From a bacterium (GTDB lineage: Bacteria > JADJOY01), in NCBI GenBank assembly GCA_046331705.1, contig JAXLQJ010000010.1, positions 124,001 to 188,000 of the forward strand: a stretch of 64,000 nt of DNA. Reading direction: 5' to 3'. Position numbers and translations under genes: made by a program. The notes under the pieces were generated by a model. It had not been told where the DNA came from. It did no database searches and saw only the letters and a list, made by a program, of their open reading frames with translations. Positions within the stretch are counted from its first letter, which is position 1. Each line of letters starts with the position of its first letter. Of this stretch, positions 1 to 64,000 are shown piece after piece.

Positions 1-622
1 CGAGCCCGCTCCACAATCCCGCGACGCTCGGATCGATGCCGAGCGCTATCGCGACGGGGCGGAACACCAGCAACGCGACGATGCTGAAGAGCGAGATCAC
101 CGCGATGGCGGTGGCTTGCTCGCCACGATGGGCCTTGCTGATGGGAGCGATCGCGTTCACCGCGGACGCGCCGCAGATCATGGTCCCACCGGCCAGGAGG
201 TCGACCATCGGGCGCCGGATCCCCACCGCCGCTCCCAGCGCGTGCGCGACGAAGAAGGTGCTGGGAAGGGCGACCGCCGCCACCGCGAGGATCAGCCTCA
301 GCTCGCCGTGCGCGAACGAACGCGACTGGACCTTGAGGCCCATGAGGATGATCGCCAGCCGCAGCACCCAGGTGCCGGTGAAGCGCAGGCCCGCGGCGTA
401 GCGGTCGGGGTCCTGGTCGGCGCTCGGCATGGTGAGACCGAGCGCGCCGCGCACGGGTGTGTTGAGGACGACGGCGCCGAGCACGAGCCCGGCGAGCACG
501 CTCGAGAGAAAGGGCGTCGACGGGAGCGCGTGCGTCGCCGCGATCGCCAGCGCGCCGATCACCGCGGCGAGCGCGACGCCCGGCAGATCGCTAGCGGTCG
601 GGATCCAAGCGGGACGACGCAC
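1..622 (-). CDS. YeiH/UPF0324-family putative sulfate exporter, runs off the window start
   Basis: Hand translation of the minus strand (not in ORF track) gives a hydrophobic protein with LRLAIILMGLK and GTMICGASAVNAIAP, typical of the YeiH family; GTG start at 622 is approximate. Confidence 0.75.
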   Translation of the reverse strand, partial: MRRPAWIPTASDLPGVALAAVIGALAIAATHALPSTPFLSSVLAGLVLGAVVLNTPVRGALGLTMPSADQDPDRYAAGLRFTGTWVLRLAIILMGLKVQSRSFAHGELRLILAVAAVALPSTFFVAHALGAAVGIRRPMVDLLAGGTMICGASAVNAIAPISKAHRGEQATAIAVISLFSIVALLVFRPVAIALGIDPSVAGLWSGL

Positions 623-705
623 GAGGGGTCGATCTCACCAATCAGCGCAGCCTGGGCGCAGCATTGTACGCCGCCCGGGATCCGTGGCCGCGGCGCGAGC
701 GAACG

Positions 706-1560
706 CTAGAGCTCGATGCGGCGGGTGGACCCGTCCGGAGCGACGACCACCACGCCGGCGTCCAGGAAGTCGGTCACGTAGAACGTGCCGTCGGGCCCCA
801 CGGCGAAGTTGTCGGGGACCATGGCGCCGAGACGCACCAGCTCGACGAGCGTGCCGGAGGCGAGGTCGACCTTCGCCAGGCGCGCGGGAAACACGGTCTG
901 CAGCGCCACCAACGTGCCGTCGGGAGTGGTGTGGACCGCCGACGGCAGCACCATCCCGGAGGCCACCCGCTCGACCGCGCCGGTTTCGCGGTGGATGCGG
1001 ATGACGCCGCCCTCGAGGGCGAAGGTCGGTGCGTAGAGGTCGTCCCCGACGCAGGCCATCGAGTTGAGCGCGGGCACGGACGTGGTCAGCCGGCGCGCGG
1101 GCGAGGCGCCGGTGGGATCGATCTCGAACACACCCCCGGATGGAACCTCGCGGTTCGCGAAGATCCGCCCATCGTCGCAGCGAGTGATGCCGTTCGCTTG
1201 CGAGCCGATCTCGTCCAGCACGGTCCGGCCGCTCTTGGGGTCGAACCGCGACACCGTGCCCTTGTTGGGCTCGGTCACCACGAAGCCGCCGCCGTCGAGG
1301 ATCACCAGATCGTCGTTTGCCGCGAGCCCATCCTCGGGGCCGAACCCGCGGGTGATGGCGCCGGACTCGGGATCGACCTGAACGAGCTGAGATCCCTGGA
1401 TCGCGGCGATCCAGAGCCGACCGCGGTCCCACACGATGCCGTTGGTGGATTCGGGAGGTGTCGTGTTCACCGGTCCCGAGCCGTCGGAGCCGCCGCAACC
1501 CGTCATCGCCGTGGCCAACGCCACGATCACGAGCGCCAGCGCGTTCATCGAATGTCGCAT
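706..1560 (-). CDS. Secreted beta-propeller lipoprotein (SMP-30/gluconolactonase-like)
   Basis: Lipobox-like AMTGC after a hydrophobic stretch; propeller-blade motifs NGIVWD, NGITRCDDGRIF, PDNFAVGPDGTFYVTD. Confidence 0.6.
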   Translation of the reverse strand: MRHSMNALALVIVALATAMTGCGGSDGSGPVNTTPPESTNGIVWDRGRLWIAAIQGSQLVQVDPESGAITRGFGPEDGLAANDDLVILDGGGFVVTEPNKGTVSRFDPKSGRTVLDEIGSQANGITRCDDGRIFANREVPSGGVFEIDPTGASPARRLTTSVPALNSMACVGDDLYAPTFALEGGVIRIHRETGAVERVASGMVLPSAVHTTPDGTLVALQTVFPARLAKVDLASGTLVELVRLGAMVPDNFAVGPDGTFYVTDFLDAGVVVVAPDGSTRRIEL

Positions 1561-1681
1561 CGTGTTCCTCCCGCGGATGCCGGCTCGGACGATCGTCGCA
1601 CACTCGGCGTCGGGCGCCGCCACCCAGCCGATCGATCTCGGCGCGGACCCCGTGGAAGGGTCGCGTGCCCCGGAGACACGA

Positions 1682-1707
1682 AGGGCCACCCGAGCTCGGG
1701 TGGCCCT
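1682..1707. terminator. Perfect 26-bp palindrome downstream of groES, possible terminator or stabilising hairpin
   Basis: AGGGCCACCCGAGCTCGGGTGGCCCT is its own reverse complement; no clear U-tract. Confidence 0.45.
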
Positions 1708-1753
1708 CCCGACGAGGGCGCCCGGGGGCGCCGCCGCCAGCAATCGGTGCCGT

Positions 1754-2044
1754 TCAGCCTTCGACGACGCCGAGGACGTCTTCCTCGCGGATGATCAAGA
1801 GCTCCTTGCCCTCGACCTTGATCTCGCTGCCGGCCCACTTGCTGATGATCACGACATCGCCCTTCTTCACGTCGAGGGGGATCACCTTGCCGTCGTCACC
1901 GACCTTGCCCTTGCCCACGGAGATCACCTTCGCCTGCTGCGGCTTCTCCTTGGCGGTGTCGGGAATGATGATCCCGCCCTTCGACTTCGACTCTTCTTCC
2001 AGGCGCTCCACGATGATTCGGTCCTGCAGCGGTCGCACGTTCAT
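1754..2044 (-). CDS. groES: Co-chaperonin GroES
   Basis: [36 protein letters not shown]...EEDVLGVVE, 96 aa. Confidence 0.97.
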
Positions 2045-2222
2045 GTCTTCGCTCCTCTTTCCCCTGGCCGGGTCTCCGCGCGTCGGAGCCAGGCGGTTTC
2101 TCGGCTCGTTTGAATCCTTGGATATGGGCTCGAATTGCGGTTCCGTCAAGCGCTTGGGTCGTCCACGGGCGAGATCGGCTCGACCTGTCCGGTCCGCGCA
2201 TCACCTCGGGCCGCGGTGACGC

Positions 2223-4052
<1,830 letters not shown>

Positions 4053-4402
4053 GGCTCAATCCTTCCGCGCGCGCCTCGCGCATGCGCGGGCACCTCTCGT
4101 AGCCAAGTCGAATGCGGGAATGCTTGGAGTCGATTGCGTCCGAGAGCCTAGCCGATCTCGTCACGACGCAGCGCGGCAATTGTAATCGGGCCGGGGAGCG
4201 ATCGTCTCGCGTCCACCCGCCGAATCGACCGGCAGCGACCGGGGCGAGCGCCGGACGGTCGAGCCCCGCCGGTCCCCCGCTGGTCGCGGGCGCGGGGCGG
4301 CGGACCCGTCGGGCGCGATTCCGAAGCGCCGGCCGGCCAGCGGGCGCTGTCGCGCGACGGTCGGCCGGGCGTAGGCTGGTGGGATCCAACGGAGAGCACG
4401 AG

Positions 4403-5800
4403 ATGCGAATGGATTCGAAGCCGCCGCGCGCCGCGCATGCCCTGGCCCACGGACTCCTCGGGGCGGCGTTGCTGCTCCTCACGGCTTGTCCGCCCTCGGG
4501 CGAGCCGAGCTACCTCACGGACGAGCAAGGCGGCGCGCTGATTCTCCACGGGGTGAACTCCAACAACGCCTCGAAGTACGACCCGGCGCGGGTGGGGTGG
4601 ACCACTCGAGCCGACATCGAGCGCCTCGCCACGTGGGGATTCGACGTGGTGCGGTTGCTGGTGTTGTGGGACGGGCTCGAGCCCACGCCGGGCGCCTACG
4701 ACACCGGCTACCTCGACCGGGTCGCCGAGCGAGTGGGGTGGTGCCGCGACGCTGGCTTGCACGTGATCCTCGACATGCACCAGGACCTCTTCGCGGCGAA
4801 GTTCGGCGGCGACGGCGCGCCGAGCTGGGCCGTGCGCGACGACGGCCTGCCGTTCACGCCGCTCGAGCCGTGGTGGCTCAACTACCTCCAGGCTCCCGTG
4901 ATCCATTCCTTCGATCACTTCTTCCAGGACGGGGATCTCCTGGACCGCTACGAGCAAGCCTGGCTCGTGCTCGCGGAGCGGTTCCGCGACGAGCCCGCCG
5001 TGCTCGGCTACGACCTCATGAACGAGCCGTATCCAGGATCGGAGCCGCTCGGCGAGTTCGAAGCGGGCACGCTCACCGCGTTCTCGGATCGGTTGTCGCA
5101 CGCCATTCACGCCCTCGATCCCGACGCGTGGGTCTTCTACGAGCCGGTGGCGTTCAGCGCGAACATGGGGCTGCCGTCGAGCATCGGTGTGCTCACCGAC
5201 ACACGCGTCGCGTACTTCCCGCACTTCTACCAGCTCGACGTTCACGAGGGCGGTGCTTACGACGGCAACACCACCTTCATCGATCTGTGGAAGGCCAACC
5301 GGATGGCGGACGCGTCGCGCCAAGGCGCGCCGCTGCTCTTGGGGGAGTTCGGCGCCAGCGCCGAGGGGATCGGTCACGTCCGCTACCTGAAAGACGTGGC
5401 CGCGATGGCCGATTCGGCGGGTGCCGGCTGGACCTACTGGAGCTACGACCCGGGCGACGGCTTCGGGTTCATCGATGCGGCTCGCAACGAGAAGGCCCAG
5501 CTCGAGGCGCTGGTGCGGGTCTACCCGGAGCGCATCGCCGGCAAGCCGGTGTCGTTCGCGTACGATCCCGATACACGCGTCTTCGAGCTGGTCTTCGACG
5601 AGAAGTCCGGCGTGATCGGGCCGACGCGCATCGTCCTGCCCGCGGCACGCCTCTATCCCGAAGGCTGGGATCTCTCCGTGAGCGATCCGGCGGGGACGTG
5701 GTCGGCGAGCTTCGACTCCTCCGCGCAGCGACTCACGCTCGTCGCCAGCCCCGGTCAGGCGCGCCACACGATCCGCATCGTTCCGTCGGCGAGCGGCTGA
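4403..5800 (+). CDS. GH5 endoglycoceramidase-like glycoside hydrolase, lipoprotein
   Basis: Lipobox LTAC; LDMHQD, GYDLMNEP (acid/base Glu), LLGEFG (nucleophile); C-terminal LVRVYPERIAGKP domain. Confidence 0.85.
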   Translation: MRMDSKPPRAAHALAHGLLGAALLLLTACPPSGEPSYLTDEQGGALILHGVNSNNASKYDPARVGWTTRADIERLATWGFDVVRLLVLWDGLEPTPGAYDTGYLDRVAERVGWCRDAGLHVILDMHQDLFAAKFGGDGAPSWAVRDDGLPFTPLEPWWLNYLQAPVIHSFDHFFQDGDLLDRYEQAWLVLAERFRDEPAVLGYDLMNEPYPGSEPLGEFEAGTLTAFSDRLSHAIHALDPDAWVFYEPVAFSANMGLPSSIGVLTDTRVAYFPHFYQLDVHEGGAYDGNTTFIDLWKANRMADASRQGAPLLLGEFGASAEGIGHVRYLKDVAAMADSAGAGWTYWSYDPGDGFGFIDAARNEKAQLEALVRVYPERIAGKPVSFAYDPDTRVFELVFDEKSGVIGPTRIVLPAARLYPEGWDLSVSDPAGTWSASFDSSAQRLTLVASPGQARHTIRIVPSASG

Positions 5801-6050
5801 GTCGAGCCGGCGAGACGGCCAGTCGCCGAGCCGCCGAGCGGATGCCCGATCGCCCACGCCGTGGGCGCGGTGGGCAGATCGCCGCGCGCGGTGCGCGTGA
5901 TGCCGGGCATCGAGCCCGGAGGTGCCCGCCGCCGAGCGCTTTCTCGTCGAGAATCGCCGATCTCGATGCGTGACGCACGGCACTGAGCTTGCTCGTTTCG
6001 GATCGTCGATCCATCCGTCACGACGCGCTTGCGTCAGGGGAGAACGATCC

Positions 6051-7217
6051 GTGGAAGCCGCCGCACATCTCTCCGTCGCGCCCGCCGAGTCCGCGGCCCA
6101 CGACACCTTCGATCTCGCGACGTTGCTGCGCACCATGGTCGAGGTGCGCGCTTCGGATCTCCACCTCGGCGTCGGCAGTCCGCCGATGGTGCGCGTCGAT
6201 GGCGGGCTTCGTCCGCTCGAGGGCTTTCCGGTGCTCGATCAGGCGCGCATGCGGGACCTGATCTTCTCGACGCTCGACGCCGACACGCGCCGCACGCTCG
6301 AGGAGGAGCGCGAGCTCGACTACTCCCAGTCCATCCCCGGCCTGTCTCGATTCCGCGGCAACCTGTTGTGGCAGCGCGGCACGCTCGGCGCCGTCTTTCG
6401 CGCCATCCCGCAGCGCCCGCTCACGCTCGAGGAGCTGGGTCTGCCCGCGAGCGTGGCGCAGCTCGCGCGCCGGCCGCGCGGGCTGGTGCTGGTGACCGGC
6501 CCCACCGGCAGCGGCAAGTCGACGACGCTCGCGGCGATGATCGATCACGTGAACCGGAACTTCGCGCACCACATCGTGACGATCGAGGACCCCATCGAGT
6601 TCCTGCACAAGAATCAGCGCTCGTTGATCCGCCAGCGCGAGCTCGGCTCCGACACGCGCTCGTTCGCCGCGGCGCTCAAGCACGTGTTGCGCCAGGACCC
6701 GGATCTGATCCTGGTGGGCGAGATGCGCGATCTCGAGACCATCTCGCTGGCCGTGACCGCCGCCGAGACCGGGCACCTGGTCTTCGGCACCTTGCACACG
6801 AACTCGGCGGCCTCCACCGTGGACCGCATCATCGACGTCTTCCCGGGCGGGCAGCAGCAACAGATCCGCATGCAGCTCGCCGCGACGCTTCAGGGCGTGC
6901 TGTCACAGACGCTGGTGCCGAAGGCCAAGGAGCCGGGCCGCGCCTGCGCCATCGAGATCCTGATCGCCAACCACGCGGTTCGGAACCTCGTCCGGGAAGG
7001 GAAGACCCATCAGATCGAGAATCTGATGACCTCGGGCGCCACCGCGGGGATGCAGACGTTGAACGCCTCACTGGCGCAGCTCGTGAAGTCGGGCGTGGTG
7101 AGTCTCGACGCCGCGATCGAGAAATCGAACCACCCGGACGATCTGCGGGCGGCGATCGGCTCGGCACCCCTCGGCGGGAACCTGCCGCGCCCCGGGGTCC
7201 GGCCCGAGCGTCGCTGA
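6051..7217 (+). CDS. pilT: Type IV pilus retraction ATPase PilT
   Basis: [50 protein letters not shown]. Confidence 0.92.
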
Positions 7218-7527
7218 CGCTTCCCGGTTGGCGGCGGCGCGAGAACGCGCGAGTCGCGATACGAAACGCCCGCGTTCCTTTCGTCGCGCGGGCGCGTCGC
7301 GGATCGCGCAGCCGCGCCGCGAGGGCGGGCCAAGCGGCAGATTCTGCCCGGCGCGCAGGGCGATCCGCGTGGATCGCCGGTGTGCTCGGCGGGCGCGCGA
7401 GCAGGGCGCGAGCAACCGTGGACGCAGTGATTCCGCTCGCCTGCCGCCACGCCGCTCGCCGTGGGACCGCTCGGCACGCGTTGTGCTGAGGCTGTCCCGT
7501 TACCTGCGCAGAACGAGAGGTGCGACC

Positions 7528-9189
7528 ATGCTGCAACACGTTTCACCCGCCGGGTTCGTCTCGCGATTCGTCGCTCCTGCCCTGGGTACGCTTCCGGTGG
7601 CGGCACTGGCCGGCGGGGTCGCTGCAGGCGCGTGGATGCACGTGTCGCCGTGGCTCTTGATCGCGGGTATCGGCGTGGGCGCGCCCTTGTGTTGGTGGGC
7701 GGCGCGCGCTCGCGGGGCCGCGGGAGCGAGCGACGTTCGCGGTGCCCTCGACCGGCTGGCGAGCGGCGATCTCGCCCATGGGATGCCGAGCCGAGAGGCG
7801 GAGGGCGCCCCGGTCGGGGCCTCGGTGTTGCACGTCGTGGGAAACCTGATCTCCACCATCGGTACCCAGAGTGCCGCGCTGGAAGCGGCGGGTGCCGAGC
7901 TGGCTCGCTCCGCCGGCGCCGTGCACGCCGGTACGACCACCGTGAAGGAGCGGGCGGCGGTCGTCGCCCAGTCGGCGGTGGAGGCCACGGAAAACCTCAC
8001 GACCATCGCGAGCGCGGTCACCGAGCTCGCGGCGACCACCAAATCGATCGCACACAACGTGAGCGATACCGCTCGCGTCGCGCGCGACGCCAAGGTCAAG
8101 ACCGACGCCGCGGAGCGCGTGATCGGTGCGCTCCGCGAGAGCTCGGAGCGAATCGGGCAGGTCACGCAGCTCATCGTCAACATCGCGAAGCAGACCCAGC
8201 TCCTGGCGCTCAACGCGACCATCGAAGCGGCGCGCGCTGGTGAAGCGGGCAAGGGCTTCGCGATCGTCGCCGGCGAGGTGAAGGAGCTCGCCACCCAGAC
8301 GGCGCGGGCGGCGGACGAGATCACCGAGACGATCCAGCACATCCAGCGGGACGCAGCCCAGGCGGTCGCCGCAGTGGCGGAGATCACTCACATCAACGAG
8401 GAGGTCGACTCGCTCGCTCACGGGATCGCCGCGGCAACGGAGGAACAGCACGCGACCGTGCAAGAGCTCGACCGCAGCCTGAATCAGGTCACCGGCTACG
8501 TCGGCGAGGTCGGTGGGTCCATCAACGAGGTGGCGGCGAGCGCCGCCGAGCTCGCCGAGGTCGGTGAGGGCGTGAGCGCGATCCAGCGCGTCGTGCTCGA
8601 CATGGTGAAGGCGACGCGCGCCCTGACGGAGGCGTTTCGCGTGGACGCGGCGGTCGTCTCCGAAGCGGGCGAGTCGATCCCCGCTTCCGCCAAGCTCACG
8701 GCCATCAGCCTCATGCACCTCCAATGGCGCGACAAGCTCCTGCGTGGCGTGCTCTCCGGTGCCGACCCGGGCGTGGCGACGGATCCGACCAAGTGCGCCC
8801 TCGGCCGCTGGCTCGCCTCGGGCGAGCAGCGATCCGAGGCGGTGCGTCATCGGCTCGCCGAGCTCGAGCCGATCCATCGCCGGTTGCACGAGACCGCGAT
8901 CGGCATCCTCGCGGACATGGGAAGAGGTGCCTCGCGCACCGCGTTGCTCGACCGCGTCCACGGCGAGGTGACGCCGGTTCTCACCGCGACCTGGGCCTCG
9001 CTGCGCGGCCTCATCGAGCTTCACGCGGGCCAGCAACCCGGTGGCGCCGGCATGGCGTCGGCGGGGGCTTCGTTCTCGGCGCCCGCGGTGGCGGCGGCGG
9101 CTCCGCTCGAGCCGCGAGGGCGAGTGACGCCTGGCCCGGGCGGCGCGACGAAGTGGAACGCACACCCGTCCGCTCACGTCCACAACTGA
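7528..9189 (+). CDS. Methyl-accepting chemotaxis protein with C-terminal CZB zinc-binding domain
   Basis: [37 protein letters not shown] hairpin tip; HLQW...CALGRW...HRRLH CZB ligands. Confidence 0.88.
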
Positions 9190-9490
9190 CTCGCCACCCG
9201 CTGCCGGCGTCATCGAACGCCGGCTCGACGCCCGGCCGCGTCTCGATCTGGGCGAGCCGGGTCCACGCCAGCTGCGGACGATCCGGTTGCTGTGACTCTG
9301 ATCACACGGCGCACGCATCCTTCGTCGAACGAACGTTCGGTCGCGTGGCGCCGATTCCGTGGTCGGCGCAACGTACGTCGTTGCCACCTCTGTGGGATGG
9401 AGTGCGCTCGGGCCGCGCCCCACACTCAAGCTGCGCAAGCGCGTCTCGGTCCGAGGCAACTCGCCTCGCCGGCGCTTGGAGGAGGGGCGA

Positions 9491-11522
9491 ATGGTGGGAC
9501 GATCGATTCATTCGGGCCGCGCGCGTTCGCATGGTTGGAAGCGCGGTCACCTGGGTGTGCTCGTCGCGATGCTCGCGTCGTTGGCCATCGCAGCGAGCGC
9601 GGCGCACGCTGGGGCACCGAGCACGCCGAAGCGCGTGGGCGCCACCAAGCCCACCATCCGCGTCGGCGCGACGGGCTCGTTCGTCACCAATGACCTCACC
9701 GGCGCGCTCACGCCGTTCGATCTCGCGTACTCGTTGCTGGGACCCGGCGTCACGATCTCGAACGTGACGTTCACGGGGTCACTGGTCGCGGCCGGCACCT
9801 TCGCTGGCGGCGCGGGCATCATCTCGTTTCCGTCCGGCGTGATCCTGAGCTCAGGTAACGTCGCCAACGTCGTGGGCCCGAACGTCACGGACAGCATCTC
9901 GCTCGACAACGGCTTGCCCGGCGATGCGGACCTGAACTCGCTCGTGGGCGGGTACCTGACGCTCGACGCGACGATCCTCGAGTTCGACTTCGTGCCCAAC
10001 GCCTCGACGGTCTTCTTCGAGTACGTGTTCGCGTCGGACGAGTACAACGAGTGGGTCTACACCGGCTTCGACGACGTGTTCGCGTTCTACGTCAACGGTC
10101 AGAACTGCGCGGTCGTCGGTGCGCCGTTGGTGCCGGTCTCGATCGACACCATCAACAACGGCAACCCCTACGGAGGCGGAGGCGGAGTCAACTCGAACCT
10201 CTACCTCAACAACGACCTCGAGGACGGCGGCGGCTCGATCAACACCGAGATGGACGGCCTCACCCAGACGCTGGTGTGCCAGGCGTCCGTGCAGGCCAAT
10301 CAGTCGAACCACATCAAGCTGGCCATCGCCGACACCTCCGATCACGTCTGGGACTCGAACGTCTTCATTCGCGGCGGCAGCTTCTCCACGATCCCGCCGG
10401 AGAGCTGCAACGACGGCACCGACGACGACGGCGACGGGCTCGTGGACTGCGCGGACCCCGATTGCGCGAGCAGCCAGTACTGCCTGCCCTCGTCCACCTG
10501 CGGGGACGGCCAGCTCGACCCGGGCGAGCAATGCGACGACGGCAATCACGACAACGGTGACGGCTGCAGCGCCGCGTGCCAGCTCGAGTTCTGCGGTAAC
10601 GGCGTCCTCGATCCGGGTGAGCAATGCGACCCGGAGATCCCCGGTCCCGGCGACGATTGCCGCCCGGATTGCACGCTCGGCGTGTGCGGGGACGGCATCC
10701 TCGACGAGGAAGAGGACTGCGACGACGGCAACCTCGCCGACGGCGACGGCTGCAGCAGCCAGTGCCGAATCGAGGAGCCGGAGAGCGATTGCGGCAACGG
10801 CTTGGACGACGACAGTGACGGGCTGATCGACTGCTTCGATCCCGATTGCGCCAGCGACCACGACTGCGACGGAGTCGAGCTCTGCTACAACGGCACGGAC
10901 GACGACGGCGACACGCTCGTCGACTGCGCCGATACCGCCGACTGCGCGAGCTTCCCGGCGTGCGCGCCGCCGCCGGTCGAGGTCTGCGACAACAGCCTGG
11001 ATGACGATCAGGACGGTCTCTACGACTGCTTCGACGACGACTGCGCCTCGTTCTGCGTGCACGGACGCGGACGGCGACGGGCCAAGCGCAACCCCGCGTC
11101 GCTCATGTGCGCGGATCCGGCGCTCGACTGCAACGATGGCAATGCCGACGTGGAACCCGGGCGTTGCCGTCGAGGTGCCGGGCAACGGCCTCGACTGCAA
11201 CGCGGCCACCAGCGATTGTCAGGACCTGGACGGCGACGGCTACAACCCGGCGTCGGCCGATTGCGACCACGCCCAGCTCGACTGCAACGATGCCAACGCC
11301 GACGTGAATCCCGGCAAGACCGAGATTCCGAAGAACGGTATCGACGACGACTGCAATCCCGCCACGCCTGGCGCCTGCACGCCCAGGCCTGCGGAGGCGT
11401 CGGTCGGCGCCGGCGCGGCGTCCACGCCGGGGAGCGTGGACCTTGGCCTCTACTTGATTCCGGGTGCCGCCCTCGCGCTCGTGCTACGGCGGGTGAGACG
11501 CATGGCGCGGCCACGCTCGTGA
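9491..11522 (+). CDS. Large secreted protein: choice-of-anchor-L-like N-domain, Cys/Asp-rich repeats, C-terminal TM + Arg tail; frameshifted after ~11050 in this copy
   Basis: Signal peptide; FEYVFASDEYNE, HIKLAIADTSD; repeats CGDGQLDPGEQCDDGN and DDDGDGLVDCADPDC; the duplicate at 14381-15107 shows the intact frame. Confidence 0.75.
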
Positions 11523-11633
11523 AGTAGCGCGCCGCTCGGCCACCGCGAAGCGGCGCGCGCCCCATCGACGCGGAGCCCGTCGGAGCATCGCTCTCGGCGG
11601 CTTCGCTCGCTTCGTCTCGGCCCCGGGCTTTTC
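10807..11633 (+). repeat. Direct repeat copy 1 (~830 bp; 3' end of the secreted-protein gene plus downstream sequence)
   Basis: Aligns with 14381-15220 from CGACGACAG to GGGCTTTTC; carries several small indels relative to copy 2. Confidence 0.95.
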
Positions 11634-11709
11634 GGTAGTGTCCTTAATTTGATTTGACGCGACGCGTTGAGGTATTCCGTGTCGTGATGCCTTATCATGA
11701 GGTGGCATC

Positions 11710-12202
11710 ATGCGATTCACGTTCAACGAGAAGAAGCGTGCGGCGCAGGCTGCCGCCCACGTCCTCCAACGGCACGGCGGGCGGTTCAACTACATGCACC
11801 TGATCAAGGAGCTGTACCTGGCCGACCGCCAGTCCTTGATTGATCGCGGCGTCCTGATCACCGGTGACGCCATGTTCGCCATGAGGCATGGCCCGGTCCT
11901 GAGCAACATTCTCGACGCCGGTTACGGCCGGATGGTGATCGGAATGGCCGAAGATGAGCGAAGAAGTACGCGTCTCGCCAAGGAAGACCACCGCGAGAAG
12001 CCGAGGACGAAGAAGCGCTGCGCGAGGAAGGAACATGAACGCCTGCTGGTCGAGTTACTCCACGAAACGTTGCCCGAGGACAGCCTGGGGCCGAGCTCCA
12101 AGCCCATCGACCCTACAACGACCCGGCGCAACAGGTACAGCGGTGAAGATCGAGCAGGGCTCGGCAGGTTGCCGCCGAGATGGCGTTCTCGACGCGCTCT
12201 AG
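11710..12202 (+). pseudogene. Panacea (DUF4065/SocA-like) antitoxin, frameshifted
   Basis: NYMHLIKELYLADRQSLIDRGVLITGDAMFAMRHGPVLS matches the K-LY-AD...G-ITGD...GPV signature; later LVELLHETLPE...SSKPI; end approximate. Confidence 0.75.
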
Positions 12203-12574
12203 GCCGCCTTCCGCGCGGCGTTGATCCTGTCCTTGAAGTCTCGCGGAATGTGCCGCGACGAGATCGCGCCTTGCGGATCTTGTCCAGCGCTGCGGATGAG
12301 AGCCGTTTCCTGGGCTGGTAGTTCCACAGACCAGTTAGCGTCGTCTGCTGACCCGGATGGAGCGCGCGGTGGTGCTCGTAAACCACCACCGTCTCGTCCT
12401 TGAGCGGCGAATGATCGGCCGCCGTGAGAACGCACGTTGCGTCGAAGCGCCATGTAGGATCGAGCGGCACGACGATCAGTTCCAATCTGGTCGGCCACGA
12501 GAACCGCGCGGAGCCTGATGGCGCCCTTGCCGCCCATGTCGACGAGGAACGTCGCCCGCTTCGAGCTGTCCCAT
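12199..12574 (-). pseudogene. Small hypothetical protein, putative toxin, frameshifted
   Basis: Stitched frames: TFLVDMGG...LIVVP...FDATCVLTAADHSPLKDETVVVY...ALDKIRK...SSRHIPRDFKDRI; resembles small proteins found beside Panacea genes (recollection, not searched). Confidence 0.4.
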
Positions 12575-12588
12575 TCTCCGGGGCTCCA

Positions 12589-13430
12589 TCAGGCAGACAA
12601 CGCGGCGTCGATGAGTTCGCCGATATCCCAGGCCGATGCTGTGACGCCAGCAGCCATCGCCGGAGTCACACCGTCGAGCGAGAGATGGCCGCGCACGTGA
12701 AGTTGTAGTAGCCGAAATGCAATCCAACAGCCGCCTTGAGGTTCTCCAGCTTCTTGCTGAACGCGTTCGTTAACCTCGCGAATCTGCGCATCGACATTCT
12801 CATGGTGAGGTTGCCGCGCTCGACGTGACTCGTGCCGATTTTCGTGCGACGTCCGGATCGCCGATCACCACCGTCTTGCTCGTGCTGATGACCTTGGGCG
12901 GGCTGTACCTACCCGGGCCAATGGGTTCGGCTTCGTAGGCTTTTACGATCTGGCCGTAGTCCACGTCCGCGCCGAACGCCTCCTCCGGGTCGCGTCTACG
13001 TATGCCGCGAGTGCATCGGACGAGAGCTGGATGCGATTCAGTAGGCGCGACGAAAGATCGGTCAGGAACGCCGTCGCGTTCCTCGGAGTCGCGCTTCCCA
13101 TGCGGTAGCTCGGCACCAACTTGCGTCAGGATCGATCGCCACGAACGTCCACTGATCGCCGACGCGGCTCGTGTCGTCGGTCGCCTTCACGTGGCGCTGC
13201 TTCTTGCCGACGTAGCTCCAGATTTCGTCGACCTCGATCCGCTCGCATCCGAGATCTTCACCATCTCGTGATCCAGGAGGCGTTGACAGCCGTCACCGAC
13301 GCGCACCATGAGGCGCAGAATCGTGTCACGATGCACGCCGCTATTGCGCTCGGTGGCGCGGACGCTGGTACCGTCCACGAGGCACCCGATGACCAACTCC
13401 TCGCTCGGACTTGCTCAGCACGTTCGCCAT
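12589..13430 (-). pseudogene. IS1-like DDE transposase, multiple frameshifts
   Basis: N-term MANVLSK...VIGCLVDGTSVRATERNSGVHRDTILRL (HTH); C-term TSHVERGNLTMRMSMRRFARLTNAFSKKLENLKAAVGLHFGYYNF...GVTPAMAAGV...WDIGELI. Confidence 0.8.
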
Positions 13431-13695
13431 CGCCGACCCCATTCGTTAGCGGACGGATAGGACTCTAGCGAATCCCACTGATAGCGTCAGGGGACGTGCG
13501 TTCCTATTGACGTAGCTATTGGATGGTGCGCAGCCTGGGGCCGTGAAGGATGGGAAGCAACGAGGGTGACCTCGGACGGTCCGATACCGGGCTCTACACC
13601 CTACGGGGCCGCTGTCACCGCAGCGGGGTCTGGACCCTCACCCTCCCGCCACATTCCCATGAGTATTCTAGCGCATTTACGGGAGGAATCACACG

Positions 13696-14281
13696 ATGAC
13701 TGACGAAGCCGACCGCAAGAAGAAGCACCGCAGTCCGCTTAATCCGTTCTTAGCTCCGGGAAGCGATCAACTGCGCGGGCGAATTCTACAAGGACCACCG
13801 GACCAATCCGACGTCAATCCAGGCGGCCGCGACTACCTGGGGCCAGGACCCCAAGTCAGGCATTACTGGGGTTGGTGGACGGATCGTGTCAGCGCTCAAG
13901 CAGTTTGGGTTGATGGAGGAGACGGGATGGTGGCGCCACCTGGCGCCTCAAGCTGACCGATCTCGGCCGCTTGCGCTGCTGCCAGAGTCCGATTCGCGAC
14001 GTCCGACGGCCATTCGGGAAGCAGCGCTGAGGCCCAAAATTCACGAGGAATTGGTCAAATACTACCCGGAACGTCTGCCCTCGGATCAGGAGCTGAAAAC
14101 CAGCCTTGAGCTAGATCGAGGATTCAACCCGGACGCGATCCCGGCCTTTATCAAGCAGTTCCGTGATACGTGCGAGTATGCGGCGCTGTATAGCGATGAT
14201 AGACTAACGCCCGCAGCCGACGAATTCGGGGATTTGCTCGCAGAAGAGGGCAATCCGCACATCCGGGAAGCGCCAGGCTAA
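13696..14281 (+). pseudogene. Conserved hypothetical protein (possibly DNA-binding), frameshifted
   Basis: GGAGG RBS before ATG 13696; KKHRSP... then SALKQFGLME...AIREAALRPKIHEEL...LPSDQEL...DRGFNPDA...FIKQFRDT in other frames. Confidence 0.5.
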
Positions 14282-14380
14282 GCTTGGGGGTGAGGATCCA
14301 ATGACGACGGCCGGAACGCCGCCAGCGGGCGCGCTCGAAACTCCGCCTTTGACCAGTGAGGCGTGGCAGAACCTCACGTT

Positions 14381-15220
14381 CGACGACAGCGACGGGCTGA
14401 TCGACTGCTTCGATCCCGATTGCGCCAGCGACCACGATTGCGACGGAGTCGAGCTCTGCTACAACGGCACGGACGACGACGGCGACACGCTCGTCGACTG
14501 CGCCGATACCGCCGACTGCGCGAGCTTCCCGGCGTGCGCGCCGCCGCCGGTCGAGGTCTGCGACAACAGCCTGGATGACGATCAGGACGGTCTCTACGAC
14601 TGCTTCGACGACGACTGCGCCTCGTTCCCTGCGTGCGTGTGCACGGACGCGGACGGCGACGGCTACGGCAACCCCGCGTCGCTCATGTGCGCGGATCCGG
14701 CGCTCGACTGCAACGATGGCAATGCCGACGTGAACCCGGGCGCCGTCGAGGTGCCGGGCAACGGCCTCGACGACGACTGCAACGCGGCCACCAGCGATTG
14801 TCAGGACCTGGACGGCGACGGCTACGGGAACCCGGCGTCGGCCGATTGCGACCACGCCCAGCTCGACTGCAACGATGCCAACGGCGACGTGAATCCCGGC
14901 AAGACCGAGATCCCGAAGAACGGTATCGACGACGACTGCAATCCCGCCACGCCTGGCGCCTGCACGCCCAGGCTCGCGGAAGCGTCGGTCGGCACGGGCG
15001 CGGCGTCCACGCCGGGGAGCGTGGACCTCGGGCTCTACTTGATTCCGGGTGCCGCCCTCGCGCTCGTGCTACGGCGGGTGAGACGCATGGCGCGGCCACG
15101 CTCGTGAAGTAGCGCGCCGCTCGGCCACCGCGAAGCGGCGCGCGCCCCATCGACGCGGAGCCCGTCGGGAGCATCGCTCTCGGCGGGCTTCGCTCGTTTC
15201 GTCCGGCCCCGGGGCTTTTC
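14381..15220 (+). repeat. Direct repeat copy 2; in-frame 3' fragment (to stop at 15107) of the secreted Cys-rich gene
   Basis: Matches 10807-11633; open frame with CTDADGDGYG...DCNDGNADVNPGAVEVPGNGLDDDC repeats and a TM/Arg tail. Confidence 0.95.
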
Positions 15221-15294
15221 GCTTGGGTTGCGACGCGGTTGGCGATCCCTCATCATGGGACCTTTGCGTCACATCGCTTCACGGAGAGTGGCTC

Positions 15295-16296
15295 GTGCGT
15301 CGACGAATCGATCGAACCATCTCGCTCGCCGCCGCGATCGCGGCCTTGCTCACGCTGCGCCCGGTCCCGAGCGCCGCCCAGTACTGCGCGCTCCCCACCA
15401 CCAACGAGTGGTTCGACATCTCGGGCATGGGTGGCAATCTCGGGCTCGGCAACGACGCCGCGATCATGTGCATGTGGCCGCTCACGTTCACGCTCTACGG
15501 CACCGCGTACGACAACATCGTCATCAGCTCGAACGGCTACGCGTTCCTGACCAACGCGGGCTTCAATCCGGGCTGTTCCTTCGCGCCGCCGCCCGGCGGC
15601 ACCAATCCCAACAACGTCGGGCTCCCGAACGTATCGGCTCCGGGTGCGTTGATCGCGCCGTTCTGGGACGATCTCGATCCATCGCTCTCGGGCGGCGTGC
15701 ACTCGGTGGGCTGGGCCCTCGCGGGGCAGCCGCAGCGCCTGGTCGTGCAATGGGACGGCGTCCCACATGCCGGCGGCGGCGGGACCGGCAAGTTCCAGAT
15801 GCAGCTCGAGGACGTCACCCACGACATCCTCTTCTGCTACCAGGACGTGGACTTCGGGAATCCGGCGTACGACTTCGGTGCCAGCGCGACCGTCGGCATC
15901 CAGGACGCCACCGGCACGCAGGCGCTCCAGTACTCGCTCAACAGCGCCTCGCTGACCAACAACTCCTGCATCCGCATCTACGCGTCGTGCCCCTGCACCG
16001 ACGCCGATGGCGACGGTTACGGCAACCCGGCATCTCCGGCGTGCACGTACGCGCAGCTCGACTGCAACGACGCCAATCCAGCGGTGAACCCGGGCGCCAC
16101 GGAAGTGCTCTTCAACGGGATCGACGACGACTGCAACGCGGCGACGCCGGTCAACCCCGCGTGCATGAGCGTCGCCGCCTCCGAGGGGCCCGCTCAGCCC
16201 GCCGCCGCGAGCGCCGCGGCCACCGGGCTCGGTGTGGTGTTGCCGCTGGCGGTGCTTCGGTGGCAACGTCGCCGCCGGAGTCGCGCAACCGCATGA
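15295..16296 (+). CDS. Secreted protein with nidogen-like domain, one DADGDGYG...DCND repeat and C-terminal TM + Arg tail
   Basis: Signal peptide; ISSNGY, LIAPFWDDL, GASATVGIQ; CTDADGDGYG...NGIDDDC. Confidence 0.7.
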   Translation: MRRRIDRTISLAAAIAALLTLRPVPSAAQYCALPTTNEWFDISGMGGNLGLGNDAAIMCMWPLTFTLYGTAYDNIVISSNGYAFLTNAGFNPGCSFAPPPGGTNPNNVGLPNVSAPGALIAPFWDDLDPSLSGGVHSVGWALAGQPQRLVVQWDGVPHAGGGGTGKFQMQLEDVTHDILFCYQDVDFGNPAYDFGASATVGIQDATGTQALQYSLNSASLTNNSCIRIYASCPCTDADGDGYGNPASPACTYAQLDCNDANPAVNPGATEVLFNGIDDDCNAATPVNPACMSVAASEGPAQPAAASAAATGLGVVLPLAVLRWQRRRRSRATA

Positions 16297-16742
16297 TCCC
16301 GCTCACGCAAGCCCGTTCCAGACGTCGCGGTCTTCGCGCCGTCGCCCTGGCGTGCGTGGCGCTCGGTATCGGCGGTTGCAGCAAGAAGGGTGGCGGCCAG
16401 ACCTCGGTGTCGGTGGCGCGCGGCGAGACCGTGCAGGCGGTGCTCGAGATCAAGGCCGGCGAGGCCGAAGGCGGTCAGCTCGAATCCTGCGATCTCGTCG
16501 TCTTGAACGAGCAGGATCCGGACACCGCGCTGGCGCTGGATCAGCTGGACGTGACGTTCGGAACGCCGGCGAAGTCGGCCGATCGCCGCTGCGGCGTGAT
16601 CGCCACGCTCGCCGCGCACGACGATGCGGTGGCTGGTGATTACGTGGTCGAGGCCACGTTCTTCTACGAGTTCTCGGCGCCCTTTCAGGGAACCCAGGAA
16701 GGAGACGATTTCGGCTCCATCCTGGTGACCATCACGCCCTGA
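16293..16742 (+). CDS. Hypothetical lipoprotein
   Basis: ATG overlaps upstream TGA (ATGA); lipobox IGGC after a hydrophobic stretch. Confidence 0.6.
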   Translation: MIPLTQARSRRRGLRAVALACVALGIGGCSKKGGGQTSVSVARGETVQAVLEIKAGEAEGGQLESCDLVVLNEQDPDTALALDQLDVTFGTPAKSADRRCGVIATLAAHDDAVAGDYVVEATFFYEFSAPFQGTQEGDDFGSILVTITP

Positions 16743-16785
16743 GCCCTGCGCTCCAGGGGCGGCCGCCTGGTCGCCGGTTCGCGCC

Positions 16786-19554
16786 TCAGACGGATGGACG
16801 CGCGTCCAGCGTGCTGCGCACCACCCGCAAGACCTCGTCGAGGCGAAACGGCTTCTCGAGCAGCACGATCGACTTGTCGTCGAGCCCGTGGCGGTCGAGG
16901 ACTTCGGCGGTGTAGCCCGAGACGTAGATCACGCCCGCGGTCGGGAAGAGCTCACGCACGGCGTTCGCCACCTCGTGTCCATCCATCCGCGGCATCACCA
17001 CGTCGGTGATGAGCAGGTCGATCGGGATCTTCTCGGAGCGTAGCCAGCTCAGCGCGGCCTCGCCCGAGGGCGCGTCCCACACACGGTAGCCGCGCTGCGC
17101 CAGGGCCTGGCGCAGGATCGCGCGGACCTGGTCTTCGTCCTCGACGACCAGGATCGTCTCCGAGCCGACGCGGCGCGGCTCCGGAAGAGGCGGCTCCTCG
17201 GGCTCGATCGCGTTCACGCGCGGCAGGTAGATCGTGAACGTCGAGCCCTCGCCCACGGCGCTCTTCACCTCGACGTGGCCGCCGGTCTGCTTCACGACGC
17301 CGTACACGGTGGCGAGACCGAGCCCGGTGCCCCGTCCCTCGCCCTTGGTCGTGAAGAAGGGCTCGAAGATGCGAGCCTGCGTCTCCTCGTCCATGCCGCA
17401 TCCGGTGTCGCGAACGACGAGCTGAACGTACGCTCCCGGCGCCAGGCCGAGGTGCTGGCGGGGATCGTCGTCCGCGACGTCCTCGTTGGCCGTGCGGATC
17501 TCGAGCTTGCCGCCCTTCGGCATCGCGTCGCGCGCGTTGACCACCAGATTGAGCAGCACTTGCTCGAGCTGCCCTGGGTCTGCGCGCACCGTGCCGAGGT
17601 TGGACGCGGGCTTCACCGTCATCTCGATGTCCTCGCCGATGAGCCGTGGCAGCATTCGCGTGAGATCGCCGAGCAACGCGTTCAGGTTGAGCACCTCGGG
17701 AGCGAGCCGCTGCTTGCGGCTGAAGGCGAGGAGCTGGCGCGTGAGCTTCGCCGCCCGCTCGCCGGCGGCCATCACCAGCCCCAACGATTCCCGGGTCCGA
17801 GGCGAGACGTCGCCGTCCAGCTCGAGCTGGGCTTGGCCGAGGATCACCGTCAGCAGGTTGTTGAAGTCGTGCGCGACGCCGCCGGCGAGGCGCCCGATGG
17901 CATCCATCTTCTGCGATTGGCGGAGCTGCTCTTCGCTCGCCTGCAGCGCCAGCTCGAAGCGCTTGCGCTGGGTGATGTCGCGCACCACACCGAAGAAGCC
18001 GTGCACGCGCCCATCGGCCTCGCGGCGGCAGACCGATCGGTCCTCCAGCCAGCGCACGTCGCCGTCGGGCCGCGCGATCCGGTAGACGCGGGTGACCGAG
18101 GGCTCACCCTCGCGCAGCTTGCGCGTCGATTCCACGAAGCCCTGCCGGTCCGCGACGTCGATCAATCCGACCAGCCGCTCGAGCGGACCCAGGATCTCCT
18201 CGGGACCGCGACCGGTGACGGTCTTCGCCTGGTCGCTCACGAACGTGACCTGCCCCGGCTCCGTGCCTTCCGCGAAATCGACCACGTAGAGGACGTCCGA
18301 GATGCTCTGCACCACCAGCCGGTAGCGCTCCTCGCTGCGCCGCAGCTGCTCGGCGCGCCGCTCGAGCTCGTCGCGGCCGCGGCCGAGCGCCTCGTGCAGC
18401 CGGCCGTTGCGCAAGTTGAGCGCGAGCTGCGGGAGCAGCACGCCCAGGCACGTGAGCTCCGTCGAGCCGAATCGCTGGGCGGCGCCCACGCGATTCACCA
18501 CGACGAGGAAGCCCAGGATGCCGGCGTCGTCGGAAACCGCGGAGACGATCGCCTCGCGAGCGCCGCTCGCCGCCAGCGCCCGCAGCCACGGTTCGGCGGT
18601 CTCGAGCGAGCGAACCAGCCGCGGCTCGTTCGGGACGGCGACGGGGAACTCGCTCGGCAGCAGCTCGAGCCCGGCGCTCGTTCCCGCGGCGACGCGCAGC
18701 GGTGGCGCGGGCTCGCGCGACACCACCAGCAACGCGCGCTCGGCGCGGAGCTGGGCGCGAATCTGCTCGACCGCGGTGTGGGCGATTCGCTCGATGTCCA
18801 GCCATCGTCCGACCTCGCGCGAGAACGAGTGCACCTTCTCGAGGTCGCGATGACGTTGACCGAGCTCGCCGTGCGCTCGCACCACCGCCCACATCGCCGC
18901 CATGGGCAGCACCGCGATGAGCGCGAGCCGGGGATCGAGGATCGCGGGCAGCACGCACAAGACTCCGGTCGACGCGCCCACCAGATAGAGCGCGTGCCCG
19001 AACCGCGCTTCGATGGCCAGCCATTTCTGGAGGCCGCCCTCGAAGAGCGAGACGGCGATCGAGATGAAGAGGCTGCCGATCGCCATCGCGACCCCGATGG
19101 CCACGAGCAGCGCGAACCAGGTCCCCACCGTCGGCGGGGTGCTCGGCTCCACGAGACGTCGCGCGATCGTGGCCGACAGCGTCGCCTCGAGCGCGAACAC
19201 CGCGAGATTGAACACCAGCTTGTAGAACGGCGGACGCGGTGGACGAAGCGCACCGAGGGATGCGCCCAGCAGCCAGGCGAGCGCGAGCCAGTGCGGCGTG
19301 AGAAAGACCAGGCCGTAGGCGAGCGGGATCTCGGTGGGTGAGAAGGAGATCGCTTCCCTGCGGAACTCGACGTGGAAGACGAATCGCTCGGCGAGGAAGA
19401 ACCCGAGGGTCACCAGCGGGAACGCCACCAGCAGCGACGCGGGCAGGTAAGCAACGTCCGCGTTCGGGACCAGCCGAAGGAGCGTGGCGGCGATCGCGAA
19501 CAGCGCGACCGTGAGCAATGCGATCAGCGCGAGTGGCTTGTCAGTGGCGCGCAC
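16786..19554 (-). CDS. Hybrid sensor histidine kinase (membrane domain, GAF, PAS, HisKA, HATPase, receiver)
   Basis: GGVAHDFNNLL, QVLLNLVVNARDAM, RIFEPFFTTK, GTGLGL, ILVVEDE, LLITDVVMP. Confidence 0.93.
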   Translation of the reverse strand: MRATDKPLALIALLTVALFAIAATLLRLVPNADVAYLPASLLVAFPLVTLGFFLAERFVFHVEFRREAISFSPTEIPLAYGLVFLTPHWLALAWLLGASLGALRPPRPPFYKLVFNLAVFALEATLSATIARRLVEPSTPPTVGTWFALLVAIGVAMAIGSLFISIAVSLFEGGLQKWLAIEARFGHALYLVGASTGVLCVLPAILDPRLALIAVLPMAAMWAVVRAHGELGQRHRDLEKVHSFSREVGRWLDIERIAHTAVEQIRAQLRAERALLVVSREPAPPLRVAAGTSAGLELLPSEFPVAVPNEPRLVRSLETAEPWLRALAASGAREAIVSAVSDDAGILGFLVVVNRVGAAQRFGSTELTCLGVLLPQLALNLRNGRLHEALGRGRDELERRAEQLRRSEERYRLVVQSISDVLYVVDFAEGTEPGQVTFVSDQAKTVTGRGPEEILGPLERLVGLIDVADRQGFVESTRKLREGEPSVTRVYRIARPDGDVRWLEDRSVCRREADGRVHGFFGVVRDITQRKRFELALQASEEQLRQSQKMDAIGRLAGGVAHDFNNLLTVILGQAQLELDGDVSPRTRESLGLVMAAGERAAKLTRQLLAFSRKQRLAPEVLNLNALLGDLTRMLPRLIGEDIEMTVKPASNLGTVRADPGQLEQVLLNLVVNARDAMPKGGKLEIRTANEDVADDDPRQHLGLAPGAYVQLVVRDTGCGMDEETQARIFEPFFTTKGEGRGTGLGLATVYGVVKQTGGHVEVKSAVGEGSTFTIYLPRVNAIEPEEPPLPEPRRVGSETILVVEDEDQVRAILRQALAQRGYRVWDAPSGEAALSWLRSEKIPIDLLITDVVMPRMDGHEVANAVRELFPTAGVIYVSGYTAEVLDRHGLDDKSIVLLEKPFRLDEVLRVVRSTLDARPSV

Positions 19555-19686
19555 GCGACAGGTCCGAAGCTCGGGGCGGCGGGAAGTCGAGGATGGCCCG
19601 TCCGCGTACGGAAAGCACGACCGGCGCAGCCCGTGCCGCGCCGGTCGCGTTCGAGAAGGGGAGCGTGCTCGGGACCCGCCAGCCGA

Positions 19687-21240
19687 TCACCACGAAGCGC
19701 CGCGCCACGCGGCGCCCGACCACGAGACGTCGCGCCACGCGGCACCCGTCCACGAACCATCGCGCCACGCCGCGCCGGTCCAGGTCGCGGATGTCCACTT
19801 GGCGCCAGTCCAGGTGTCACCCCGCCAGCTCGCGCTCGTCCACTTGGCGCCCAGCCAGCTCGCGCCCGTCCAATGCGCGCCGGTCCACGCGGCCTCGCGC
19901 CAAGCGGCCCCACGCCACGCCGCCCCGGTCCAGTGGGCTCCGTCGAAGTCACCGGCCGCCCAGTGTTTCGCGCCGTCGAGCTGCCCGGGCCACGGCTCGC
20001 CGAGGGTCGTGATCTCGCCGCTGAGTGGGACGCCGCCGATCACCACGCGGGCGGAGCCGCGTGCGAGCTCGAGCGCCCCGCTGCCCGAAGACGGCTGCCA
20101 CGCCTGGCTCGTGGCGCACGCTTCCGTCTTGCTCGCGCCGAAGACGTCGATCCGTCCCCGCCCCTGGAATTCCTCGGGGACTCCCCCGATCGGCTCGGCT
20201 GCGCCGCGGAGCAGCGCCTTCACCTGATCGGGAGTGAGCCAGGGGCGCTCTTCGAGCAGCAACGCCACCGCGCCGGAGACCACCGCCGCCGCCTGCGAGC
20301 TGCCGCTACCCTTGAAGAGCGTCTCGCTCACGTAGCCTTCCGGGTGCTCGACATCGACGCGCGACCCAGGCGCCCTGAGGCTCACGATGTGGGCGCCGGG
20401 TGCAGACACGTCCGGGTTGCGCGACCCGTCGCCGCTGGTGCTCCACGCCGGTGTCTGGATGGTGCGCCTGGCCGTGTCGGCCGCGGCGACGGCGATCACG
20501 AACGGATCGAGAGCGGGATCCGCGAGCCGGCGTATCCCTCTGCCGTCGTTGCCGACGGCCACGACCACCACGATCCCGGCCCGCCACGCCTCCTCGACGG
20601 CGAACGCCAGCGGGTCCACTCGGTAGTCCTGGGTGGAGTCGGTTCCGTACGAGAGATTGAGCACGCGGATGTCGAGATCGTGGGCGTGGTCGACCACCCA
20701 ATCGATGCCCGCGATCACCTGCGAGACGTCCACCGCGCCGCTGTTGTCGCCGACCTTGACCGAGACCAGCGACGCGCCCGGCGCGACCCCCTGGAACGCG
20801 CCATCGGGGCTGCGTCCCGCGATGATCCCGGCCATGTGCGTGCCGTGCCCGTAGGTGTCGAGGTAACGCGCCTCGGGCACGCCCGCTTCGAGCGAGAGAT
20901 CCACCATCGCCACGACCTTGTCGGGGTCGGCGAGCGCCGGCACCGGTGCCACGCCGGTGTCGACCAGCGCGACCGTGACGCCGCTACCGTCGATGCCGCG
21001 AAGGCGGAGCTTGCTGGCGCCGATGACCTCGACCACAGCCGCCGGCATGACGGCGGGATCGCTGGGTGACTCCGGCGCGGCGACCTTGCTCGCCGCCGGG
21101 GGCGGACCGTCGGGCTTGGGGTTGGGGCCCGCCACGCTGGCGGGTGTTGCGGCCAGCGTCGCGAGCAACGGGAGGAGCGCCCACCATTTCCTTCCCGTTG
21201 GACGCTGAGGCTCGGCGAGGGGCTCGTCGGTTTGCGGCAT
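19687..21240 (-). CDS. S8 subtilisin-family serine peptidase with C-terminal Trp pentapeptide repeats
   Basis: VALVDTG (D), YGHGTHMAG (H), AVGNDG (N), GSGSSQAAAVVSG (S); signal peptide. Confidence 0.88.
   Translation of the reverse strand: MPQTDEPLAEPQRPTGRKWWALLPLLATLAATPASVAGPNPKPDGPPPAASKVAAPESPSDPAVMPAAVVEVIGASKLRLRGIDGSGVTVALVDTGVAPVPALADPDKVVAMVDLSLEAGVPEARYLDTYGHGTHMAGIIAGRSPDGAFQGVAPGASLVSVKVGDNSGAVDVSQVIAGIDWVVDHAHDLDIRVLNLSYGTDSTQDYRVDPLAFAVEEAWRAGIVVVVAVGNDGRGIRRLADPALDPFVIAVAAADTARRTIQTPAWSTSGDGSRNPDVSAPGAHIVSLRAPGSRVDVEHPEGYVSETLFKGSGSSQAAAVVSGAVALLLEERPWLTPDQVKALLRGAAEPIGGVPEEFQGRGRIDVFGASKTEACATSQAWQPSSGSGALELARGSARVVIGGVPLSGEITTLGEPWPGQLDGAKHWAAGDFDGAHWTGAAWRGAAWREAAWTGAHWTGASWLGAKWTSASWRGDTWTGAKWTSATWTGAAWRDGSWTGAAWRDVSWSGAAWRGASW
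19690..19944 (-). repeat. 17 tandem 15-bp/5-aa units, consensus (T/R)GA(A/S/K/H)W
   Basis: GAHW-TGAAW-RGAAW-REAAW-TGAHW-TGASW-LGAKW-TSASW-RGDTW...RGASW-stop. Confidence 0.9.
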
Positions 21241-21555
21241 CGGGCCTCCTGTTCATCGGTGGAGGAGCGAGAGCCTGAGCGTGCAACAAGGTGTCCGCGC
21301 CTCACTGCGAAGGGTGGGCCAAGCTCGGGCCTCGCCGTCGGGCTCGAGGTGTCCTTGTAAGTCGTGGAATGCAAATGAGAAACGGCGACGCGGCGGGGCG
21401 CGTGTCGGCGTCTGACGGCCTTCCGCGCCTGCGCATCGCGACGGGGGTCGCCGCACCGGACCGGGCAAGAATGGACCGGGGTGGGCAAAATGGACCGGGC
21501 CACCTGCCCGGTCCGTGACGAGGCCGAGCTCGCGCTCAGCCAGGCCGCTCGAGCG

Positions 21556-23730
21556 TCACGCGCGCGCGACGGTGACCGGCACTCCGCTCAGCTGGGTGCT
21601 TCCCGAGAGCGCGTCGAAGAGCCGCTCGTCGGTCAGGTCGTTGATGCTGACGCCGGGGTGGGCGGTGGCGACCGCGAGGCCGTCGCCGGCGCGGGCGTGG
21701 CCCCAGCCGTGTGGCAGGCACACCACGCCGGGCATCATCTCGTCACTGATCTCGATCGGCGCCGTGAGGGTGGCGACGCGCGAGGAGATCGCCGCGCGAT
21801 CGCCAGCGGCGAGCTTGCGCCGTGCTGCGTCCTGGGGGTGGATGAGCAACGTGCAGCGATCCGGACCTCTCACCAGCCGGGCGCTGTTGTGCATCCACGA
21901 GTTGTTGCTGCGCAGGTCGCGGCGGCTGATGAGGAGCAACGCCCCGTCGTGAGACTCGGGCGCGGAGACCTGGATCGCCGTGTCGAGCTTGCGAGCGAGG
22001 CGAGGGAGGTCGTCGAGCATCGGTGCCGGGGCGAGCTGGATGCGCTTCGAGCGGGTGGCCAGTCGCGCCGGCAGCCGCGGCTCGAGCGCGCCGAGATCGA
22101 GGCCGTGCGGCGCGGCGAGCAGCTTGGCCAGGTTGAGCCCCGCCGAGCCCGGCGCGAAACGGTCCCCGTGCGGCCCGAGGCGAATCAGCAGATCGAGCAC
22201 CCCGCGCGGGCCGAGCCGGCGCGCCACGGACGCGGCCAGCGCTGTCGCCAGCCGCGTGAAACCGCCGCGGCGGCGGCCGATTCGCTCCGACAGGGCCAGG
22301 AAGATCTCGTGGTCGTGCCGGGTGCCGCGGGGCGCGGGCAGCATCGCCGGCGAGAAATGGGCGACGTTCCGCACCGCGAGCGCCTGGGCGAGCATCGGGA
22401 AGTGGTCGTGCTCGAGCCCCCAGGTCGGCGGCAGGATCAGGTGGGCGTGGCGTGTGGTCTCGTTGCGGTAGATGTCGATCGACACCATGAAGTCGAGGCC
22501 GGCGAGCGCTTTCTCCACGCGCCCGCCGTTCGGCAGCGAGAGCACCGGATTGCCGGCGTGGGTGACGAGCGCGCGGATCTGCCCGGCGCCCGGGGTGTCC
22601 ATCTCCTCGGCGAAGGCGGCCACCGGCAGCTCGCTGGTGAATTCGCGCAGGCCGCTCACGCGGCTGCGCCAGCGGTCGTAGCTGCCGCGTTGGCCGAGGA
22701 GCGTCGCCACTCCCGCCAGATCCACGACCGGGGTGGTGAACATCCAGCCGCCCTCGCGATCGAGATTGCCGGTGACGACGTTGAGGACGTCGGTGAGCCA
22801 GGTGGCGAGCCCGCCGAACTCCTGTACGCAGGCGCCCATCCGCGAGTAGCACACCGCGCGGCGTGCGGCGGCGAAGTCGCGGGCCAGCGAGCGAATGGCC
22901 GGCGCGTCGATGCCGACCACGGGGGCGACGCGTTCCGGCGTGAAGGGCGCGAGCCGCGCGCGAACCTCGTCGAGCCCGTCGGTGAAGCTCGCGAGGCGTC
23001 CCGGCTTGGCGAGGCCTTCCTCGAAGAGCGTGGTCACCAGCGCCGCGAGCAGGAGCGCGTCCGTGCCGGGTCGGATGAAGTGGTGGCGATCGGCGAGGGC
23101 GGCGGTCTCGCTGCGGCGCGGGTCGACGACGACGATCTGGCCGCCGCGCTCGCGAATCGCCTCGAGCCGGTGCCTCACGTCGGGCGCGGACATCGCGCTG
23201 CCGTTCGAGACCACCGGGTTGGCGCCCACGATCAGCAGCAGCTCGGTTCGTCCGAGATCCGCCACCGGGATGAGCGCTTGGTTGCCGTACAGGAAATACG
23301 AGGTCATGAGACGCGTGAGCGCGTCCACCGAGTTCGAGGAGTAGTTGTTGTGCGTCCCGAGCAGATCGCGAAACGGCAGCCCGAAGAGCAAGGCGCTCGA
23401 GCTGTGGGCGGTGGGATTGCCGATGTAGAGCGCGACCGCGTTCTTGCCGTGCTGGCGCTGGATGTCGACGATCCGGTGCGCGGTCTCGTCGAGCGCCTCG
23501 TCCCAGGAGATGGGTTTCCAGGTGCTCCCGGCGCGGCGCAGCGGCTGGCGGATGCGGTCGGGATCGTGCTGCACGTCCTCAAGCGCGACCCCCTTGGGGC
23601 AGAGGTGGCCGGCGCTGAACGGGTCGCGCGCGTCGCCGCGGATGCGCGTCACGCGGCCGCCCTCGTGGGTGACCTCGAGCCCGCAGATCGCCTCGCAGAG
23701 ATGACAGACGGCGTAGCTGGTGGTGGCCAT
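21556..23730 (-). CDS. Molybdopterin-dependent oxidoreductase (Fe-S binding N-terminus)
   Basis: CHLCEAICG...HLCPKG; C-terminal RSNNSWMHN, LLIHPQDA, VVCLPHGWGH. Confidence 0.88.
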   Translation of the reverse strand: MATTSYAVCHLCEAICGLEVTHEGGRVTRIRGDARDPFSAGHLCPKGVALEDVQHDPDRIRQPLRRAGSTWKPISWDEALDETAHRIVDIQRQHGKNAVALYIGNPTAHSSSALLFGLPFRDLLGTHNNYSSNSVDALTRLMTSYFLYGNQALIPVADLGRTELLLIVGANPVVSNGSAMSAPDVRHRLEAIRERGGQIVVVDPRRSETAALADRHHFIRPGTDALLLAALVTTLFEEGLAKPGRLASFTDGLDEVRARLAPFTPERVAPVVGIDAPAIRSLARDFAAARRAVCYSRMGACVQEFGGLATWLTDVLNVVTGNLDREGGWMFTTPVVDLAGVATLLGQRGSYDRWRSRVSGLREFTSELPVAAFAEEMDTPGAGQIRALVTHAGNPVLSLPNGGRVEKALAGLDFMVSIDIYRNETTRHAHLILPPTWGLEHDHFPMLAQALAVRNVAHFSPAMLPAPRGTRHDHEIFLALSERIGRRRGGFTRLATALAASVARRLGPRGVLDLLIRLGPHGDRFAPGSAGLNLAKLLAAPHGLDLGALEPRLPARLATRSKRIQLAPAPMLDDLPRLARKLDTAIQVSAPESHDGALLLISRRDLRSNNSWMHNSARLVRGPDRCTLLIHPQDAARRKLAAGDRAAISSRVATLTAPIEISDEMMPGVVCLPHGWGHARAGDGLAVATAHPGVSINDLTDERLFDALSGSTQLSGVPVTVARA

Positions 23731-23779
23731 GGAATCCCTCGTGGCCGAGAGCGTGGCGAGCGCGCCGCCCGAGCGCCAC

Positions 23780-25384
23780 TCAGCTGGATCGGAGCTCGCC
23801 CCTCTCCCAGCGCTCGCGCAGCACGAACTTCTGGATCTTGCCCGAGCCGGTGAGCGGGAAGGCGTCCACGAAGACCCAGTAGCGCGGCGTCTTGGGCGCG
23901 GCGAGGCGCTCGCGCACGTGAGCGCGCAGCGACTCGATCGAGGGCGCGACGGCGGTGGCGGGGCGGACGAAGGCCACCAGCTCCTCGCCCATCTTGGGAT
24001 CGGGGACGCCGATCACCGCGACCTCGGCCACCTCCGGGTGCTCCTGGATCGTCGCCTCGATCTCCGCGGGAAAGAGGTTCTCGCCGCCGCGGATCACCAT
24101 GTCCTTGAGCCGCCCGGTGATGCGGCAATAGCCGCGCTCGTCCATGGTCGCGAGGTCGCCGGTGTTGAGCCAGCCCTCGGCATCGATGGCGGCGGCGCTC
24201 GCGTCCGGCTTCTCGAAGTACTCGTGCATGACCAGGTAGCCGCGCGTGCAGAGCTCGCCCACCACGCCCGGCGCGACGATCTCGCGCGTCATCGGGTCGA
24301 CGATCTTGACCTCGGTGCACGGCAGCGGCGGCCCCACGGTCTCCGCCTTGTCCACCGCGGAATCGTCGAGGCGCGTCTGAGTGATCACCGGCGAGGATTC
24401 GGTCTGGCCGTAGACGATCGCGAAGCTCACCCCGAGCCGCGATTCGATGGAGCGCACCAGCTCGGGTGCCACGCTGGCACCGCCCGAGACGACCACGCGC
24501 AAGGAGCCGAGATCGCGGGTGGAGAAGCTCGCGTGCTCCATCATCGCGATGAGCATGGTCGGCACGCCGAGGAAATGGGTGGCGCGCTCGCGCTCCACGA
24601 GCTCGAGGGCGCGGGCTGGATCGAATGCCGGCAGGAACGCGTGCGCGGCACCCACCTGCAGCGGCCCGAGCGCCGAGAGCACGCAGCCGGCGGTGTGAAA
24701 GAACGGCATGGCGTGCGCGTAGACGTCGTGGGCGCGAGCATCGAGGCGGCGGATGCACAGCCGTGCGTTGTTGGTGAGGCCGCGATGGTGCAGCAAGGCG
24801 CCCTTGGGGAAGCCCGTGGTGCCCGAGGTGTATTGGATCTGCGCCGGCATGTCGGGAGTCACGGTGGGAAGCGCGCGCGCCGGACCCGCGCTCGCGAGTA
24901 GCTCGTCCCAGCGCTCGATCTCCATCACGCGGCGCAGCTCGGGCAGCGAGGGGCAGACCTCGCGAACCGTCTCGGCCATCGGGTTGCCGCGGAACTCGGC
25001 GACGTGGAAGAGCCCCGCGGACCGCGACTGCCGCAGCACGTACTCGAGCTCGCGGGCGCGGTAGGCCGGATTCACCGTCACGATCACGATCCCGGCGAGC
25101 CCCGCTCCCAGCTCGAGCAGGAACCACTCGGGGAGGTTGGGGGCCCAGATCGCGATCCGCTCGCCGGGCTCGAAGTGGGTCAGCAGCGCCTGCGCCACGC
25201 GCTCCGCGTCGCGCGCCAGCTCGGCGAAGGTCCACGTCCGTCGCGTGCCGGGCTCGAGCCCCCACGCGATCAGCGCGGTGTGGTCGGGGGTGGCGTCGCG
25301 CGCGTGGCCGAGCACCGAGCCGACGGTGGTCTCGAGGATCGGCTCGGAGGTGTCGGCGGGGCGGTGCGATCGCGCAAGTGCCAT
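23780..25384 (-). CDS. Acyl-CoA synthetase (AMP-binding)
   Basis: QYTSGTTGFPKG, YGQTE, TGDLA, GRLKDMVIRGGEN, TGSGKIQKF. Confidence 0.92.
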   Translation of the reverse strand: MALARSHRPADTSEPILETTVGSVLGHARDATPDHTALIAWGLEPGTRRTWTFAELARDAERVAQALLTHFEPGERIAIWAPNLPEWFLLELGAGLAGIVIVTVNPAYRARELEYVLRQSRSAGLFHVAEFRGNPMAETVREVCPSLPELRRVMEIERWDELLASAGPARALPTVTPDMPAQIQYTSGTTGFPKGALLHHRGLTNNARLCIRRLDARAHDVYAHAMPFFHTAGCVLSALGPLQVGAAHAFLPAFDPARALELVERERATHFLGVPTMLIAMMEHASFSTRDLGSLRVVVSGGASVAPELVRSIESRLGVSFAIVYGQTESSPVITQTRLDDSAVDKAETVGPPLPCTEVKIVDPMTREIVAPGVVGELCTRGYLVMHEYFEKPDASAAAIDAEGWLNTGDLATMDERGYCRITGRLKDMVIRGGENLFPAEIEATIQEHPEVAEVAVIGVPDPKMGEELVAFVRPATAVAPSIESLRAHVRERLAAPKTPRYWVFVDAFPLTGSGKIQKFVLRERWERGELRSS

Positions 25385-25448
25385 CGGGTTTCTCCGCGCG
25401 CCGGCGACGGGCCGCGCGCCCCGCGACGGGGGCGCGGCGCGAATCGGC

Positions 25449-26885
25449 TCAGGCGCCGCGCTTCGAGGAGGCCGCGCGCTTCGGGCGTCGGGTGGACGCC
25501 TTGGGCTTGGTCGCGGCCGTTTCCGTGGAAGCCGTGGCATCGCTCGGTGCCGAGCCGGGGCCGAGGCCCGCTAGCGAACGAAGCCGCCGGTTCACGTCAC
25601 CGAGCAAGCGCCCGGGCAAGCGCCGCAGGCTCAGGCTCGACGCGAACTTCTTGAGCTCGTCGAGATCGGGAAGCACGCGCGGAGTGGGCAGGGCGCCGCG
25701 CACCGTGACCGGGATCGTGAAGATCGGCGGTCCCATGATGCGTTCCACGCCGATCCATTCGAGCAGGCTGGCTTCGATGCGAACCGAGCCCTTCAGGTCG
25801 AGCTCGCCGGTGGCGAGGCTCATCGTGCCCGTCACGTGCACGGTCATCCCGAAGGCCTCGATGTGGCCGGTGTGAAGCTGGACGCGTCCGGGGCGAAGCT
25901 CACCCTCGAAACGCAAACGCTCGAAGCGGGTGCCCAGCGCATCCAGCTCGATGAGCTTGCGGAAGGGCGACAGCACTCCCGAGACCATGCCCGGGACGAG
26001 CGGCGAGAGCACCTCCGCGAGGAGCTGCACCGTGTGCAGGCGACCCTTCTCGAGGCCGAGGCGGAACGAGCCCCGCCCGCCGCTCTTCCAGCCGCTGCGG
26101 GTGGGGAAGGTGACGTCGAGCTCCGCGTCGAGCGCGCCGGAGACGATCGCCGGCAAGCCGCCGAGCTCGAAGAAAGGCGCCGGATCCGGGGCCTTGAGCG
26201 TGCCACTCACCCGCGTGCCGGGGTGCGTGGGACCGGGGCCTTCGATGGAACCGTGAAACACGCCGCCGGCGGTGCGAAACGAGATGGGCGCGAGCGACAC
26301 CGCGCCGCGCTCGATCGCGAGATCGCCTGCGATCGTGTCCACGGTGCGCCGCCGGAAATGGACGCGCCGCAGATCGAGGTGAACCGAGACGTCCGGCCAG
26401 GCGTGCTTGCGGCGTGCCTTGCCGCGGCTCGTGGCGCCACCCGGACGGCGCGTCATCACCGCGCGCACCGGCTGCAGGCGGTCGAGGAAATCGTCGAGGT
26501 CGAGGGGATCCGCGTGCACCTGCAGCGCGGCCTTCATCCCGTGGTTCTCGGGCTCGATGGTGCCGTCGAAGGTGAGCCGCGAGCGCGGGAACGAGACCAC
26601 CAGGCCCGCGACACGCACCCCGGCGCGCTCGACCCGCACCAGGCCGCCGCGCACGTCGCCGCGCAGCCCCGCGCGACCCGTGCCCGCGGGCTTGTCGGTG
26701 GTGCTGATCTCGAGGGCGGTGCCACCCCCCGTGACCGTGAGCCCGGGCGGCTCGAGGGTGAGCCTGAGGAGCGGGCGGTCCTCGCCGGCGCGACCGCGCC
26801 CGGCCAGCACCCGCACGCCGCGCTTCGCGCCGTGCCCGGCTTTCGAGCTTCGCGCGCTGCGACGACTCGGGCGATCGGTGGGCAT
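25449..26885 (-). CDS. AsmA-like C-terminal domain protein
   Basis: Beta-rich sequence, LDLDDFL, GTMSLATGELDLKG, IPVTVRGALPTPRV; start uncertain. Confidence 0.5.
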   Translation of the reverse strand: MPTDRPSRRSARSSKAGHGAKRGVRVLAGRGRAGEDRPLLRLTLEPPGLTVTGGGTALEISTTDKPAGTGRAGLRGDVRGGLVRVERAGVRVAGLVVSFPRSRLTFDGTIEPENHGMKAALQVHADPLDLDDFLDRLQPVRAVMTRRPGGATSRGKARRKHAWPDVSVHLDLRRVHFRRRTVDTIAGDLAIERGAVSLAPISFRTAGGVFHGSIEGPGPTHPGTRVSGTLKAPDPAPFFELGGLPAIVSGALDAELDVTFPTRSGWKSGGRGSFRLGLEKGRLHTVQLLAEVLSPLVPGMVSGVLSPFRKLIELDALGTRFERLRFEGELRPGRVQLHTGHIEAFGMTVHVTGTMSLATGELDLKGSVRIEASLLEWIGVERIMGPPIFTIPVTVRGALPTPRVLPDLDELKKFASSLSLRRLPGRLLGDVNRRLRSLAGLGPGSAPSDATASTETAATKPKASTRRPKRAASSKRGA

Positions 26886-26922
26886 CGGGTCGTGTGCGGT
26901 CGGTCGCTCGGGGTGCGCGGGC

Positions 26923-28641
26923 TCAGCCGCTGGCGCGCAGGACCAGCCCCGTCATCGGCGGCACCGTGATCGTCCCCGACACGGGCTGCCACGAGAGCGA
27001 TCCCGCCGCCGGCCACGCACCGCCGCCGCTCAGGACCAGCTTCTCGCGCCGCGTCGCGTCGACCACGTAGGGCAGGCTCACGGTGTCCTCGGGATTGACG
27101 AGCACGCGTCCGCCGCTGAAGTCGCGCTGCAGCAATCCGCTCGTGGTCAGCACGTACTCGCTCTGGGGTGCGCCGATGTCGAGGTCGTCCTCGGGCCATT
27201 GTTGCACGTCCGAGTCGACTTCGGGGCTGGAAAAGAAATGCAGCGCGTTGTCGTTGGCGACCAGCATGTAGCAGGCGAGCGAGAAGGTGCGCCGCGCGAT
27301 GTCGGTGGGTGCGGCGTAGTCGAGCGCCACCGCGTGCTTGCCGCCGCGCACGACGCTCGCGAAGTCGGCGAGCTGTTGGAGCAACCGCGGCTTGTCGAAG
27401 AGGCCGGCCCGGACCTTGTAGCTGAAACCCTCGAAGAACATGCCGTCGGCCATCGGCAGCAGCTCGACGCCCCGGAACCCGGGCGTTTCCCAGCCAGCGT
27501 AGGTGTTGAAGAAGACCGTCTTGCCCGGGTACTCGCTGCGCGCGGAGGAGAGCAGCGAGTAGAGGCCGTCGTAGTAGGCCGTCTCGTCGTAGCCCACGGG
27601 CGGCTCGGTGACGAGATCCTCGAAGTCGGAGGTGATGGTGGTGGTGTTGTCGAAGTAGAGGCCGTCGTAATAGGCCATCTGCGGGCCGAGCACGCTCTTC
27701 TGGAGCGCCCACCACTTCGCGCGCTTGGTCGGGTCCTGGATGTTGATGTAGTACCAGCCGTTGGTGGTGTTGCGAACGTAGTTCCCGCTCGCGGCCTTCC
27801 AGAGCAGGTTCTGCGCCACCGCTTGCGCCCATTGCGGATCACCGGAGGGCGGTCGCGTCTCGGGGCCGTGCACGCCGGCGATCTTGATGTAGTAGAGCGC
27901 GGTGAGGTTCGGGTTCGCCTGACGCAGCTCGTCGAGCTTGTTCGGCCCCACGCCGATCACGTGCAGGTCGTGGGCGGCGACGAAATCGACCTCTTGGGAG
28001 TCGTCGCGCGAGTACGAGCCCTGGAAGACCTTGCGCAGCCCGCCGGTGGGCGCGGGTGGGACGGCACCGCTACCCGAGATGCCGAGCGCCAGGAAGTCGA
28101 GCTTGCTCGAATCGAGCGTCGAGGTCGTCGCGTAGCGGAGCTGGATGGCGCCGTTCCCGGCGACGAAGCGCACCACGTCCGCGGTGACGTTGGTCTGCAG
28201 CGTGGTCCACACGCCGTTCTGCGTCACCGCGCCGTTGTCGCCGACCGTCACCCATTGCTGGGTGGTGGTGTCGAGGAGGTCGAAGGTCCAGCGCTGGGCG
28301 CTCGCGGGCTGGCCCTTGTAGTTCGCGCCGACGTAGAGCGCGCCCACCGTGTTGCGCGGGACGCTGCCGGGAAGCTGGAACGTGAAGACGCCTTGATAGC
28401 CGCCATTGCCCGGGTAGAACGCGAGATACCGGCCCCAGTCGTTGGCGGTCCCGGACTCGTCGAGCGTCGAGAGCGCGCTCAGCGGCTGACCGTTGTCGGT
28501 ACCGAGGACGGACTGGAAAGCCGTGGCGAAGAGCGTGTTGACCTGGCACGAGGCCGCGACACCGAGGACGACGAGCGCTAACGGCCAGGCGCCCGAGCCC
28601 ACCGGTGCCACGCGCCGTGCCGCGGCGCGTGCGTACCGCAT
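26923..28641 (-). CDS. Secreted putative glycoside hydrolase (GHL15-like TIM barrel) with N-terminal beta domain
   Basis: Signal/lipobox AASC; LRQANPNLTALYY, YDGLYFDN, DGMFFEGF, QRDFSGGRVLVNP. Confidence 0.6.
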   Translation of the reverse strand: MRYARAAARRVAPVGSGAWPLALVVLGVAASCQVNTLFATAFQSVLGTDNGQPLSALSTLDESGTANDWGRYLAFYPGNGGYQGVFTFQLPGSVPRNTVGALYVGANYKGQPASAQRWTFDLLDTTTQQWVTVGDNGAVTQNGVWTTLQTNVTADVVRFVAGNGAIQLRYATTSTLDSSKLDFLALGISGSGAVPPAPTGGLRKVFQGSYSRDDSQEVDFVAAHDLHVIGVGPNKLDELRQANPNLTALYYIKIAGVHGPETRPPSGDPQWAQAVAQNLLWKAASGNYVRNTTNGWYYINIQDPTKRAKWWALQKSVLGPQMAYYDGLYFDNTTTITSDFEDLVTEPPVGYDETAYYDGLYSLLSSARSEYPGKTVFFNTYAGWETPGFRGVELLPMADGMFFEGFSYKVRAGLFDKPRLLQQLADFASVVRGGKHAVALDYAAPTDIARRTFSLACYMLVANDNALHFFSSPEVDSDVQQWPEDDLDIGAPQSEYVLTTSGLLQRDFSGGRVLVNPEDTVSLPYVVDATRREKLVLSGGGAWPAAGSLSWQPVSGTITVPPMTGLVLRASG

Positions 28642-28728
28642 GATTCCCCCCAAGAGCCCCGCGCCAGGCATTGCCCGCCGCGAGGTGAAATCCCTCGACT
28701 GCCGAGACCCGTGTCGCTCACGCGCGGC

Positions 28729-29772
28729 TCAGAACTTGTAGCCGAGGCCCACGTAGTAGGTCTCGTCGTCCTTCTGCCGATCGGGCTCGGGCTTGTTGTC
28801 GTACTCGAGGATCATCCCGAGCTTGGCCTTCCACCCGGCGACGATCTCGGAGCCCAGCGCCGCGTCGTTGCGGAGCTGCCAATCGTTCGTTTCCTCGAAG
28901 TTCGGCACGTAGACCACGCTGTCCGTGAGCTCGAGGCCGAGCGGAAGGCTCACGCGCGCATCGGCCGCCGCGCGACCGGCGACGTGGTTCTCGTCCGCCG
29001 TGACCTTGAAGTCGTTCCGCACGTACGCGGCGCCGGCCTCCGCCGAGAGATCGATCCAGTCCTGTTCCAGGATCGTGACGCCGAGACCGCCCGAGAGAAT
29101 GGTGTTGAGGTCGATGTCCTTGAAGCGGTCCTGCATGAACTCGGCGCTCACGTACGCGAAGATCGGCCCCGCGATGTCGTGGCGATAGCGACCCAGCGTG
29201 TACCAGCTCGCCTCACTCACCGAGGTCTGGTTCTCGCCGTAACGGAAGAGGCCCTTGAGCTTGATCTCGTTCACCTCGGTGGTGCGCAGCACCTCGCCTT
29301 GGAGCAACGCGCCGACCGTGCTCGAGTTGCCCTCGGTGTCGCGGACCGCCACGTCGACGAAGCCGCTCCACGCCGCACCCAGCAAGCGGATCTTGCGGAT
29401 CTTGGCGAGCTCGAGCTGCGTGGCGGCGCCGGAGGCTGGCTGGATCGTCAGCGTGCCTTCGGGACCGGTCTTGATCGTGCCCTCGTAGCGCGTGTCGTCG
29501 AGGGTCCAGACGGCGGCGGGCCGATCGCACTCGAGCCCGGTCACCAGCGTCCAGTCGACGTCGATCGCGCCCGCGTAGTCGGTGTCGATGTGGAGCTTCT
29601 TCTTGGTCATCGAGCTCAGCGAACCGCTGACCTTGTCGCCGCCCTTCAGCGTGACCACCTCGGCGGCGCGCGCCGCGCTCGCGATGGTCAGCGCCGTCAG
29701 CAGCGCGAGGAGCGTTCGCAGCCCGTGGGCGCCGTTCGCCGGCCCAGTCGCTTCGCTGTGTTGGCTCTTCAT
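28729..29772 (-). CDS. DUF481/YdiY-like outer-membrane beta-barrel
   Basis: Signal peptide; VTLKGGDKVSG; EGNSST; QDRFKDID; terminal YYVGLGYKF. Confidence 0.8.
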   Translation of the reverse strand: MKSQHSEATGPANGAHGLRTLLALLTALTIASAARAAEVVTLKGGDKVSGSLSSMTKKKLHIDTDYAGAIDVDWTLVTGLECDRPAAVWTLDDTRYEGTIKTGPEGTLTIQPASGAATQLELAKIRKIRLLGAAWSGFVDVAVRDTEGNSSTVGALLQGEVLRTTEVNEIKLKGLFRYGENQTSVSEASWYTLGRYRHDIAGPIFAYVSAEFMQDRFKDIDLNTILSGGLGVTILEQDWIDLSAEAGAAYVRNDFKVTADENHVAGRAAADARVSLPLGLELTDSVVYVPNFEETNDWQLRNDAALGSEIVAGWKAKLGMILEYDNKPEPDRQKDDETYYVGLGYKF

Positions 29773-29869
29773 GTCCCCCCCGGGATGACCCAACCTGAGT
29801 TGCACCGAAAGCTCTCGCGAGGGGAGCGCCTCGATCGGCAGCTTCCCTGACCGCCCGCGGGCGGAACCG

Positions 29870-30034
29870 CTAGAAAAGCGTGTAGATGAACGGCGCCGAC
29901 GCCTGACCCACGACCACCACGAGCCCGAGCAGCAACAGCGTTCCCAGGAGCGGCACGGGCCACCACACCCGGTTCACCAGCGAGTAGCGAGTGACCTCAC
30001 CGAGCAGGAGGCCGAGGTGCTTGAGCCGACGCAT
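29870..30034 (-). CDS. Small membrane protein, DUF5989-like (54 aa), missed by the ORF track
   Basis: MRRLKHLGLLLGEVTRYSLVNRVWWPVPLLGTLLLLGLVVVVGQASAPFIYTLF; the WW-P...APFIYTLF pattern is typical downstream of carbamoyltransferases. Confidence 0.8.
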   Translation of the reverse strand: MRRLKHLGLLLGEVTRYSLVNRVWWPVPLLGTLLLLGLVVVVGQASAPFIYTLF

Positions 30035-30233
30035 GAGCGGGATCGTCGAAGCGCGTGGTCCGCGACGGGCGGCGCCACCCTAGCCCGCACCCCTGGTGCT
30101 GTCCAGCCGTTCCCGAGTCCGATCGAGCCTCGGATCGGACGGCGATCTGCGAGCGCGGCAAGTCGCCTCGCTGGGCGGCGTCGGCGCCACGTGGCCGCGG
30201 CGCGCGCAGGGCTCGAAGAGCCCCCGCGGAAGC

Positions 30234-32063
30234 TCAATCCAGGACGAACTCGTTTCGCCAGTCCGTGCCGTCCTCGAATTTCGGCTGATCGGCCTTGCGC
30301 AGGATGAAGTTCTCGAGGACGAGCGCGTCCATCTCCGTGCGCATGAAGCAGCGGTAGGCGTCCTCGGGAGTGCAAACGATCGGCTCGCCGCGCACGTTGA
30401 ACGACGTGTTGATGATCACGCCGCAGCCGGTTCGTTCCTCGAACGCCCGGATGAGCGCGTGGTAGCGCGGACTGCGATCGGCCGACACCGACTGGACGCG
30501 CGCCGAGTAGTCGACGTGAGTGATGGCGGGAACGCTCGAGCGCTCCTCGTTCACCCACTCCATGATGTCCTTGTCCGGGTGCTGGTCGACCGGCCGGCAG
30601 ATCTCCTTCCTCACCGGAGCGACCAGCAGCATGTAGGGCGATTCCGCGTCCAGCTCGAAGTAGTCGGAGGTGCGCTCGGCGAGCACCGACGGCGCGAAGG
30701 GGCGGAACGACTCGCGGTACTTGATCTTCAGGTTCATCACCGACTGCATCTTGGGTGAGCGTGCATCGCCGACGATCGAGCGGTGGCCGAGCGCCCGCGG
30801 ACCGAATTCCATCCGCCCGTTCACCAACCCCACGACCTTCTGATCGGCGATGAGCTCGGCGACGGCGTTGGGCCAGTCGGCGTCCGAGACACGCTCCGCC
30901 GGATAGCCGTTGGCCTCGAGGTACTTGGCGATCTCGTCGTTGCCGAACGAGGGGCCGAGGTACGAGCCCTTCATCGCATCGTGGACGCCGTCGGCGGTGC
31001 GCGGCTTGTCGTAGAGCTGGTGCCACGCGAAGAGCGCCGCGCCGAGCGCGCCGCCCGCGTCGCCCGCGGCAGGCTGGATCCAGATCTTCTCGAACGGTCC
31101 CTCGCGCAGCAGCCGGCCGTTGGCGACGCAATTGAGCGCGACACCGCCGGCGAGGCAGAGATTCTTCTCGCCGAGCTCGCGGTGCGCGTGGCGCGCGACC
31201 CGCAGGACGACCTCCTCGGTCACTTCCTGGATGGACTTGGCGATGTCCATCTCGCGGCGGGTGATCGGCGTCTCGGGCTTGCGCGCCGGCCCGTCGAAGA
31301 GCTCGCCGAAGCGCTCGTTGGTCATGGTGAGGCCGCCCAGATAGTCGAAATAGCGCTGGTTCATCCGGAACGAGCCGTCCTCGCGCAGGTCGAGGAGGTG
31401 GTCCAGGATGGTCTGCGTGTAACGGCCCTGGCCGTAGGGCGCGAGCCCCATGAGCTTGTACTCGCCCGAGTTCACCTTGAACCCGGTGAAATACGTGAAC
31501 GCCGAGTAGAGCAGGCCGAGCGAGTGGGGGAAGCGGCTCTCGCTCACGATGCGGATGTGGTTGCCCGCGCCTTGGGCCATCGTCGTCGTGGCCCACTCGC
31601 CGACTCCGTCCATGGTGAGGATCGCGGCGCGCTCGAACGGCGAGGGAAAGAACGCGCTCGCCGCGTGCGATTCGTGGTGCTCGGTGAAGAGCAGCGTCTC
31701 GGGCATGCGCACGCCGATGCTCGCGAGCGAACGCTCGATCTCGTACGGGATCCAGAGCTTCTGCCGCATCCACAGCGGGAACGCCTTGCGGAACGACGCG
31801 AAGCCGTGCGGCGCGGTGTGAAGGTAGGTCTTCACGATCCGGAAGAACTTGGTGAGCGGCTTGTCGTAGAAGACCACCGCGTCGAGCGCGTTCGCCGCGA
31901 CACCGCCCTCGGCGAGGCAATAGCGAGTCGCCAGCAGCGGGAACTCGTGGTCGTGCTTCTTGCGGGTGAAGCGTTCTTCCTGGGCCGCGGCGACGATCTC
32001 CCCGTCGCGCACCAGGCAGGCCGCCGAGTCGTGGTAGTAGGCGCTGATCCCGAGGATGTTCAT
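30234..32063 (-). CDS. Carbamoyltransferase (NodU/CmcH family)
   Basis: ILGISAYYHDSAACL, EHHESHAASAF, EYKLMGLAPYG, GGVALNCVANG, EFGPRALG, INTSFNVRGEPIV. Confidence 0.93.
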   Translation of the reverse strand: MNILGISAYYHDSAACLVRDGEIVAAAQEERFTRKKHDHEFPLLATRYCLAEGGVAANALDAVVFYDKPLTKFFRIVKTYLHTAPHGFASFRKAFPLWMRQKLWIPYEIERSLASIGVRMPETLLFTEHHESHAASAFFPSPFERAAILTMDGVGEWATTTMAQGAGNHIRIVSESRFPHSLGLLYSAFTYFTGFKVNSGEYKLMGLAPYGQGRYTQTILDHLLDLREDGSFRMNQRYFDYLGGLTMTNERFGELFDGPARKPETPITRREMDIAKSIQEVTEEVVLRVARHAHRELGEKNLCLAGGVALNCVANGRLLREGPFEKIWIQPAAGDAGGALGAALFAWHQLYDKPRTADGVHDAMKGSYLGPSFGNDEIAKYLEANGYPAERVSDADWPNAVAELIADQKVVGLVNGRMEFGPRALGHRSIVGDARSPKMQSVMNLKIKYRESFRPFAPSVLAERTSDYFELDAESPYMLLVAPVRKEICRPVDQHPDKDIMEWVNEERSSVPAITHVDYSARVQSVSADRSPRYHALIRAFEERTGCGVIINTSFNVRGEPIVCTPEDAYRCFMRTEMDALVLENFILRKADQPKFEDGTDWRNEFVLD

Positions 32064-32269
32064 GCGGCTAGTAAACCCAGGGCGCGCCGCGCCCGCCAAC
32101 CCCGGCCCGAGCGCGCGCACGACGACGCCGTCGAGCGGCCCGAGCCAGCCGTTGACATCCGCTCGGGTACGCGGTCAGGTGCGTGCCAGACGTTGCGCGG
32201 GCCACGCGCGGTGAACCTTTCCGTCGCCCACCGCGCTTCCCCGGTGCGGGGTGAGTGGAAGGAGGCTCG

Positions 32270-33847
32270 ATGAGGACTTCTCGCGAGGCGATTCTCGGTC
32301 GAAGCGTGCGCTTGGCGGGGCTTCTCGCCTGGGTGCTCACGGCGCTTGCGCTCGGTGTGGCGCAGGCGGCCGACGAGCGCGCGGTGGCGCTCACGATCTA
32401 TTCGAGCGCCGAGCCCGGCGCCGTGCCGCCCGAGCTCTATCGGCCCCTGCCCGAGACCCCGGGCTATCCGGGCGCCTACTCGGGCCAGCAGGTCCCGGGT
32501 TTCGCGTTGGTGCGTGACGAGCGCGCCTTCGCGGTCGAGGGCGCCAAGCCCACGGTGCGCTTCACCGACGTGGCGGCGCGCATCGACCCCACCACGGTCT
32601 CGTTCACGTCGCTCGGCGATCCCGGCACGCGCGTGCTGGAGCAGAGCTATCAATTCGATCTGGTGAGCAGCCAGAAGCTCCTCGAGCGCTACATCGATCG
32701 CGAGATCACGGTGGATCAGCAGCGCGGCGACGCCGTCGCCAGCACCACCGGCACGCTGCTCTCCACCGTGGGCGGGTTGGTCCTCAAGGGCGCCGACGGT
32801 GGCATCCAGGTCTTGAACGGCTACGCGAACCTGCGCTTCCCCGAGCTGCCCGGCGGGCTCATCACCCGGCCCACGCTCGTCTGGTTGCTCTCCACCGAGA
32901 AGCCCGGAGCGCAACGCGCACGCGTGACGTACGAGACCGACGGCATCGCCTGGTGGGCGGACTACAACCTCGTGTTCGCCGAGGGCGAGAACGCCAACGC
33001 CGGCAAGCTCGACGTGGGCGCGTGGGTGAGCATCTTGAACCAATCCGGCGCGGGCTACGACGACGCGCGGCTCAAGCTCATGGCCGGCGACGTCCACCGC
33101 GCGCCGCGGCCCCAGGGGCGCGTGTACGCGGGCAAGGCCATGCGCGCCGAGCTGGCGATGGCCGACGAGAGCCAGGGATTCACCGAGAAGGAGTTCTTCG
33201 AATACCACCTCTACACGCTCGGCAGGCGCACCACGTTGCCCGACCGCTCCACCAAGCAGATCGAGCTCTTCCCCGTCGCGCGCGGCGTGCCGTGCGAGAA
33301 GCTGCTCGTCTACTACGGCCTCGGCGAGCAATGGCGCGGGTTCTTCCCGAACCCCATGACCGACCGCGGCTTCGGCAGCGACGCCAACACCAAGGTCGAC
33401 GTCTACCTGCGCTTCAAGAACGCCAAGGAGACCGGCCTCGGCATCCCGTTCCCGCGCGGTCGCATCCGGGTCTCGAAGCTCGATACCGCCGACCAGAGCC
33501 TCGAGCTGGTGGGCGAGGACACCATCGACCACACCGCCAAGGACGAGAAGGTGCTGGTCAAGATGGGCACCGCCTTCGACGTGGTGGGCGAGCGCAAGCA
33601 GGTCGATTTCCGCATCGACAACGACCACGACTGGATGGACGAGGACATCGAGATCAAGCTGCGCAACCACAAATCGGAGCCGGTGCAGGTGGTCGTGAAG
33701 GAGAACCTGTTCCGCTGGGTCAACTGGCAGATCACGCAGAAGACCCACGACTTCGAGAAGGTGGACGCGCGCACGGTCCATTTCCCGGTGACGGTGCCGA
33801 AGGACGGCGAGGCCGTCATCCGCTACACGGTTCACTACAGCTGGTGA
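32270..33847 (+). CDS. DUF4139-domain secreted protein
   Basis: Signal peptide; VALTIYS, GFALVRD, FFEYHLYTL, TKQIELF, GTAFDVVGER. Confidence 0.8.
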   Translation: MRTSREAILGRSVRLAGLLAWVLTALALGVAQAADERAVALTIYSSAEPGAVPPELYRPLPETPGYPGAYSGQQVPGFALVRDERAFAVEGAKPTVRFTDVAARIDPTTVSFTSLGDPGTRVLEQSYQFDLVSSQKLLERYIDREITVDQQRGDAVASTTGTLLSTVGGLVLKGADGGIQVLNGYANLRFPELPGGLITRPTLVWLLSTEKPGAQRARVTYETDGIAWWADYNLVFAEGENANAGKLDVGAWVSILNQSGAGYDDARLKLMAGDVHRAPRPQGRVYAGKAMRAELAMADESQGFTEKEFFEYHLYTLGRRTTLPDRSTKQIELFPVARGVPCEKLLVYYGLGEQWRGFFPNPMTDRGFGSDANTKVDVYLRFKNAKETGLGIPFPRGRIRVSKLDTADQSLELVGEDTIDHTAKDEKVLVKMGTAFDVVGERKQVDFRIDNDHDWMDEDIEIKLRNHKSEPVQVVVKENLFRWVNWQITQKTHDFEKVDARTVHFPVTVPKDGEAVIRYTVHYSW

Positions 33848-33873
33848 TCTTCGATCCGCGCACCCGAGCGTCG

Positions 33874-34524
33874 ATGGTCTCGACGGCCGTGACGCACCTG
33901 CATCTGCTGCGCCACGGCGCGGTGGAGTCGCCCACCGAGCGCAGCGTGCGCGGTCAGCTCGACGTACCGCTCGCACCCGAGGGCGAGCGGCAATCGCGCA
34001 TCCTCGCGAGCTGGGTGAAGCGCGTGCTGGTGACGCTCGACCCGCCAGTGAGCGGCGTGCTGTCGAGCGACCTGGTGCGCGCGCGGCGGCTGGGCGAGCT
34101 GGTGGCTCGCGAGCTGGGTGTCGAGCTGGTGGTCGAGCCCGCGCTGCGCGAGCAATCGATGGGCGTGTGGGAAGGTCAGCCGTGGCGGGTGCTGAACGAG
34201 AGCGATCCCGCGGGTGTCGAGGCCTACTGGACGCGTTATCTGGATGCGCGGCCCGGCGGCGGCGAGTCGGTGCGCGATCTGGGCACGCGCGTGACGGCCT
34301 GGTGGGAGGGCGCCCGCCCGCGGCTCGAGAACGGGCGCTGGATCCTCGTCACGCACATCGGCGTGATCCGGGTCTTCCTCTGTCATGCGTTCGGCCTCGA
34401 GCTGAGCGAGAGCCTGCGCTTCACGCCCGAGGTCGCCTCGCACACCTGGCTGATGCTCGCCGAGTCGGGCGCGGTCGTGGGCGCGCTCGGCGAGCGGCCG
34501 TGGCTGGGGCTCCCGCCGCCGTGA
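33874..34524 (+). CDS. Histidine phosphatase family protein
   Basis: LLRHG, SSDLVRA, LREQSMGVWEG, GGES, VTHIGVIR. Confidence 0.85.
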   Translation: MVSTAVTHLHLLRHGAVESPTERSVRGQLDVPLAPEGERQSRILASWVKRVLVTLDPPVSGVLSSDLVRARRLGELVARELGVELVVEPALREQSMGVWEGQPWRVLNESDPAGVEAYWTRYLDARPGGGESVRDLGTRVTAWWEGARPRLENGRWILVTHIGVIRVFLCHAFGLELSESLRFTPEVASHTWLMLAESGAVVGALGERPWLGLPPP

Positions 34525-35126
34525 GCGCGTCGCACGAGCGAGCGGCGCAAGGCGAGCCGCCACGGCGCCCGCGGCTCGCGCTCTCCGGTTCGGCCGGCAC
34601 CGGCAAGACGACGCTGGCGCGGGCGCTCGCGACGCGTCTCGGGTTGCCGTACGTCCCCGAAGGCATGCGCACCCGCATCGAGCGCGGTCTCGAGCTGCAC
34701 ACGCTCGATCTCGCCGAGCTCGGCGATCTGGTCATCGAGCTCTGGGAAGAGCAGCGTCAGCTCGAGCACCAGGCCATTCGCGCCGCCGGCGGCTTCGTCG
34801 CCGATCGCTCGCCGGTCGACTTCTTCGCCTTCTGGCTGCTCTATCGCTGTGGCCCGCGCGCCCGCACCGAAGCCTTCCACCGCGAGACGCTCCGCGACGC
34901 CGGGCACCTCGATCGGATCGTGGTGCTGCCGTGGGGAGCGCTGCCGCTGATCGACGACGGCGTTCGCACTCCGGATACGTGGCGCCAGCGCCACTACCAA
35001 GCGCTGCTCGAAGGTCTGCTCTTCCGCGAGGTGCCGCCCGAGCAGCTCCTCTGGCTGGACGGCTCGGCGAGCGTCGAGGAACGGGCGGACGCGGTGATGC
35101 AGGCCGTCGCGACGCCCGCGCGCTGA
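34521..35126 (+). CDS. AAA_28 (NadR/Ttd14-like) P-loop nucleotide kinase
   Basis: GSAGTGKTT, FVADRSPVD, DDGVR; GTGA overlap with the upstream gene. Confidence 0.75.
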   Translation: MSASHERAAQGEPPRRPRLALSGSAGTGKTTLARALATRLGLPYVPEGMRTRIERGLELHTLDLAELGDLVIELWEEQRQLEHQAIRAAGGFVADRSPVDFFAFWLLYRCGPRARTEAFHRETLRDAGHLDRIVVLPWGALPLIDDGVRTPDTWRQRHYQALLEGLLFREVPPEQLLWLDGSASVEERADAVMQAVATPAR

Positions 35127-35144
35127 GCCTTCGCTCGGCGAACC

Positions 35145-35537
35145 TCAGGGAACCAGGCGCGTGCCGGTCACCGGCACGACCACCGGCAGCGGGATGTACC
35201 AGAACACGATGCCGGAGAGCTTGTTCCCGATCACCGCGGCGACCAGATAACCGCTCTGGTACGGGATGTTGGGCGGCGGTCCCTGGGCCAGCCAGGTGAT
35301 TCCGCCGATCGCCGCGTTGCGCGCAGTGCCGCCGAAATAGGCGTACTGGCCGCTGGTGGTGCTCCCCTCGACGCTGGCGCCGTCCTGGCGGAGCTGCCAC
35401 ACGCCGCCCGGCGACGGATAGCTGAGCGCCCACAGCCCGGCGGCGTTCACCACCGCGCTGGCGGGTCGCGCCGCCAGCGCGAGCAGCGCGGCCAAGGCCA
35501 AGACCGGAACGACCCGTCGTGCACGCAACGCCGTCAT
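35145..35537 (-). CDS. Small secreted hypothetical protein
   Basis: GGAGG RBS; signal peptide ending PASA; beta-rich mature part. Confidence 0.55.
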   Translation of the reverse strand: MTALRARRVVPVLALAALLALAARPASAVVNAAGLWALSYPSPGGVWQLRQDGASVEGSTTSGQYAYFGGTARNAAIGGITWLAQGPPPNIPYQSGYLVAAVIGNKLSGIVFWYIPLPVVVPVTGTRLVP

Positions 35538-35815
35538 CGTCGACCTCCGCGTATCCGGGGGGATCCAGAGCCTCGCAGTTCCGATGCTAGCGACGTCGCG
35601 GCGCGCCGGGCAATGGCCTCTCGTACGATCGCCCGTTCGCGTCGGCTCGCGCCCGCGGGCGTCCTGACGAGCGTGTAACGGAGCGCCGCTCTCGTCGCAC
35701 CATGGGCCAGAGCTCGGTTCCCAGGGCCGGTGGCGGCAGGCGCCGCGACCGGCCCTCTCCTCCAATCGCTCCCCGGCCGCACCCCGCGCCGACGGGCGGT
35801 CGCGAAAGCGCTGGC

Positions 35816-37582
35816 ATGCCCTCGAGCCCCACACCGGAACGTCTTGCAGCGACGGCAGCGCGCGGTCTCCATCGGCTGGTGCGGCGCGGTGCGATCGGCG
35901 CGCTCGCCGGTCTCGCGGGTGCGATTCCGCTCGCGGCGAGCCAGGAGCATTCGGCGCTCGTGCTGGTGCTCGGGGTGGTGCTGGGTGCGCTCTATCTGGC
36001 CGCCGTGCGTCCCACGCCCCGCGCCTACGTGGACAGCGCGATGACGGCCGCCGCGCTGGGAGTGCCGCTCTGGGCGCTGCTCAGCGTCGTGATCGAGCCG
36101 CTGCTGCTCGGTGACGCGGTGCGGTGGACGCCGTACGAGATGCGCGAGCTCTTTCCGCAGCTGGCGGCGTGGGTGCTCTATGGCGCGGTGCTCGGCCTCG
36201 TCGGCCAAGCGCTCTCCGACCTGGCGCTCGAGCTCTTGGGCCCCGAGCGCGCCGCCGCGGCACCGCCGGCCAGCGCTCCCACCCGAATCGTGATCCTGGG
36301 AGGCGGTTTCGCCGGCATGACCACCGCGCAGGCGCTCGAGCACGCCGTGGGCGCCGATGCGCGCTTCGAGATCACGTTGGTGAGCGAGACCAACGCGCTG
36401 CTCTTCACGCCGATGCTCGCGGAGGTGGCGGGATCGAGCCTGGAGCCGACGCACATCTCGAGCCCGCTGCGCACCAGCTTACGGCGCACGAACGTGGTGC
36501 GGGCACGAGTCGTCGGCATCGATCTCGACGGCAAGCGCGTGACGCTCGCGCGCGACGAGCACGTGCCCGGTAGCGACGAGCGCGCCGCGTCCACGTTCAC
36601 CCTCGAGTACGACCAGCTGGTGCTGGCGCTGGGCGCCGTGTCCAACTACCTGGGCATGCAGAACGTCGAGCGGCTCGCGTTCGACTTCAAGTCGCTGGTC
36701 GACGCCATCCAGATCCGGAACCACGCGATCGACATGCTGGAAGCGGCGTCGCGCGAGCCAAACGCGGCGCGCCGCCGCGAGATGCTCACCTTCGTGGTGG
36801 CCGGCGGCGGCTTCGCCGGCGTCGAGCTCGCGGGCGCGCTCAACGACTTCTGCCGTGGCGTGCTCGCCGACTATCCGTCGCTCTCGCAGGACGAGCTGAG
36901 CATCGTCCTGGTGCACTCGCGGAATCGAATCCTGCCGGAGCTCTCCGAGCCGCTCGCCAGGTACGCGCTCGAGCGCATGGCGGCCCGCGGAGTCACGTTC
37001 AAGCTCGAGAAGCGGCTGGCGGACGCGCGCCCCGGTGTCGTGGTGCTCAACCCGGCGGAGGAGGTTCCCGCCTGGACGCTGGTGTGGACGGCTGGCACCG
37101 CGCCGAACCCGGTGCTCGAGACGCTGCCGCTCGAACGCGACAAGCGCGGCGCGGTCGTCGTGGATTCCACGATGGCGGTGAAGGGGCGCCCCGGCGTGTG
37201 GGCGCTCGGCGATTGCGCGGCGCTGGCGGACGGCAAGAGCGGCAAGCCGTGCCCGCCCACCGCGCAGTTCGCGCTGCGCGAGGCACGCCGGTTGGCGACC
37301 AACATCGTGAGCGCGGTGCGCGGCGAGGCGCCCAAGCCCTTCCACTTCGACTCGCTGGGCGCGCTCTGCGTCGTGGGTCACCACACCGCGTGCGCGGAGC
37401 TCACGGTGCCGTTCTTCCGCGACAAGACCGTGCGCTTCTCGGGACTGCTCGCGTGGTTGATGTGGCGCGCGATCTACGTCGGCAAGCTGCCGGGGTTGGA
37501 GCGCAAGGTGCGGGTGGTCTTCGACTGGATCATCGAGCTCTTCTTCCCGCGCGACATCGTGCAGACGATCGACCTGCGCTGA
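35816..37582 (+). CDS. NDH-2-type NAD(P)/FAD oxidoreductase with N-terminal membrane domain
   Basis: [49 protein letters not shown]. Confidence 0.88.
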
Positions 37583-37586
37583 GGGG

Positions 37587-39026
37587 ATGCCCATGAACGG
37601 CAGCGGATTCTCGGCCGGCGCCGAGCGGCGGGTGATGGTGCTGGTGGGCGGATTGGTCGGCGCGCTGGGCGGCTGGGTGTACGCGCGGATGGTCGGTCGT
37701 ACCGATGCGGAAGGCGTCGCCACCGGCGCGATCTACGGTGTCGGGCTCGCGGCCCTGGGTGGCGATCGCCTCGCGAGCCCGGGCGCCGGGCTGGTGTGGG
37801 GGCTCGGCTACGCGTTCCTGCTGTGGGTCGCGTGGCCGGCGGGCTGGATGGCGCTTCGCGAGGGGCACGGCTCCGAGCTCTGCACGGTGGACTCGGCGCG
37901 CGCGCACTTTCCCGATCTGGTGGCGTACGTGCTCTGTTTCGGCCTACCGCTCGGAGTGTCGCTGGGCACGGCGAGCACGCTTCGTCCCACGCCGGGTGCT
38001 GCGCCGTTCAGCGTGTGGCGCGGCGTGTGGGTGGGCGGCGGCGCGGGCTGGATCGGCGGCTGGCTCTTCGGGCGAGCGATGGAGCGCGTCGATTTCCTGC
38101 CGCTCGTCGCCGGCGTGATCGGCAAGGACGATCCCGAGATGCTCGGGACACTCTTGCACGTGGTGTTCGCGTTCGGGATCGGCGCCGGCTTCGGGCTGCT
38201 CTTCCAGCGTGACGTGCGCGGCTTCGGCTCCAACCTAGGCTGGGGAGTCGCCTACGGGATGCTGTGGTGGTTCCTGGGGCCGCTCACGATCTTGCCGCTC
38301 GCCAGCGGCGAGCCGCTCGATTGGTCGAGCGAGGCGGGCTCGCTCTACTTCGGCTCGTTCGTCGGTCACGTCATGTACGGCCTCGTGATCGGGCTCACCT
38401 ATGCCGTGATCGATCGGTTGTGGGTGTGGTTCTTCACCGAGTCCGATCCCATCCATCGCGAGCCGGAAGGGTTGGGCTCGCGCTATCTGAGCGCGCTCAG
38501 CAACGGCTCGCTGGCCGGCCTCGTCGGCGGCCTCGCGACGGTGGCGCTGGTGCCCGCCAGCGGGCTCGCGCCCAAGCTCGCCATGGTGATCGGCTCGAGC
38601 TCGGTGGCGCTCGGCATCGCGGTGCACCTCGCCAGCTCGACGCTCATCGGCGCGAGCTTCGGCGTGCTCTTCCAGTACGAGGCGCCGAGCGTCAACGCCG
38701 CGGTGGTGTGGGGGCTGCTCTACGGGTTGATCTGGTGGTTCGCCGGCCCGCTCACGCTGGTGCCGGTGATCGGCGAAGGGCATCCCACGTGGAGCACCGC
38801 GCAGGCGGCGGCCAGCCTGCCGGCGCTGGTGCTGCACCTGGGCTACGGCGCCGTGATGGCGCTCGTGCACCAGCTTCTCGAGCGCCGGCACGTCGCGTGG
38901 TTGCGCGTCGACCCGCGCGTGGCCGCGCGGGAGGCGCGGCGCATCCGTCCGCTCGGCACGCCGGCCCCCGCGCTCTGGCTCTTCGCGCTCGGTCTCGGCG
39001 TCGTGCTGCCAGTGCTGCTGCCGTAG
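37587..39026 (+). CDS. Polytopic membrane protein with internal repeats
   Basis: Repeated WG..YG..WW..GPLT..P and H..YG motifs; 4 bp after the NDH-2 stop. Confidence 0.7.
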   Translation: MPMNGSGFSAGAERRVMVLVGGLVGALGGWVYARMVGRTDAEGVATGAIYGVGLAALGGDRLASPGAGLVWGLGYAFLLWVAWPAGWMALREGHGSELCTVDSARAHFPDLVAYVLCFGLPLGVSLGTASTLRPTPGAAPFSVWRGVWVGGGAGWIGGWLFGRAMERVDFLPLVAGVIGKDDPEMLGTLLHVVFAFGIGAGFGLLFQRDVRGFGSNLGWGVAYGMLWWFLGPLTILPLASGEPLDWSSEAGSLYFGSFVGHVMYGLVIGLTYAVIDRLWVWFFTESDPIHREPEGLGSRYLSALSNGSLAGLVGGLATVALVPASGLAPKLAMVIGSSSVALGIAVHLASSTLIGASFGVLFQYEAPSVNAAVVWGLLYGLIWWFAGPLTLVPVIGEGHPTWSTAQAAASLPALVLHLGYGAVMALVHQLLERRHVAWLRVDPRVAAREARRIRPLGTPAPALWLFALGLGVVLPVLLP

Positions 39027-39078
39027 CCGGGTTCGCGCGGGCGCACCGCCGTGCCGGCGCCGGCCGGAAAGCCGTGCC

Positions 39079-40314
39079 TCAGATGTGGAAGGGCTCGGCG
39101 CCCGGCGGGACGATCACCGAGGGCACGATCTCCGAGCGTCGGCCGAATCGATCTTCCGCCTGGAGCACGATTCGCCAGCGGCCAGGCGTTGGGAAACGCA
39201 CGCGCGTCGCGCGGTGATCGCCGCCGAAGCGAAGCTCGACCTCGGGAGGCCGAGCGAAACCGGTGTGGTCCGGATCGCGGAACAACCCCACGACCATCCC
39301 CACCTCGTTGGCCGTCGGTCGGTTGCGCCACGAGAGCGGCATCTCGCGCGCGCCGCCAAGGGGATCCCATCCAATCTCGACCGGCGGTAGCGGGAGTAGA
39401 TCCGCGGTCGTCAGGCGCAGCGCCGCGGAGGCGCGCAACAGGCCCCATCCGAGCTCGTCGCTGAACACCGCACGACCCATCGCTGGCGGCTTGAACGCCG
39501 TCTGCGTGACGGCGCGCATCACGTCGAACGGTTGCCAGTCCGGGTGAGCCTCCAGAAGCAGCGCCACGGTGCCGGCGACCAGCGCCGTGGCCATCGACTG
39601 GCTGTCGGTGCCGAGCTGCCCGCAGGCGAGCAGCGTGAGCCCGGGACCGTATGACGCGACGTTGGTATGGGTGGCGACGTCGTATGCGCTCACGACGAGC
39701 GAGCATCCCGGTGGGGGATTTCCGATCGCCACGCGCTCGTTTGCCCCGTGCGCTTCCACCACGACGATGCCTGCGGCGACGGCGCGCTCGACGGCGTCCT
39801 TGCGCGCCAGCGCCCCAGCGTGCGGAACGGCGATCACCCGGACCGGGTTTCGCTGCACGTCGGTCAGGTCCCGAAGGGCCTGCGCGAGGTGACTGCGGTC
39901 GGCCGCCGGCGTCGTCGTCGCGTAGCGAATACGTGCGCGCGGGGCGACGCCCAGCGGCGGTGCGCCTGATGGCGCCCGCCCGGCGATGCAGCGCGCGGTC
40001 GCGTCGCCGTGGGTGGGAGGGGCGCTCAGCGGGTGGCGAATGGGGTCGACCCACGAGCCGGCGGCATCGAAGAACGGTGCGATCGCCGGGTGCGTGCCGC
40101 GGGCGACCGCCTGCCGATCGAAGTCGAGGTTGCCCGTTCCCCCGAGCTCGCCGTGGGTGTAGTCGATGCCGACCTCCTCGATCAGCCCGACGACGACGCC
40201 GTCACCACTCGGGCTCGGCCCAGGCGCGCCTCGCTGGATCTCGGCGAGCTGCTGATCGTCGAGCACGGCCCGGTTGGCACACGCGGGCTCGGGCTTCGGC
40301 TCGACGATGGTCAT
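39079..40314 (-). CDS. Divergent S8 peptidase-like protein
   Basis: VVVGLIEEVGIDYTHGEL, THGDATA, GIVVVEAHGAN, ASYGPGL, SQSMATALVAGTVALLLEAHPDW, LGWGLL. Confidence 0.6.
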   Translation of the reverse strand: MTIVEPKPEPACANRAVLDDQQLAEIQRGAPGPSPSGDGVVVGLIEEVGIDYTHGELGGTGNLDFDRQAVARGTHPAIAPFFDAAGSWVDPIRHPLSAPPTHGDATARCIAGRAPSGAPPLGVAPRARIRYATTTPAADRSHLAQALRDLTDVQRNPVRVIAVPHAGALARKDAVERAVAAGIVVVEAHGANERVAIGNPPPGCSLVVSAYDVATHTNVASYGPGLTLLACGQLGTDSQSMATALVAGTVALLLEAHPDWQPFDVMRAVTQTAFKPPAMGRAVFSDELGWGLLRASAALRLTTADLLPLPPVEIGWDPLGGAREMPLSWRNRPTANEVGMVVGLFRDPDHTGFARPPEVELRFGGDHRATRVRFPTPGRWRIVLQAEDRFGRRSEIVPSVIVPPGAEPFHI

Positions 40315-40452
40315 CGATCACTCCGGCGATTGGGCTCGTCACGACTGCGAGGAACGTCCGCGATCCGGCCCGCACGATCGCGAACGTCGTGAGTCGCCGG
40401 TTGTGGTAGAACCGGCTCCACAATCTAATCGGTCGGTGTCTGCGAGTAATCG

Positions 40453-41877
40453 ATGGGTCGAACGTCGCGCGCGAAGCGGCCTCGAGCGAGCCGTCGGGAC
40501 GTCTCCGGGCGGCTCGATGCGCTGTCGATCGCGCTCGCCGCGGGATGCGCGCTCGTCCTCCGTGCCGGCAGTGCGCAGGCGCAAGCCGGTCGCGTCGAAG
40601 TGGCGTCGAGCACGAGCCTCACGCCGGTGGGCGCCGGCGCCCGCGCCGTGGGTATCGGCTCGGCGTTCGTCGCCGTCGCCGACGATGCCACCGCGGCGTC
40701 TTGGAACCCGGCGGGCCTGGTTCAGCTCGAACGACCGGAGATCTCGGTCGTGGGAGTTGGTGTGCTCCAGAGCGTCGAGTTCGGTTCCCTCGACGCATCC
40801 GATGAGAGCGTGAGCCGCCTCGTCACCCAGAAGGCGGGGGACGCGACGGTCGCGCGGCTCGACTACGTGAGCGCGGCGCTGCCGGGCTCGTGGCGCGGCC
40901 GCAACGCCATCGTGTCGCTCAACTACCAAGAGATGCTCGCTTTCGATTACGCGCTGCGTGACACCCTCGACGAGCGCACCCTCGCCGGCGACGTCACTCA
41001 CAGCGAGCGCGCGCTCACCCAAGACGGCGCCGTCTACGCGGCGATCCCCGCGGTGGCCTTCGATCTTCTGCCGGAGCTCTCGCTCGGTGCGGCCTTCAAC
41101 TACTGGTTCGACGGTCTTGGCGCTCCGTACGCTTGGCGAAACACCAGCACGCTCTCGACCGTCGACCTCTCGGGAGTCGTCACCACCCGAACCCAGAGTC
41201 TCGAGTCCGTGCGATTCGAGCGCTTCCGCGGCGCCAACGCGACCTTCGGCGCGTTGTGGCGACCACTCGAGGCGCTGAGCGTGGGTGCGGTGCTCAAGCT
41301 GCCCTTTCACGCAACCAGCCGCCGCGTGCTGGACACGAACGTGCTCGTGACGAAGGAGCCGGGCGGCGTGACTCGGCTCGAGGGCGGCGGCAGCGCCAAA
41401 GTGGCGTTCCGCTTTCCCGAGGTGGTGGCCGGCGGCATCGCGCTACGGCCGTCGGACGCATGGTTGATCTCGGTGGACGCCACGTGGGTGGATTGGAGCT
41501 ACTTCCGGGTCTTCGACTCGGAAGGCGCGGCGTACCTGATCTCGGCAGACCCCGCCGGCACCGCGACGATCGACGCGGTGACGACGGTTCGCGCTGGGGT
41601 GGAGCGAACGCTGACGCTGCCGTCCGCCGTCTTGGCCCTGCGCGCCGGCGGTGCGTACGACCCCCAGCCGGCGCGCGGTGCGCCCGCCACGGTCGTGGTG
41701 GGCACCGCCGGCATCGGCTTGAGCCTGTCGCGACTGAGCGTCGATCTCGCATACGAAGGCCGCTTCGGCCGCGATGTCGGTGGCACGAGCCTGACGCGAA
41801 ACATCATCGGCGCACCCGATGCGGAAGTGGACCTCGCGCGACACAGCCTCTATCTCTCGCTCGTCTGTTACCTGTGA
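40453..41877 (+). CDS. OmpP1/FadL-family outer-membrane transporter
   Basis: GAGARAVGIGSAFVAVADDATAASWNPAGL; barrel-like strands. Confidence 0.75.
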   Translation: MGRTSRAKRPRASRRDVSGRLDALSIALAAGCALVLRAGSAQAQAGRVEVASSTSLTPVGAGARAVGIGSAFVAVADDATAASWNPAGLVQLERPEISVVGVGVLQSVEFGSLDASDESVSRLVTQKAGDATVARLDYVSAALPGSWRGRNAIVSLNYQEMLAFDYALRDTLDERTLAGDVTHSERALTQDGAVYAAIPAVAFDLLPELSLGAAFNYWFDGLGAPYAWRNTSTLSTVDLSGVVTTRTQSLESVRFERFRGANATFGALWRPLEALSVGAVLKLPFHATSRRVLDTNVLVTKEPGGVTRLEGGGSAKVAFRFPEVVAGGIALRPSDAWLISVDATWVDWSYFRVFDSEGAAYLISADPAGTATIDAVTTVRAGVERTLTLPSAVLALRAGGAYDPQPARGAPATVVVGTAGIGLSLSRLSVDLAYEGRFGRDVGGTSLTRNIIGAPDAEVDLARHSLYLSLVCYL

Positions 41878-41981
41878 CCCGAGATGGTGTCGCGGAACCG
41901 GACGAGCTTGCCCATGCCCTCGAAGCGGGGTGATCCGCGTCGCGGTACGCGCGCTCGCCCCGAAGCAAAAGGAGCGAGACC

Positions 41982-42902
41982 GTGAAACACCTGCGAGTCG
42001 TGGTCGTGATCGCGCTGCTCGTGAGCGCCGCCAGCGTCGTCCGTGCGCAACCGCTGGCGGGAACGGTGAAAGGCGTGATCAAGGTGGGGGCCGGCAATCT
42101 CGGGGACGGCAAGACGGTGACGTGCGTCGATACCAACTCGCCGCACCCGACGAGCACGGTGCCGTCGAATGGTGTGCCCGGCTCGGGCACGTATCAATGC
42201 GATGGAGTCGACAACGGCACCTACCAGCTGTCGGTCGACGGCAACCAGGCGGATCCGAGCGGAACGTGCGCCGCCGTGAACAACAACACCGTCACCTGCA
42301 ACGCGACGGTGGGCGGCACCTGCGGCAACCCGACGGTGAGCTTCACCACGGCGATGCTGCCCACCACGCTCGCGAGCTGCCTCGCGATGCGGAAGGGAAA
42401 GCGGCGGGCGCGACGCCGACCCACGGTCGCGCGCTCGCGGTCGCGGCTGGCTGCGGCGCTCCTCGCCGTGCTCGGATCGTCGGGGCTGGCCAGCTCCGCG
42501 CGCGCCGAGCTCTGCGACGGCAAGAGGTACAACCCGACGTTGATCGCCTACGCGGAGGCGTGGCGAGAGGGATCGCAGCTGAAGATCGACGGGCTCAAGG
42601 GCCTCATCGCCGATGGCTTCGAGCGCACCCACGGAGCGCAGCTCAAGTCGGTGCCGCAGAGCGCGGGCGACGCCTTCGACCGCGTGAGCGCGATCATCCG
42701 GTCGATGCGGGCGCATGGTGGCGTCACGCCCGAGAAGCTCGTCGTCACCGCCGGTGACTGCGGTGTCGACACCGGTTCGACCGCGACCGCGACGGTCAAG
42801 TGGTCGCTCGGCAGCACACCGAAGGAGAAGGGCGTCTCGACGCTCACGTTCGACATGACCTCCAATCCGCCGAAGCTCCTGAAGGAAGCCGTCCGCGAGT
42901 GA
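41982..42902 (+). CDS. Secreted Cys-containing hypothetical protein with an internal signal-like segment
   Basis: AGGAG RBS; N-terminal signal peptide; single open frame of 306 aa. Confidence 0.55.
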   Translation: MKHLRVVVVIALLVSAASVVRAQPLAGTVKGVIKVGAGNLGDGKTVTCVDTNSPHPTSTVPSNGVPGSGTYQCDGVDNGTYQLSVDGNQADPSGTCAAVNNNTVTCNATVGGTCGNPTVSFTTAMLPTTLASCLAMRKGKRRARRRPTVARSRSRLAAALLAVLGSSGLASSARAELCDGKRYNPTLIAYAEAWREGSQLKIDGLKGLIADGFERTHGAQLKSVPQSAGDAFDRVSAIIRSMRAHGGVTPEKLVVTAGDCGVDTGSTATATVKWSLGSTPKEKGVSTLTFDMTSNPPKLLKEAVRE

Positions 42903-43003
42903 GTTCTCGCTCCAGGGAGCGCCGCGGCCCGCGCCACGGCGCTCTGGTTAGTCCGTCGGGCCTGCGCTAGAACCTCTCGACGTTGGTCGTCGGGAGGGCA
43001 TCG

Positions 43004-43456
43004 ATGCGCATCGCGATTGGCTCGGATCACGCTGGTTTCGAGCTGAAGGAAGAGCTTCGCAAGCTGGTGGCGTCGCTGGGGCACGACGTGGACGACGTCG
43101 GCACGCACTCGACGGCCTCGTGCGATTACCCGGATTTCGCCGCGGCGGTGGGCGAGGCGGTGGCCGGCGGCAAGGCCGAGCGCGGGATCGTGCTGTGCGG
43201 CTCGGGTGTGGGAGCGTCGATCGTCGCGAACAAGGTGCGCGGCATCCGCGCCGGGATCTGCCACGACACGTACTCGGCGCACCAGGGAGTCGAGCACGAC
43301 GACATGAACGTGCTGGTGGTCGGCGCCCGGATCATCGGTGTCGAGGTCGCGAAGGAGATCGTGCGCTCGTTCCTGGGCGCAACGTACAGCAACGAGGAGC
43401 GCCACCAGCGCCGCCTCGCCAAGCTGTTGGCCGTCGAGTCTCGTTACGCGCGCTGA
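43004..43456 (+). CDS. rpiB: Ribose-5-phosphate isomerase B
   Basis: [36 protein letters not shown]. Confidence 0.95.
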
Positions 43457-43466
43457 GGTAGCCGCC

Positions 43467-45197
43467 ATGTGGAAGCACGCCGTCGATCGTCTGCCGTCGA
43501 CCCTGCGCGACGCGGTTCGCGCGACCCTCGCCGATTGGGCGAGTCAGGACAACCGGAAGGTCCGCCGGTTGTGGGCGGGCGACGCGACGCTCTGGACCGG
43601 CGGCGACGAGGCGCGCTGGCTGGGCTGGCTCACGAGCGTCGATCGCCAGATCGAGAGCTTGCCCGCGCTGCGGGCGTTGGCGGCGGACGTGCGCGGCGCG
43701 GGGTTCGAGGCGGCGCTGCTGCTCGGGATGGGCGGCTCGAGCCTTGGCCCCGAGGTGCTCGCCGTCACCTTCGGTCGCCAGCCCGGCCACCCCGCCTTCC
43801 ACGTGCTCGACTCGACCGACCCGGCGCAGGTCGCCTCGTTCGAGCGTCAAGTGGGTTACGACCGCACGCTCTTCCTGGTCGCGAGCAAGTCGGGGTCCAC
43901 GCTCGAGCCGAACGTGTTGCACGCGTACTTCTTCGCGCGCGCCGTCGAGCGGCTCGGCGCCGCGGAGGCCGGACGGCGCTTCATCGCGGTCACGGACCCG
44001 GGCTCGAAGCTGGAAGCGGAAGCGAAGGCGAAAGGGTTCCGCCACATCGTCCACGGCGAGCCGGCGATCGGCGGGCGGTTCTCGGCGCTCTCGCCGTTCG
44101 GAACGGTGCCTGCCGCGGTGATGGGGCTCGACGTCGCCGACTTCCTGGCGCGGGCACGCGCGATGACGCGTGCCTGCGGACCCGACTTCGCCGCCGAGCA
44201 GAATCCCGGCGTGGTGCTGGGCGCGGTCCTCGGCTGCGCGGCGCGCGCCGGGCGCGACAAGCTCACGATCGTGAACTCGCCCGCGATCTTCGACCTGGGC
44301 GCCTGGCTCGAGCAGCTGGTCGCCGAGTCCACTGGCAAGAACGGCAAGGCCATCATCCCGGTGGATCTCGAGCCGCTCGCGGGCCCGGCGGGCTACGGCG
44401 ACGATCGGCTCTTCGTCTACGTGCGCCTCGCGAGCGATCCCGATGCGGCGCAGGACGCCGCCGTGGACGCGCTGGAAGCGGCGGGTCATCCGGTGGTTCG
44501 GCTGGCCATGCCCGCCAAGGCGGATCTCGGCGCCGAGTTCTTCCGCTGGGAGATCGCCACCGCGGTCGCCGGCGCCGTCATGGGCATTCATCCCTTCGAT
44601 CAGCCGGACGTCGAGGCCAGCAAGGTCGCGACGCGCGCGCTCACGTCGGCCTACGAGGAGTCGGGGACCTTGCCGTCCGAAGCGCCCGTGTTCGTCGACG
44701 GCGCGGTGCAGCTCTTCGCCGACACCGCCCACGTGCGCGCCGTCGCGGCGGCGGGCGGCGCGCCCGCCACGCTCGAAGGCTGGATCGGCGCTCACCTGGC
44801 GAGCGCGAAACGCGGGGACTACATTGCGCTGCTCGCGTACCTGGAGCGAAGCGAAGCGCACCAGCGCGCGATCGCGGCGATTCGGCGGCGCATCTTCGAG
44901 CACACTCGGGCGGCCACGTGCGTCGGCTTCGGTCCGCGCTTCCTGCACTCGACCGGTCAGGCCTACAAGGGCGGGCCGAACAGCGGCGTGTTCGTGCAGA
45001 TCACCTGTGACGATCCCGCGGACCTGGCCGTGCCCGGGCAGAAGTACACGTTCGGCGTCGTGAAGGCGGCCCAGGCGCGGGGCGATTTCCAGGTGCTGGC
45101 GGAGCGAGGACGGCGCGCGCTGCGCGTTCATCTCGGCGGCGACGTGGAAGCGGGCCTGGCGAGATTGGAACGGGCGGTGGCCGCGGCGCTGCGCTGA
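43467..45197 (+). CDS. pgi: Glucose-6-phosphate isomerase (type usually fused to transaldolase)
   Basis: [65 protein letters not shown]. Confidence 0.85.
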
Positions 45198-45283
45198 GCG
45201 GCCGGCACCGAGGCGAGCGTACGGCGTCGCCTCGCGCGCCTCCCAGCGACGATCCGAGCGACTCTCCAGCAGACGAGGCGCAC

Positions 45284-46264
45284 ATGCAGATCGGGATGGT
45301 GGGGCTGGGCCGCATGGGAGCGGGGCTGGTCCGGCGCTTGCTCAAGGCGGGCCATTCGTGCGCGGTGACCGATCGCGACGCCGAGACGGTGCGGCAGATG
45401 GCGGCCGAGGGAGCGCTCGGCTCGACCACGCTCGAGGCGATGGTGCGCACGCTCGCGCCGCCGCGGGTCGTGTGGGTGATGGTGCCCGCCGGCGGGCCGA
45501 CCGAAGCCGTGATCGCCGAGCTCGCGTCGCTGCTCGAACGCGACGACGTCGTGATCGACGGCGGCAACACGTTCTTCCAGGACGACGTGCGGCGCGCGCG
45601 CGAGCTCGCGCCCAAGGGCATCCACTACGTGGACGTGGGCACCAGCGGCGGCGTGTGGGGTGCCGCGCGCGGCTATTGCCTGATGATCGGCGGTGAGACG
45701 GAGGTGGTGCGGCGGCTGGAGCCGATCTTCGCCTCGCTCGCTCCCGGTGTCGGAGAGATCGCGCGCACGCCCGGTCGGCCGGCGGGGCGCGGCAGCGCCG
45801 AAGAGGGGTTCCTGCACTGTGGCCCGGTGGGCGCGGGCCACTTCGTGAAGATGATCCACAACGGCATCGAGTACGGCTTGATGCAGGCCTACGCCGAGGG
45901 CTTCGACATCCTCGCGAACGCGGCGTCGAAGGAAGTGGACGAGTCTCACCGCTACTCGTTCGATCTGGCGGAGATCGCCGAGCTCTGGCGGCGGGGAAGC
46001 GTGGTGTCGTCGTGGCTGCTCGATCTCGGCGCGGCGGCGCTGGTCGCCGATCCCGCGCTCGATGGGTTCACGGGCTTCGTCCAGGACTCGGGCGAAGGCC
46101 GCTGGACCATCGAGACCGCCATCGCCGAGTCGGTGCCCGCCGACGTGCTCTCGGCGGCGCTCTACGCACGCTTCCGATCGCGCCGCGAGCACACCTTCGC
46201 CGAGAAGCTGCTGTCGGCGATGCGTGCCCAGTTCGGCGGCCACCGCGAGCCGGGAAAGCGCTGA
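45284..46264 (+). CDS. gnd: 6-phosphogluconate dehydrogenase (short, decarboxylating)
   Basis: [42 protein letters not shown]. Confidence 0.93.
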
Positions 46265-47785
46265 ATGCAGCCCAGCCCCGCGCAGCGCGCGCCGCGTCCG
46301 GTGGATCCGTGCACCTTCGTGATCTTCGGTGCCGCGGGCGATCTCACCCGCCGCAAGCTGGTCCCCGCGCTCTACAACCTGCAACGCGTCGGGCTCCTGC
46401 CGGACACCTTCTCGATCCTCGGCGTCGCGCGCCGCGAGCTCGACGACGAGCGCTTCCGCGCGGAGCTGGCCGAGGACCTCGCGAGCTTCACCGCCGGGCC
46501 GGTCGATGCCGCCGCGTGGTCGGCGCTCTCGCGGCGGATCCATTTCCTGCGCGGCGATTTCGACGATCACGAGACCTTCCACCGCCTCGGCGCCGCCCTC
46601 GAGACGTGCGCCAGCACCCACGGCTCCACGCGCAACGCGCTCTTCTATCTGGCGACGCCGCCGAGCCAGTTCTCGCAGGTCGTGGCCGGCTTGGGCGCCG
46701 CGGACCTGGCGCGCGAGGACGCCGGGCATTGGCGCCGCGTGGTGGTCGAGAAGCCCTTCGGTCGCGATCTCGAGTCGGCGCACGCGCTCAACCACGAGAT
46801 CGGTGCGGTCTTCGACGAGGACCAGATCTTCCGCATCGATCATTACCTGGGCAAGGAGACCGTTCAGAACATCCTGGTGTTCCGTTTCGCGAACGGGCTC
46901 TTCGAGCCGATCTGGAACCGCCGTTACGTCGACCACGTCCAGATCACCGTCGCGGAAGATCTCGGCGTGGGCACGCGCGGCAAGTACTACGAAGAGTCCG
47001 GCGTGCTGCGCGACATGATCCAGAACCACATGTTCCAGCTCTTGGCGCTGGTCGCGATGGAGCCGCCCATCTCGTTCCAGGCGGAAGCCGTGCGCGACGA
47101 GAAGGTGAAGGTGCTGCACGCGATCCGCAAGCTGATGCCCGAGGAAGTGCTGCGAAACACCGTGCGCGGCCAGTACGCCGAAGGCTTCGTCGACGGCGAC
47201 AAGGTCTCCGGCTATCGGCAGGAGCGCGACGTGTCGCCGCAATCGCAGACCGAGACCTTCGCGGCGCTCGAGCTTTACGTCGAGAACTGGCGCTGGGCCG
47301 ACGTGCCGTTCTACCTGCGCTCCGGCAAGCGTCTGGGACGGCGGGCGACCGAGATCGTCATCCAGTTCCGCCGTCCGCCCTTGTTGCTCTTCCAAGGCGC
47401 CGCGAGCGCCGGTATCGAGCCCAACCGGCTGGTGATGCACATTCAGCCCACCGAGGGGATCGCGCTCCACATCAAGGCGAAGCGGCCGGGCTCGGCCATC
47501 GAGCTGAACACCGTGAAGCTCGATTTCAGCTACGCGGATTTCGGCGAGCAGAGCCCGGCGACGGGCTACGAGCGCTTGCTCTACGACGCGATGGTGGGCG
47601 ACTCGACGCTCTTCCACCGCAGCGACATGGTGGAGGCCGCGTGGAAGATCGCGTCGCCGATCCTCGACGTGTGGAGCACGCTCAAGGCCCGCGATTTCCC
47701 CAACTACGCCGCCGGAACCCACGGCCCCGCCTCCGCCGACGCGCTGCTCGAGCGGGACGGGCGCGCGTGGTGGAACGGCGATTGA
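46265..47785 (+). CDS. zwf: Glucose-6-phosphate 1-dehydrogenase
   Basis: [37 protein letters not shown]. Confidence 0.96.
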
Positions 47786-47792
47786 GCATCCC

Positions 47793-48779
47793 ATGATCCT
47801 GGCGGGCGACATCGGCGGCACCAAGACCCACCTGGCGCTCTTCACCGCCGAGGGGCGGCGGCTCAGGATCGACGCGCAAGCGACGCATTCGAGCCGGGAG
47901 CACGCGAGCCTCGCCGAGATCTGCGAGAAGTTCCTGAGCGGACGGCAGCTCGAGATCCGCGATGCCTGCTTCGGCGTCGCCGGACCGGTGCGGCAGGGCA
48001 AGGCGCAGACCACCAACCTCGCGTGGGTGGTCGACGCCAAGGAGCTCTCGAAGACCCTCGGCATCGAGCGCGTGACGCTCATCAACGACATGGAGGCGAA
48101 CGCCTACGGCATCGCCGCGCTCGAGCCCCAGGATTTCGTCACGCTGCAGGCCGGCGAGGCCGATCCCAAGGGCCAAGCCGCGGTGCTCTCCGCCGGCACC
48201 GGCCTCGGCGAGGCGGGTCTGGTGTGGGACGGGAAGCACCACCGCCCCGTCGCGTCCGAGGGCGGCCACGCGAGCTTCGCGCCGCGCACCGATCAGCAGA
48301 TCGAGCTGCTCAAGTTCCTGCGCCGGGATTTCGAGCACGTGAGCTACGAGCGCGTGCTCTCCGGCCCCGGGCTCTTCAACGTCTATCGATTCCTGAAGGA
48401 GTCGGGGAAGCACGAAGAGCCGCGCTGGCTCGCCGACGAGATCAAGGCCGGCGATCCCGCGGCCGCCATCACGCGCGCCGCCCTCGACAAGAAATCGTCG
48501 CTCTCGAGCGCGGCGCTCGATCTCTTCATCGAGATCTACGGCGACGAAGCCGGCAACCTGGCGCTCAAGCTCATGGCGACCGCTGGCGTCTTCGTGGGCG
48601 GCGGCATCGCGCCGAAGATCGCGACCCGCATGGGCGAAGGGCGCTTCCTGAAGGCCTTTCTCGCCAAGGGCCGCATGCAGCGCGTGCTGGAAGCGATGCC
48701 CGTGCGCGTGATCCTGAACGATCGCACGGCATTGCTCGGCGCCGCTCGCGCCGCCGCCATCTACGCGGGCCGAGTGTAG
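47793..48779 (+). CDS. glk: Glucokinase
   Basis: ILAGDIGGTKT, FGVAGPV, LINDM, AGTGLGE, SEGGH, ERVLSGPGL. Confidence 0.93.
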   Translation: MILAGDIGGTKTHLALFTAEGRRLRIDAQATHSSREHASLAEICEKFLSGRQLEIRDACFGVAGPVRQGKAQTTNLAWVVDAKELSKTLGIERVTLINDMEANAYGIAALEPQDFVTLQAGEADPKGQAAVLSAGTGLGEAGLVWDGKHHRPVASEGGHASFAPRTDQQIELLKFLRRDFEHVSYERVLSGPGLFNVYRFLKESGKHEEPRWLADEIKAGDPAAAITRAALDKKSSLSSAALDLFIEIYGDEAGNLALKLMATAGVFVGGGIAPKIATRMGEGRFLKAFLAKGRMQRVLEAMPVRVILNDRTALLGAARAAAIYAGRV

Positions 48780-48793
48780 AGAGCGCGGCAGCG

Positions 48794-49609
48794 GTGGATC
48801 TCGACGACGCGACGCGTTTCTCGGGCTGGCTCGACACGTCGACCACCATCGTCGCGCCCGATGCGGCGGCGCTCGCCGAGCGCGCCGCGCGCGAGGTGCT
48901 GGCGGACGCGCGCGCGGCGATCGACGCGCGCGGGCAGTTCACCTGGGTGCTCTCCGGCGGCAGCACGCCCCGCCGGCTCTACGCCCGCCTCGCCGCGCCG
49001 CCGTTTCGCGAGCAGATGCCGTGGGACCACACGCACGTCTTCTGGGGCGACGAGCGACACGTGCCGCCCGCGCACCCCGAGAGCGATTACGGCATGGCGT
49101 TCGAGGCGCTGCTCTCCAAGGTCCCGATCCCCGAGGCTCAGGTCCATCGAATCGAGGCCGAGCTCGCGGACGCGGCCGAGGCCGCGCGCCGCTACGAGGC
49201 CACCGTGCGCGCGGCGTTCCAGGCGCTGGGACAGCCGCTCGACCCGGTGCCGAGCTTCGACCTGGTGCTGCTCGGTCTGGGCGCGGACGGCCACACGGCC
49301 TCGCTCTTCCCCGGCTCGGCGGCGATCCAGGAGACCCGCAGCTGGGTCGCCGCGCCCTACGTCGAGAAATTCCGCACCCACCGCATCACCCTCACGCCCA
49401 CGCTCTTCAACGCGGCCCGCCACGTGGTGTTCCTGGTGAGCGGCTCCGACAAGGCCGATGCGGTACACACGACCCAGCGCGGTCGCACCGATCCGCGCTG
49501 GCACCCCGCGCAAGCGATCCGCCCCAGCCACGGGCGACTGACCTGGCTCGTCGACGCCGGCGCCGCGGCGCGGCTCGCGACCTCCGAGCCCGGCGCCACC
49601 TCCGCCTGA
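48794..49609 (+). CDS. pgl: 6-phosphogluconolactonase
   Basis: LSGGSTP, FWGDERHVP, LLGLGADGHTASLFP, RITLT. Confidence 0.93.
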   Translation: MDLDDATRFSGWLDTSTTIVAPDAAALAERAAREVLADARAAIDARGQFTWVLSGGSTPRRLYARLAAPPFREQMPWDHTHVFWGDERHVPPAHPESDYGMAFEALLSKVPIPEAQVHRIEAELADAAEAARRYEATVRAAFQALGQPLDPVPSFDLVLLGLGADGHTASLFPGSAAIQETRSWVAAPYVEKFRTHRITLTPTLFNAARHVVFLVSGSDKADAVHTTQRGRTDPRWHPAQAIRPSHGRLTWLVDAGAAARLATSEPGATSA

Positions 49610-49892
49610 CGCCCAGCTCCCCCGCGCCGGTCTGTTGACGCGCCTCCATGCCGCGACCGCCTCCGCTGGAGGGCGGCCGGTCCCTCGGCCGCCCTCACGA
49701 GCGCTCCCGCCGCTTGCGCACGGAACCTCCGACCGGCGCGATTACCGCGCCGCGCCAGGGCGTCTTCAGAACGCGCCGGCATCGCTCCCCGACGAGTAGC
49801 GCAAGCACCTCCGCGGCCCCGCGCGTTGTGCCCCTCGACTGGGGTTTCTCTCGATGGCAGGATGCTCCTTCGGCTCGCATCCGGAGGCTCCC

Positions 49893-50219
49893 ATGAGCAA
49901 ACCGACTCAGATCACGACCGAGGGAATCGGACTCCAAGAGCTGATCCAGCAGCTTCGGGCCGATCTCTCGCGAGCCATGAAGGACGGGGAGAACGCGGAC
50001 CTGCGCTTCGAGCTGCAAGCCATCGACCTCGAGCTGCAAGTGGTCGTGACGAAAGAGGACGGGGGCCAGATCGGCTTCAAGATCCTTCCTTTCAGCGGCA
50101 CGGCCACCGACAAGCTCGACCGCAAGGTGACGCAGACGATCAAGCTCAAGCTGGCGCCGTCCGCCGACAGCTCGAAGCTGGTCTCGGACGTGCGGGATCT
50201 GCCTCTGGAGAGCCAGTGA
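49893..50219 (+). CDS. Trypco2-like (trypsin co-occurring) small protein
   Basis: GGAGG RBS; IGLQELIQQLRADL...LRFELQAIDLELQVVV...GGQIGFKI...QTIKLKLAP; directly upstream of a trypsin-like gene. Confidence 0.8.
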   Translation: MSKPTQITTEGIGLQELIQQLRADLSRAMKDGENADLRFELQAIDLELQVVVTKEDGGQIGFKILPFSGTATDKLDRKVTQTIKLKLAPSADSSKLVSDVRDLPLESQ

Positions 50220-50266
50220 CGACTGTCGAGAACGCCGCTGCGTCACCTTCAATCTGAGCGGCTGCC

Positions 50267-51687
50267 ATGTCTAACTGGGACCGGCGATTTGCCGTCGCGA
50301 TCAGCGTCGAGCTGACCTCGGGCAAATCGTCTGTCGGGTCTGGCTACGCCATCGCGCCGAATCTCATCCTGACTGCGCGACACGTTGCTCGGCCGGCGAA
50401 GGCCAAGGCAGACGCCACGCCGTACGTGCATCTCGTGAATCTCGATCGAAGCAAGCATCCGGCACGACTGCGTTGGGCGCCGACCACCGACGAGGACATT
50501 GCGCTCCTCGAGGTCGAGCATGTCATCGATGAGAAGCTGACCCCTGGTCGATCCTGGCCGCCCACCCGCTCGACGCTGTGGGTAACTGGCAAGCAGAGGG
50601 CTTTCCCGCGCTGCGATCGACAGCGAGGACCCGCTCGCCCCGCACCGTTCGAGGGACGAATTCATCCATCGGTCCCGAGACGTCCGCAGCTGCTCCTCGA
50701 TGGCGTCGTTGCCCGAGAACCGGGACGATTGGGGCGGCATGTCTGGTGCCGGTGTTTTCGTCGAGGCACGCCTCGTTGGGGTGGTGAAGCGCATCCCACC
50801 TGGGAAGATGCGCAATCGCAACCTCGCGGCTACTCCTATCCTGGTTTCTCGGCGACTCCGAGTTTCGAGCGATTCTCGGCGATCCCGGAGCGGGCCGGCT
50901 GGCACAGCTCGAGCGTGAGGTGATCCGAATCCTCCAGCATGACGACCCTGCTCGCGCAGAGCTCGCCGCGCTGCTCGGCCTCGACGCAGCTTCACCGCTG
51001 GACGACGTGGCGAGGCGGGTTCTCGCGGATCGTCGGGCGGACACCGTGCTCTTCACCCTGGCCAAGGCCGCGCGACGCTCTCGCAATTCGGTGCATCCGG
51101 CGGTGGGGCCGGCCCGTACCGCCGCTTGCTCGGCGTGGTGTTGCCTCACTGCGTCGACTGGGACGGAGTCGCGCGGGCCCTCGACCGGTGGTTGCTAGAC
51201 GGCAGTGCGTCCAAGGACCTGATCGTGGTGCCCGTAGCCACGTGTGCCATCGCCGAGGTCTTGATGGCGCGTGCCCGAGGACAGCGGCAGACTTCGTTGC
51301 GACGAATGAGAGCGTCGTCGGTAGCACGGCGATCTGGGTGCGACGCAAGCCCGGCATGGATCAAGACGGTCTACTGACGAACAAGGAATTGGTCGAGGCT
51401 CGCGGCAAGCTACTTCAAGCAGAGGCGCCCACGTTCGACGCACCCGAAAGAAAGTGACCGACGCCCTCAGCATGCTCAAGCGACTATCGCCTGAGGCTCA
51501 GCCCTACTTCGTCGTGGATCCAGACGGCGATGGGAATGCTCGTGGTGAAGAGGTGAACGGTCTCGCGAAGCGCGTGAAGAGCGTGCTCACGCCATTCGTG
51601 GTCCTGGCGCTGAGCCCTCACGTGGGCGACGACACTGCCGAGGGCGGGCTCGAGTTCGCGATTCGTGAGATCATCGGCGATCACTGA
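50267..51687 (+). pseudogene. Trypsin-like serine peptidase fused to a putative VMAP-like C-terminal region; several frameshifts
   Basis: GSGYAIAPNLILTARHV (H), DEDIALLEV (D), WGGMSGAGVF...LVGVV (S) in different frames; position before MoxR. Confidence 0.7.
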
Positions 51688-51704
51688 CGCGAGGGCGAAG
51701 GATC

Positions 51705-52694
51705 ATGGCCAAGGACTTCCTCGAATGCACGGAGGGGACGCGGATCGATCTGCCCGCTCACGGCGCACTCCCGGCTGCGGTGCACGTGTTCGATGCCGAA
51801 TCGGTGCATGCCATCAATGCGGCACTCGCCGCAGAACGGCCACTGCTGGTCCGTGGTGAACCGGGCACCGGGAAGAGTCAGCTCGCGCGCGCCGCCGCCG
51901 TGGCGCTCAAGGGGGGATACAGGTCGAAGGTGATCGATGCCCGCACCGAGGTCCAGGATCTGTTCTTCACGTTCGACGCAGTGGCACGGCTTGCGGAAGC
52001 GCAGCTCCAGGGCGCGCTTCGCAGTGCCAAGCTCCAAGTCCAGCGCCGAGCGGCTCGACGAGCAGAACTTTCTCGCCCCCGGTCCGCTTTGGTGGGGCTT
52101 CGACTGGGCTTCTGCGGATCAACAAGCCCGCCGCGTGGGCGCCCATCGCCCGCCGTCACCGAACGACGCCACCGCAGCGCGAGCCGTGGTGCTGCTCGAT
52201 GAGATCGACAAGGCCGACAGCTCGGTCCCAAACGGGCTCTCGAAGCCCTCGGGAACGGTGAGTTCACGGTTCCTCGGCCGCGGCGGCAAGCCGATCCGTC
52301 TCGAGCGCGAGCGTGCTCCGCTCGTGGTCGTCACGACGAACGAGGAGCGCTCGCTTCCCGACGCCTTTCCTCCGTCGCTGTCTCGTGCTCCAGATCCGCT
52401 TGGCCGAGTCGCCGGCGGAGCTCGTGGAGTGGTTGGTGAAACGGGGAAAGGCCCATTTCCCCGCCATGACGGAGCCCATCCTTCGCGAGGCCGCGGAACT
52501 CCTCGTGAAGGAGCGTGGTGATCAAGAAGCGCTCGGGTTGTGCCCCCGGTCAGGCGGAGTACCTGGATCTGGTGCGAGATTCTCGAGCGACTTGCGGCAA
52601 CGAAGCGTGGTGACCGTGCCAAGGCACAGAGGAAGCTGCTCAACGACGTGAAGCGATTCGCGCTGCGCAAGCACCCGACGAGGTCGCGGTGTAG
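51705..52694 (+). pseudogene. MoxR-family AAA+ ATPase, frameshifted
   Basis: AINAALAAERPLLVRGEPGTGKSQLARA, VVLLDEIDKAD, PLVVVTTNEERSLPDAF, LRRCLV; end approximate. Confidence 0.85.
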
Positions 52695-55600
52695 GCCGTG
52701 GCGCGCCGGACCGCAAAGCGTCGTCGCACCAGCCATGGCGCGCGGCGCCGCTCTCACGCGCGAACCTCCGTCGGTCTTGCGGATCTTCTGCTCCGCGCTC
52801 CATTCCAACGCCCAGCGCGATTGGCCGAGCGTTGCGGCGCTGCTCGAGTACGAGCTGGTGGAGCCAGCGATTGCACCGCGAGGTCGCATGCCGCGGCGTC
52901 CGCGCGCGTCCTCGGTCGACGAGGCGGAAACGAGCCTCCCCAGCAGCGAGCTTCCTGCGTCACCGCTTCGGCTCACTCCATTCTGGCGCGCCGAAGAGAT
53001 CACCGTACGACCCGACCGCCCGAAACGTCGCCGAGACCCGCTGCCCCCTGGAGTCCGGCCTCTAACGCGCGCAGAGCGCCGAGGCGAGCAAGCGCTCGAG
53101 ACAAGCCCGACTAGCCCGCCTGCAGTGCCGTTACGCGCGTGGCCAACGCTTCTGAGCTGGAGCGGCGCCTCGCGGGGCGCTCCCATGGTCGTCAGATCGA
53201 CATCGAGACTCTGGTTCGTGCTTGGTACCGCGGCCAAGTGGTGTCGCGCATTCCGTATCGCACCCGCCGTGCGTGGCCGGGGCGGTTCACCCTCATCTTT
53301 GACAGGAGCCATCGGCTGCGACCCTTCTGGAGGATGAAGACCGCGTCGAGGATGGGTCCCTGCGGGCGTGCGGCCCGAACAGGATCAGCGAGTCCTTCAG
53401 ACCCGATGGCACGCGCCTCGTGCTCGACAGGGAAAACCGTCCGAAACGGCTCGTCGTACGCGATGACCTGAGCGACGGTCCGATCCTCGCGCTCACAGAT
53501 CTCGGGATCTATGGGGATTCCAGCACCCGAACTTCCTGGCTTCGTGAGGGAGAGCTTCGGCGGCGAAACGGCCAGGCTCTGGTTGCGCTTGTGCCATGCC
53601 CCACGGAGCGCTGGCCGCGGCGGCTCACGAATCCCTGGCACGGCGTGGCTTGGGAAGCGGTACGGCCGGCACCCCCACCGAGGCAACACGTAGCGCGCGC
53701 ATCCGCGAGCGACCCAGACACACTCGAGGTTCGTGCTGAGCGCCTCATGCGTCTGTTGGCGCACGCCGAGTGGATTGAGCCGGGGCTCATGCGCGCAGTC
53801 CGTAGGCTATTGCCTGCGGCGGACGCCGACGTGGGGACGGAGGCCGACGTTTGGGGTGGGACACCTGGCCCCAGCGTGGAGATTCCACCGGCGCTCCGAG
53901 TGAGGCTGCGCCAGGAATTTGCGAACGAGCCCGAGGCGCTCCGCCGCGCGGTACTGGAGCAAATTTCGCTCTGGCATTCCTCACTGCCTCCGGAGGTCTG
54001 GTGTGCCGAATGGTGGGCACTCGACCGGGAGAGCAAGCGCCTCGTGCCGGGCCAGGACGCTGTGCGGGCGCGGAACATGGCGTGGCGATTTCTGGCCACG
54101 CTGCCTTCTCCGCACGTGGATGCCGCCGGCAAGACCGCCGTCGCGCGCTGGCTCCGCTCGTGCGAGGAGGCTTGGCGCTCTGTGCTGCCCGAGGACCCAC
54201 AGCTCCGCGAATCACTTGGCCGTGCGTGGCTCCTTCTTCATCATGGTGACACGCGGACGATGGCACCAGCGGGCGTCGAGCTAGAGCTGGCTCGACGATC
54301 TCCTCCGGATCGGAGCGTCGGCGCGTGACCTCGATGTGGCATGACGGCCAGTTCCTGCGCTGCCTGGATTCAGGCGTCTCGCACCGCACGGCGCCGCGCG
54401 GAGCTTCGTCGCACGCGTGCGGCTCGTGCAGCCTGGACTCCAGGTTGAGTCCGTAACCCGGGCGGAACGAGCCCAGGTCGATCTCGAGCAGAAAGCGCAA
54501 CTCGAGCTTTCACCAAGCTCGTCGGTCATCCTCCACACCGATCGCACACGGCTGCGGCTCGGGATCTTCGAGCGTCCTGAGTGGGCGGCCGCCGTGGGGC
54601 GCGATCGCTTCGGGCTGTGGGCGGAGATCGAGGTGAAGGGCGTGCGTCTTCGGCTGCGATGGATTCCGCCGGGGCGGTTCTGGATGGGACCGCAGAAGAT
54701 GAGCCGGGAAGGCTCCCGCGGAACACCGCCGGCAGGTCACGGTCACCCACGGCTTCTGGCTCGGGGAAACCCCGTGCACACAGGATCTGTGGCAAGCGGT
54801 GATGAACGCGAATCCCGGCATGTTCAGGTCCGACCCGTCCGGTGGAGCAAGTGAGCTGGAACGGATTGCCAGCGCTTCTTCGAGCGGCTTGCGCAGCACG
54901 TGCCGGATCTGACGCTTGTGCCGTCCGAGCGGAGTGGGAATACGCCTGTCGCGCCGGCACCGAGTCCGCGACGTACGCCGGCGATCTCGACATCGCGGTG
55001 AGAACCACGCCCCCGTGCTCGACGGAATCGCCTGGTACGCGGGGAACAGCGGGATCGGCTTCGAGCTGGAAAACGGCTACGACTCTTCGACCTGGAGCGA
55101 GAAGCAGCACGCGCACTCGCGCGCAGGCACGCATCCGGTGGGCCAGAAGCCAACGCATGGGGCCTTCGCGACATGCTCGGCAACGTTTTCGAGTGGTGCG
55201 CCGACCGCTTCGACACGGAAGGGTCGGTGCTGCCACATCCGGAGGGAATTCCGCCGAGCGACCTCCGCGTCGCACGTGGTGGTTCCTGCGGTTCGCGTGC
55301 GCTCGAGGTCCGCGCGGCGTTTCGCTACGCACGCGCCAGCGAGGCGACCAACGGCGACCTGGGGTTTCGCCTCGCGGCGCGGCTCGAGGCAGTTCCGAGT
55401 CTGATCCCCTCTCGCACCCAGTTACTTGCGGAGTTTGGTGCGCCCGACGACATCGATTGGGCACGTGACCTTGGGCGCGATCGGTTTGGGTTGTGGGCGG
55501 AGATCGAGGTGAAGGGCGTTCGTCATCGGCTGCGATGGATTCCGCCGGGGCGGTTCTGGATGGGCTCACCCGAAGGCGAGGCTGGGCGGTGGGAGGACGA

Positions 55601-56147
55601 AGGACCGCGGCATCTGGTCACGTTGAGCCGTGGCTTCTGGCTCGGGGAGACCCCGTGTACGCAGGCGCTGTGGGAAGCGGTGACGGGCAAGAACCCAAGC
55701 GAGTTCAAGAGCCCGACGCGTCCCGTGGAGCAGGTGAGCTGGAACGATTGCCAGAGGTTCCTCGCGCGCCTCGATGAAGCCGTGCCGGGGTTCGTGCCAC
55801 GACTTCCCTCGGAGGCGGAGTGGGAGTACGCGTGCCGCGCCGGAACCGAGACCGCCACCTACGCCGGTGATCTCGAGATCCTCGGTGAGCGGAACGCGCC
55901 CCTGCTGGACCCGATCGCCTGGTACGGCGGAAACAGTGGAAAGGGCTTCGATCTGAAGAAGGGCTTCGACTCCTCCGATTGGCCGGAGAAGCAGTACGAC
56001 CACCGCCGAGCAGGTACGCGGCCCGTGGGCGAGAAGGCGCCCAATCCATGGGGGCTTCGCGACATGCTCGGGAACGTCTACGAGTGGTGCAGCGACGGGT
56101 ACGGGCCGTACGCTCCGGGTGCGGTGCAAGACCCCGCAGGACCTGCC

Positions 56148-56274
56148 GAGGGCTCGCTTCGCGTGCTCCGTGGCGGCTCTTGGCTCTCGCACGCTGAGTA
56201 CGTGCGTGCGGCGCACCGGATCAGGGGCGGGCCGGACGCTCGCGACGGCTACCTTGGCTTCCGCCTTGCCCGAG
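56148..56274 (+). repeat. DGR variable repeat VR1
   Basis: Colinear with TR over 127 nt; 17 mismatches, 16 at TR adenines. Confidence 0.96.
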
Positions 56275-56362
56275 GTCAGGGTGCGCCAGGCCAGGAAAGC
56301 GAGCGTGCCGGAGGGGGCGCGGCGCGGGCCGGCCAGGCGGGGACCGCCGTCGGCCCGGCCCG
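56275..56362 (+). promoter_or_regulatory. Putative IMH (GTCAGGGTGCGCCA) and downstream hairpin for VR1
   Basis: 14-mer shared with the VR2 flank but not with TR; GGCGG-GGA-CCGCC stem-loop at 56336-56348. Confidence 0.65.
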
Positions 56363-56519
56363 AAGCACGCGACCCCAAGGCGTAAGCCAAGGAGCGGGTG
56401 TCACGAAGACGCGCGCATCGTCCAAGCGGAAGCAATAGGCTCATGGCCAGACCACGCGCGGCCCTTGGCCGCGCGTCGCGCATTTTTCGCGAAGCTCACG
56501 AGTGGGAGCCGCCGTGCGT

Positions 56520-57014
56520 ATGCGCTTCTTCACGATTCCCGTCTTCGCCGACGACACTGCCGCGAACGAGCTCAACGGGTTCCTCGCCTCCCGTCGCGTG
56601 CTTTCGATCGATCGCCGGCTGATCGACGACGGCCCGGGGAGTGCTTGGGCCGTGTGCGTCACCTACCTCGACGCGACGAGCGGCGCGGCACCGATCAAGA
56701 AGGGCAAAGTCGACTACAAAGAGGTGCTTTCCGACGGCGATTTCGCAGTGTTCGTGCGCCTGCGCGCACTTCGGAAGAGCTTGGCCGAGCGCGATGCCGT
56801 ACCCGCCTACGCCATCTTCACGAACGAGCAGCTCGCCGCGATGGTCGAGCGGTGAGTGAGCACGGCGGCCGACATCGAGTCGATTGAAGGTGTCGGCAAG
56901 TCGCGGGTGGAGAAGTACGGCGCCGCGTTCCTCGAGATCCTGTGCTCCGCGGACCTCGCCGCGGCGCCAGCCGCCCTGACGGCCACCACCACCACCACCA
57001 CCGCCGCCGAGTAG
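56520..57014 (+). CDS. HRDC-domain DGR accessory protein, interrupted by an in-frame TGA at 56853-56855
   Basis: FVRLRALRKSLAERDAVPAYAIFTNEQLAAMVER*VSTAADIESIEGVGKSRVEKYGAAFLEIL reads through as a full HRDC motif; ends 7 bp before the RT. Confidence 0.85.
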
Positions 57015-57021
57015 GCCGCCG

Positions 57022-58032
57022 ATGCCGAGGCGCAGCGCGGTCAGCCTCGGCGAGATCGCATCGTTCGAGAATCTGGCAGCGGCGTTCTGGCGCGCCGCCC
57101 GAGGCAAACGCCACCGGCTGGAGGTGCGCCGCTTCGAGGCGCAACTGGAGCACGAGCTGGCGGCCCTCGCCGCCGAGATCGTCTCGCTTCGTGTGCCGGT
57201 CGGGCGGTTTCACGTGTTCCAGGTCTTCGACCCGAAGCCGCGCCTGATTCACGCGCCGGCCTTTCGCGAGCGTGTGCTGCACCACGCCATGATGCGGCCG
57301 ATGGAGCCCGTGCTCGATCGCTCGTTGGTCGACGACACGTTCGCGTGTCGCACGGGGAAAGGCACCTTGGCCGCCGTCGAGCGCGCGCAACACCATCTCA
57401 GACGCTTCTCGTGGTACGCGAAGCTCGATGTGAGGCGCTACTTCGCCAGTGTCGATCATGCGGTTCTTCGAGCGCTTCTCGAGCGCCGCTTCAAGGACCC
57501 GGGGCTTCTGGCACTTTGCGCCCGTGTGATCGATGCGCACCACGCGGCACCCGGGAAGGGCCTGCCCATCGGTGCGCTCACGTCGCAGCACTTCGCCAAT
57601 CTCTACCTCGCATCGCTCGACCGATTCCTCTTGGAGGAGCAGCGCGTGGCCGGGCTGGTGCGCTACATGGACGACGTGGCGTGGTGGTGCGAGACCAAGG
57701 AACACGCTCGCGAATCGCTTCGAAACGCGGTCCAGTTGCTGCGCGAGCGACTACTGCTCGAGGTTCACCCCAACGCACGCGTTCAGCGCAGCTCGCACGG
57801 GCTCTCGTTCCTGGGTTTCCGCGTGCGGCGGGGCGCGTTGCTGCTTTCTCGGCGGCGGCGTGTGCGTTACCGGGCCGCTCGGCAACGCTGGGAAGAGGCG
57901 TTCCGCCTCGGCCTGGTCGAGGCCCGGACCCTCCAGGCTGGCTATGCCTCCGCGCTCGCGATCACGCTCCACGCCGAGAGCCGGGGCTGGCGCCGGGCGG
58001 AGCTGGTGCTCCATCCGCCGCTGGACGCGTGA
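57022..58032 (+). CDS. DGR reverse transcriptase
   Basis: KPRLIHAPAFRERVLHHA, ACRTGKGT, KLDVRRYFASVDH, GLPIGALTSQHFANLYL, RYMDD, FLGF; 336 aa with no maturase or endonuclease extension. Confidence 0.96.
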   Translation: MPRRSAVSLGEIASFENLAAAFWRAARGKRHRLEVRRFEAQLEHELAALAAEIVSLRVPVGRFHVFQVFDPKPRLIHAPAFRERVLHHAMMRPMEPVLDRSLVDDTFACRTGKGTLAAVERAQHHLRRFSWYAKLDVRRYFASVDHAVLRALLERRFKDPGLLALCARVIDAHHAAPGKGLPIGALTSQHFANLYLASLDRFLLEEQRVAGLVRYMDDVAWWCETKEHARESLRNAVQLLRERLLLEVHPNARVQRSSHGLSFLGFRVRRGALLLSRRRRVRYRAARQRWEEAFRLGLVEARTLQAGYASALAITLHAESRGWRRAELVLHPPLDA

Positions 58033-58069
58033 GCGGCAGCTGGGTAGAAGGTCGGTGGACGAGAGTCAC

Positions 58070-58196
58070 GAGGGCTCGAATCGCGTGATCCGTGGCGGCT
58101 CTTGGAACTCGAACGCTGAGAACGTGCGTGCGGCGAACCGGAACTGGAACGAGCCGGACGATCGCAACGACAACCTTGGCTTCCGCCTTGCCCGAG
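58070..58196 (+). ncRNA. DGR template repeat (TR)
   Basis: 8 AAC + 1 AAT codons in the target frame (EGSNRVIRGGSWNSNAENVRAANRNWNEPDDRNDNLGFRLAR); 26 adenines; 37 bp after the RT stop. Confidence 0.96.
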
Positions 58197-58365
58197 CGCA
58201 CGAGCGGGCCGTGGTGCCCGCCCCTGACCCGACTCTCGTCCAGCCCGTCGGTGGGAACGCCGGCGGCAAACAGCAAGCGGGCGCCAGCGTGCCCGTAGCA
58301 CGGCGGATGCCGCGTCGAGCGCTCGCTGGCCGCCCACCCTTCGTTTTGTGCAGCGGACGGTCGTG

Positions 58366-59495
58366 ATGGCGGCGGCCTTCGCTTCTCACCCGCTCGAGAC
58401 GGGCGTGCCGCCGTCGTGGGCGTGCGAGTGGGGGGACGATCGCTACGGAGTGTGGGCGGGATTCGCGGTGGGCGAGGTCACGCACCGGCTGCGCTGGATC
58501 CGACCCGGGACGTTCTGGATGGGCTCGCCAAAGGGCGAAGCGGGGCGGTGGCCGGACGAGGGACCGCGTCATCGTGTGACGATCCGCAGCGGGTTCTGGC
58601 TGGGTGAGATGCCGTGTACCCAGGCGCTCTGGGAAGCGGTGATGGGTGAGAACCCGAGCAGATTCCAGAGCCCTACGCGCCCCGTGGAGCGCGTGAGCTG
58701 GAGCGATTGCCAGGCGTTCCTCGCTCGCCTCGGCGAGCGCGTTCCGGAGCTTAAGCCGCGGCTGCCCACCGAGGCCGAATGGGAGTACGCGTGCCGCGCC
58801 GGGACCACGACCAGCACCTATGCAGGCGAGCTGGTGATTCGCGGCGACAACGACGGCCCGGTGCTGGATGCCATCGCCTGGTACGGCGGCAACAGCGGTG
58901 TGGGATTCGAGTTGGCCGAAGCAGAGGACTCCTCGAAGTGGCCGAAGAAGCAGCACCCGCACAAGAAGGCGGGGACTCGGCCCGTGGGCTTGAAGGCACC
59001 GAATCCGTGGGGCCTCTGCGACATGCTCGGAAACGTTTGGGAATGGTGCGGCGATTGGTTTGGTGACTACGCCCCCGCAGCAGTGACCGATCCGACAGGA
59101 CCGGCCGAGGGCTCGGATCGCGTGTTCCGTGGCGGCTCTTGGGGCTCGTACGCGCGGAGCGTGCGTGCGGCGTACCGGGACTGGTACGGGCCGGCGTTCG
59201 CATCGACTACCTTGGCTTCCGCCTTGCCCGAGGTCAGGGTGCGCCAAGCGAGGCCGCGGTAGCGGCCAGCCAGACCGGTGCGAGCGAGCGCGGGTTGGCG
59301 AGGCGGGGACCGCCGAGCAAGACCCGCGGCGAGCGAGTGAAGCAAGAGCGAGTGCCTGCCGGCGCGGGGCGCGCCCCGCGCCGGTTTCGAAATTTTTTGC
59401 CGGGGATCGTGCCTTTCGATCCCACGGTGCTGGCTCTCACAGTTCCGGGCGCGCCGCTGAGCTCGAGTGAGCTCACCGCGCGACATCCCGCGTGA
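58366..59495 (+). CDS. DGR target 2: stand-alone FGE-sulfatase (CLec-fold) protein; a 1-nt deletion in VR2 gives a stop at 59262 as written, corrected frame ends at 59495
   Basis: WIRPGTFWMGSP, PVERVSW, RLPTEAEWEYACRAG, NPWGLCDMLGNVWEWC, RVFRGGSW; YLGFRLARG appears in the shifted frame. Confidence 0.85.
59107..59232 (+). repeat. DGR variable repeat VR2
   Basis: Colinear with TR; 16 substitutions, 14 at TR adenines, plus one 1-nt deletion at a TR adenine. Confidence 0.95.
59233..59328 (+). promoter_or_regulatory. Putative IMH (GTCAGGGTGCGCCA) and downstream hairpins for VR2
   Basis: Same 14-mer as after VR1; GGCCGC-GGTA-GCGGCC at 59252-59267; GGCGG-GGA-CCGCC at 59302-59314. Confidence 0.65.
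59359..59398 (+). terminator. Perfect 26-bp GC palindrome followed by a T-rich tract; possible intrinsic terminator at the island end
   Basis: CCGGCGCGGGGCGCGCCCCGCGCCGG then TTTCGAAATTTTTT. Confidence 0.55.
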
Positions 59496-59712
59496 CTTGG
59501 CCTCGGACACCGCGCCACGCCCGCCGGGCGGGGGAAGAGGGCCGTCGAGGGACCGACGGCCCGCCAGTCGATCTGTGCAGCACGGTCTCGACGCTCAGCC
59601 TTCCACCTCTTCGCGCGTGGGCGCTTCGCTGCGAGCGGCTGTAACGCTTGCGGCGCTCGGTGGACCGAACCTGGGGCGATTGCCGCGGCCCCGGCACGGG
59701 TGGAGCGAAACG

Positions 59713-59967
59713 ATGCGTTGTGTCGACGTCACCGAGCTGGTCACCGAATACGTCGAGGGGCGCATGCCCCTCGGCGAGCGCTTGCGATTCCAGCTCCACC
59801 TCGGTGCGTGCGGGCATTGCCGCGCCTATCTGGCGCAGATGCGCCAGACGGTTCGCGCGCTCGAGCGCGTCGCGCCGGCGCCCATGCCGCAGGACGTCCG
59901 CGCCGAGCTCGAGCGCCGCTTTCGCGATTGGTCGCGGACCAAGCCCTCGGACGGCGAAGCCGAGTGA
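59713..59967 (+). CDS. Zinc-finger (zf-HC2) anti-sigma factor-like protein
   Basis: MRC...ELVTEYVEG...HLGACGHCRAY (HxxxCxxC). Confidence 0.85.
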   Translation: MRCVDVTELVTEYVEGRMPLGERLRFQLHLGACGHCRAYLAQMRQTVRALERVAPAPMPQDVRAELERRFRDWSRTKPSDGEAE

Positions 59968-60069
59968 AACGCTTTCGCGCGATCCGCGACTGATAGCCGT
60001 GAGCCGCGGCACCGGGTGGCACCGACGATGGGGTCGGACACGCGGCGCGCGACGGCTCGAGAGGAAGCC

Positions 60070-60654
60070 ATGACTCACGCACACGCCACCGTCGCCACCG
60101 CCGCCGCCGTGAACCTCGCCATGCCCATCGCGGAGACTCCGATGTCCACCGATGCCAAGCCGTCGAATTTTCTGCGCTCGGCCATCGCCAAAGGCGAGGC
60201 ACTCTACGGTGTGTTCACGCGGGTCGCGGACCTCCTGCCGCACCCCGTGCTGGCGATCCTGCGCGGGTATTGGGGCTACCAGTTCTTCCAGACCGGCAAG
60301 GGCAAGCTGATGGATCTGGCTTCCGTCACCGACTTCTTCGCTTCGCTCGGCATCCCGGCGCCCCATCTCAACGCCATGATGGCGGGCGCGACCGAGTGCG
60401 TGGGCGGGCTCTTGCTCTTGGTGGGGCTGGGATCGCGGCTCGTTTCGGTGCCGCTTTCCATCACGATGCTGGTCGCGTACGCGACCGCGCATCGCGAGGC
60501 GTTGCTCGGCATCTTCGGCGATCCCGACACGTTCTTGCAGCAGGAGCCGTTCTTGTTCCTGCTCACCGCGGTGTTGGTGCTCGCGTTCGGGCCGGGTGCC
60601 TTCTCGCTCGACGCGCTCGTGAAGAAGCTCGTCCAGAAACGTCGCGCCGCGTGA
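60070..60654 (+). CDS. DoxX-family membrane protein
   Basis: FFQTGKGKL, FFASLGIPAP, ECVGGLLLLVGLGSRL, FGPGAFSLD. Confidence 0.88.
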   Translation: MTHAHATVATAAAVNLAMPIAETPMSTDAKPSNFLRSAIAKGEALYGVFTRVADLLPHPVLAILRGYWGYQFFQTGKGKLMDLASVTDFFASLGIPAPHLNAMMAGATECVGGLLLLVGLGSRLVSVPLSITMLVAYATAHREALLGIFGDPDTFLQQEPFLFLLTAVLVLAFGPGAFSLDALVKKLVQKRRAA

Positions 60655-60797
60655 GGCGGCGACCGCTCCGGACCGCCAAAACCGCGCGCGGAGCCGGCGC
60701 GTAATCAGGTAGCAGTCGCAACCAGGAACACGTCCAGCCGAACCGGTCCATGGTGGACCCCACGAGCTGGCGATCGCAGGAAAAGGGGAGGTAGGTC

Positions 60798-61055
60798 ATG
60801 AACGCGAAGATCACGGGAGCTCTGGTCGCAACCGCCGTGGCGGGTCTTTTCATCGCGGGCGCCGCGAAGGCGGCGGAGGGTACGCCGGGCACCGGCGCCA
60901 AGGTGAAGTGCGAAGGCATCAACTCCTGCAAGGGCCACGGCGCGTGCAAGGGCGGGGGCCACGGCTGCGCCGGCCAGAACGGCTGCGCCGGCAAGGGTTG
61001 GGTGGAGACGTCGGCCGAAGAGTGCGCCGCGAAGAAGGGAAAGGTCGTCAACTGA
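60798..61055 (+). CDS. Cys-rich secreted peptide, bufferin (BufA2)-like precursor
   Basis: Strong RBS; signal peptide; KCEGINSCKGHGACKGGGHGCAGQNGCAGKGWV...EEC. Confidence 0.75.
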   Translation: MNAKITGALVATAVAGLFIAGAAKAAEGTPGTGAKVKCEGINSCKGHGACKGGGHGCAGQNGCAGKGWVETSAEECAAKKGKVVN

Positions 61056-61086
61056 TCGTTTCGGCCTCGGTCGCGGGTCGCGAAAG

Positions 61087-61121
61087 CGGGCGTGGGAGCG
61101 AATCCCACGCCCGTTTCGTTT
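61087..61121 (+). terminator. Intrinsic terminator
   Basis: CGGGCGTGGGA-gcgaa-TCCCACGCCCG followed by TTTCGTTT. Confidence 0.7.
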
Positions 61122-61292
61122 GGGCGCGCCCGCGGCTCGTCAGGCGAGCGCCGCTCGCCTGCCCGCAACGCCACGAGCGCCTTCCTCGCAATCGAGCTGA
61201 AACGCGCGCGCGGCGAACGCGACTGAGAGGCGGGCGCCCGACGCGAGGTTCGCAGCGCCGCTCACCAGAAACGAACGCTCAGCGAGATCCTC

Positions 61293-62099
61293 ATGCGACG
61301 CGCCCTTCGTGAGCATTGGCCCGAGTACCTGATGGAGGCGGCGCTCCTCGGGATCTTCATGGTCCTCGCCACGGCGTACACCGTCGCCCTCGAGTACCCG
61401 GGCTCGCCGCTGCGCGCGGCGATCACGAGCGCCGCCGCGCGGCGCGCCCTCATGGGCGTGCTGATCGGCTGCACGGCGTACGCGCTGATCGTCTCGCCGT
61501 GGGGACGGCAGAGCGGCGCGCACTTCAATCCCGCGACCACGCTCACGTTCCTGCGTCTCGGCAAGATCGGCGGCTGGGACGCGCTCTTCTACGTGGTCGC
61601 CCAGTTCGTGGGTGCGGTCCTCGGGACGGTGCTGATCCGCGCGCTGGTCGGCGCGCCGGTCGCTCATCCCACGGTGGCCTACATCGTGACGACACCGGGC
61701 GCGAGCGGCGTCGCCGCGGCGTTCGCCGGCGAGCTCGCCATCGCCTTCGGGCTGATGACGGTGGTGCTCACGGTCTCGAACCATCCCACGCTGCACACCC
61801 GGACACCGCTCTTCGTGGGAATCCTGGTCGGCACGTACATCCTCGTCGAGGCGCCGCTCTCGGGCATGAGCCTGAATCCCGCGCGCTCGTTCGCGCCGGC
61901 GCTGGTCGCCGATTGGTGGCCGTCGCTCTGGATCTACTTCACGGCGCCGCCGCTCGGGATGCTGCTCGCCGCGCAGTCGTACCTGGCGCTCGCGGGGGCC
62001 GAGAAGGTCCACTGCGCCAAGATCCATCACGTGGGCGACGCGCGTTGCGTCGTCTTCCACTGTCGCTTCGGCGATCTCGTCGCGACGAGCGCTCGCTGA
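61293..62099 (+). CDS. MIP/aquaporin family channel
   Basis: SGAHFNPA and GMSLNPARS. Confidence 0.9.
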   Translation: MRRALREHWPEYLMEAALLGIFMVLATAYTVALEYPGSPLRAAITSAAARRALMGVLIGCTAYALIVSPWGRQSGAHFNPATTLTFLRLGKIGGWDALFYVVAQFVGAVLGTVLIRALVGAPVAHPTVAYIVTTPGASGVAAAFAGELAIAFGLMTVVLTVSNHPTLHTRTPLFVGILVGTYILVEAPLSGMSLNPARSFAPALVADWWPSLWIYFTAPPLGMLLAAQSYLALAGAEKVHCAKIHHVGDARCVVFHCRFGDLVATSAR

Positions 62100-62112
62100 C
62101 GGAGGCTTTGCC

Positions 62113-63657
62113 ATGTCCGCGAATCACTACGACGTCATCATCATCGGCTCGGGCGCGGGCGGAGGCACGCTCGCCTGGAAGCTCGCGCCGAGCGGCAAGC
62201 GCGTTCTCATCCTCGAGCGCGGGAGCTACGTGCCGCGGGAGCGCGACAACTGGGACTCGAAGAAGGTCATCCTGGAGGCGAAGTACCACGTCACCGAAGA
62301 GTGGTTCGACGCGAACGGGCATGGGTTCCATCCCGGCGCTCACTACAACGTGGGCGGCAACACGAAGTTCTACGGCGCGGCGCTGCTGCGCATGCGCGAG
62401 CGCGACTTCGGCGAGCTGGCGCACGCCGACGGCATCTCGCCCGCATGGCCGATCTCGTACGACGAGCTCGAGCCTTATTACACCCAGGCCGAGCACCTCT
62501 ACTTCGTGCACGGCGAGCGGGGTGTCGATCCCACCGATCCCCGCGCCAGCGCCGACTACAAGTACCCCGCGATGAGCCACGAGCCGCGGATCCAGGAGCT
62601 CTCGGACGATCTCGGAAGGCTCGGTCTCGCGCCGTTCCACGTGCCCGTGGGCGTGATGATCGACGAACGCAACCCACACGCGAGCCCGTGCATCCGGTGC
62701 AGCACCTGCGACGGATTTCCGTGCCTGGTGAACGCCAAGGCGGATGCGCAAGTGGTGTGCGTGGATCCGGCGCTGCGGCATCCCAACGTGTCGCTGCTCA
62801 CGGGCGCGATGGTCACCAAGCTCGAGACCAGCGCCTCCGGTCGCGAGGTTTCGAAGGTACACGTGAAGCGAAACGGCGCCCTCGAGACCTACAGCGCCGG
62901 CCTCGTGGTGGTCTCGGCGGGGGCCATCAACTCGGCGGCGCTGTTGCTGCGCTCGGCCAACGACAGGCACCCGAACGGCCTGGCGAATGGCTCGGACCAG
63001 GTCGGGCGGAACTACATGGCGCACGTCAACTCGATGATGCTCGCGATCTCCAAGCGCCCGAACCCCACGGTCTTCCAGAAGACGCTGGCCATCAACGATT
63101 TCTATTTCGGCACCGACGACTACGCGCACCCGATGGGGCACATCTCGTTCGTCGGCAAGAGCGACGAGTACATGCTCGCCGCGGGCGCGCCCAAGATCGT
63201 GCCGGGGCTCACGCTCGACGTGATGGCCAAGCACTCGCTCGATTTCTGGATGACCACCGAGGATCTGCCGGATCCCGAGAACCGCGTGACGCTCACCGAC
63301 GACGGCGCGATCCAGCTGCGCTATCGCGTCAACAACCTCACGTCGCACGGCATGCTGCAGAAGAAGCTCAAGTCGATGCTGGAGCACATCGGCTGCGAGG
63401 ACCACCTGCTGCCGCACAACTTCTACGTGGGCAAACGGATCCCGCTCGCGGGCGTCGCGCACCAGAACGGAACGGTGCGCTTCGGCTCGGACCCGCGAAC
63501 GTCCGTCCTGGATCCCACGTGCAAGGCGCACGAGGTCGAGAACCTCTACGTGGTGGACGGCAGCTTCTTCCCCTCGAGCTCGGCCGTGAACCCGGCGCTC
63601 ACGATCATCGCCAACGCGTTGCGGGTGGGCGATCACCTCGCGACCCGGTTGGGCTGA
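62113..63657 (+). CDS. GMC-family oxidoreductase
   Basis: IIGSGAGG, VGGNTKFYGAAL, VGRNYMAH, AHQNGT, NLYVVDGSFFPS, NPALTIIANAL. Confidence 0.9.
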   Translation: MSANHYDVIIIGSGAGGGTLAWKLAPSGKRVLILERGSYVPRERDNWDSKKVILEAKYHVTEEWFDANGHGFHPGAHYNVGGNTKFYGAALLRMRERDFGELAHADGISPAWPISYDELEPYYTQAEHLYFVHGERGVDPTDPRASADYKYPAMSHEPRIQELSDDLGRLGLAPFHVPVGVMIDERNPHASPCIRCSTCDGFPCLVNAKADAQVVCVDPALRHPNVSLLTGAMVTKLETSASGREVSKVHVKRNGALETYSAGLVVVSAGAINSAALLLRSANDRHPNGLANGSDQVGRNYMAHVNSMMLAISKRPNPTVFQKTLAINDFYFGTDDYAHPMGHISFVGKSDEYMLAAGAPKIVPGLTLDVMAKHSLDFWMTTEDLPDPENRVTLTDDGAIQLRYRVNNLTSHGMLQKKLKSMLEHIGCEDHLLPHNFYVGKRIPLAGVAHQNGTVRFGSDPRTSVLDPTCKAHEVENLYVVDGSFFPSSSAVNPALTIIANALRVGDHLATRLG

Positions 63658-63670
63658 GACGGGGGCGATC

Positions 63671-64000
63671 ATGGCGAGCCATACGTTCCGTCGCGCCGCG
63701 CTGGCCGCGCTCTTCGCGATCGTCGCGAGCTGCTCGGCGCAGATCTCGGTCGATCACGCTCCCTCGCTGGGCCGGCCCGCGAGCGCAGATCCGGGTGCGC
63801 CGGTCGGCTCGATGGGCGCCGCTGCGACGGCGGCGCCGATGGTCGTGGAGGTCGGGCCGATCGGGTTCACGGTCTCCGACATGGATCGCTCCGTGGACTT
63901 CTTCACGAAGGTGCTCACGTTCGAGAAGGAGTCGGACGTCGAGGTCGCGGGAGAGGCCTTCGAGCACCTGGAAGGCGTCTTCGGCGCGCGGGCGCGGGTG
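63671..64000 (+). CDS. VOC/glyoxalase-family protein with signal peptide, runs off the window end
   Basis: Hand translation: MASHTFRRAALAALFAIVASC...IGFTVSDMDRSVDFFTKVLTFE. Confidence 0.7.
   Translation, partial: MASHTFRRAALAALFAIVASCSAQISVDHAPSLGRPASADPGAPVGSMGAAATAAPMVVEVGPIGFTVSDMDRSVDFFTKVLTFEKESDVEVAGEAFEHLEGVFGARARV

Follow-up and report, generated by a model that had tools for sequence, protein, structure and literature searches.

On the + strand of the 64,000-nucleotide stretch of DNA analysed here (the window), a Trypco2 gene, a trypsin-like effector gene, a gene for a MoxR-like AAA+ ATPase, a gene for a CLec protein of about 1,230 residues, an HRDC gene, a reverse transcriptase (RT) gene, a template repeat (TR) and a gene for a free CLec protein follow one another in that order. 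The organism from which the window comes is an activated-sludge bacterium. Domains were called with Pfam on the window translations, and these calls together with the TR/VR alignment bear out the co-directional run of Trypco2, protease, MoxR, large CLec gene, core of a diversity-generating retroelement (DGR) and second target that a preliminary description had read from the sequence.

The presence of a DGR at this locus is certain. The RT gene (57022..58032) is open, encodes 336 AA with an RVT_1 match (E 2.3e-14) and shows in its translation the motifs IGALTSQ and YMDD, which we take to be hallmarks of DGR reverse transcriptases. The TR (58069..58196) is non-coding and lies directly 3' of the RT, starting 37 nt past its stop codon. 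Two stretches correspond to it: VR1 (56147..56274; identity to the TR, 87%), found in the large gene at the C-terminal end of its second CLec domain, and VR2 (59106..59232), one base shorter than the TR, in the free CLec gene. Adenines make up 26 of the 128 TR bases, and on this basis the mismatches are strongly adenine-biased, with 16 of the 17 in VR1 (binomial P 1.2e-10) and 14 of the 16 substitutions in VR2 (P 1.6e-8) falling at TR adenines, as does the 1-nt deletion in VR2 (A58158). In all, 21 of the 26 TR adenines are changed in VR1, VR2 or both, and 25 of the 26 fall at the first or second codon position in the VR register. As read from these alignments, the DGR is shown to rewrite the last ~128 nt of two FGE-sulfatase/CLec domains at template adenines. 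Contigs from short reads that span the VRs have 17-18 mismatches to the window, with placement inside the VRs not given among the matches listed; assembled contigs drop rare variants.

The RT is 44-60% identical to the RTs downstream of X, the N-region described below, in 21 loci, and 36% identical to one further such RT, that of locus L069. Its accessory gene (56520..57014, about 164 codons) is of the HRDC type (E 1.1e-7 for the part before an in-frame TGA at 56853-56855) and along its whole length shows homology to its counterparts in all 21 RT-positive loci. Identity is 50-53% over 143-148 AA with those of L063, L011, L015 and L016, which have K or R at the place of the TGA with the frame unchanged. 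If the TGA and the VR2 deletion are real, the DGR or the second target would be impaired in this organism.

The large gene, here called X-FGS (52735..56438), encodes an N-region of ~550 AA belonging to no known family (X), followed by two FGE-sulfatase/CLec domains at about 54387-55388 and 55455-56339. Pfam places FGE-sulfatase twice in the ORF at 55002-56438 (E 3e-58), and only the last of the two tandem domains matches the TR. The free CLec protein (58348..59262, about 300 AA; FGE-sulfatase E 1.8e-43 in the scanned ORF 58228-59262) is 70% identical over 260 AA to that second domain. The preliminary description had put the end of the locus at 59495; that coordinate follows the shifted frame, and the gene likelier ends at the stop codon at 59260-59262. 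The best PDB match of the family CLec domain (AF2 model) was TvpA (2y3c, E 1.4e-18, TM 0.74 on the target), and NCBIfam gave sub-threshold matches to PvdO, GldK and EgtB. No signal peptide was evident by eye in the translated N-terminus of either target, and both appear to be cytoplasmic. Two AF2 models of the sensor N-region (pLDDT 88.9 and 89.1) predict a Rossmann-like alpha/beta domain with DRS and DLG motifs, then a helical domain and then a beta-domain.

Upstream, the Trypco2 adaptor gene (49893..50219) is open, encodes about 108 AA and matches PF19631 over model positions 1-78 of 78 (E 3.5e-23). Trypco2 genes precede the effector in nine homologous loci (Pfam), and L010 carries Trypco1 instead. 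The effector gene (50267..51687) joins an N-terminal trypsin-like serine protease (Trypsin_2, E 5.2e-6, 27.7 bits against a cut-off of 27.6) to a conserved C-terminal module of ~320 AA; its motifs TARHV, DIALL and GMSGAG presumably form the catalytic triad, and the protease is similar to the protease regions of Avs1b and LmuA. The long C-terminal region noted earlier behind the protease is a module with swappable heads: in relatives, trypsin, TIR, Metallophos, PNP+PRTase-CE and TCAD9 heads all sit on a common C-module, with kinship across heads at E 1e-11 to 7e-4 using an HMM built from the trypsin set. The next gene (51705..52734, exact end uncertain) encodes the MoxR-like ATPase, with matches to a family HMM and to AAA_5 (E 1e-5, 26 bits against a cut-off of 22), a bpMoxR score of 23.8 bits that lies under the cut-off of 27, and the motifs GEPGTGKS (Walker A) and LLDEID (Walker B).

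With the translation of 53303-54328 as query, phmmer recovered 528 relatives (E≤1e-3) from a set of 1.84 billion cluster representatives. The 76 loci with a match represent 59 clusters at 95% nucleotide identity, and the cluster counts that follow are over assessable dereplicated clusters. MoxR lay directly upstream of X in 44 of 47 clusters, and each of the 25 family members scanned combined, in one protein, an N-region of ~600 AA without a Pfam family with one to three FGE-sulfatase domains. The CLec gene is thus syntenic with the MoxR operon and, among relatives, fused to the N-region, as the preliminary description had supposed. An RT was found downstream of X in 11 of 25 clusters, always with an HRDC homologue (21/21 RT-positive loci), and homologous loci also carry a free FGS gene 3' of the RT. 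The search for the same gene order in relatives recovered it whole in five metagenome loci (L011, L014, L015, L062 and L063); the layout is moreover in print (Doré et al. 2024, PMC10907252), so that the suggestion of an undescribed variant does not stand. No RT was present nearby in 14 of the 25 clusters, and with this RT query a DGR-type RT was found nowhere in three of five RT-less genomes, from which we conclude that the module does not require diversification. Taken together, these counts show a 'domain-less' sensor family that is large and tightly linked to MoxR, with an effector partner whose heads can be exchanged on a common tail.

The effector, MoxR and large genes are interrupted in the window by at least 16 frame changes, all within 50.3-55.2 kb, with minima of five, four and seven (the last before 55.2 kb), unlike 55.2-59.1 kb, which is open. 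The broken genes are nonetheless colinear with their family HMMs over nearly their full length: the effector over positions 2-495 of 514 (HMM from 15 intact homologues; frames 2>1>0>1>0>1), MoxR over 3-320 of 322 (20 homologues; 0>1>2>0>1) and the large gene over 16-887 of 925 (1>0>2>0>1>2>1>0, the second FGS in frame 0), with a stop-free path across 54300-54350 of the latter. We regard it as quite improbable that the island is decayed, with true pseudogenes in place of the effector, MoxR and sensor genes and only the DGR core, possibly with a truncated 421-AA CLec ORF (55173-56438), surviving. Pseudogenes would predict the same confinement of the frame changes, with the DGR core spared; an ATG-initiated ORF does cover the VR1-bearing CLec, and Doré et al. 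(PMC10907252) describe, in one genome, 'degenerate' DGR loci whose machinery is missing or pseudogenised. Colinearity with the HMMs, the 50-63% identity of the MoxR gene to those of related loci and a further frame break in a duplicated gene elsewhere in the window argue against decay, as do independent public reads. Short-read contigs from three studies align on 50.2-54.6 kb with few substitutions and many gaps (for example, 787 letters on 777 nt with 3 mismatches and 10 gaps, and 880 letters on 875 nt with 8 mismatches and 15 gaps), and among the contig pieces listed from 56.2 kb onward there are 0-3 gaps. Apart from gaps the contigs are ~99% identical to the window, and the ratio of about three gaps per substitution (10 against 3 in 787 nt) indicates consensus error rather than divergence. 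All contigs covering the site, from three runs, insert a G behind 53328, which restores R-P-F-W-E-D-E-D, matching the family consensus PFWxDQ. Even the best-matching sequencing run contains only 63% of the 31-mers of the stretch. The contigs may stem from sister strains whose genes are intact, the copy in this population being decayed. Since independent contigs are near-identical and yet differ by many indels, including the motif-restoring G, the breaks most likely represent indel errors in the assembly, and the organism itself probably carries an intact operon. A practical point for genome scanning is that what looks like a decayed operon can be an artefact of assembly, something that independent public reads can demonstrate.

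The large gene had been labelled vWA-like, and vWA or VMAP homology had been expected of the repaired proteins; Pfam, profile-profile and fold comparison gave no vWA family, and the intact homologues yielded neither vWA nor VMAP. At E≤0.01-0.001, none of the 25 library relatives and none of about 35 X proteins overall gave a vWA family, and none of about 30 intact effector homologues gave a VMAP family; VMAP was likewise missing from 26 precomputed effector relatives, and VMAP-C (PF20028) was not found in the source genome or in five genomes carrying X loci. It nevertheless has to be considered that the locus is a canonical VMAP ternary system, in which the N-region is a divergent vWA with a degenerate MIDAS and the C-module a divergent VMAP. 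The AF2 models have the order beta-alpha-beta-beta-beta-alpha-beta-alpha-beta-alpha, with a conserved D-R-S after the first strand and D-L-G after the fourth, at what we take to be the places of the vWA motifs DxSxS and TDG. Further points in its favour are the effector, a variable head on a constant tail following the VMAP logic, and the position of the large gene directly 3' of a MoxR-type ATPase, that of the usual vWA partner as described by Kaur et al. (2020, PMC7159879). A Foldseek search of the PDB with the sensor N-region likewise gave weak matches to the NorD vWA domain in NorQ-NorD complexes, of which the best vWA match (9qh8_G, E 0.049, probability 0.84, TM 0.30) was not significant. 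Against this reading, the same search had no match at E≤1e-3, and phosphoribosyltransferases scored above vWA (probability 0.97-0.99). Comparison of the X alpha/beta region with 15 VWA_2 domains of its own genome by hhalign, using small target alignments that a very remote relationship may escape, returned a probability of 0.07%, and Doré et al. 2024 (PMC10907252) likewise found neither vWA nor VMAP in such loci. We thus consider it unlikely that this is a canonical VMAP system; the locus appears analogous to such systems, and membership in them is unsupported by detectable homology. That the N-region and the effector C-module are independent inventions rather than divergent vWA and VMAP, forming a separate, unnamed MoxR-centred ternary system, is a possibility that we put forward tentatively. 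If so, the system would be widespread, judging from its 528 cluster representatives, with slightly fewer than half of the assessable loci recruiting an HRDC-type DGR in cis, and the logic of variable sensor, AAA+ transducer and swappable effector would have emerged around MoxR ATPases on two or more occasions.

The island has a lower GC content than its flanks and was not found in the four same-genus genomes and one same-family genome searched. On balance, we favour the view that 49.9-59.3 kb of the + strand is one horizontally acquired island, combining an HRDC-type DGR with a three-gene, MoxR-centred, conflict-type module. For the function of this module and the direction of its signal we infer a scheme in which the hypervariable CLec would act as a ligand (antigen) sensor, binding would be passed on, by way of the large protein's N-region and the MoxR ATPase, to the effector protein, and the protease, under Trypco2 control, would then act on cellular or invader targets, the outcome probably being an abortive or suicidal response. 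The earlier proposal that the CLec senses, MoxR transduces and the protease effects agrees with the sensor-transducer-effector model already published by Doré et al. 2024 (PMC10907252), but the vWA partner that MoxR was supposed to remodel was not detected. The opposite signal flow, with VMAP as the sensor, was proposed by Kaur et al. 2020, as summarised in PMC10907252. A diversified intracellular or envelope ligand-binding system serving adhesion, signalling or nutrient sensing, with MoxR as a CLec maturation chaperone and the protease as a processing enzyme, would accord with the many non-immune roles of FGE-sulfatase-fold proteins, among them the sub-threshold families above, and with X and Trypco2 having no match to any PADLOC model. 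The exchanged heads, including TIR, the Avs1b/LmuA-like trypsin-like protease and metallophosphatase, are on the contrary typical of defence and cell-death systems, and absence from related genomes with a GC content below that of the flanks is typical of variable defence islands, leaving a non-immune role very improbable.

Under the conflict-type reading, DGR-diversified CLec sensors coupled to AAA+ transducers and death effectors may represent the nearest counterpart in bacteria to anticipatory antigen receptors; the present locus adds a member from an activated-sludge bacterium to an already described kind of system. High-confidence structure models of the sensor family exist, and these are without a significant neighbour among solved structures. 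Among known systems, the locus resembles MoxR-vWA pairs such as NorQ-NorD in that an AAA_5/MoxR-type ATPase gene adjoins its partner gene, but the fold likeness of the alpha/beta domain to the NorD vWA is weak, and the metal-enzyme maturation context of that pair is absent here. TvpA is reportedly a surface target of the lipoprotein type that has neither MoxR nor effector partners, unlike the targets described here, which appear cytoplasmic and lie within a conflict-type operon. The Treponema denticola TvpA DGR ('architecture C' in Wu et al. 2018, PMC5758913) is similar in having an HRDC accessory gene, not Avd. With the VMAP ternary systems, as outlined by Kaur et al. (eLife 2020, PMC7159879), the locus shares a three-gene logic centred on a MoxR AAA+ ATPase, in which one component joins a variable effector at its N-terminus (trypsin with Trypco1/2, TIR and others) to a tail that stays constant, and another component is fused to DGR-diversified FGS domains; it differs in having no vWA, VMAP-M or VMAP-C detectable by Pfam or fold search (or, for vWA, by hhalign), its sensor N-region and effector C-module being families without a Pfam model. 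The locus is close in layout to the MoxR-associated DGR loci that Doré et al. (PNAS 2024, PMC10907252) tie to RT clade 5A, exemplified by DGR 8 of Thiohalocapsa PB-PSB1, in which, unlike the window, an HTH gene replaces the effector protein. The HRDC accessory gene has no occurrence in the main text of that paper, and set against the clade 5A loci described there, the window's large target carries two tandem CLec domains. As in those loci, MoxR directly precedes a target whose long N-extension has no predicted domain, and a second short CLec-only target and adjacent Trypco2 and trypsin-like effector genes accompany it; this likeness concerns the gene layout. The role proposed for those loci, that of a hypervariable antigen sensor, is the one that we suggest for the present locus.

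The Pfam scan of the window translations assigned eight successive features to the + strand from 49.9 to 59.3 kb: a Trypco2 gene (E 3.5e-23), the N-terminal half of a trypsin-like protease (Trypsin_2 at 27.7 bits, the cut-off being 27.6), an AAA+ ATPase of the MoxR type that passes the cut-off of AAA_5 and falls short of that of bpMoxR, a long stretch without a Pfam family, two FGE-sulfatase domains of the C-type-lectin (CLec) fold, an HRDC protein, a reverse transcriptase (RT) and one more FGE-sulfatase protein. The gene order of the preliminary description, running on one strand from Trypco2 through the protease, MoxR and CLec genes to a DGR core and a second target, was thus recovered; a scan with NCBIfam gave only sub-threshold matches and nothing further.

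The locus is a DGR, having an adenine-specific TR/VR pair, an open RT next to the TR and a VR within a CLec-fold target. The template repeat (TR, 128 nt, 58069-58196, + strand) begins 37 nt past the RT stop, and its two variable copies, likewise on the + strand, each close a gene: VR1 (56147-56274) the large sensor gene, VR2 (59106-59232) the free CLec gene. Mismatches fell on TR adenines at 16 of 17 positions in VR1 (binomial P 1.2e-10) and substitutions at 14 of 16 in VR2 (P 1.6e-8), taking as baseline the 26 adenines among the 128 TR bases. All but one of these 26 adenines occupy the first or second codon position, and 21 are altered in VR1, VR2 or both; VR1 has a single difference away from adenines and VR2 has two. 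VR2 is one base short, exactly at TR A58158 (window 59194-59195). The first CLec domain of the sensor gene had no match to the TR, and no convincing hairpin was found 3' of VR1 or VR2, where z-scores of -0.55 and -1.10 resembled those of shuffled sequences. The RT is open, with its IGALTSQ and YMDD motifs visible. The HRDC accessory gene (56520-57014), of a type that Wu et al. 2018 (PMC5758913) give as a minority DGR architecture (14 of 372), is homologous from end to end to the HRDC genes of about 160 aa at related loci. It contains an in-frame TGA (56853-56855), at a codon that specifies K or R in four homologues, and this TGA could be a base error, a genuine nonsense mutation or a read-through site; this codon sits in a short GTGA-GTGA repeat. 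A run of CCA/CCG triplets (56974-57016), skipped as a repeat in the contig mapping described below, encodes the end of the accessory protein, a Thr/Ala-rich tail, directly before the RT start.

A phmmer search of 1.84 billion cluster representatives with the open 341-aa piece of the sensor (52735-56438) returned 528 proteins at E<=1e-3, of which 256 also passed E<=1e-10, and because the best of them was only 38% identical, we conclude that this library contains no close sensor orthologue. All 25 relatives scanned combined, in a single protein, an N-region of about 600 aa lacking a Pfam family with one, two or three FGE-sulfatase domains behind it, so that the CLec domain and the sensor N-region belong to the same gene. 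Homologous loci numbered 9 from the genome scan and 74 from the metagenome scan, for which a 5-sequence alignment served as query; tblastn matched the sensor piece in 76 of these loci, which formed 59 clusters at 95% nucleotide identity. MoxR lay upstream in 44 of 47 assessable clusters (52 of 60 assessable raw loci), which bears out the synteny of MoxR with the CLec gene, and a DGR RT lay downstream on the same strand in 11 of 25 (14 of 31). Trypco2 was found upstream by tblastn in 8 of 35 assessable clusters (9 of 44 raw loci), an undercount, since tblastn missed it in loci L011 and L062, where Pfam found it. An HRDC homologue was present in all 21 RT-positive loci. The search for the same gene order in relatives yielded five loci (L011, L014, L015, L062 and L063) with the complete order of the window; their CLec domains are in tandem too, and a free CLec gene again stands past the RT. 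The MoxR gene of L015 (L015:4911-6320) has an N-terminal extension of about 170 aa. At L063, otherwise identical in layout, the supposedly free DGR target past the RT is a 540-aa fusion of TIR_2 and FGE-sulfatase (L063:8375-9997); a second target can therefore carry an effector head itself. Among five RT-less genomes, two had a DGR-type RT elsewhere and in three the RT query found none, and some RT-less loci kept both the HRDC homologue and the free CLec gene. At L007/L045, L012, L027 and L041 these two follow the sensor gene with no RT within the available sequence; they may be remnants, or DGRs with the RT encoded elsewhere.

The gene between Trypco and MoxR, represented in the window by the protease gene (50267-51687), encodes 460-940 aa and varies by locus in its N-terminal domain, which was trypsin-like at 13 loci, TIR at three, metallophosphatase at two, PNP_UDP_1 with PRTase-CE at one (L034:658-3483), TCAD9 at one (L006:5963-8275) and without a family at six. 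An HMM built from the trypsin set also matched the C-terminal 320 aa or so in proteins whose head is TIR, phosphatase, PNP or TCAD9 (whole-protein E 1e-11 to 7e-4), with no match in one TIR protein (L069) or in L009. A library search with this C-terminal module from L011 found 26 relatives, with Trypsin_2 and TIR_2 as the only precomputed Pfam families, and two TIR-headed relatives were 54-55% identical to it. A search for longer proteins homologous to 50788-51198 gave none at E<=1e-3, and the ESM Atlas gave no usable match to the module. A complex prediction that paired the effector module (314 aa) with the N-region of the L011 sensor (560 aa), run without controls, scored 0.00, which speaks neither for nor against binding.

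The preliminary description had also placed a vWA-like protein in the operon and pointed to VMAP systems, and this part was not supported: neither family appeared in the Pfam scans of the window, the sensor relatives, the locus proteins or the effector relatives, and the modelled N-region had no match in the PDB at E<=1e-3. VMAP-C (PF20028) was not found in the window's own genome or in five genomes with such loci, which is weak evidence since the control genomes gave no match either; a search of 81 genomes of one class gave a single weak sub-threshold match. The AlphaFold2 models were confident for a full-length sensor relative (pLDDT 88.9, pTM 0.82) and for the L011 N-region (pLDDT 89.1, pTM 0.83), the former matching TvpA and formylglycine-generating enzymes through its CLec domain. 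The best local fold matches of the N-region were phosphoribosyltransferases (prob 0.97-0.99, TM 0.36-0.40 on the target), with a weaker match to the vWA domain of NorD (E 0.049, prob 0.84, TM 0.30). Its profile matched PDB sequences at chance level only (E 0.52 and 1.4), and hhalign gave the alpha/beta region a probability of 0.07% against 15 vWA domains of the same genome and the same against phosphoribosyltransferases. In the order of its secondary structures and in two conserved motifs, D-R-S behind strand 1 and D-L-G behind strand 4, the N-region resembles a vWA domain whose metal site is degenerate, as a resemblance only. Neither the sensor nor Trypco2 is covered by a PADLOC model.

None of the effector, MoxR and sensor genes has an open frame in the window. 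A GC3 frame plot was dropped, as first-position GC equals the third-position level in the island, and we instead built HMMs from intact homologues and mapped them onto each forward frame (numbered by the first codon base mod 3). Each gene was colinear with its own family HMM over nearly the full length, the match jumping between frames: 2>1>0>1>0>1 for the effector (HMM positions 2-495 of 514), 0>1>2>0>1 for MoxR (3-320 of 322) and 1>0>2>0>1>2>1>0 for the sensor (16-887 of 925). Frame changes numbered at least 16 in 50.3-55.2 kb and none in 55.2-59.1 kb. A search for public runs containing the stretch listed 24, all from sludge, wastewater, digester or unspecified metagenomes; it was partly present in 20 of them (13 studies), the best containing only 63% of its 31-mers, and contigs of four runs from four studies were mapped on the window, their depth figures and uncovered bins being left out of the evidence. 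Between 50.2 and 54.6 kb, contigs from three runs had near-identical letters and differing length (787 letters on 777 nt with 3 mismatches and 10 gaps; 880 on 875 with 8 and 15; 1129 on 1127 with 4 and 6; 726 on 719 with 3 and 7; 265 on 264 with 1 and 9), the fourth run offering short pieces only; from 56.2 kb on, the pieces listed had 0-3 gaps. Among the indels listed (12 of 54), on which repairs were judged, a G that every covering contig from three runs inserts behind 53328 coincides precisely with a frame change and restores R-P-F-W-E-D-E-D, fitting the family consensus PFWxDQ. Because the excess of gaps over substitutions in the upstream pieces, about 3:1, is the pattern of consensus error and not of divergence, the breaks are most likely assembly errors, with the caveat that the contigs may derive from sister strains. 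A metagenome scan with a single window piece found no close relative, and hence no intact copy from the same species. In the VR2 region, one contig has an extra letter within 58623-59236 and contigs of all four runs insert GA behind 59252; together these would end the second target at the stop 59260-59262 and not at 59495.

The island looks acquired, because the sensor piece matched the window's genome alone among 41 genomes searched (four of the same genus and one of the same family included) and because GC content is 0.64-0.69 in the island versus 0.70-0.73 in its flanks. The effector, sensor N-region, HRDC gene, RT and Trypco2 had no paralogues in the window's genome, which elsewhere carries a distant MoxR (on C6) and many FGE-sulfatase genes. 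On the 5' side a 6-phosphogluconolactonase gene ends at 49609, and immediately on the 3' side (59461-60654) the translation, judged by eye, gives one ORF resembling a zf-HC2 anti-sigma factor and another resembling a DoxX membrane protein; neither an integrase nor a tRNA gene was seen at the borders by eye. Elsewhere in the window, the C-terminal part of a Cys/Asp-rich repeat protein occurs twice (9359-11527, with a frame change near 11.0 kb, and 14301-15107), on either side of an insert of about 2.7 kb with broken ORFs, one of which starts MRFTFNEKK at 11710; the arrangement suggests that a segment was duplicated or inserted and that indels have caused additional damage.

The analysis shows the anatomy of the locus, a footprint of mutagenesis at adenines and the conserved linkage, and the H, D and S of the protease, the Walker A and B motifs of MoxR and the YMDD of the RT are consistent with active sites. 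We infer, as a moderately probable proposal with a putative complex and a putative direction of signalling, that the hypervariable CLec domain would bind a ligand, the MoxR ATPase would relay or gate the signal, and the Trypco2-controlled protease would be released as effector.

Kaur et al. 2020 (PMC7159879) defined VMAP ternary systems, the pairing of Trypco with trypsin and DGR-diversified FGS fusions. The variant was thought possibly undescribed, but its layout is already found in Doré et al. 2024 (PMC10907252), where it is commonly associated with RT clade 5A: MoxR stands immediately upstream of the target, an N-extension without a predicted domain replaces vWA, a short CLec-only target is present, and Trypco1/2 genes are adjacent with TIR or peptidase effectors. 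The diversified protein is proposed there to be the sensor. The window's locus shares this layout with theirs, and therefore adds to a described kind.

Follow-up and report, generated by a model that had tools for sequence, protein, structure and literature searches.

This study identifies a locus within a 64-kb stretch of bacterial DNA (hereafter the window) as a genuine diversity-generating retroelement (DGR), a system of targeted hypermutation, of an already described type. On balance, and with limited confidence, we read it as a real DGR of a widespread, conserved cassette that serves a MoxR-type conflict (putative immune) system and is decaying in this genome. Intact at the locus are the reverse transcriptase (RT), the TR, a structured RNA and, of the sensor, the last domain together with its VR1. 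The window copy is probably an ordinary and dying one, in which the HRDC helper, the large sensor gene and one of the two target sites are broken. From the close TR-VR match beside these broken genes, the VRs are read as a record of fairly recent retrohoming by an element that probably can no longer home by its own means. The architecture of the cassette is already in print (PMC10907252, PMC7159879, PMC5758913); comparison of the family has added to it a covarying RNA of about 157 nt, located after the TR, and a TR-clamping duplex.

A previous sequence-only reading had described a complete two-target DGR at 56148..59232, in the order target1-HRDC-RT-TR-target2. The order is correct (ORF list, Pfam), and both the DGR and its two targets stand, but the word 'complete' does not, given a TGA codon in the HRDC gene, a frameshift in VR2 and a target 1 that is the remnant of a broken gene. 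That reading had overlooked the frameshift, the in-frame stop and the fact that target 1 is the tail of a larger broken gene. Its interval captures the core DGR and is too small for the conserved system, which begins at about 49.8 kb and also has the structured RNA after the TR. The features are collected in Table 1.

Table 1. Features of the locus, in positions of the window
Feature	Position	Strand	Basis or detail
Trypco2-domain gene, frame open	49800..50219	+	Pfam PF19631, 3.5e-23, profile 1-78 of 78
Trypsin-like peptidase remnant, pseudogene (VMAP-like effector in relatives)	50285..50840	+	Pfam Trypsin_2, tblastn
MoxR-like AAA+ ATPase pseudogene, at least 3 frame changes	51687..52677	+	Pfam, tblastn
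N-terminal extension (~600 aa) of the large DGR target, frameshifted remnant	53157..54911	+	tblastn
Domain A, decayed first FGE/C-type-lectin domain of the large target	54530..55400	+	Three-frame translation, alignment
Target 1 open frame: last piece of domain A, linker, intact FGE domain B (~55455-56290)	55173..56438	+	ORF list
VR1	56147..56274	+	17 mismatches to TR, 16 at TR adenines, no gap
VR1 downstream flank: IMH-like 14 nt (56275-56288), GC hairpin (56336-56348)	56275..56348	+	Flank alignment, DNA fold
HRDC accessory gene, broken by in-frame TGA	56520..57014	+	Translation; Pfam HRDC 1.9e-17, spanning the stop
DGR reverse transcriptase, 336 aa, intact	57022..58032	+	Pfam RVT_1, PDB search, family alignment
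Duplex 5' arm, 12 bp, clamping the TR; pairs with 58231-58242	58056..58067	+	Perfect Watson-Crick complementarity
TR	58069..58196	+	26 adenines; repeat finder, alignments
Conserved structured non-coding RNA (Spacer-like), directly 3' of TR	58197..58354	+	Covariance model
Target 2, small single-domain FGE/C-type-lectin protein, end frameshifted	58366..59262	+	Pfam FGE-sulfatase
VR2	59106..59232	+	1 nt missing between 59194 and 59195, opposite TR A58158
VR2 downstream flank: 14 nt (59233-59246), GC hairpin (59302-59314)	59233..59314	+	Flank alignment, DNA fold

The repeat finder returned a 128-nt unit in three copies (56147-56274, 58069-58196 and 59106-59233), with boundaries that begin one base earlier than previously given. 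Computed alignments bear out the mismatch counts reported before for both VRs. VR1 differs from the TR by six A>C, five A>T and five A>G changes and by a single non-adenine change, T>A (TGG>AGG); VR2 shows 16 substitutions, 14 of them at adenines (7 A>G, 7 A>T), together with the loss of A58158 and two adjacent non-adenine changes (T>G, G>C). Differences fall at TR adenines in 16 of 17 cases for VR1 and in 15 of 17 for VR2, deletion included, with adenines making up 26 of the 128 TR bases, an enrichment that the hypergeometric test places at P 8.9e-13 (VR1) and 6.6e-11 (VR2, deletion counted). Of the 26 adenine sites, five keep the adenine in both VRs, six are changed in VR1 only, five in VR2 only and ten in both; at eight of these ten the two VRs went to different bases, and these mostly unlike changes argue, as had been proposed, that the VRs were written independently. 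Outside the adenines the VRs depart from the TR at just 1 (VR1) and 2 (VR2) of 102 sites, so the last homing was recent in point-substitution terms. The calculations also agree with the former statement that changes at A alone cannot turn any A-containing TR codon into a stop, and with its figure of 4^26 = 4.5e15 DNA variants, to which correspond 6.3e14 computed protein variants. A blastn search with the TR found no further copy in the whole 64-kb window.

A scan of genome contigs found 221 relatives, from which 80 loci were kept. They have a common cassette of trypsin, MoxR, large target, HRDC, RT, TR and small target, the full order being Trypco2, trypsin-like effector, MoxR-like ATPase, large sensor, HRDC, RT, TR, structured RNA and a small lectin-only protein with a VR. 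The large sensor has an N-terminal extension and either one or two FGE/C-type-lectin domains, with a VR at the end of each domain. HRDC precedes the RT in 78 of the 80 loci. Together with the window, the family offers 152 TR-VR pairs of at least 100 nt, 123 of which have no more than four non-adenine differences. Where it is neither cut by a contig end nor broken, the upstream target has an open frame of about 830-1400 aa; the downstream target frame of the relatives measures about 270-450 aa.

Set against this family, target 1 is the only open part, the final domain, of a large multi-domain gene that is otherwise full of frame changes. Its stop-to-stop frame (55002-56438) matches Pfam FGE-sulfatase at 1.6e-43, with TvpA (2y3c, 5.5e-26) as its best solved relative; since target 2 also matches FGE-sulfatase, the CLec-fold assignment made from sequence was sound. 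Domain A, which precedes domain B, contains six frame changes in the three-frame translation; aligned with domain B over 909 columns, it shows 70.2% identity and 28 gap events. The VR it once had has lost its match to the TR (alignment score 45, against 188 for VR1). Two upstream FGE copies are fused in frame in all 24 of the related loci that have them. The N-terminal extension was recovered by tblastn with the large targets of eight relatives as pieces in frame 3 (53157-53375), frame 2 (53468-54322) and frame 3 again (54375-54911). An AlphaFold model of the large-target extension reached a pLDDT of 80.4, and a fold search with it gave no matches at E up to 0.001, the weak ones being vWA-like only (NorD vWA, probability 0.95, E 0.035; 1shu, TM 0.49). 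Pfam found FGE-sulfatase only, and no vWA domain, in nine large targets.

Further upstream lie the neighbours expected of a conflict system. Trypco2 is an adapter that often adjoins trypsin effectors in MoxR-type conflict systems, as described in the available parts of PMC7159879 and PMC10907252, and in the window it is followed by a trypsin-like remnant whose Trypsin_2 match (5.2e-06) covers profile positions 1-69 of 144 only. Searches by tblastn with the trypsin-like proteins of two relatives (L012, L067) found pieces in frames 2, 1 and 3 that account for residues 19-191 of 486 only. The MoxR-like ATPase upstream of the large target is present as a pseudogene: Pfam AAA_5 and bpMoxR recognise a P-loop piece only, and tblastn with the corresponding proteins of L012, L067 and L027 gave pieces in frames 3, 1, 2 and 3. 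Among the nine relatives whose upstream ORFs were scanned, the MoxR-like gene is intact in six and a trypsin-like gene (trypsin, or TIR plus trypsin) occurs in four.

Target 2 is the short downstream target, and its FGE-sulfatase match (1.3e-43) spans profile positions 7-246 of 255 only. Both VRs lie in the last part of their FGE-sulfatase domains, and in VR2 the loss of an adenine shifts the frame, such that the conserved C-terminal motif YLGFRLARG falls in another frame. A net change in VR length that is not divisible by three occurs in 8 of the 152 family alignments, the window's VR2 included, and in one relative (L036) it likewise results from the loss of a TR adenine.

The gene adjoining the RT is also broken. 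Its in-frame TGA (56853-56855) replaces residue 112 of 164, in the middle of the HRDC domain, at a column that holds Arg in 55 of 78 related loci, and three of the five HRDC helices are lost through it. A database lists the truncated 111-aa product on three contigs. A GTG codon directly follows the stop, and a split protein is conceivable. Binding between RT and HRDC is supported by a structural model: the predicted complex of the L012 pair scored 0.69 and the best of three controls 0.00, a mark that 58 of 80 solved complexes reach, as do 2 of 110 mismatched pairs; these counts hold only roughly, since our own alignments were used. Contact agreement among the model runs was at least 53% and partner pLDDT at least 74, and the predicted interface sits on family-invariant residues, part of which the truncated product would retain. 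The stop weakens the view of a complete and active element, and leaves its identity as a DGR untouched.

How far the damage extends bears directly on whether the DGR might still be fully active in cis, with the HRDC stop, the VR2 frameshift and the upstream frame changes either assembly or consensus errors or tolerated, through a split HRDC protein or through overwriting of VR2 at the next homing. We consider this unlikely. At least 13 frame changes are packed into the 5 kb between 50285 and 55400, against 36 GC3-supported frames of 104 to 967 codons that are open elsewhere in the window (none between 50219 and 59968), and at the frame junctions and indel sites inspected the sequence is ordinary, with no long homopolymer runs. 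The removal of three HRDC helices and the recurrence of the truncated protein on three contigs speak against it as well. In its favour, the RT, TR and RNA are intact and the VRs show almost no non-adenine divergence. The base missing from VR2 moreover corresponds to an adenine of the TR, which is what would be expected of a deletion made by the RT, and bRT slippage indels are mentioned in PMC12875486. Frame-changing VRs elsewhere in the family suggest that a frameshifted VR may be a transient, self-repairing state. The HRDC TGA and the VR2 deletion are single events, and either may reflect an error in sequencing or in the consensus, the deletion especially so if the VR varies in the population. 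The parts that make cDNA appear healthy, with the invariant RT residues and the RNA helices kept, the latter with compensatory changes, which counts against decay; a recent last homing fits poorly with a long-dead system.

Fresh VRs beside dead genes would also be accounted for if the locus were degenerate and its VRs were still rewritten in trans by a second, complete DGR of the same class that supplied the HRDC protein and perhaps RT and TR RNA. There is precedent in Thiohalocapsa PB-PSB1, for which the available text of PMC10907252 describes one complete locus per DGR class together with 'degenerate' loci whose machinery is missing or pseudogenized, there within the same genome, much as the window copy is degenerate; a Thiohalocapsa contig (L044) is among our 80 relatives. 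Several of the related genomes have two cassettes each (L036 with L043, L060 with L066, L034 with L078, L014 with L059). We nevertheless find supply in trans improbable: the 64-kb window contains no second TR, RT or HRDC gene, and a TR from elsewhere should have left its own sequence in the VRs, which instead agree with the local TR at 100-101 of 102 non-adenine sites.

The RT is, judged from its sequence, of DGR type. Its best solved relative is 8ub7 (2.5e-38, 135.6 bits), with group II RTs reaching at most 52.3 bits in the same PDB search. Seven residues of the 8ub7 chain (K29, F66, R74, I76, I181, G182, Q187) are those named for bRT in the available part of the Handa preprint (bioRxiv 10.1101/2023.10.23.563531), from which we take 8ub7 to be bRT; the equivalent positions vary little or not at all in the window's RT family. 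The window RT keeps all 73 columns that are invariant in an alignment of 22 family sequences, including IG..SQ and YMDD, and the GxxxSQ and YMDD motifs noticed earlier thus recur as the family-invariant IGALTSQ and YMDD. The RT tree took in the window and 79 family members with RT matches of at least 300 residues, with no outgroup. That the locus is no DGR at all, its repeats being the ends of paralogous genes homogenised by gene conversion and its RT that of a group II intron or retron, is extremely improbable, for although NCBIfam returned a group II intron RT/maturase as its best model (104 bits) and no DGR-specific model, that score is far under the cut-off of 300, the retron (St85) score is 37.9 against 235, one repeat copy (the TR) lies outside any target gene, and the adenine enrichment (P ~1e-12) recurs in 123 of the 152 pairs. 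A search of 54000-60000 against Rfam at E up to 1 gave neither group II intron nor retron RNA, and with the sub-cut-off NCBIfam scores, the 8ub7 match and the adenine enrichment this effectively refutes either identity.

Directly downstream of the TR lies the structured RNA, which contains a hairpin (58204-58221) and the 3' arm of the clamping duplex (58231-58242) and has no match in Rfam. A covariance model of 157 positions made one match each in 78 of 81 sources (111 bits in the window), directly downstream of the TR wherever a TR had been called. Pairing extends to 91.3% of cells, against 37-44% in slid controls, and double changes were seen at all 25 pairs; the observed values were reached in none of 500 shuffles. 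In the window and 66 related loci taken together, the cognate arms form a duplex of at least 11 bp in 26 of 67 cases; for 795 non-cognate pairs the share is 3.8% (Mann-Whitney P 9e-14). Past the end of TR homology, 14 nt are identical in both VR flanks and differ in the TR, and the CG>GT change at this boundary recurs in related loci. A 6-bp hairpin with a GGTA loop (59252-59267) also follows VR2. The folding energies of the flank hairpins are indistinguishable from those of shuffled sequences (z -0.42 for VR1, -1.99 for VR2). By analogy with BPP-1 as described in the available text of PMC3240598, the flanks may be IMH-like in role.

The same analogy suggests how such a cassette would work. 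The RT-TR-RNA transcript would fold so that the duplex clamps the TR, followed by the Spacer-like RNA; the RT and the HRDC protein would copy the TR into cDNA, misreading adenines; and the cDNA would replace each VR, guided by the common sequence at the VR 3' end and the GC hairpins beyond. With BPP-1 (PMC3240598; bioRxiv 10.1101/2023.10.23.563531, each in its available part) the locus shares the RT motifs, the residues that contact template and dNTP, adenine-specific mutagenesis, a candidate 3' boundary element common to the VRs and different in the TR, putative GC hairpins after the VRs, a structured RNA of ~140-157 nt directly 3' of the TR and a duplex joining both sides of the TR. It differs in that the accessory is an HRDC protein with a further N-terminal domain and not an Avd barrel, the TR lies downstream and not upstream of the RT, and the host is cellular with putative sensor targets, whereas the BPP-1 target is a phage tail fibre. 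The common hairpin loop is a 3-nt GGA, a GRNA-type loop occurring at VR2 only, and, unlike in BPP-1, no priming site was identified at the window locus.

On architecture only, the locus matches the clade 5A DGRs of Doré et al. (PNAS 2024, PMC10907252), as far as the available text describes them. Like Thiohalocapsa PB-PSB1 DGR 8, it combines a long upstream target, here with a frameshifted extension, with a second short lectin-only target, and Trypco2 and a trypsin-like effector are adjacent; unlike in clade 5A loci, its MoxR and trypsin-like genes and most of its large target are pseudogenes. The HRDC name for the accessory and the RNA element are given here and are not found in the available portion of that account of clade 5A. 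As in the VMAP or MoxR-vWA ternary systems (Kaur, Burroughs, Iyer and Aravind, eLife 2020, PMC7159879, in its available part), a third component ending in a TvpA-like FGE (FGS) domain diversified by a DGR is accompanied by a MoxR-like AAA+ ATPase, a trypsin effector and Trypco2. For the vWA domain of the classic VMAP sensor, Pfam gave no match in the large target and the fold search weak vWA-like ones only.

The survey of Wu et al. (NAR 2018, PMC5758913), in its available part, mentions cassettes with several targets and tandem FGE domains that contain internal VRs. The targets here resemble the Treponema denticola DGR target TvpA and the category b FGE-sulfatase targets of that survey in being FGE-type C-type lectins with a C-terminal VR, and the HRDC accessory gene is shared with its 'Architecture C' DGRs. 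HRDC genes occurred there in 14 of 372 DGRs and in 11 different arrangements, whereas the present family, with 221 relatives in one scan, is both large and uniform, places the TR after the RT and has a conflict-system context.

A repeat finder returned three copies of a 128-nt unit in the window, a template repeat (TR) and two variable repeats, VR1 in the large target (target 1) and VR2 in the small target (target 2). In computed alignments, the TR and VR1 match without gaps and differ at 17 positions, 16 of which fall on TR adenines (A>C at six, A>T at five, A>G at five) and one of which is a T>A change, while VR2 carries 14 adenine substitutions, two adjacent non-adenine changes and one lost base, the TR adenine at 58158. 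With adenines at only 26 of the 128 TR bases, the enrichment of differences at adenines has hypergeometric P values of 8.9e-13 (VR1) and 6.6e-11 (VR2); non-adenine divergence from the TR is confined to 1 (VR1) and 2 (VR2) of 102 sites. Both VRs are altered at 10 of the 26 adenine sites and bear different bases at eight of these ten, which argues that they were written separately. The sequence-only reading had described a 127-nt TR with adenine-specific divergence, independent mutagenesis of the two VRs and A-containing TR codons that changes at A cannot convert to a stop. These claims were borne out, the repeat boundaries moving by one base. No further TR copy was found in the 64-kb window. 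The TR thymine in GAAC-T-GGAA (codons AAC TGG AAC), changed to A in the window's VR1, is changed to G in a VR of the related locus L031, and may be a recurrent site of non-adenine error.

The reverse transcriptase (RT) matches Pfam RVT_1, and its best solved relative is 8ub7 (2.5e-38, 135.6 bits), with group II intron RTs reaching at most 52.3 bits. K29, F66, R74, I76, I181, G182 and Q187 are present in the aligned 8ub7 chain; the Handa preprint (bioRxiv 10.1101/2023.10.23.563531) names these residues for bRT, the RT of the Bordetella phage BPP-1 diversity-generating retroelement (DGR), and 8ub7 is on this basis taken for bRT. Their counterparts, together with the IG..SQ and YMDD motifs that had been noticed from the sequence alone, are invariant or nearly so in an alignment of 22 sequences that includes the window's RT. 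FGE-sulfatase domains are present in both targets (Pfam 1.6e-43 and 1.3e-43), and the best solved relative of target 1 is TvpA, a Treponema DGR target. On this evidence the window carries a DGR, and one of a type already known. For the four proteins searched, NCBIfam returned no DGR-specific model, all matches lying far under the cut-offs. Identification of the RT as a group II intron or retron RT, and of the targets as EgtB, PvdO, GldK or similar enzymes, was rejected on NCBIfam scores, likewise far below the cut-offs. Scoring of 8000 candidates gave at least 1243 RT homologs at E up to 1e-10, the best 99% identical and the next 66%; the nearest relatives come from metagenome-assembled genomes of Myxococcota, Planctomycetota and Acidobacteriota.

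One genome per species was scanned for related loci, and the best 80 of 221 relatives (labelled L plus a number), spanning Pseudomonadota, Myxococcota, Planctomycetota, Acidobacteriota and other phyla, were kept. Searches with tblastn reveal a uniform cassette of FGE target, HRDC gene, RT and FGE target, the HRDC gene being present in 78 of the 80 loci, and between one and four VRs match the sequence that follows each RT. TR-VR pairs of at least 100 nt number 152, the window's two included, and 123 of them have at most four non-adenine differences. The commonest such difference in the relatives is a base or two right after ...CGAG, marking the TR/VR boundary (IMH* versus IMH, the VR-end recognition sequence), and a CG>GT change at this boundary is common to the window and its myxobacterial relatives. 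The order target1-HRDC-RT-TR-target2 given by the sequence-only reading is right, but the unit is larger than it had recognized, extending upstream to Trypco2.

Unless broken or cut by a contig end, the large upstream target of the relatives is an open frame of ~830-1400 aa, made up of an N-terminal extension of ~550-620 aa (sometimes longer) and one or two FGE domains. Pfam detected no domain other than FGE-sulfatase in nine large targets; for the extension itself, Pfam gave no match, the Atlas unnamed clusters only, and a fold search no match at E up to 0.001. Of nine loci scanned, six have a MoxR-like AAA+ gene upstream of the large target and four a trypsin-like gene, one with TIR. Two upstream FGE copies occur in 24 loci (L003, L004, L005, L009, L010, L014, L018, L019, L021, L026, L027, L031, L035, L045, L046, L048, L049, L050, L054, L059, L068, L069, L071 and L078), and in all 24 they share a frame, are stop-free between and have a VR each. 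One VR of such a fused pair is thus internal, with its downstream recognition sequence placed within a linker that is itself coding. GC hairpins in these linkers often translate as Ala-Glu-Pro. One of the tandem loci, L019 (Competibacteraceae), has two downstream small targets, the second at 10462-11286, each preceded by an exact 69-nt repeat (8342-8410 and 10442-10510), suggesting that the small target was duplicated recently.

According to Doré et al. (PMC10907252), loci of RT clade 5A carry a MoxR ATPase, one target whose long extension has no predicted domains and another that is short and consists of the lectin domain only, and their neighbours include Trypco and peptidase genes; this gene organisation matches the cassette of the relatives. 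It is also a variant of the VMAP ternary conflict systems set out by Kaur et al. (PMC7159879). Wu et al. (PMC5758913) assign HRDC DGRs, 14 of 372, to Architecture C, and their category b comprises FGE-sulfatase targets. The window's DGR is one more, probably decaying copy of a type known from the comparative studies of Wu 2018, Kaur 2020 and Doré 2024.

Features of the DGR island and its flanks (window positions)
Feature	Coordinates	State or remark
Glucose-6-phosphate dehydrogenase and glucokinase	46265-48776	both intact; upstream of island
Trypco2	49800-50219	open
Trypsin-like gene	50285-50840	split over frames 2, 1, 3; only residues 19-191 of 486 matched
MoxR-like gene	51687-52677	frames 3, 1, 2, 3
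Large-target N-terminal extension	53157-54911	frames 3, 2, 3
First FGE domain (A)	54530-55400	six frame changes; TR match lost
Last FGE domain (B) with VR1	~55455-56290	open
VR1	56147-56274	128-nt unit copy
GC hairpin, VR1	56336-56348	
HRDC in-frame stop	56853-56855	TGA
HRDC gene end	56986-57010	ACC codon run
Duplex arm just 5' of TR	58056-58067	12 nt
TR	58069-58196	128-nt unit copy
RNA element	58197-58354	111 bits
Duplex arm 3' of TR	58231-58242	perfect complement of the 5' arm
VR2	59106-59233	128-nt unit copy
GC hairpin, VR2	59302-59314	
zf-HC2 anti-sigma-like protein	59713-59964	intact
DoxX membrane protein	60070-60651	intact
MIP channel	61293-62096	intact
GMC oxidoreductase	62113-63654	intact

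The ~160 nt that follow the TR are conserved among the relatives. RNAalifold, applied at first to 65 sequences aligned with MAFFT, gave one helix only (12 pairs); a 16-sequence subgroup gave a consensus of three helical parts with compensatory changes in 18 of 25 pairs. With the covariance model built from this consensus, 78 of 81 sources give a single match each, which lies directly downstream of the TR wherever one was called. In the model-fitted alignment, which is biased towards the model, 91.3% of cells are paired versus 37-44% with slid partners, double changes occur in 25 of 25 pairs, and none of 500 shuffles reaches the observed values. The two arms that bracket the window's TR have counterparts elsewhere: cognate arms of at least 11 bp were found in 26 of 67 sources (66 loci and the window), versus 3.8% of 795 non-cognate pairs (P 9e-14). 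The Spacer RNA and stop duplex of BPP-1 are paralleled by the RNA and the TR-clamping duplex of this family; according to the Handa preprint (bioRxiv 10.1101/2023.10.23.563531), they were looked for in 278 Avd-containing DGRs only. Judged by titles and abstracts, the papers returned by literature searches include none on an RNA element in HRDC-type DGRs, and a search of 54000-60000 against Rfam at E up to 1 gave one chance-level match (HTT-AS1_3, E 0.17), leaving the TR-flanking RNA uncovered. L028 is the only locus with the element on the minus strand (8237-8387) and has no detected TR-VR pair; it may represent an inversion or a rearranged cassette.

Directly after both VRs lie the same 14 nt, at which the TR differs, followed by a common GC hairpin whose outer stems differ in sequence; a second hairpin, of 6 bp and with a GGTA loop, is present at VR2 only. 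DNA folds of these flanks were not significantly more stable than shuffles. The window's VR flanks would be compatible with the requirement for IMH plus a hairpin shown for BPP-1 (PMC3240598), and their hairpins are put forward as consistent with, rather than proof of, a DGR target-site hairpin.

The HRDC gene (Pfam 1.9e-17, residues 75-141) reads ...LAAMVER*VST... in three-frame translation, and the Pfam match spans the stop, at residue 112. The corresponding column in 78 related loci holds Arg in 55 and a stop in none; the simplest reading of the TGA would be a CGA>TGA nonsense change. A truncated product of 111 aa is present in the protein database; of 846 candidates, at least 401 belong to the HRDC protein family at E up to 1e-05, and the usual length is 156-165 aa. 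Just ahead of the RT start, the ACC codon run gives the gene a Thr-rich tail. In-frame stops also interrupt the HRDC genes of L040, L022 and L053, and that of L070 (512-926) is split over two frames, so that damaged accessory genes recur in this RT family.

In a model of an intact relative, the stop deletes three of five HRDC helices. The modelled L012 protein (pLDDT 89.8) comprises a beta-alpha-beta-beta N-terminal domain and a RecQ-like HRDC domain. A PDB fold search matched the HRDC half only (RecQ HRDC, E 3.6e-05), with no convincing PDB relative for the N-terminal domain (Alba-like and dodecin matches, E >0.2). The predicted complex of the L012 RT and HRDC protein scored 0.69, the best of three controls 0.00; among solved complexes 58 of 80 come up to this mark, and among mismatched pairs 2 of 110 do, counts that are only rough, own alignments having been used. 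Contact agreement between runs was at least 53% and partner pLDDT at least 74. The predicted contacts join RT 287 and 301-336 to HRDC 95-108 and 128-129, with family-invariant residues in both segments. The modelling supports binding of the HRDC protein by the RT; of the two contact segments, the truncated protein of the window would retain the first and lose the second, together with the fold.

Damage is not limited to the accessory gene. Loss of one base puts the end of VR2 out of frame, such that target 2 ends ...YGPAFASTTLASALPEV..., with the conserved YLGFRLARG in another frame and the Pfam match ending nine profile positions early. Net VR length changes not divisible by three affect 8 of the 152 pairs, the window's VR2 and seven in relatives (L006, L011, L029, L036, L053, L074 and L075); the base lost in L036 is, as in the window, a TR adenine. 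Further upstream, at least 13 frame changes fall within ~5 kb. Domain B is in frame with the tail of domain A, like the tandem proteins of the relatives, and the two domains align at 70% identity with 28 gap events. The region 50219-59968 has no GC3-supported frame, whereas the window holds 36 elsewhere, of 104 to 967 codons. From the sequence, the frame changes in 50285-55400 are read as real pseudogenisation, with local assembly error as the alternative.

The earlier description of the DGR as complete is thus not supported: the cDNA-making parts (RT, TR and RNA) and the VR cis-elements are intact, but the HRDC accessory gene, one VR and the surrounding conflict system are damaged. The few non-adenine differences between the TR and its VRs indicate that homing continued until recently and, if the order of events is as we infer, may have gone on even once the large target had died. 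A more far-reaching joint interpretation is somewhat less likely than not. HRDC-type DGRs of this family would have a ribonucleoprotein of their own, distinct from bRT-Avd, assembled from a covarying RNA of ~157 nt on the immediate 3' side of the TR, a duplex, likewise covarying, that clamps the TR from both sides, and an accessory protein of an unassigned beta-alpha-beta-beta domain and an HRDC domain docked on the C-terminal helices of the RT; here, the DGR core (RT, TR, RNA and VR cis-elements) would have outlived its conflict system and gone on writing into a dead gene. Such writing fits a retrohoming process that needs cis-elements only and no working target. This HRDC-type family has a Spacer-like RNA as conserved as that of the Avd type and a TR-clamping duplex, with strong covariation, and these, together with the modelled HRDC-RT docking, are testable elements for reconstituting an Avd-independent DGR. 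Freshly adenine-mutagenised VRs beside pseudogenised target and partner genes provide a natural case on DGR persistence, posing the question of whether DGRs persist and home after the host function is lost or are served in trans. Service in trans by a complete locus elsewhere in the genome, as described for Thiohalocapsa in PMC10907252, is a less likely alternative for this window.

Alternatively, and with about the same probability, the lesions in the window could be errors. Against this explanation stand the intact frames in the rest of the window and the frame-change junctions themselves, which lack homopolymers. Long-read homopolymer errors were rejected on the latter ground; runs of five or more number 1.16 per kb in the island versus 0.68 per kb elsewhere, too few to account for 13 shifts. 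TGA recoding was dismissed, since the 36 GC3-supported frames end normally under table 11.

The ORFs that were scanned include no phage genes. At 11500-14200 the G+C content drops to 0.625-0.66 from ~0.70, with no long GC3-supported frame. The four genes right after the DGR look ordinary, and the glucose-6-phosphate dehydrogenase and glucokinase genes on the upstream side place the island among housekeeping genes.
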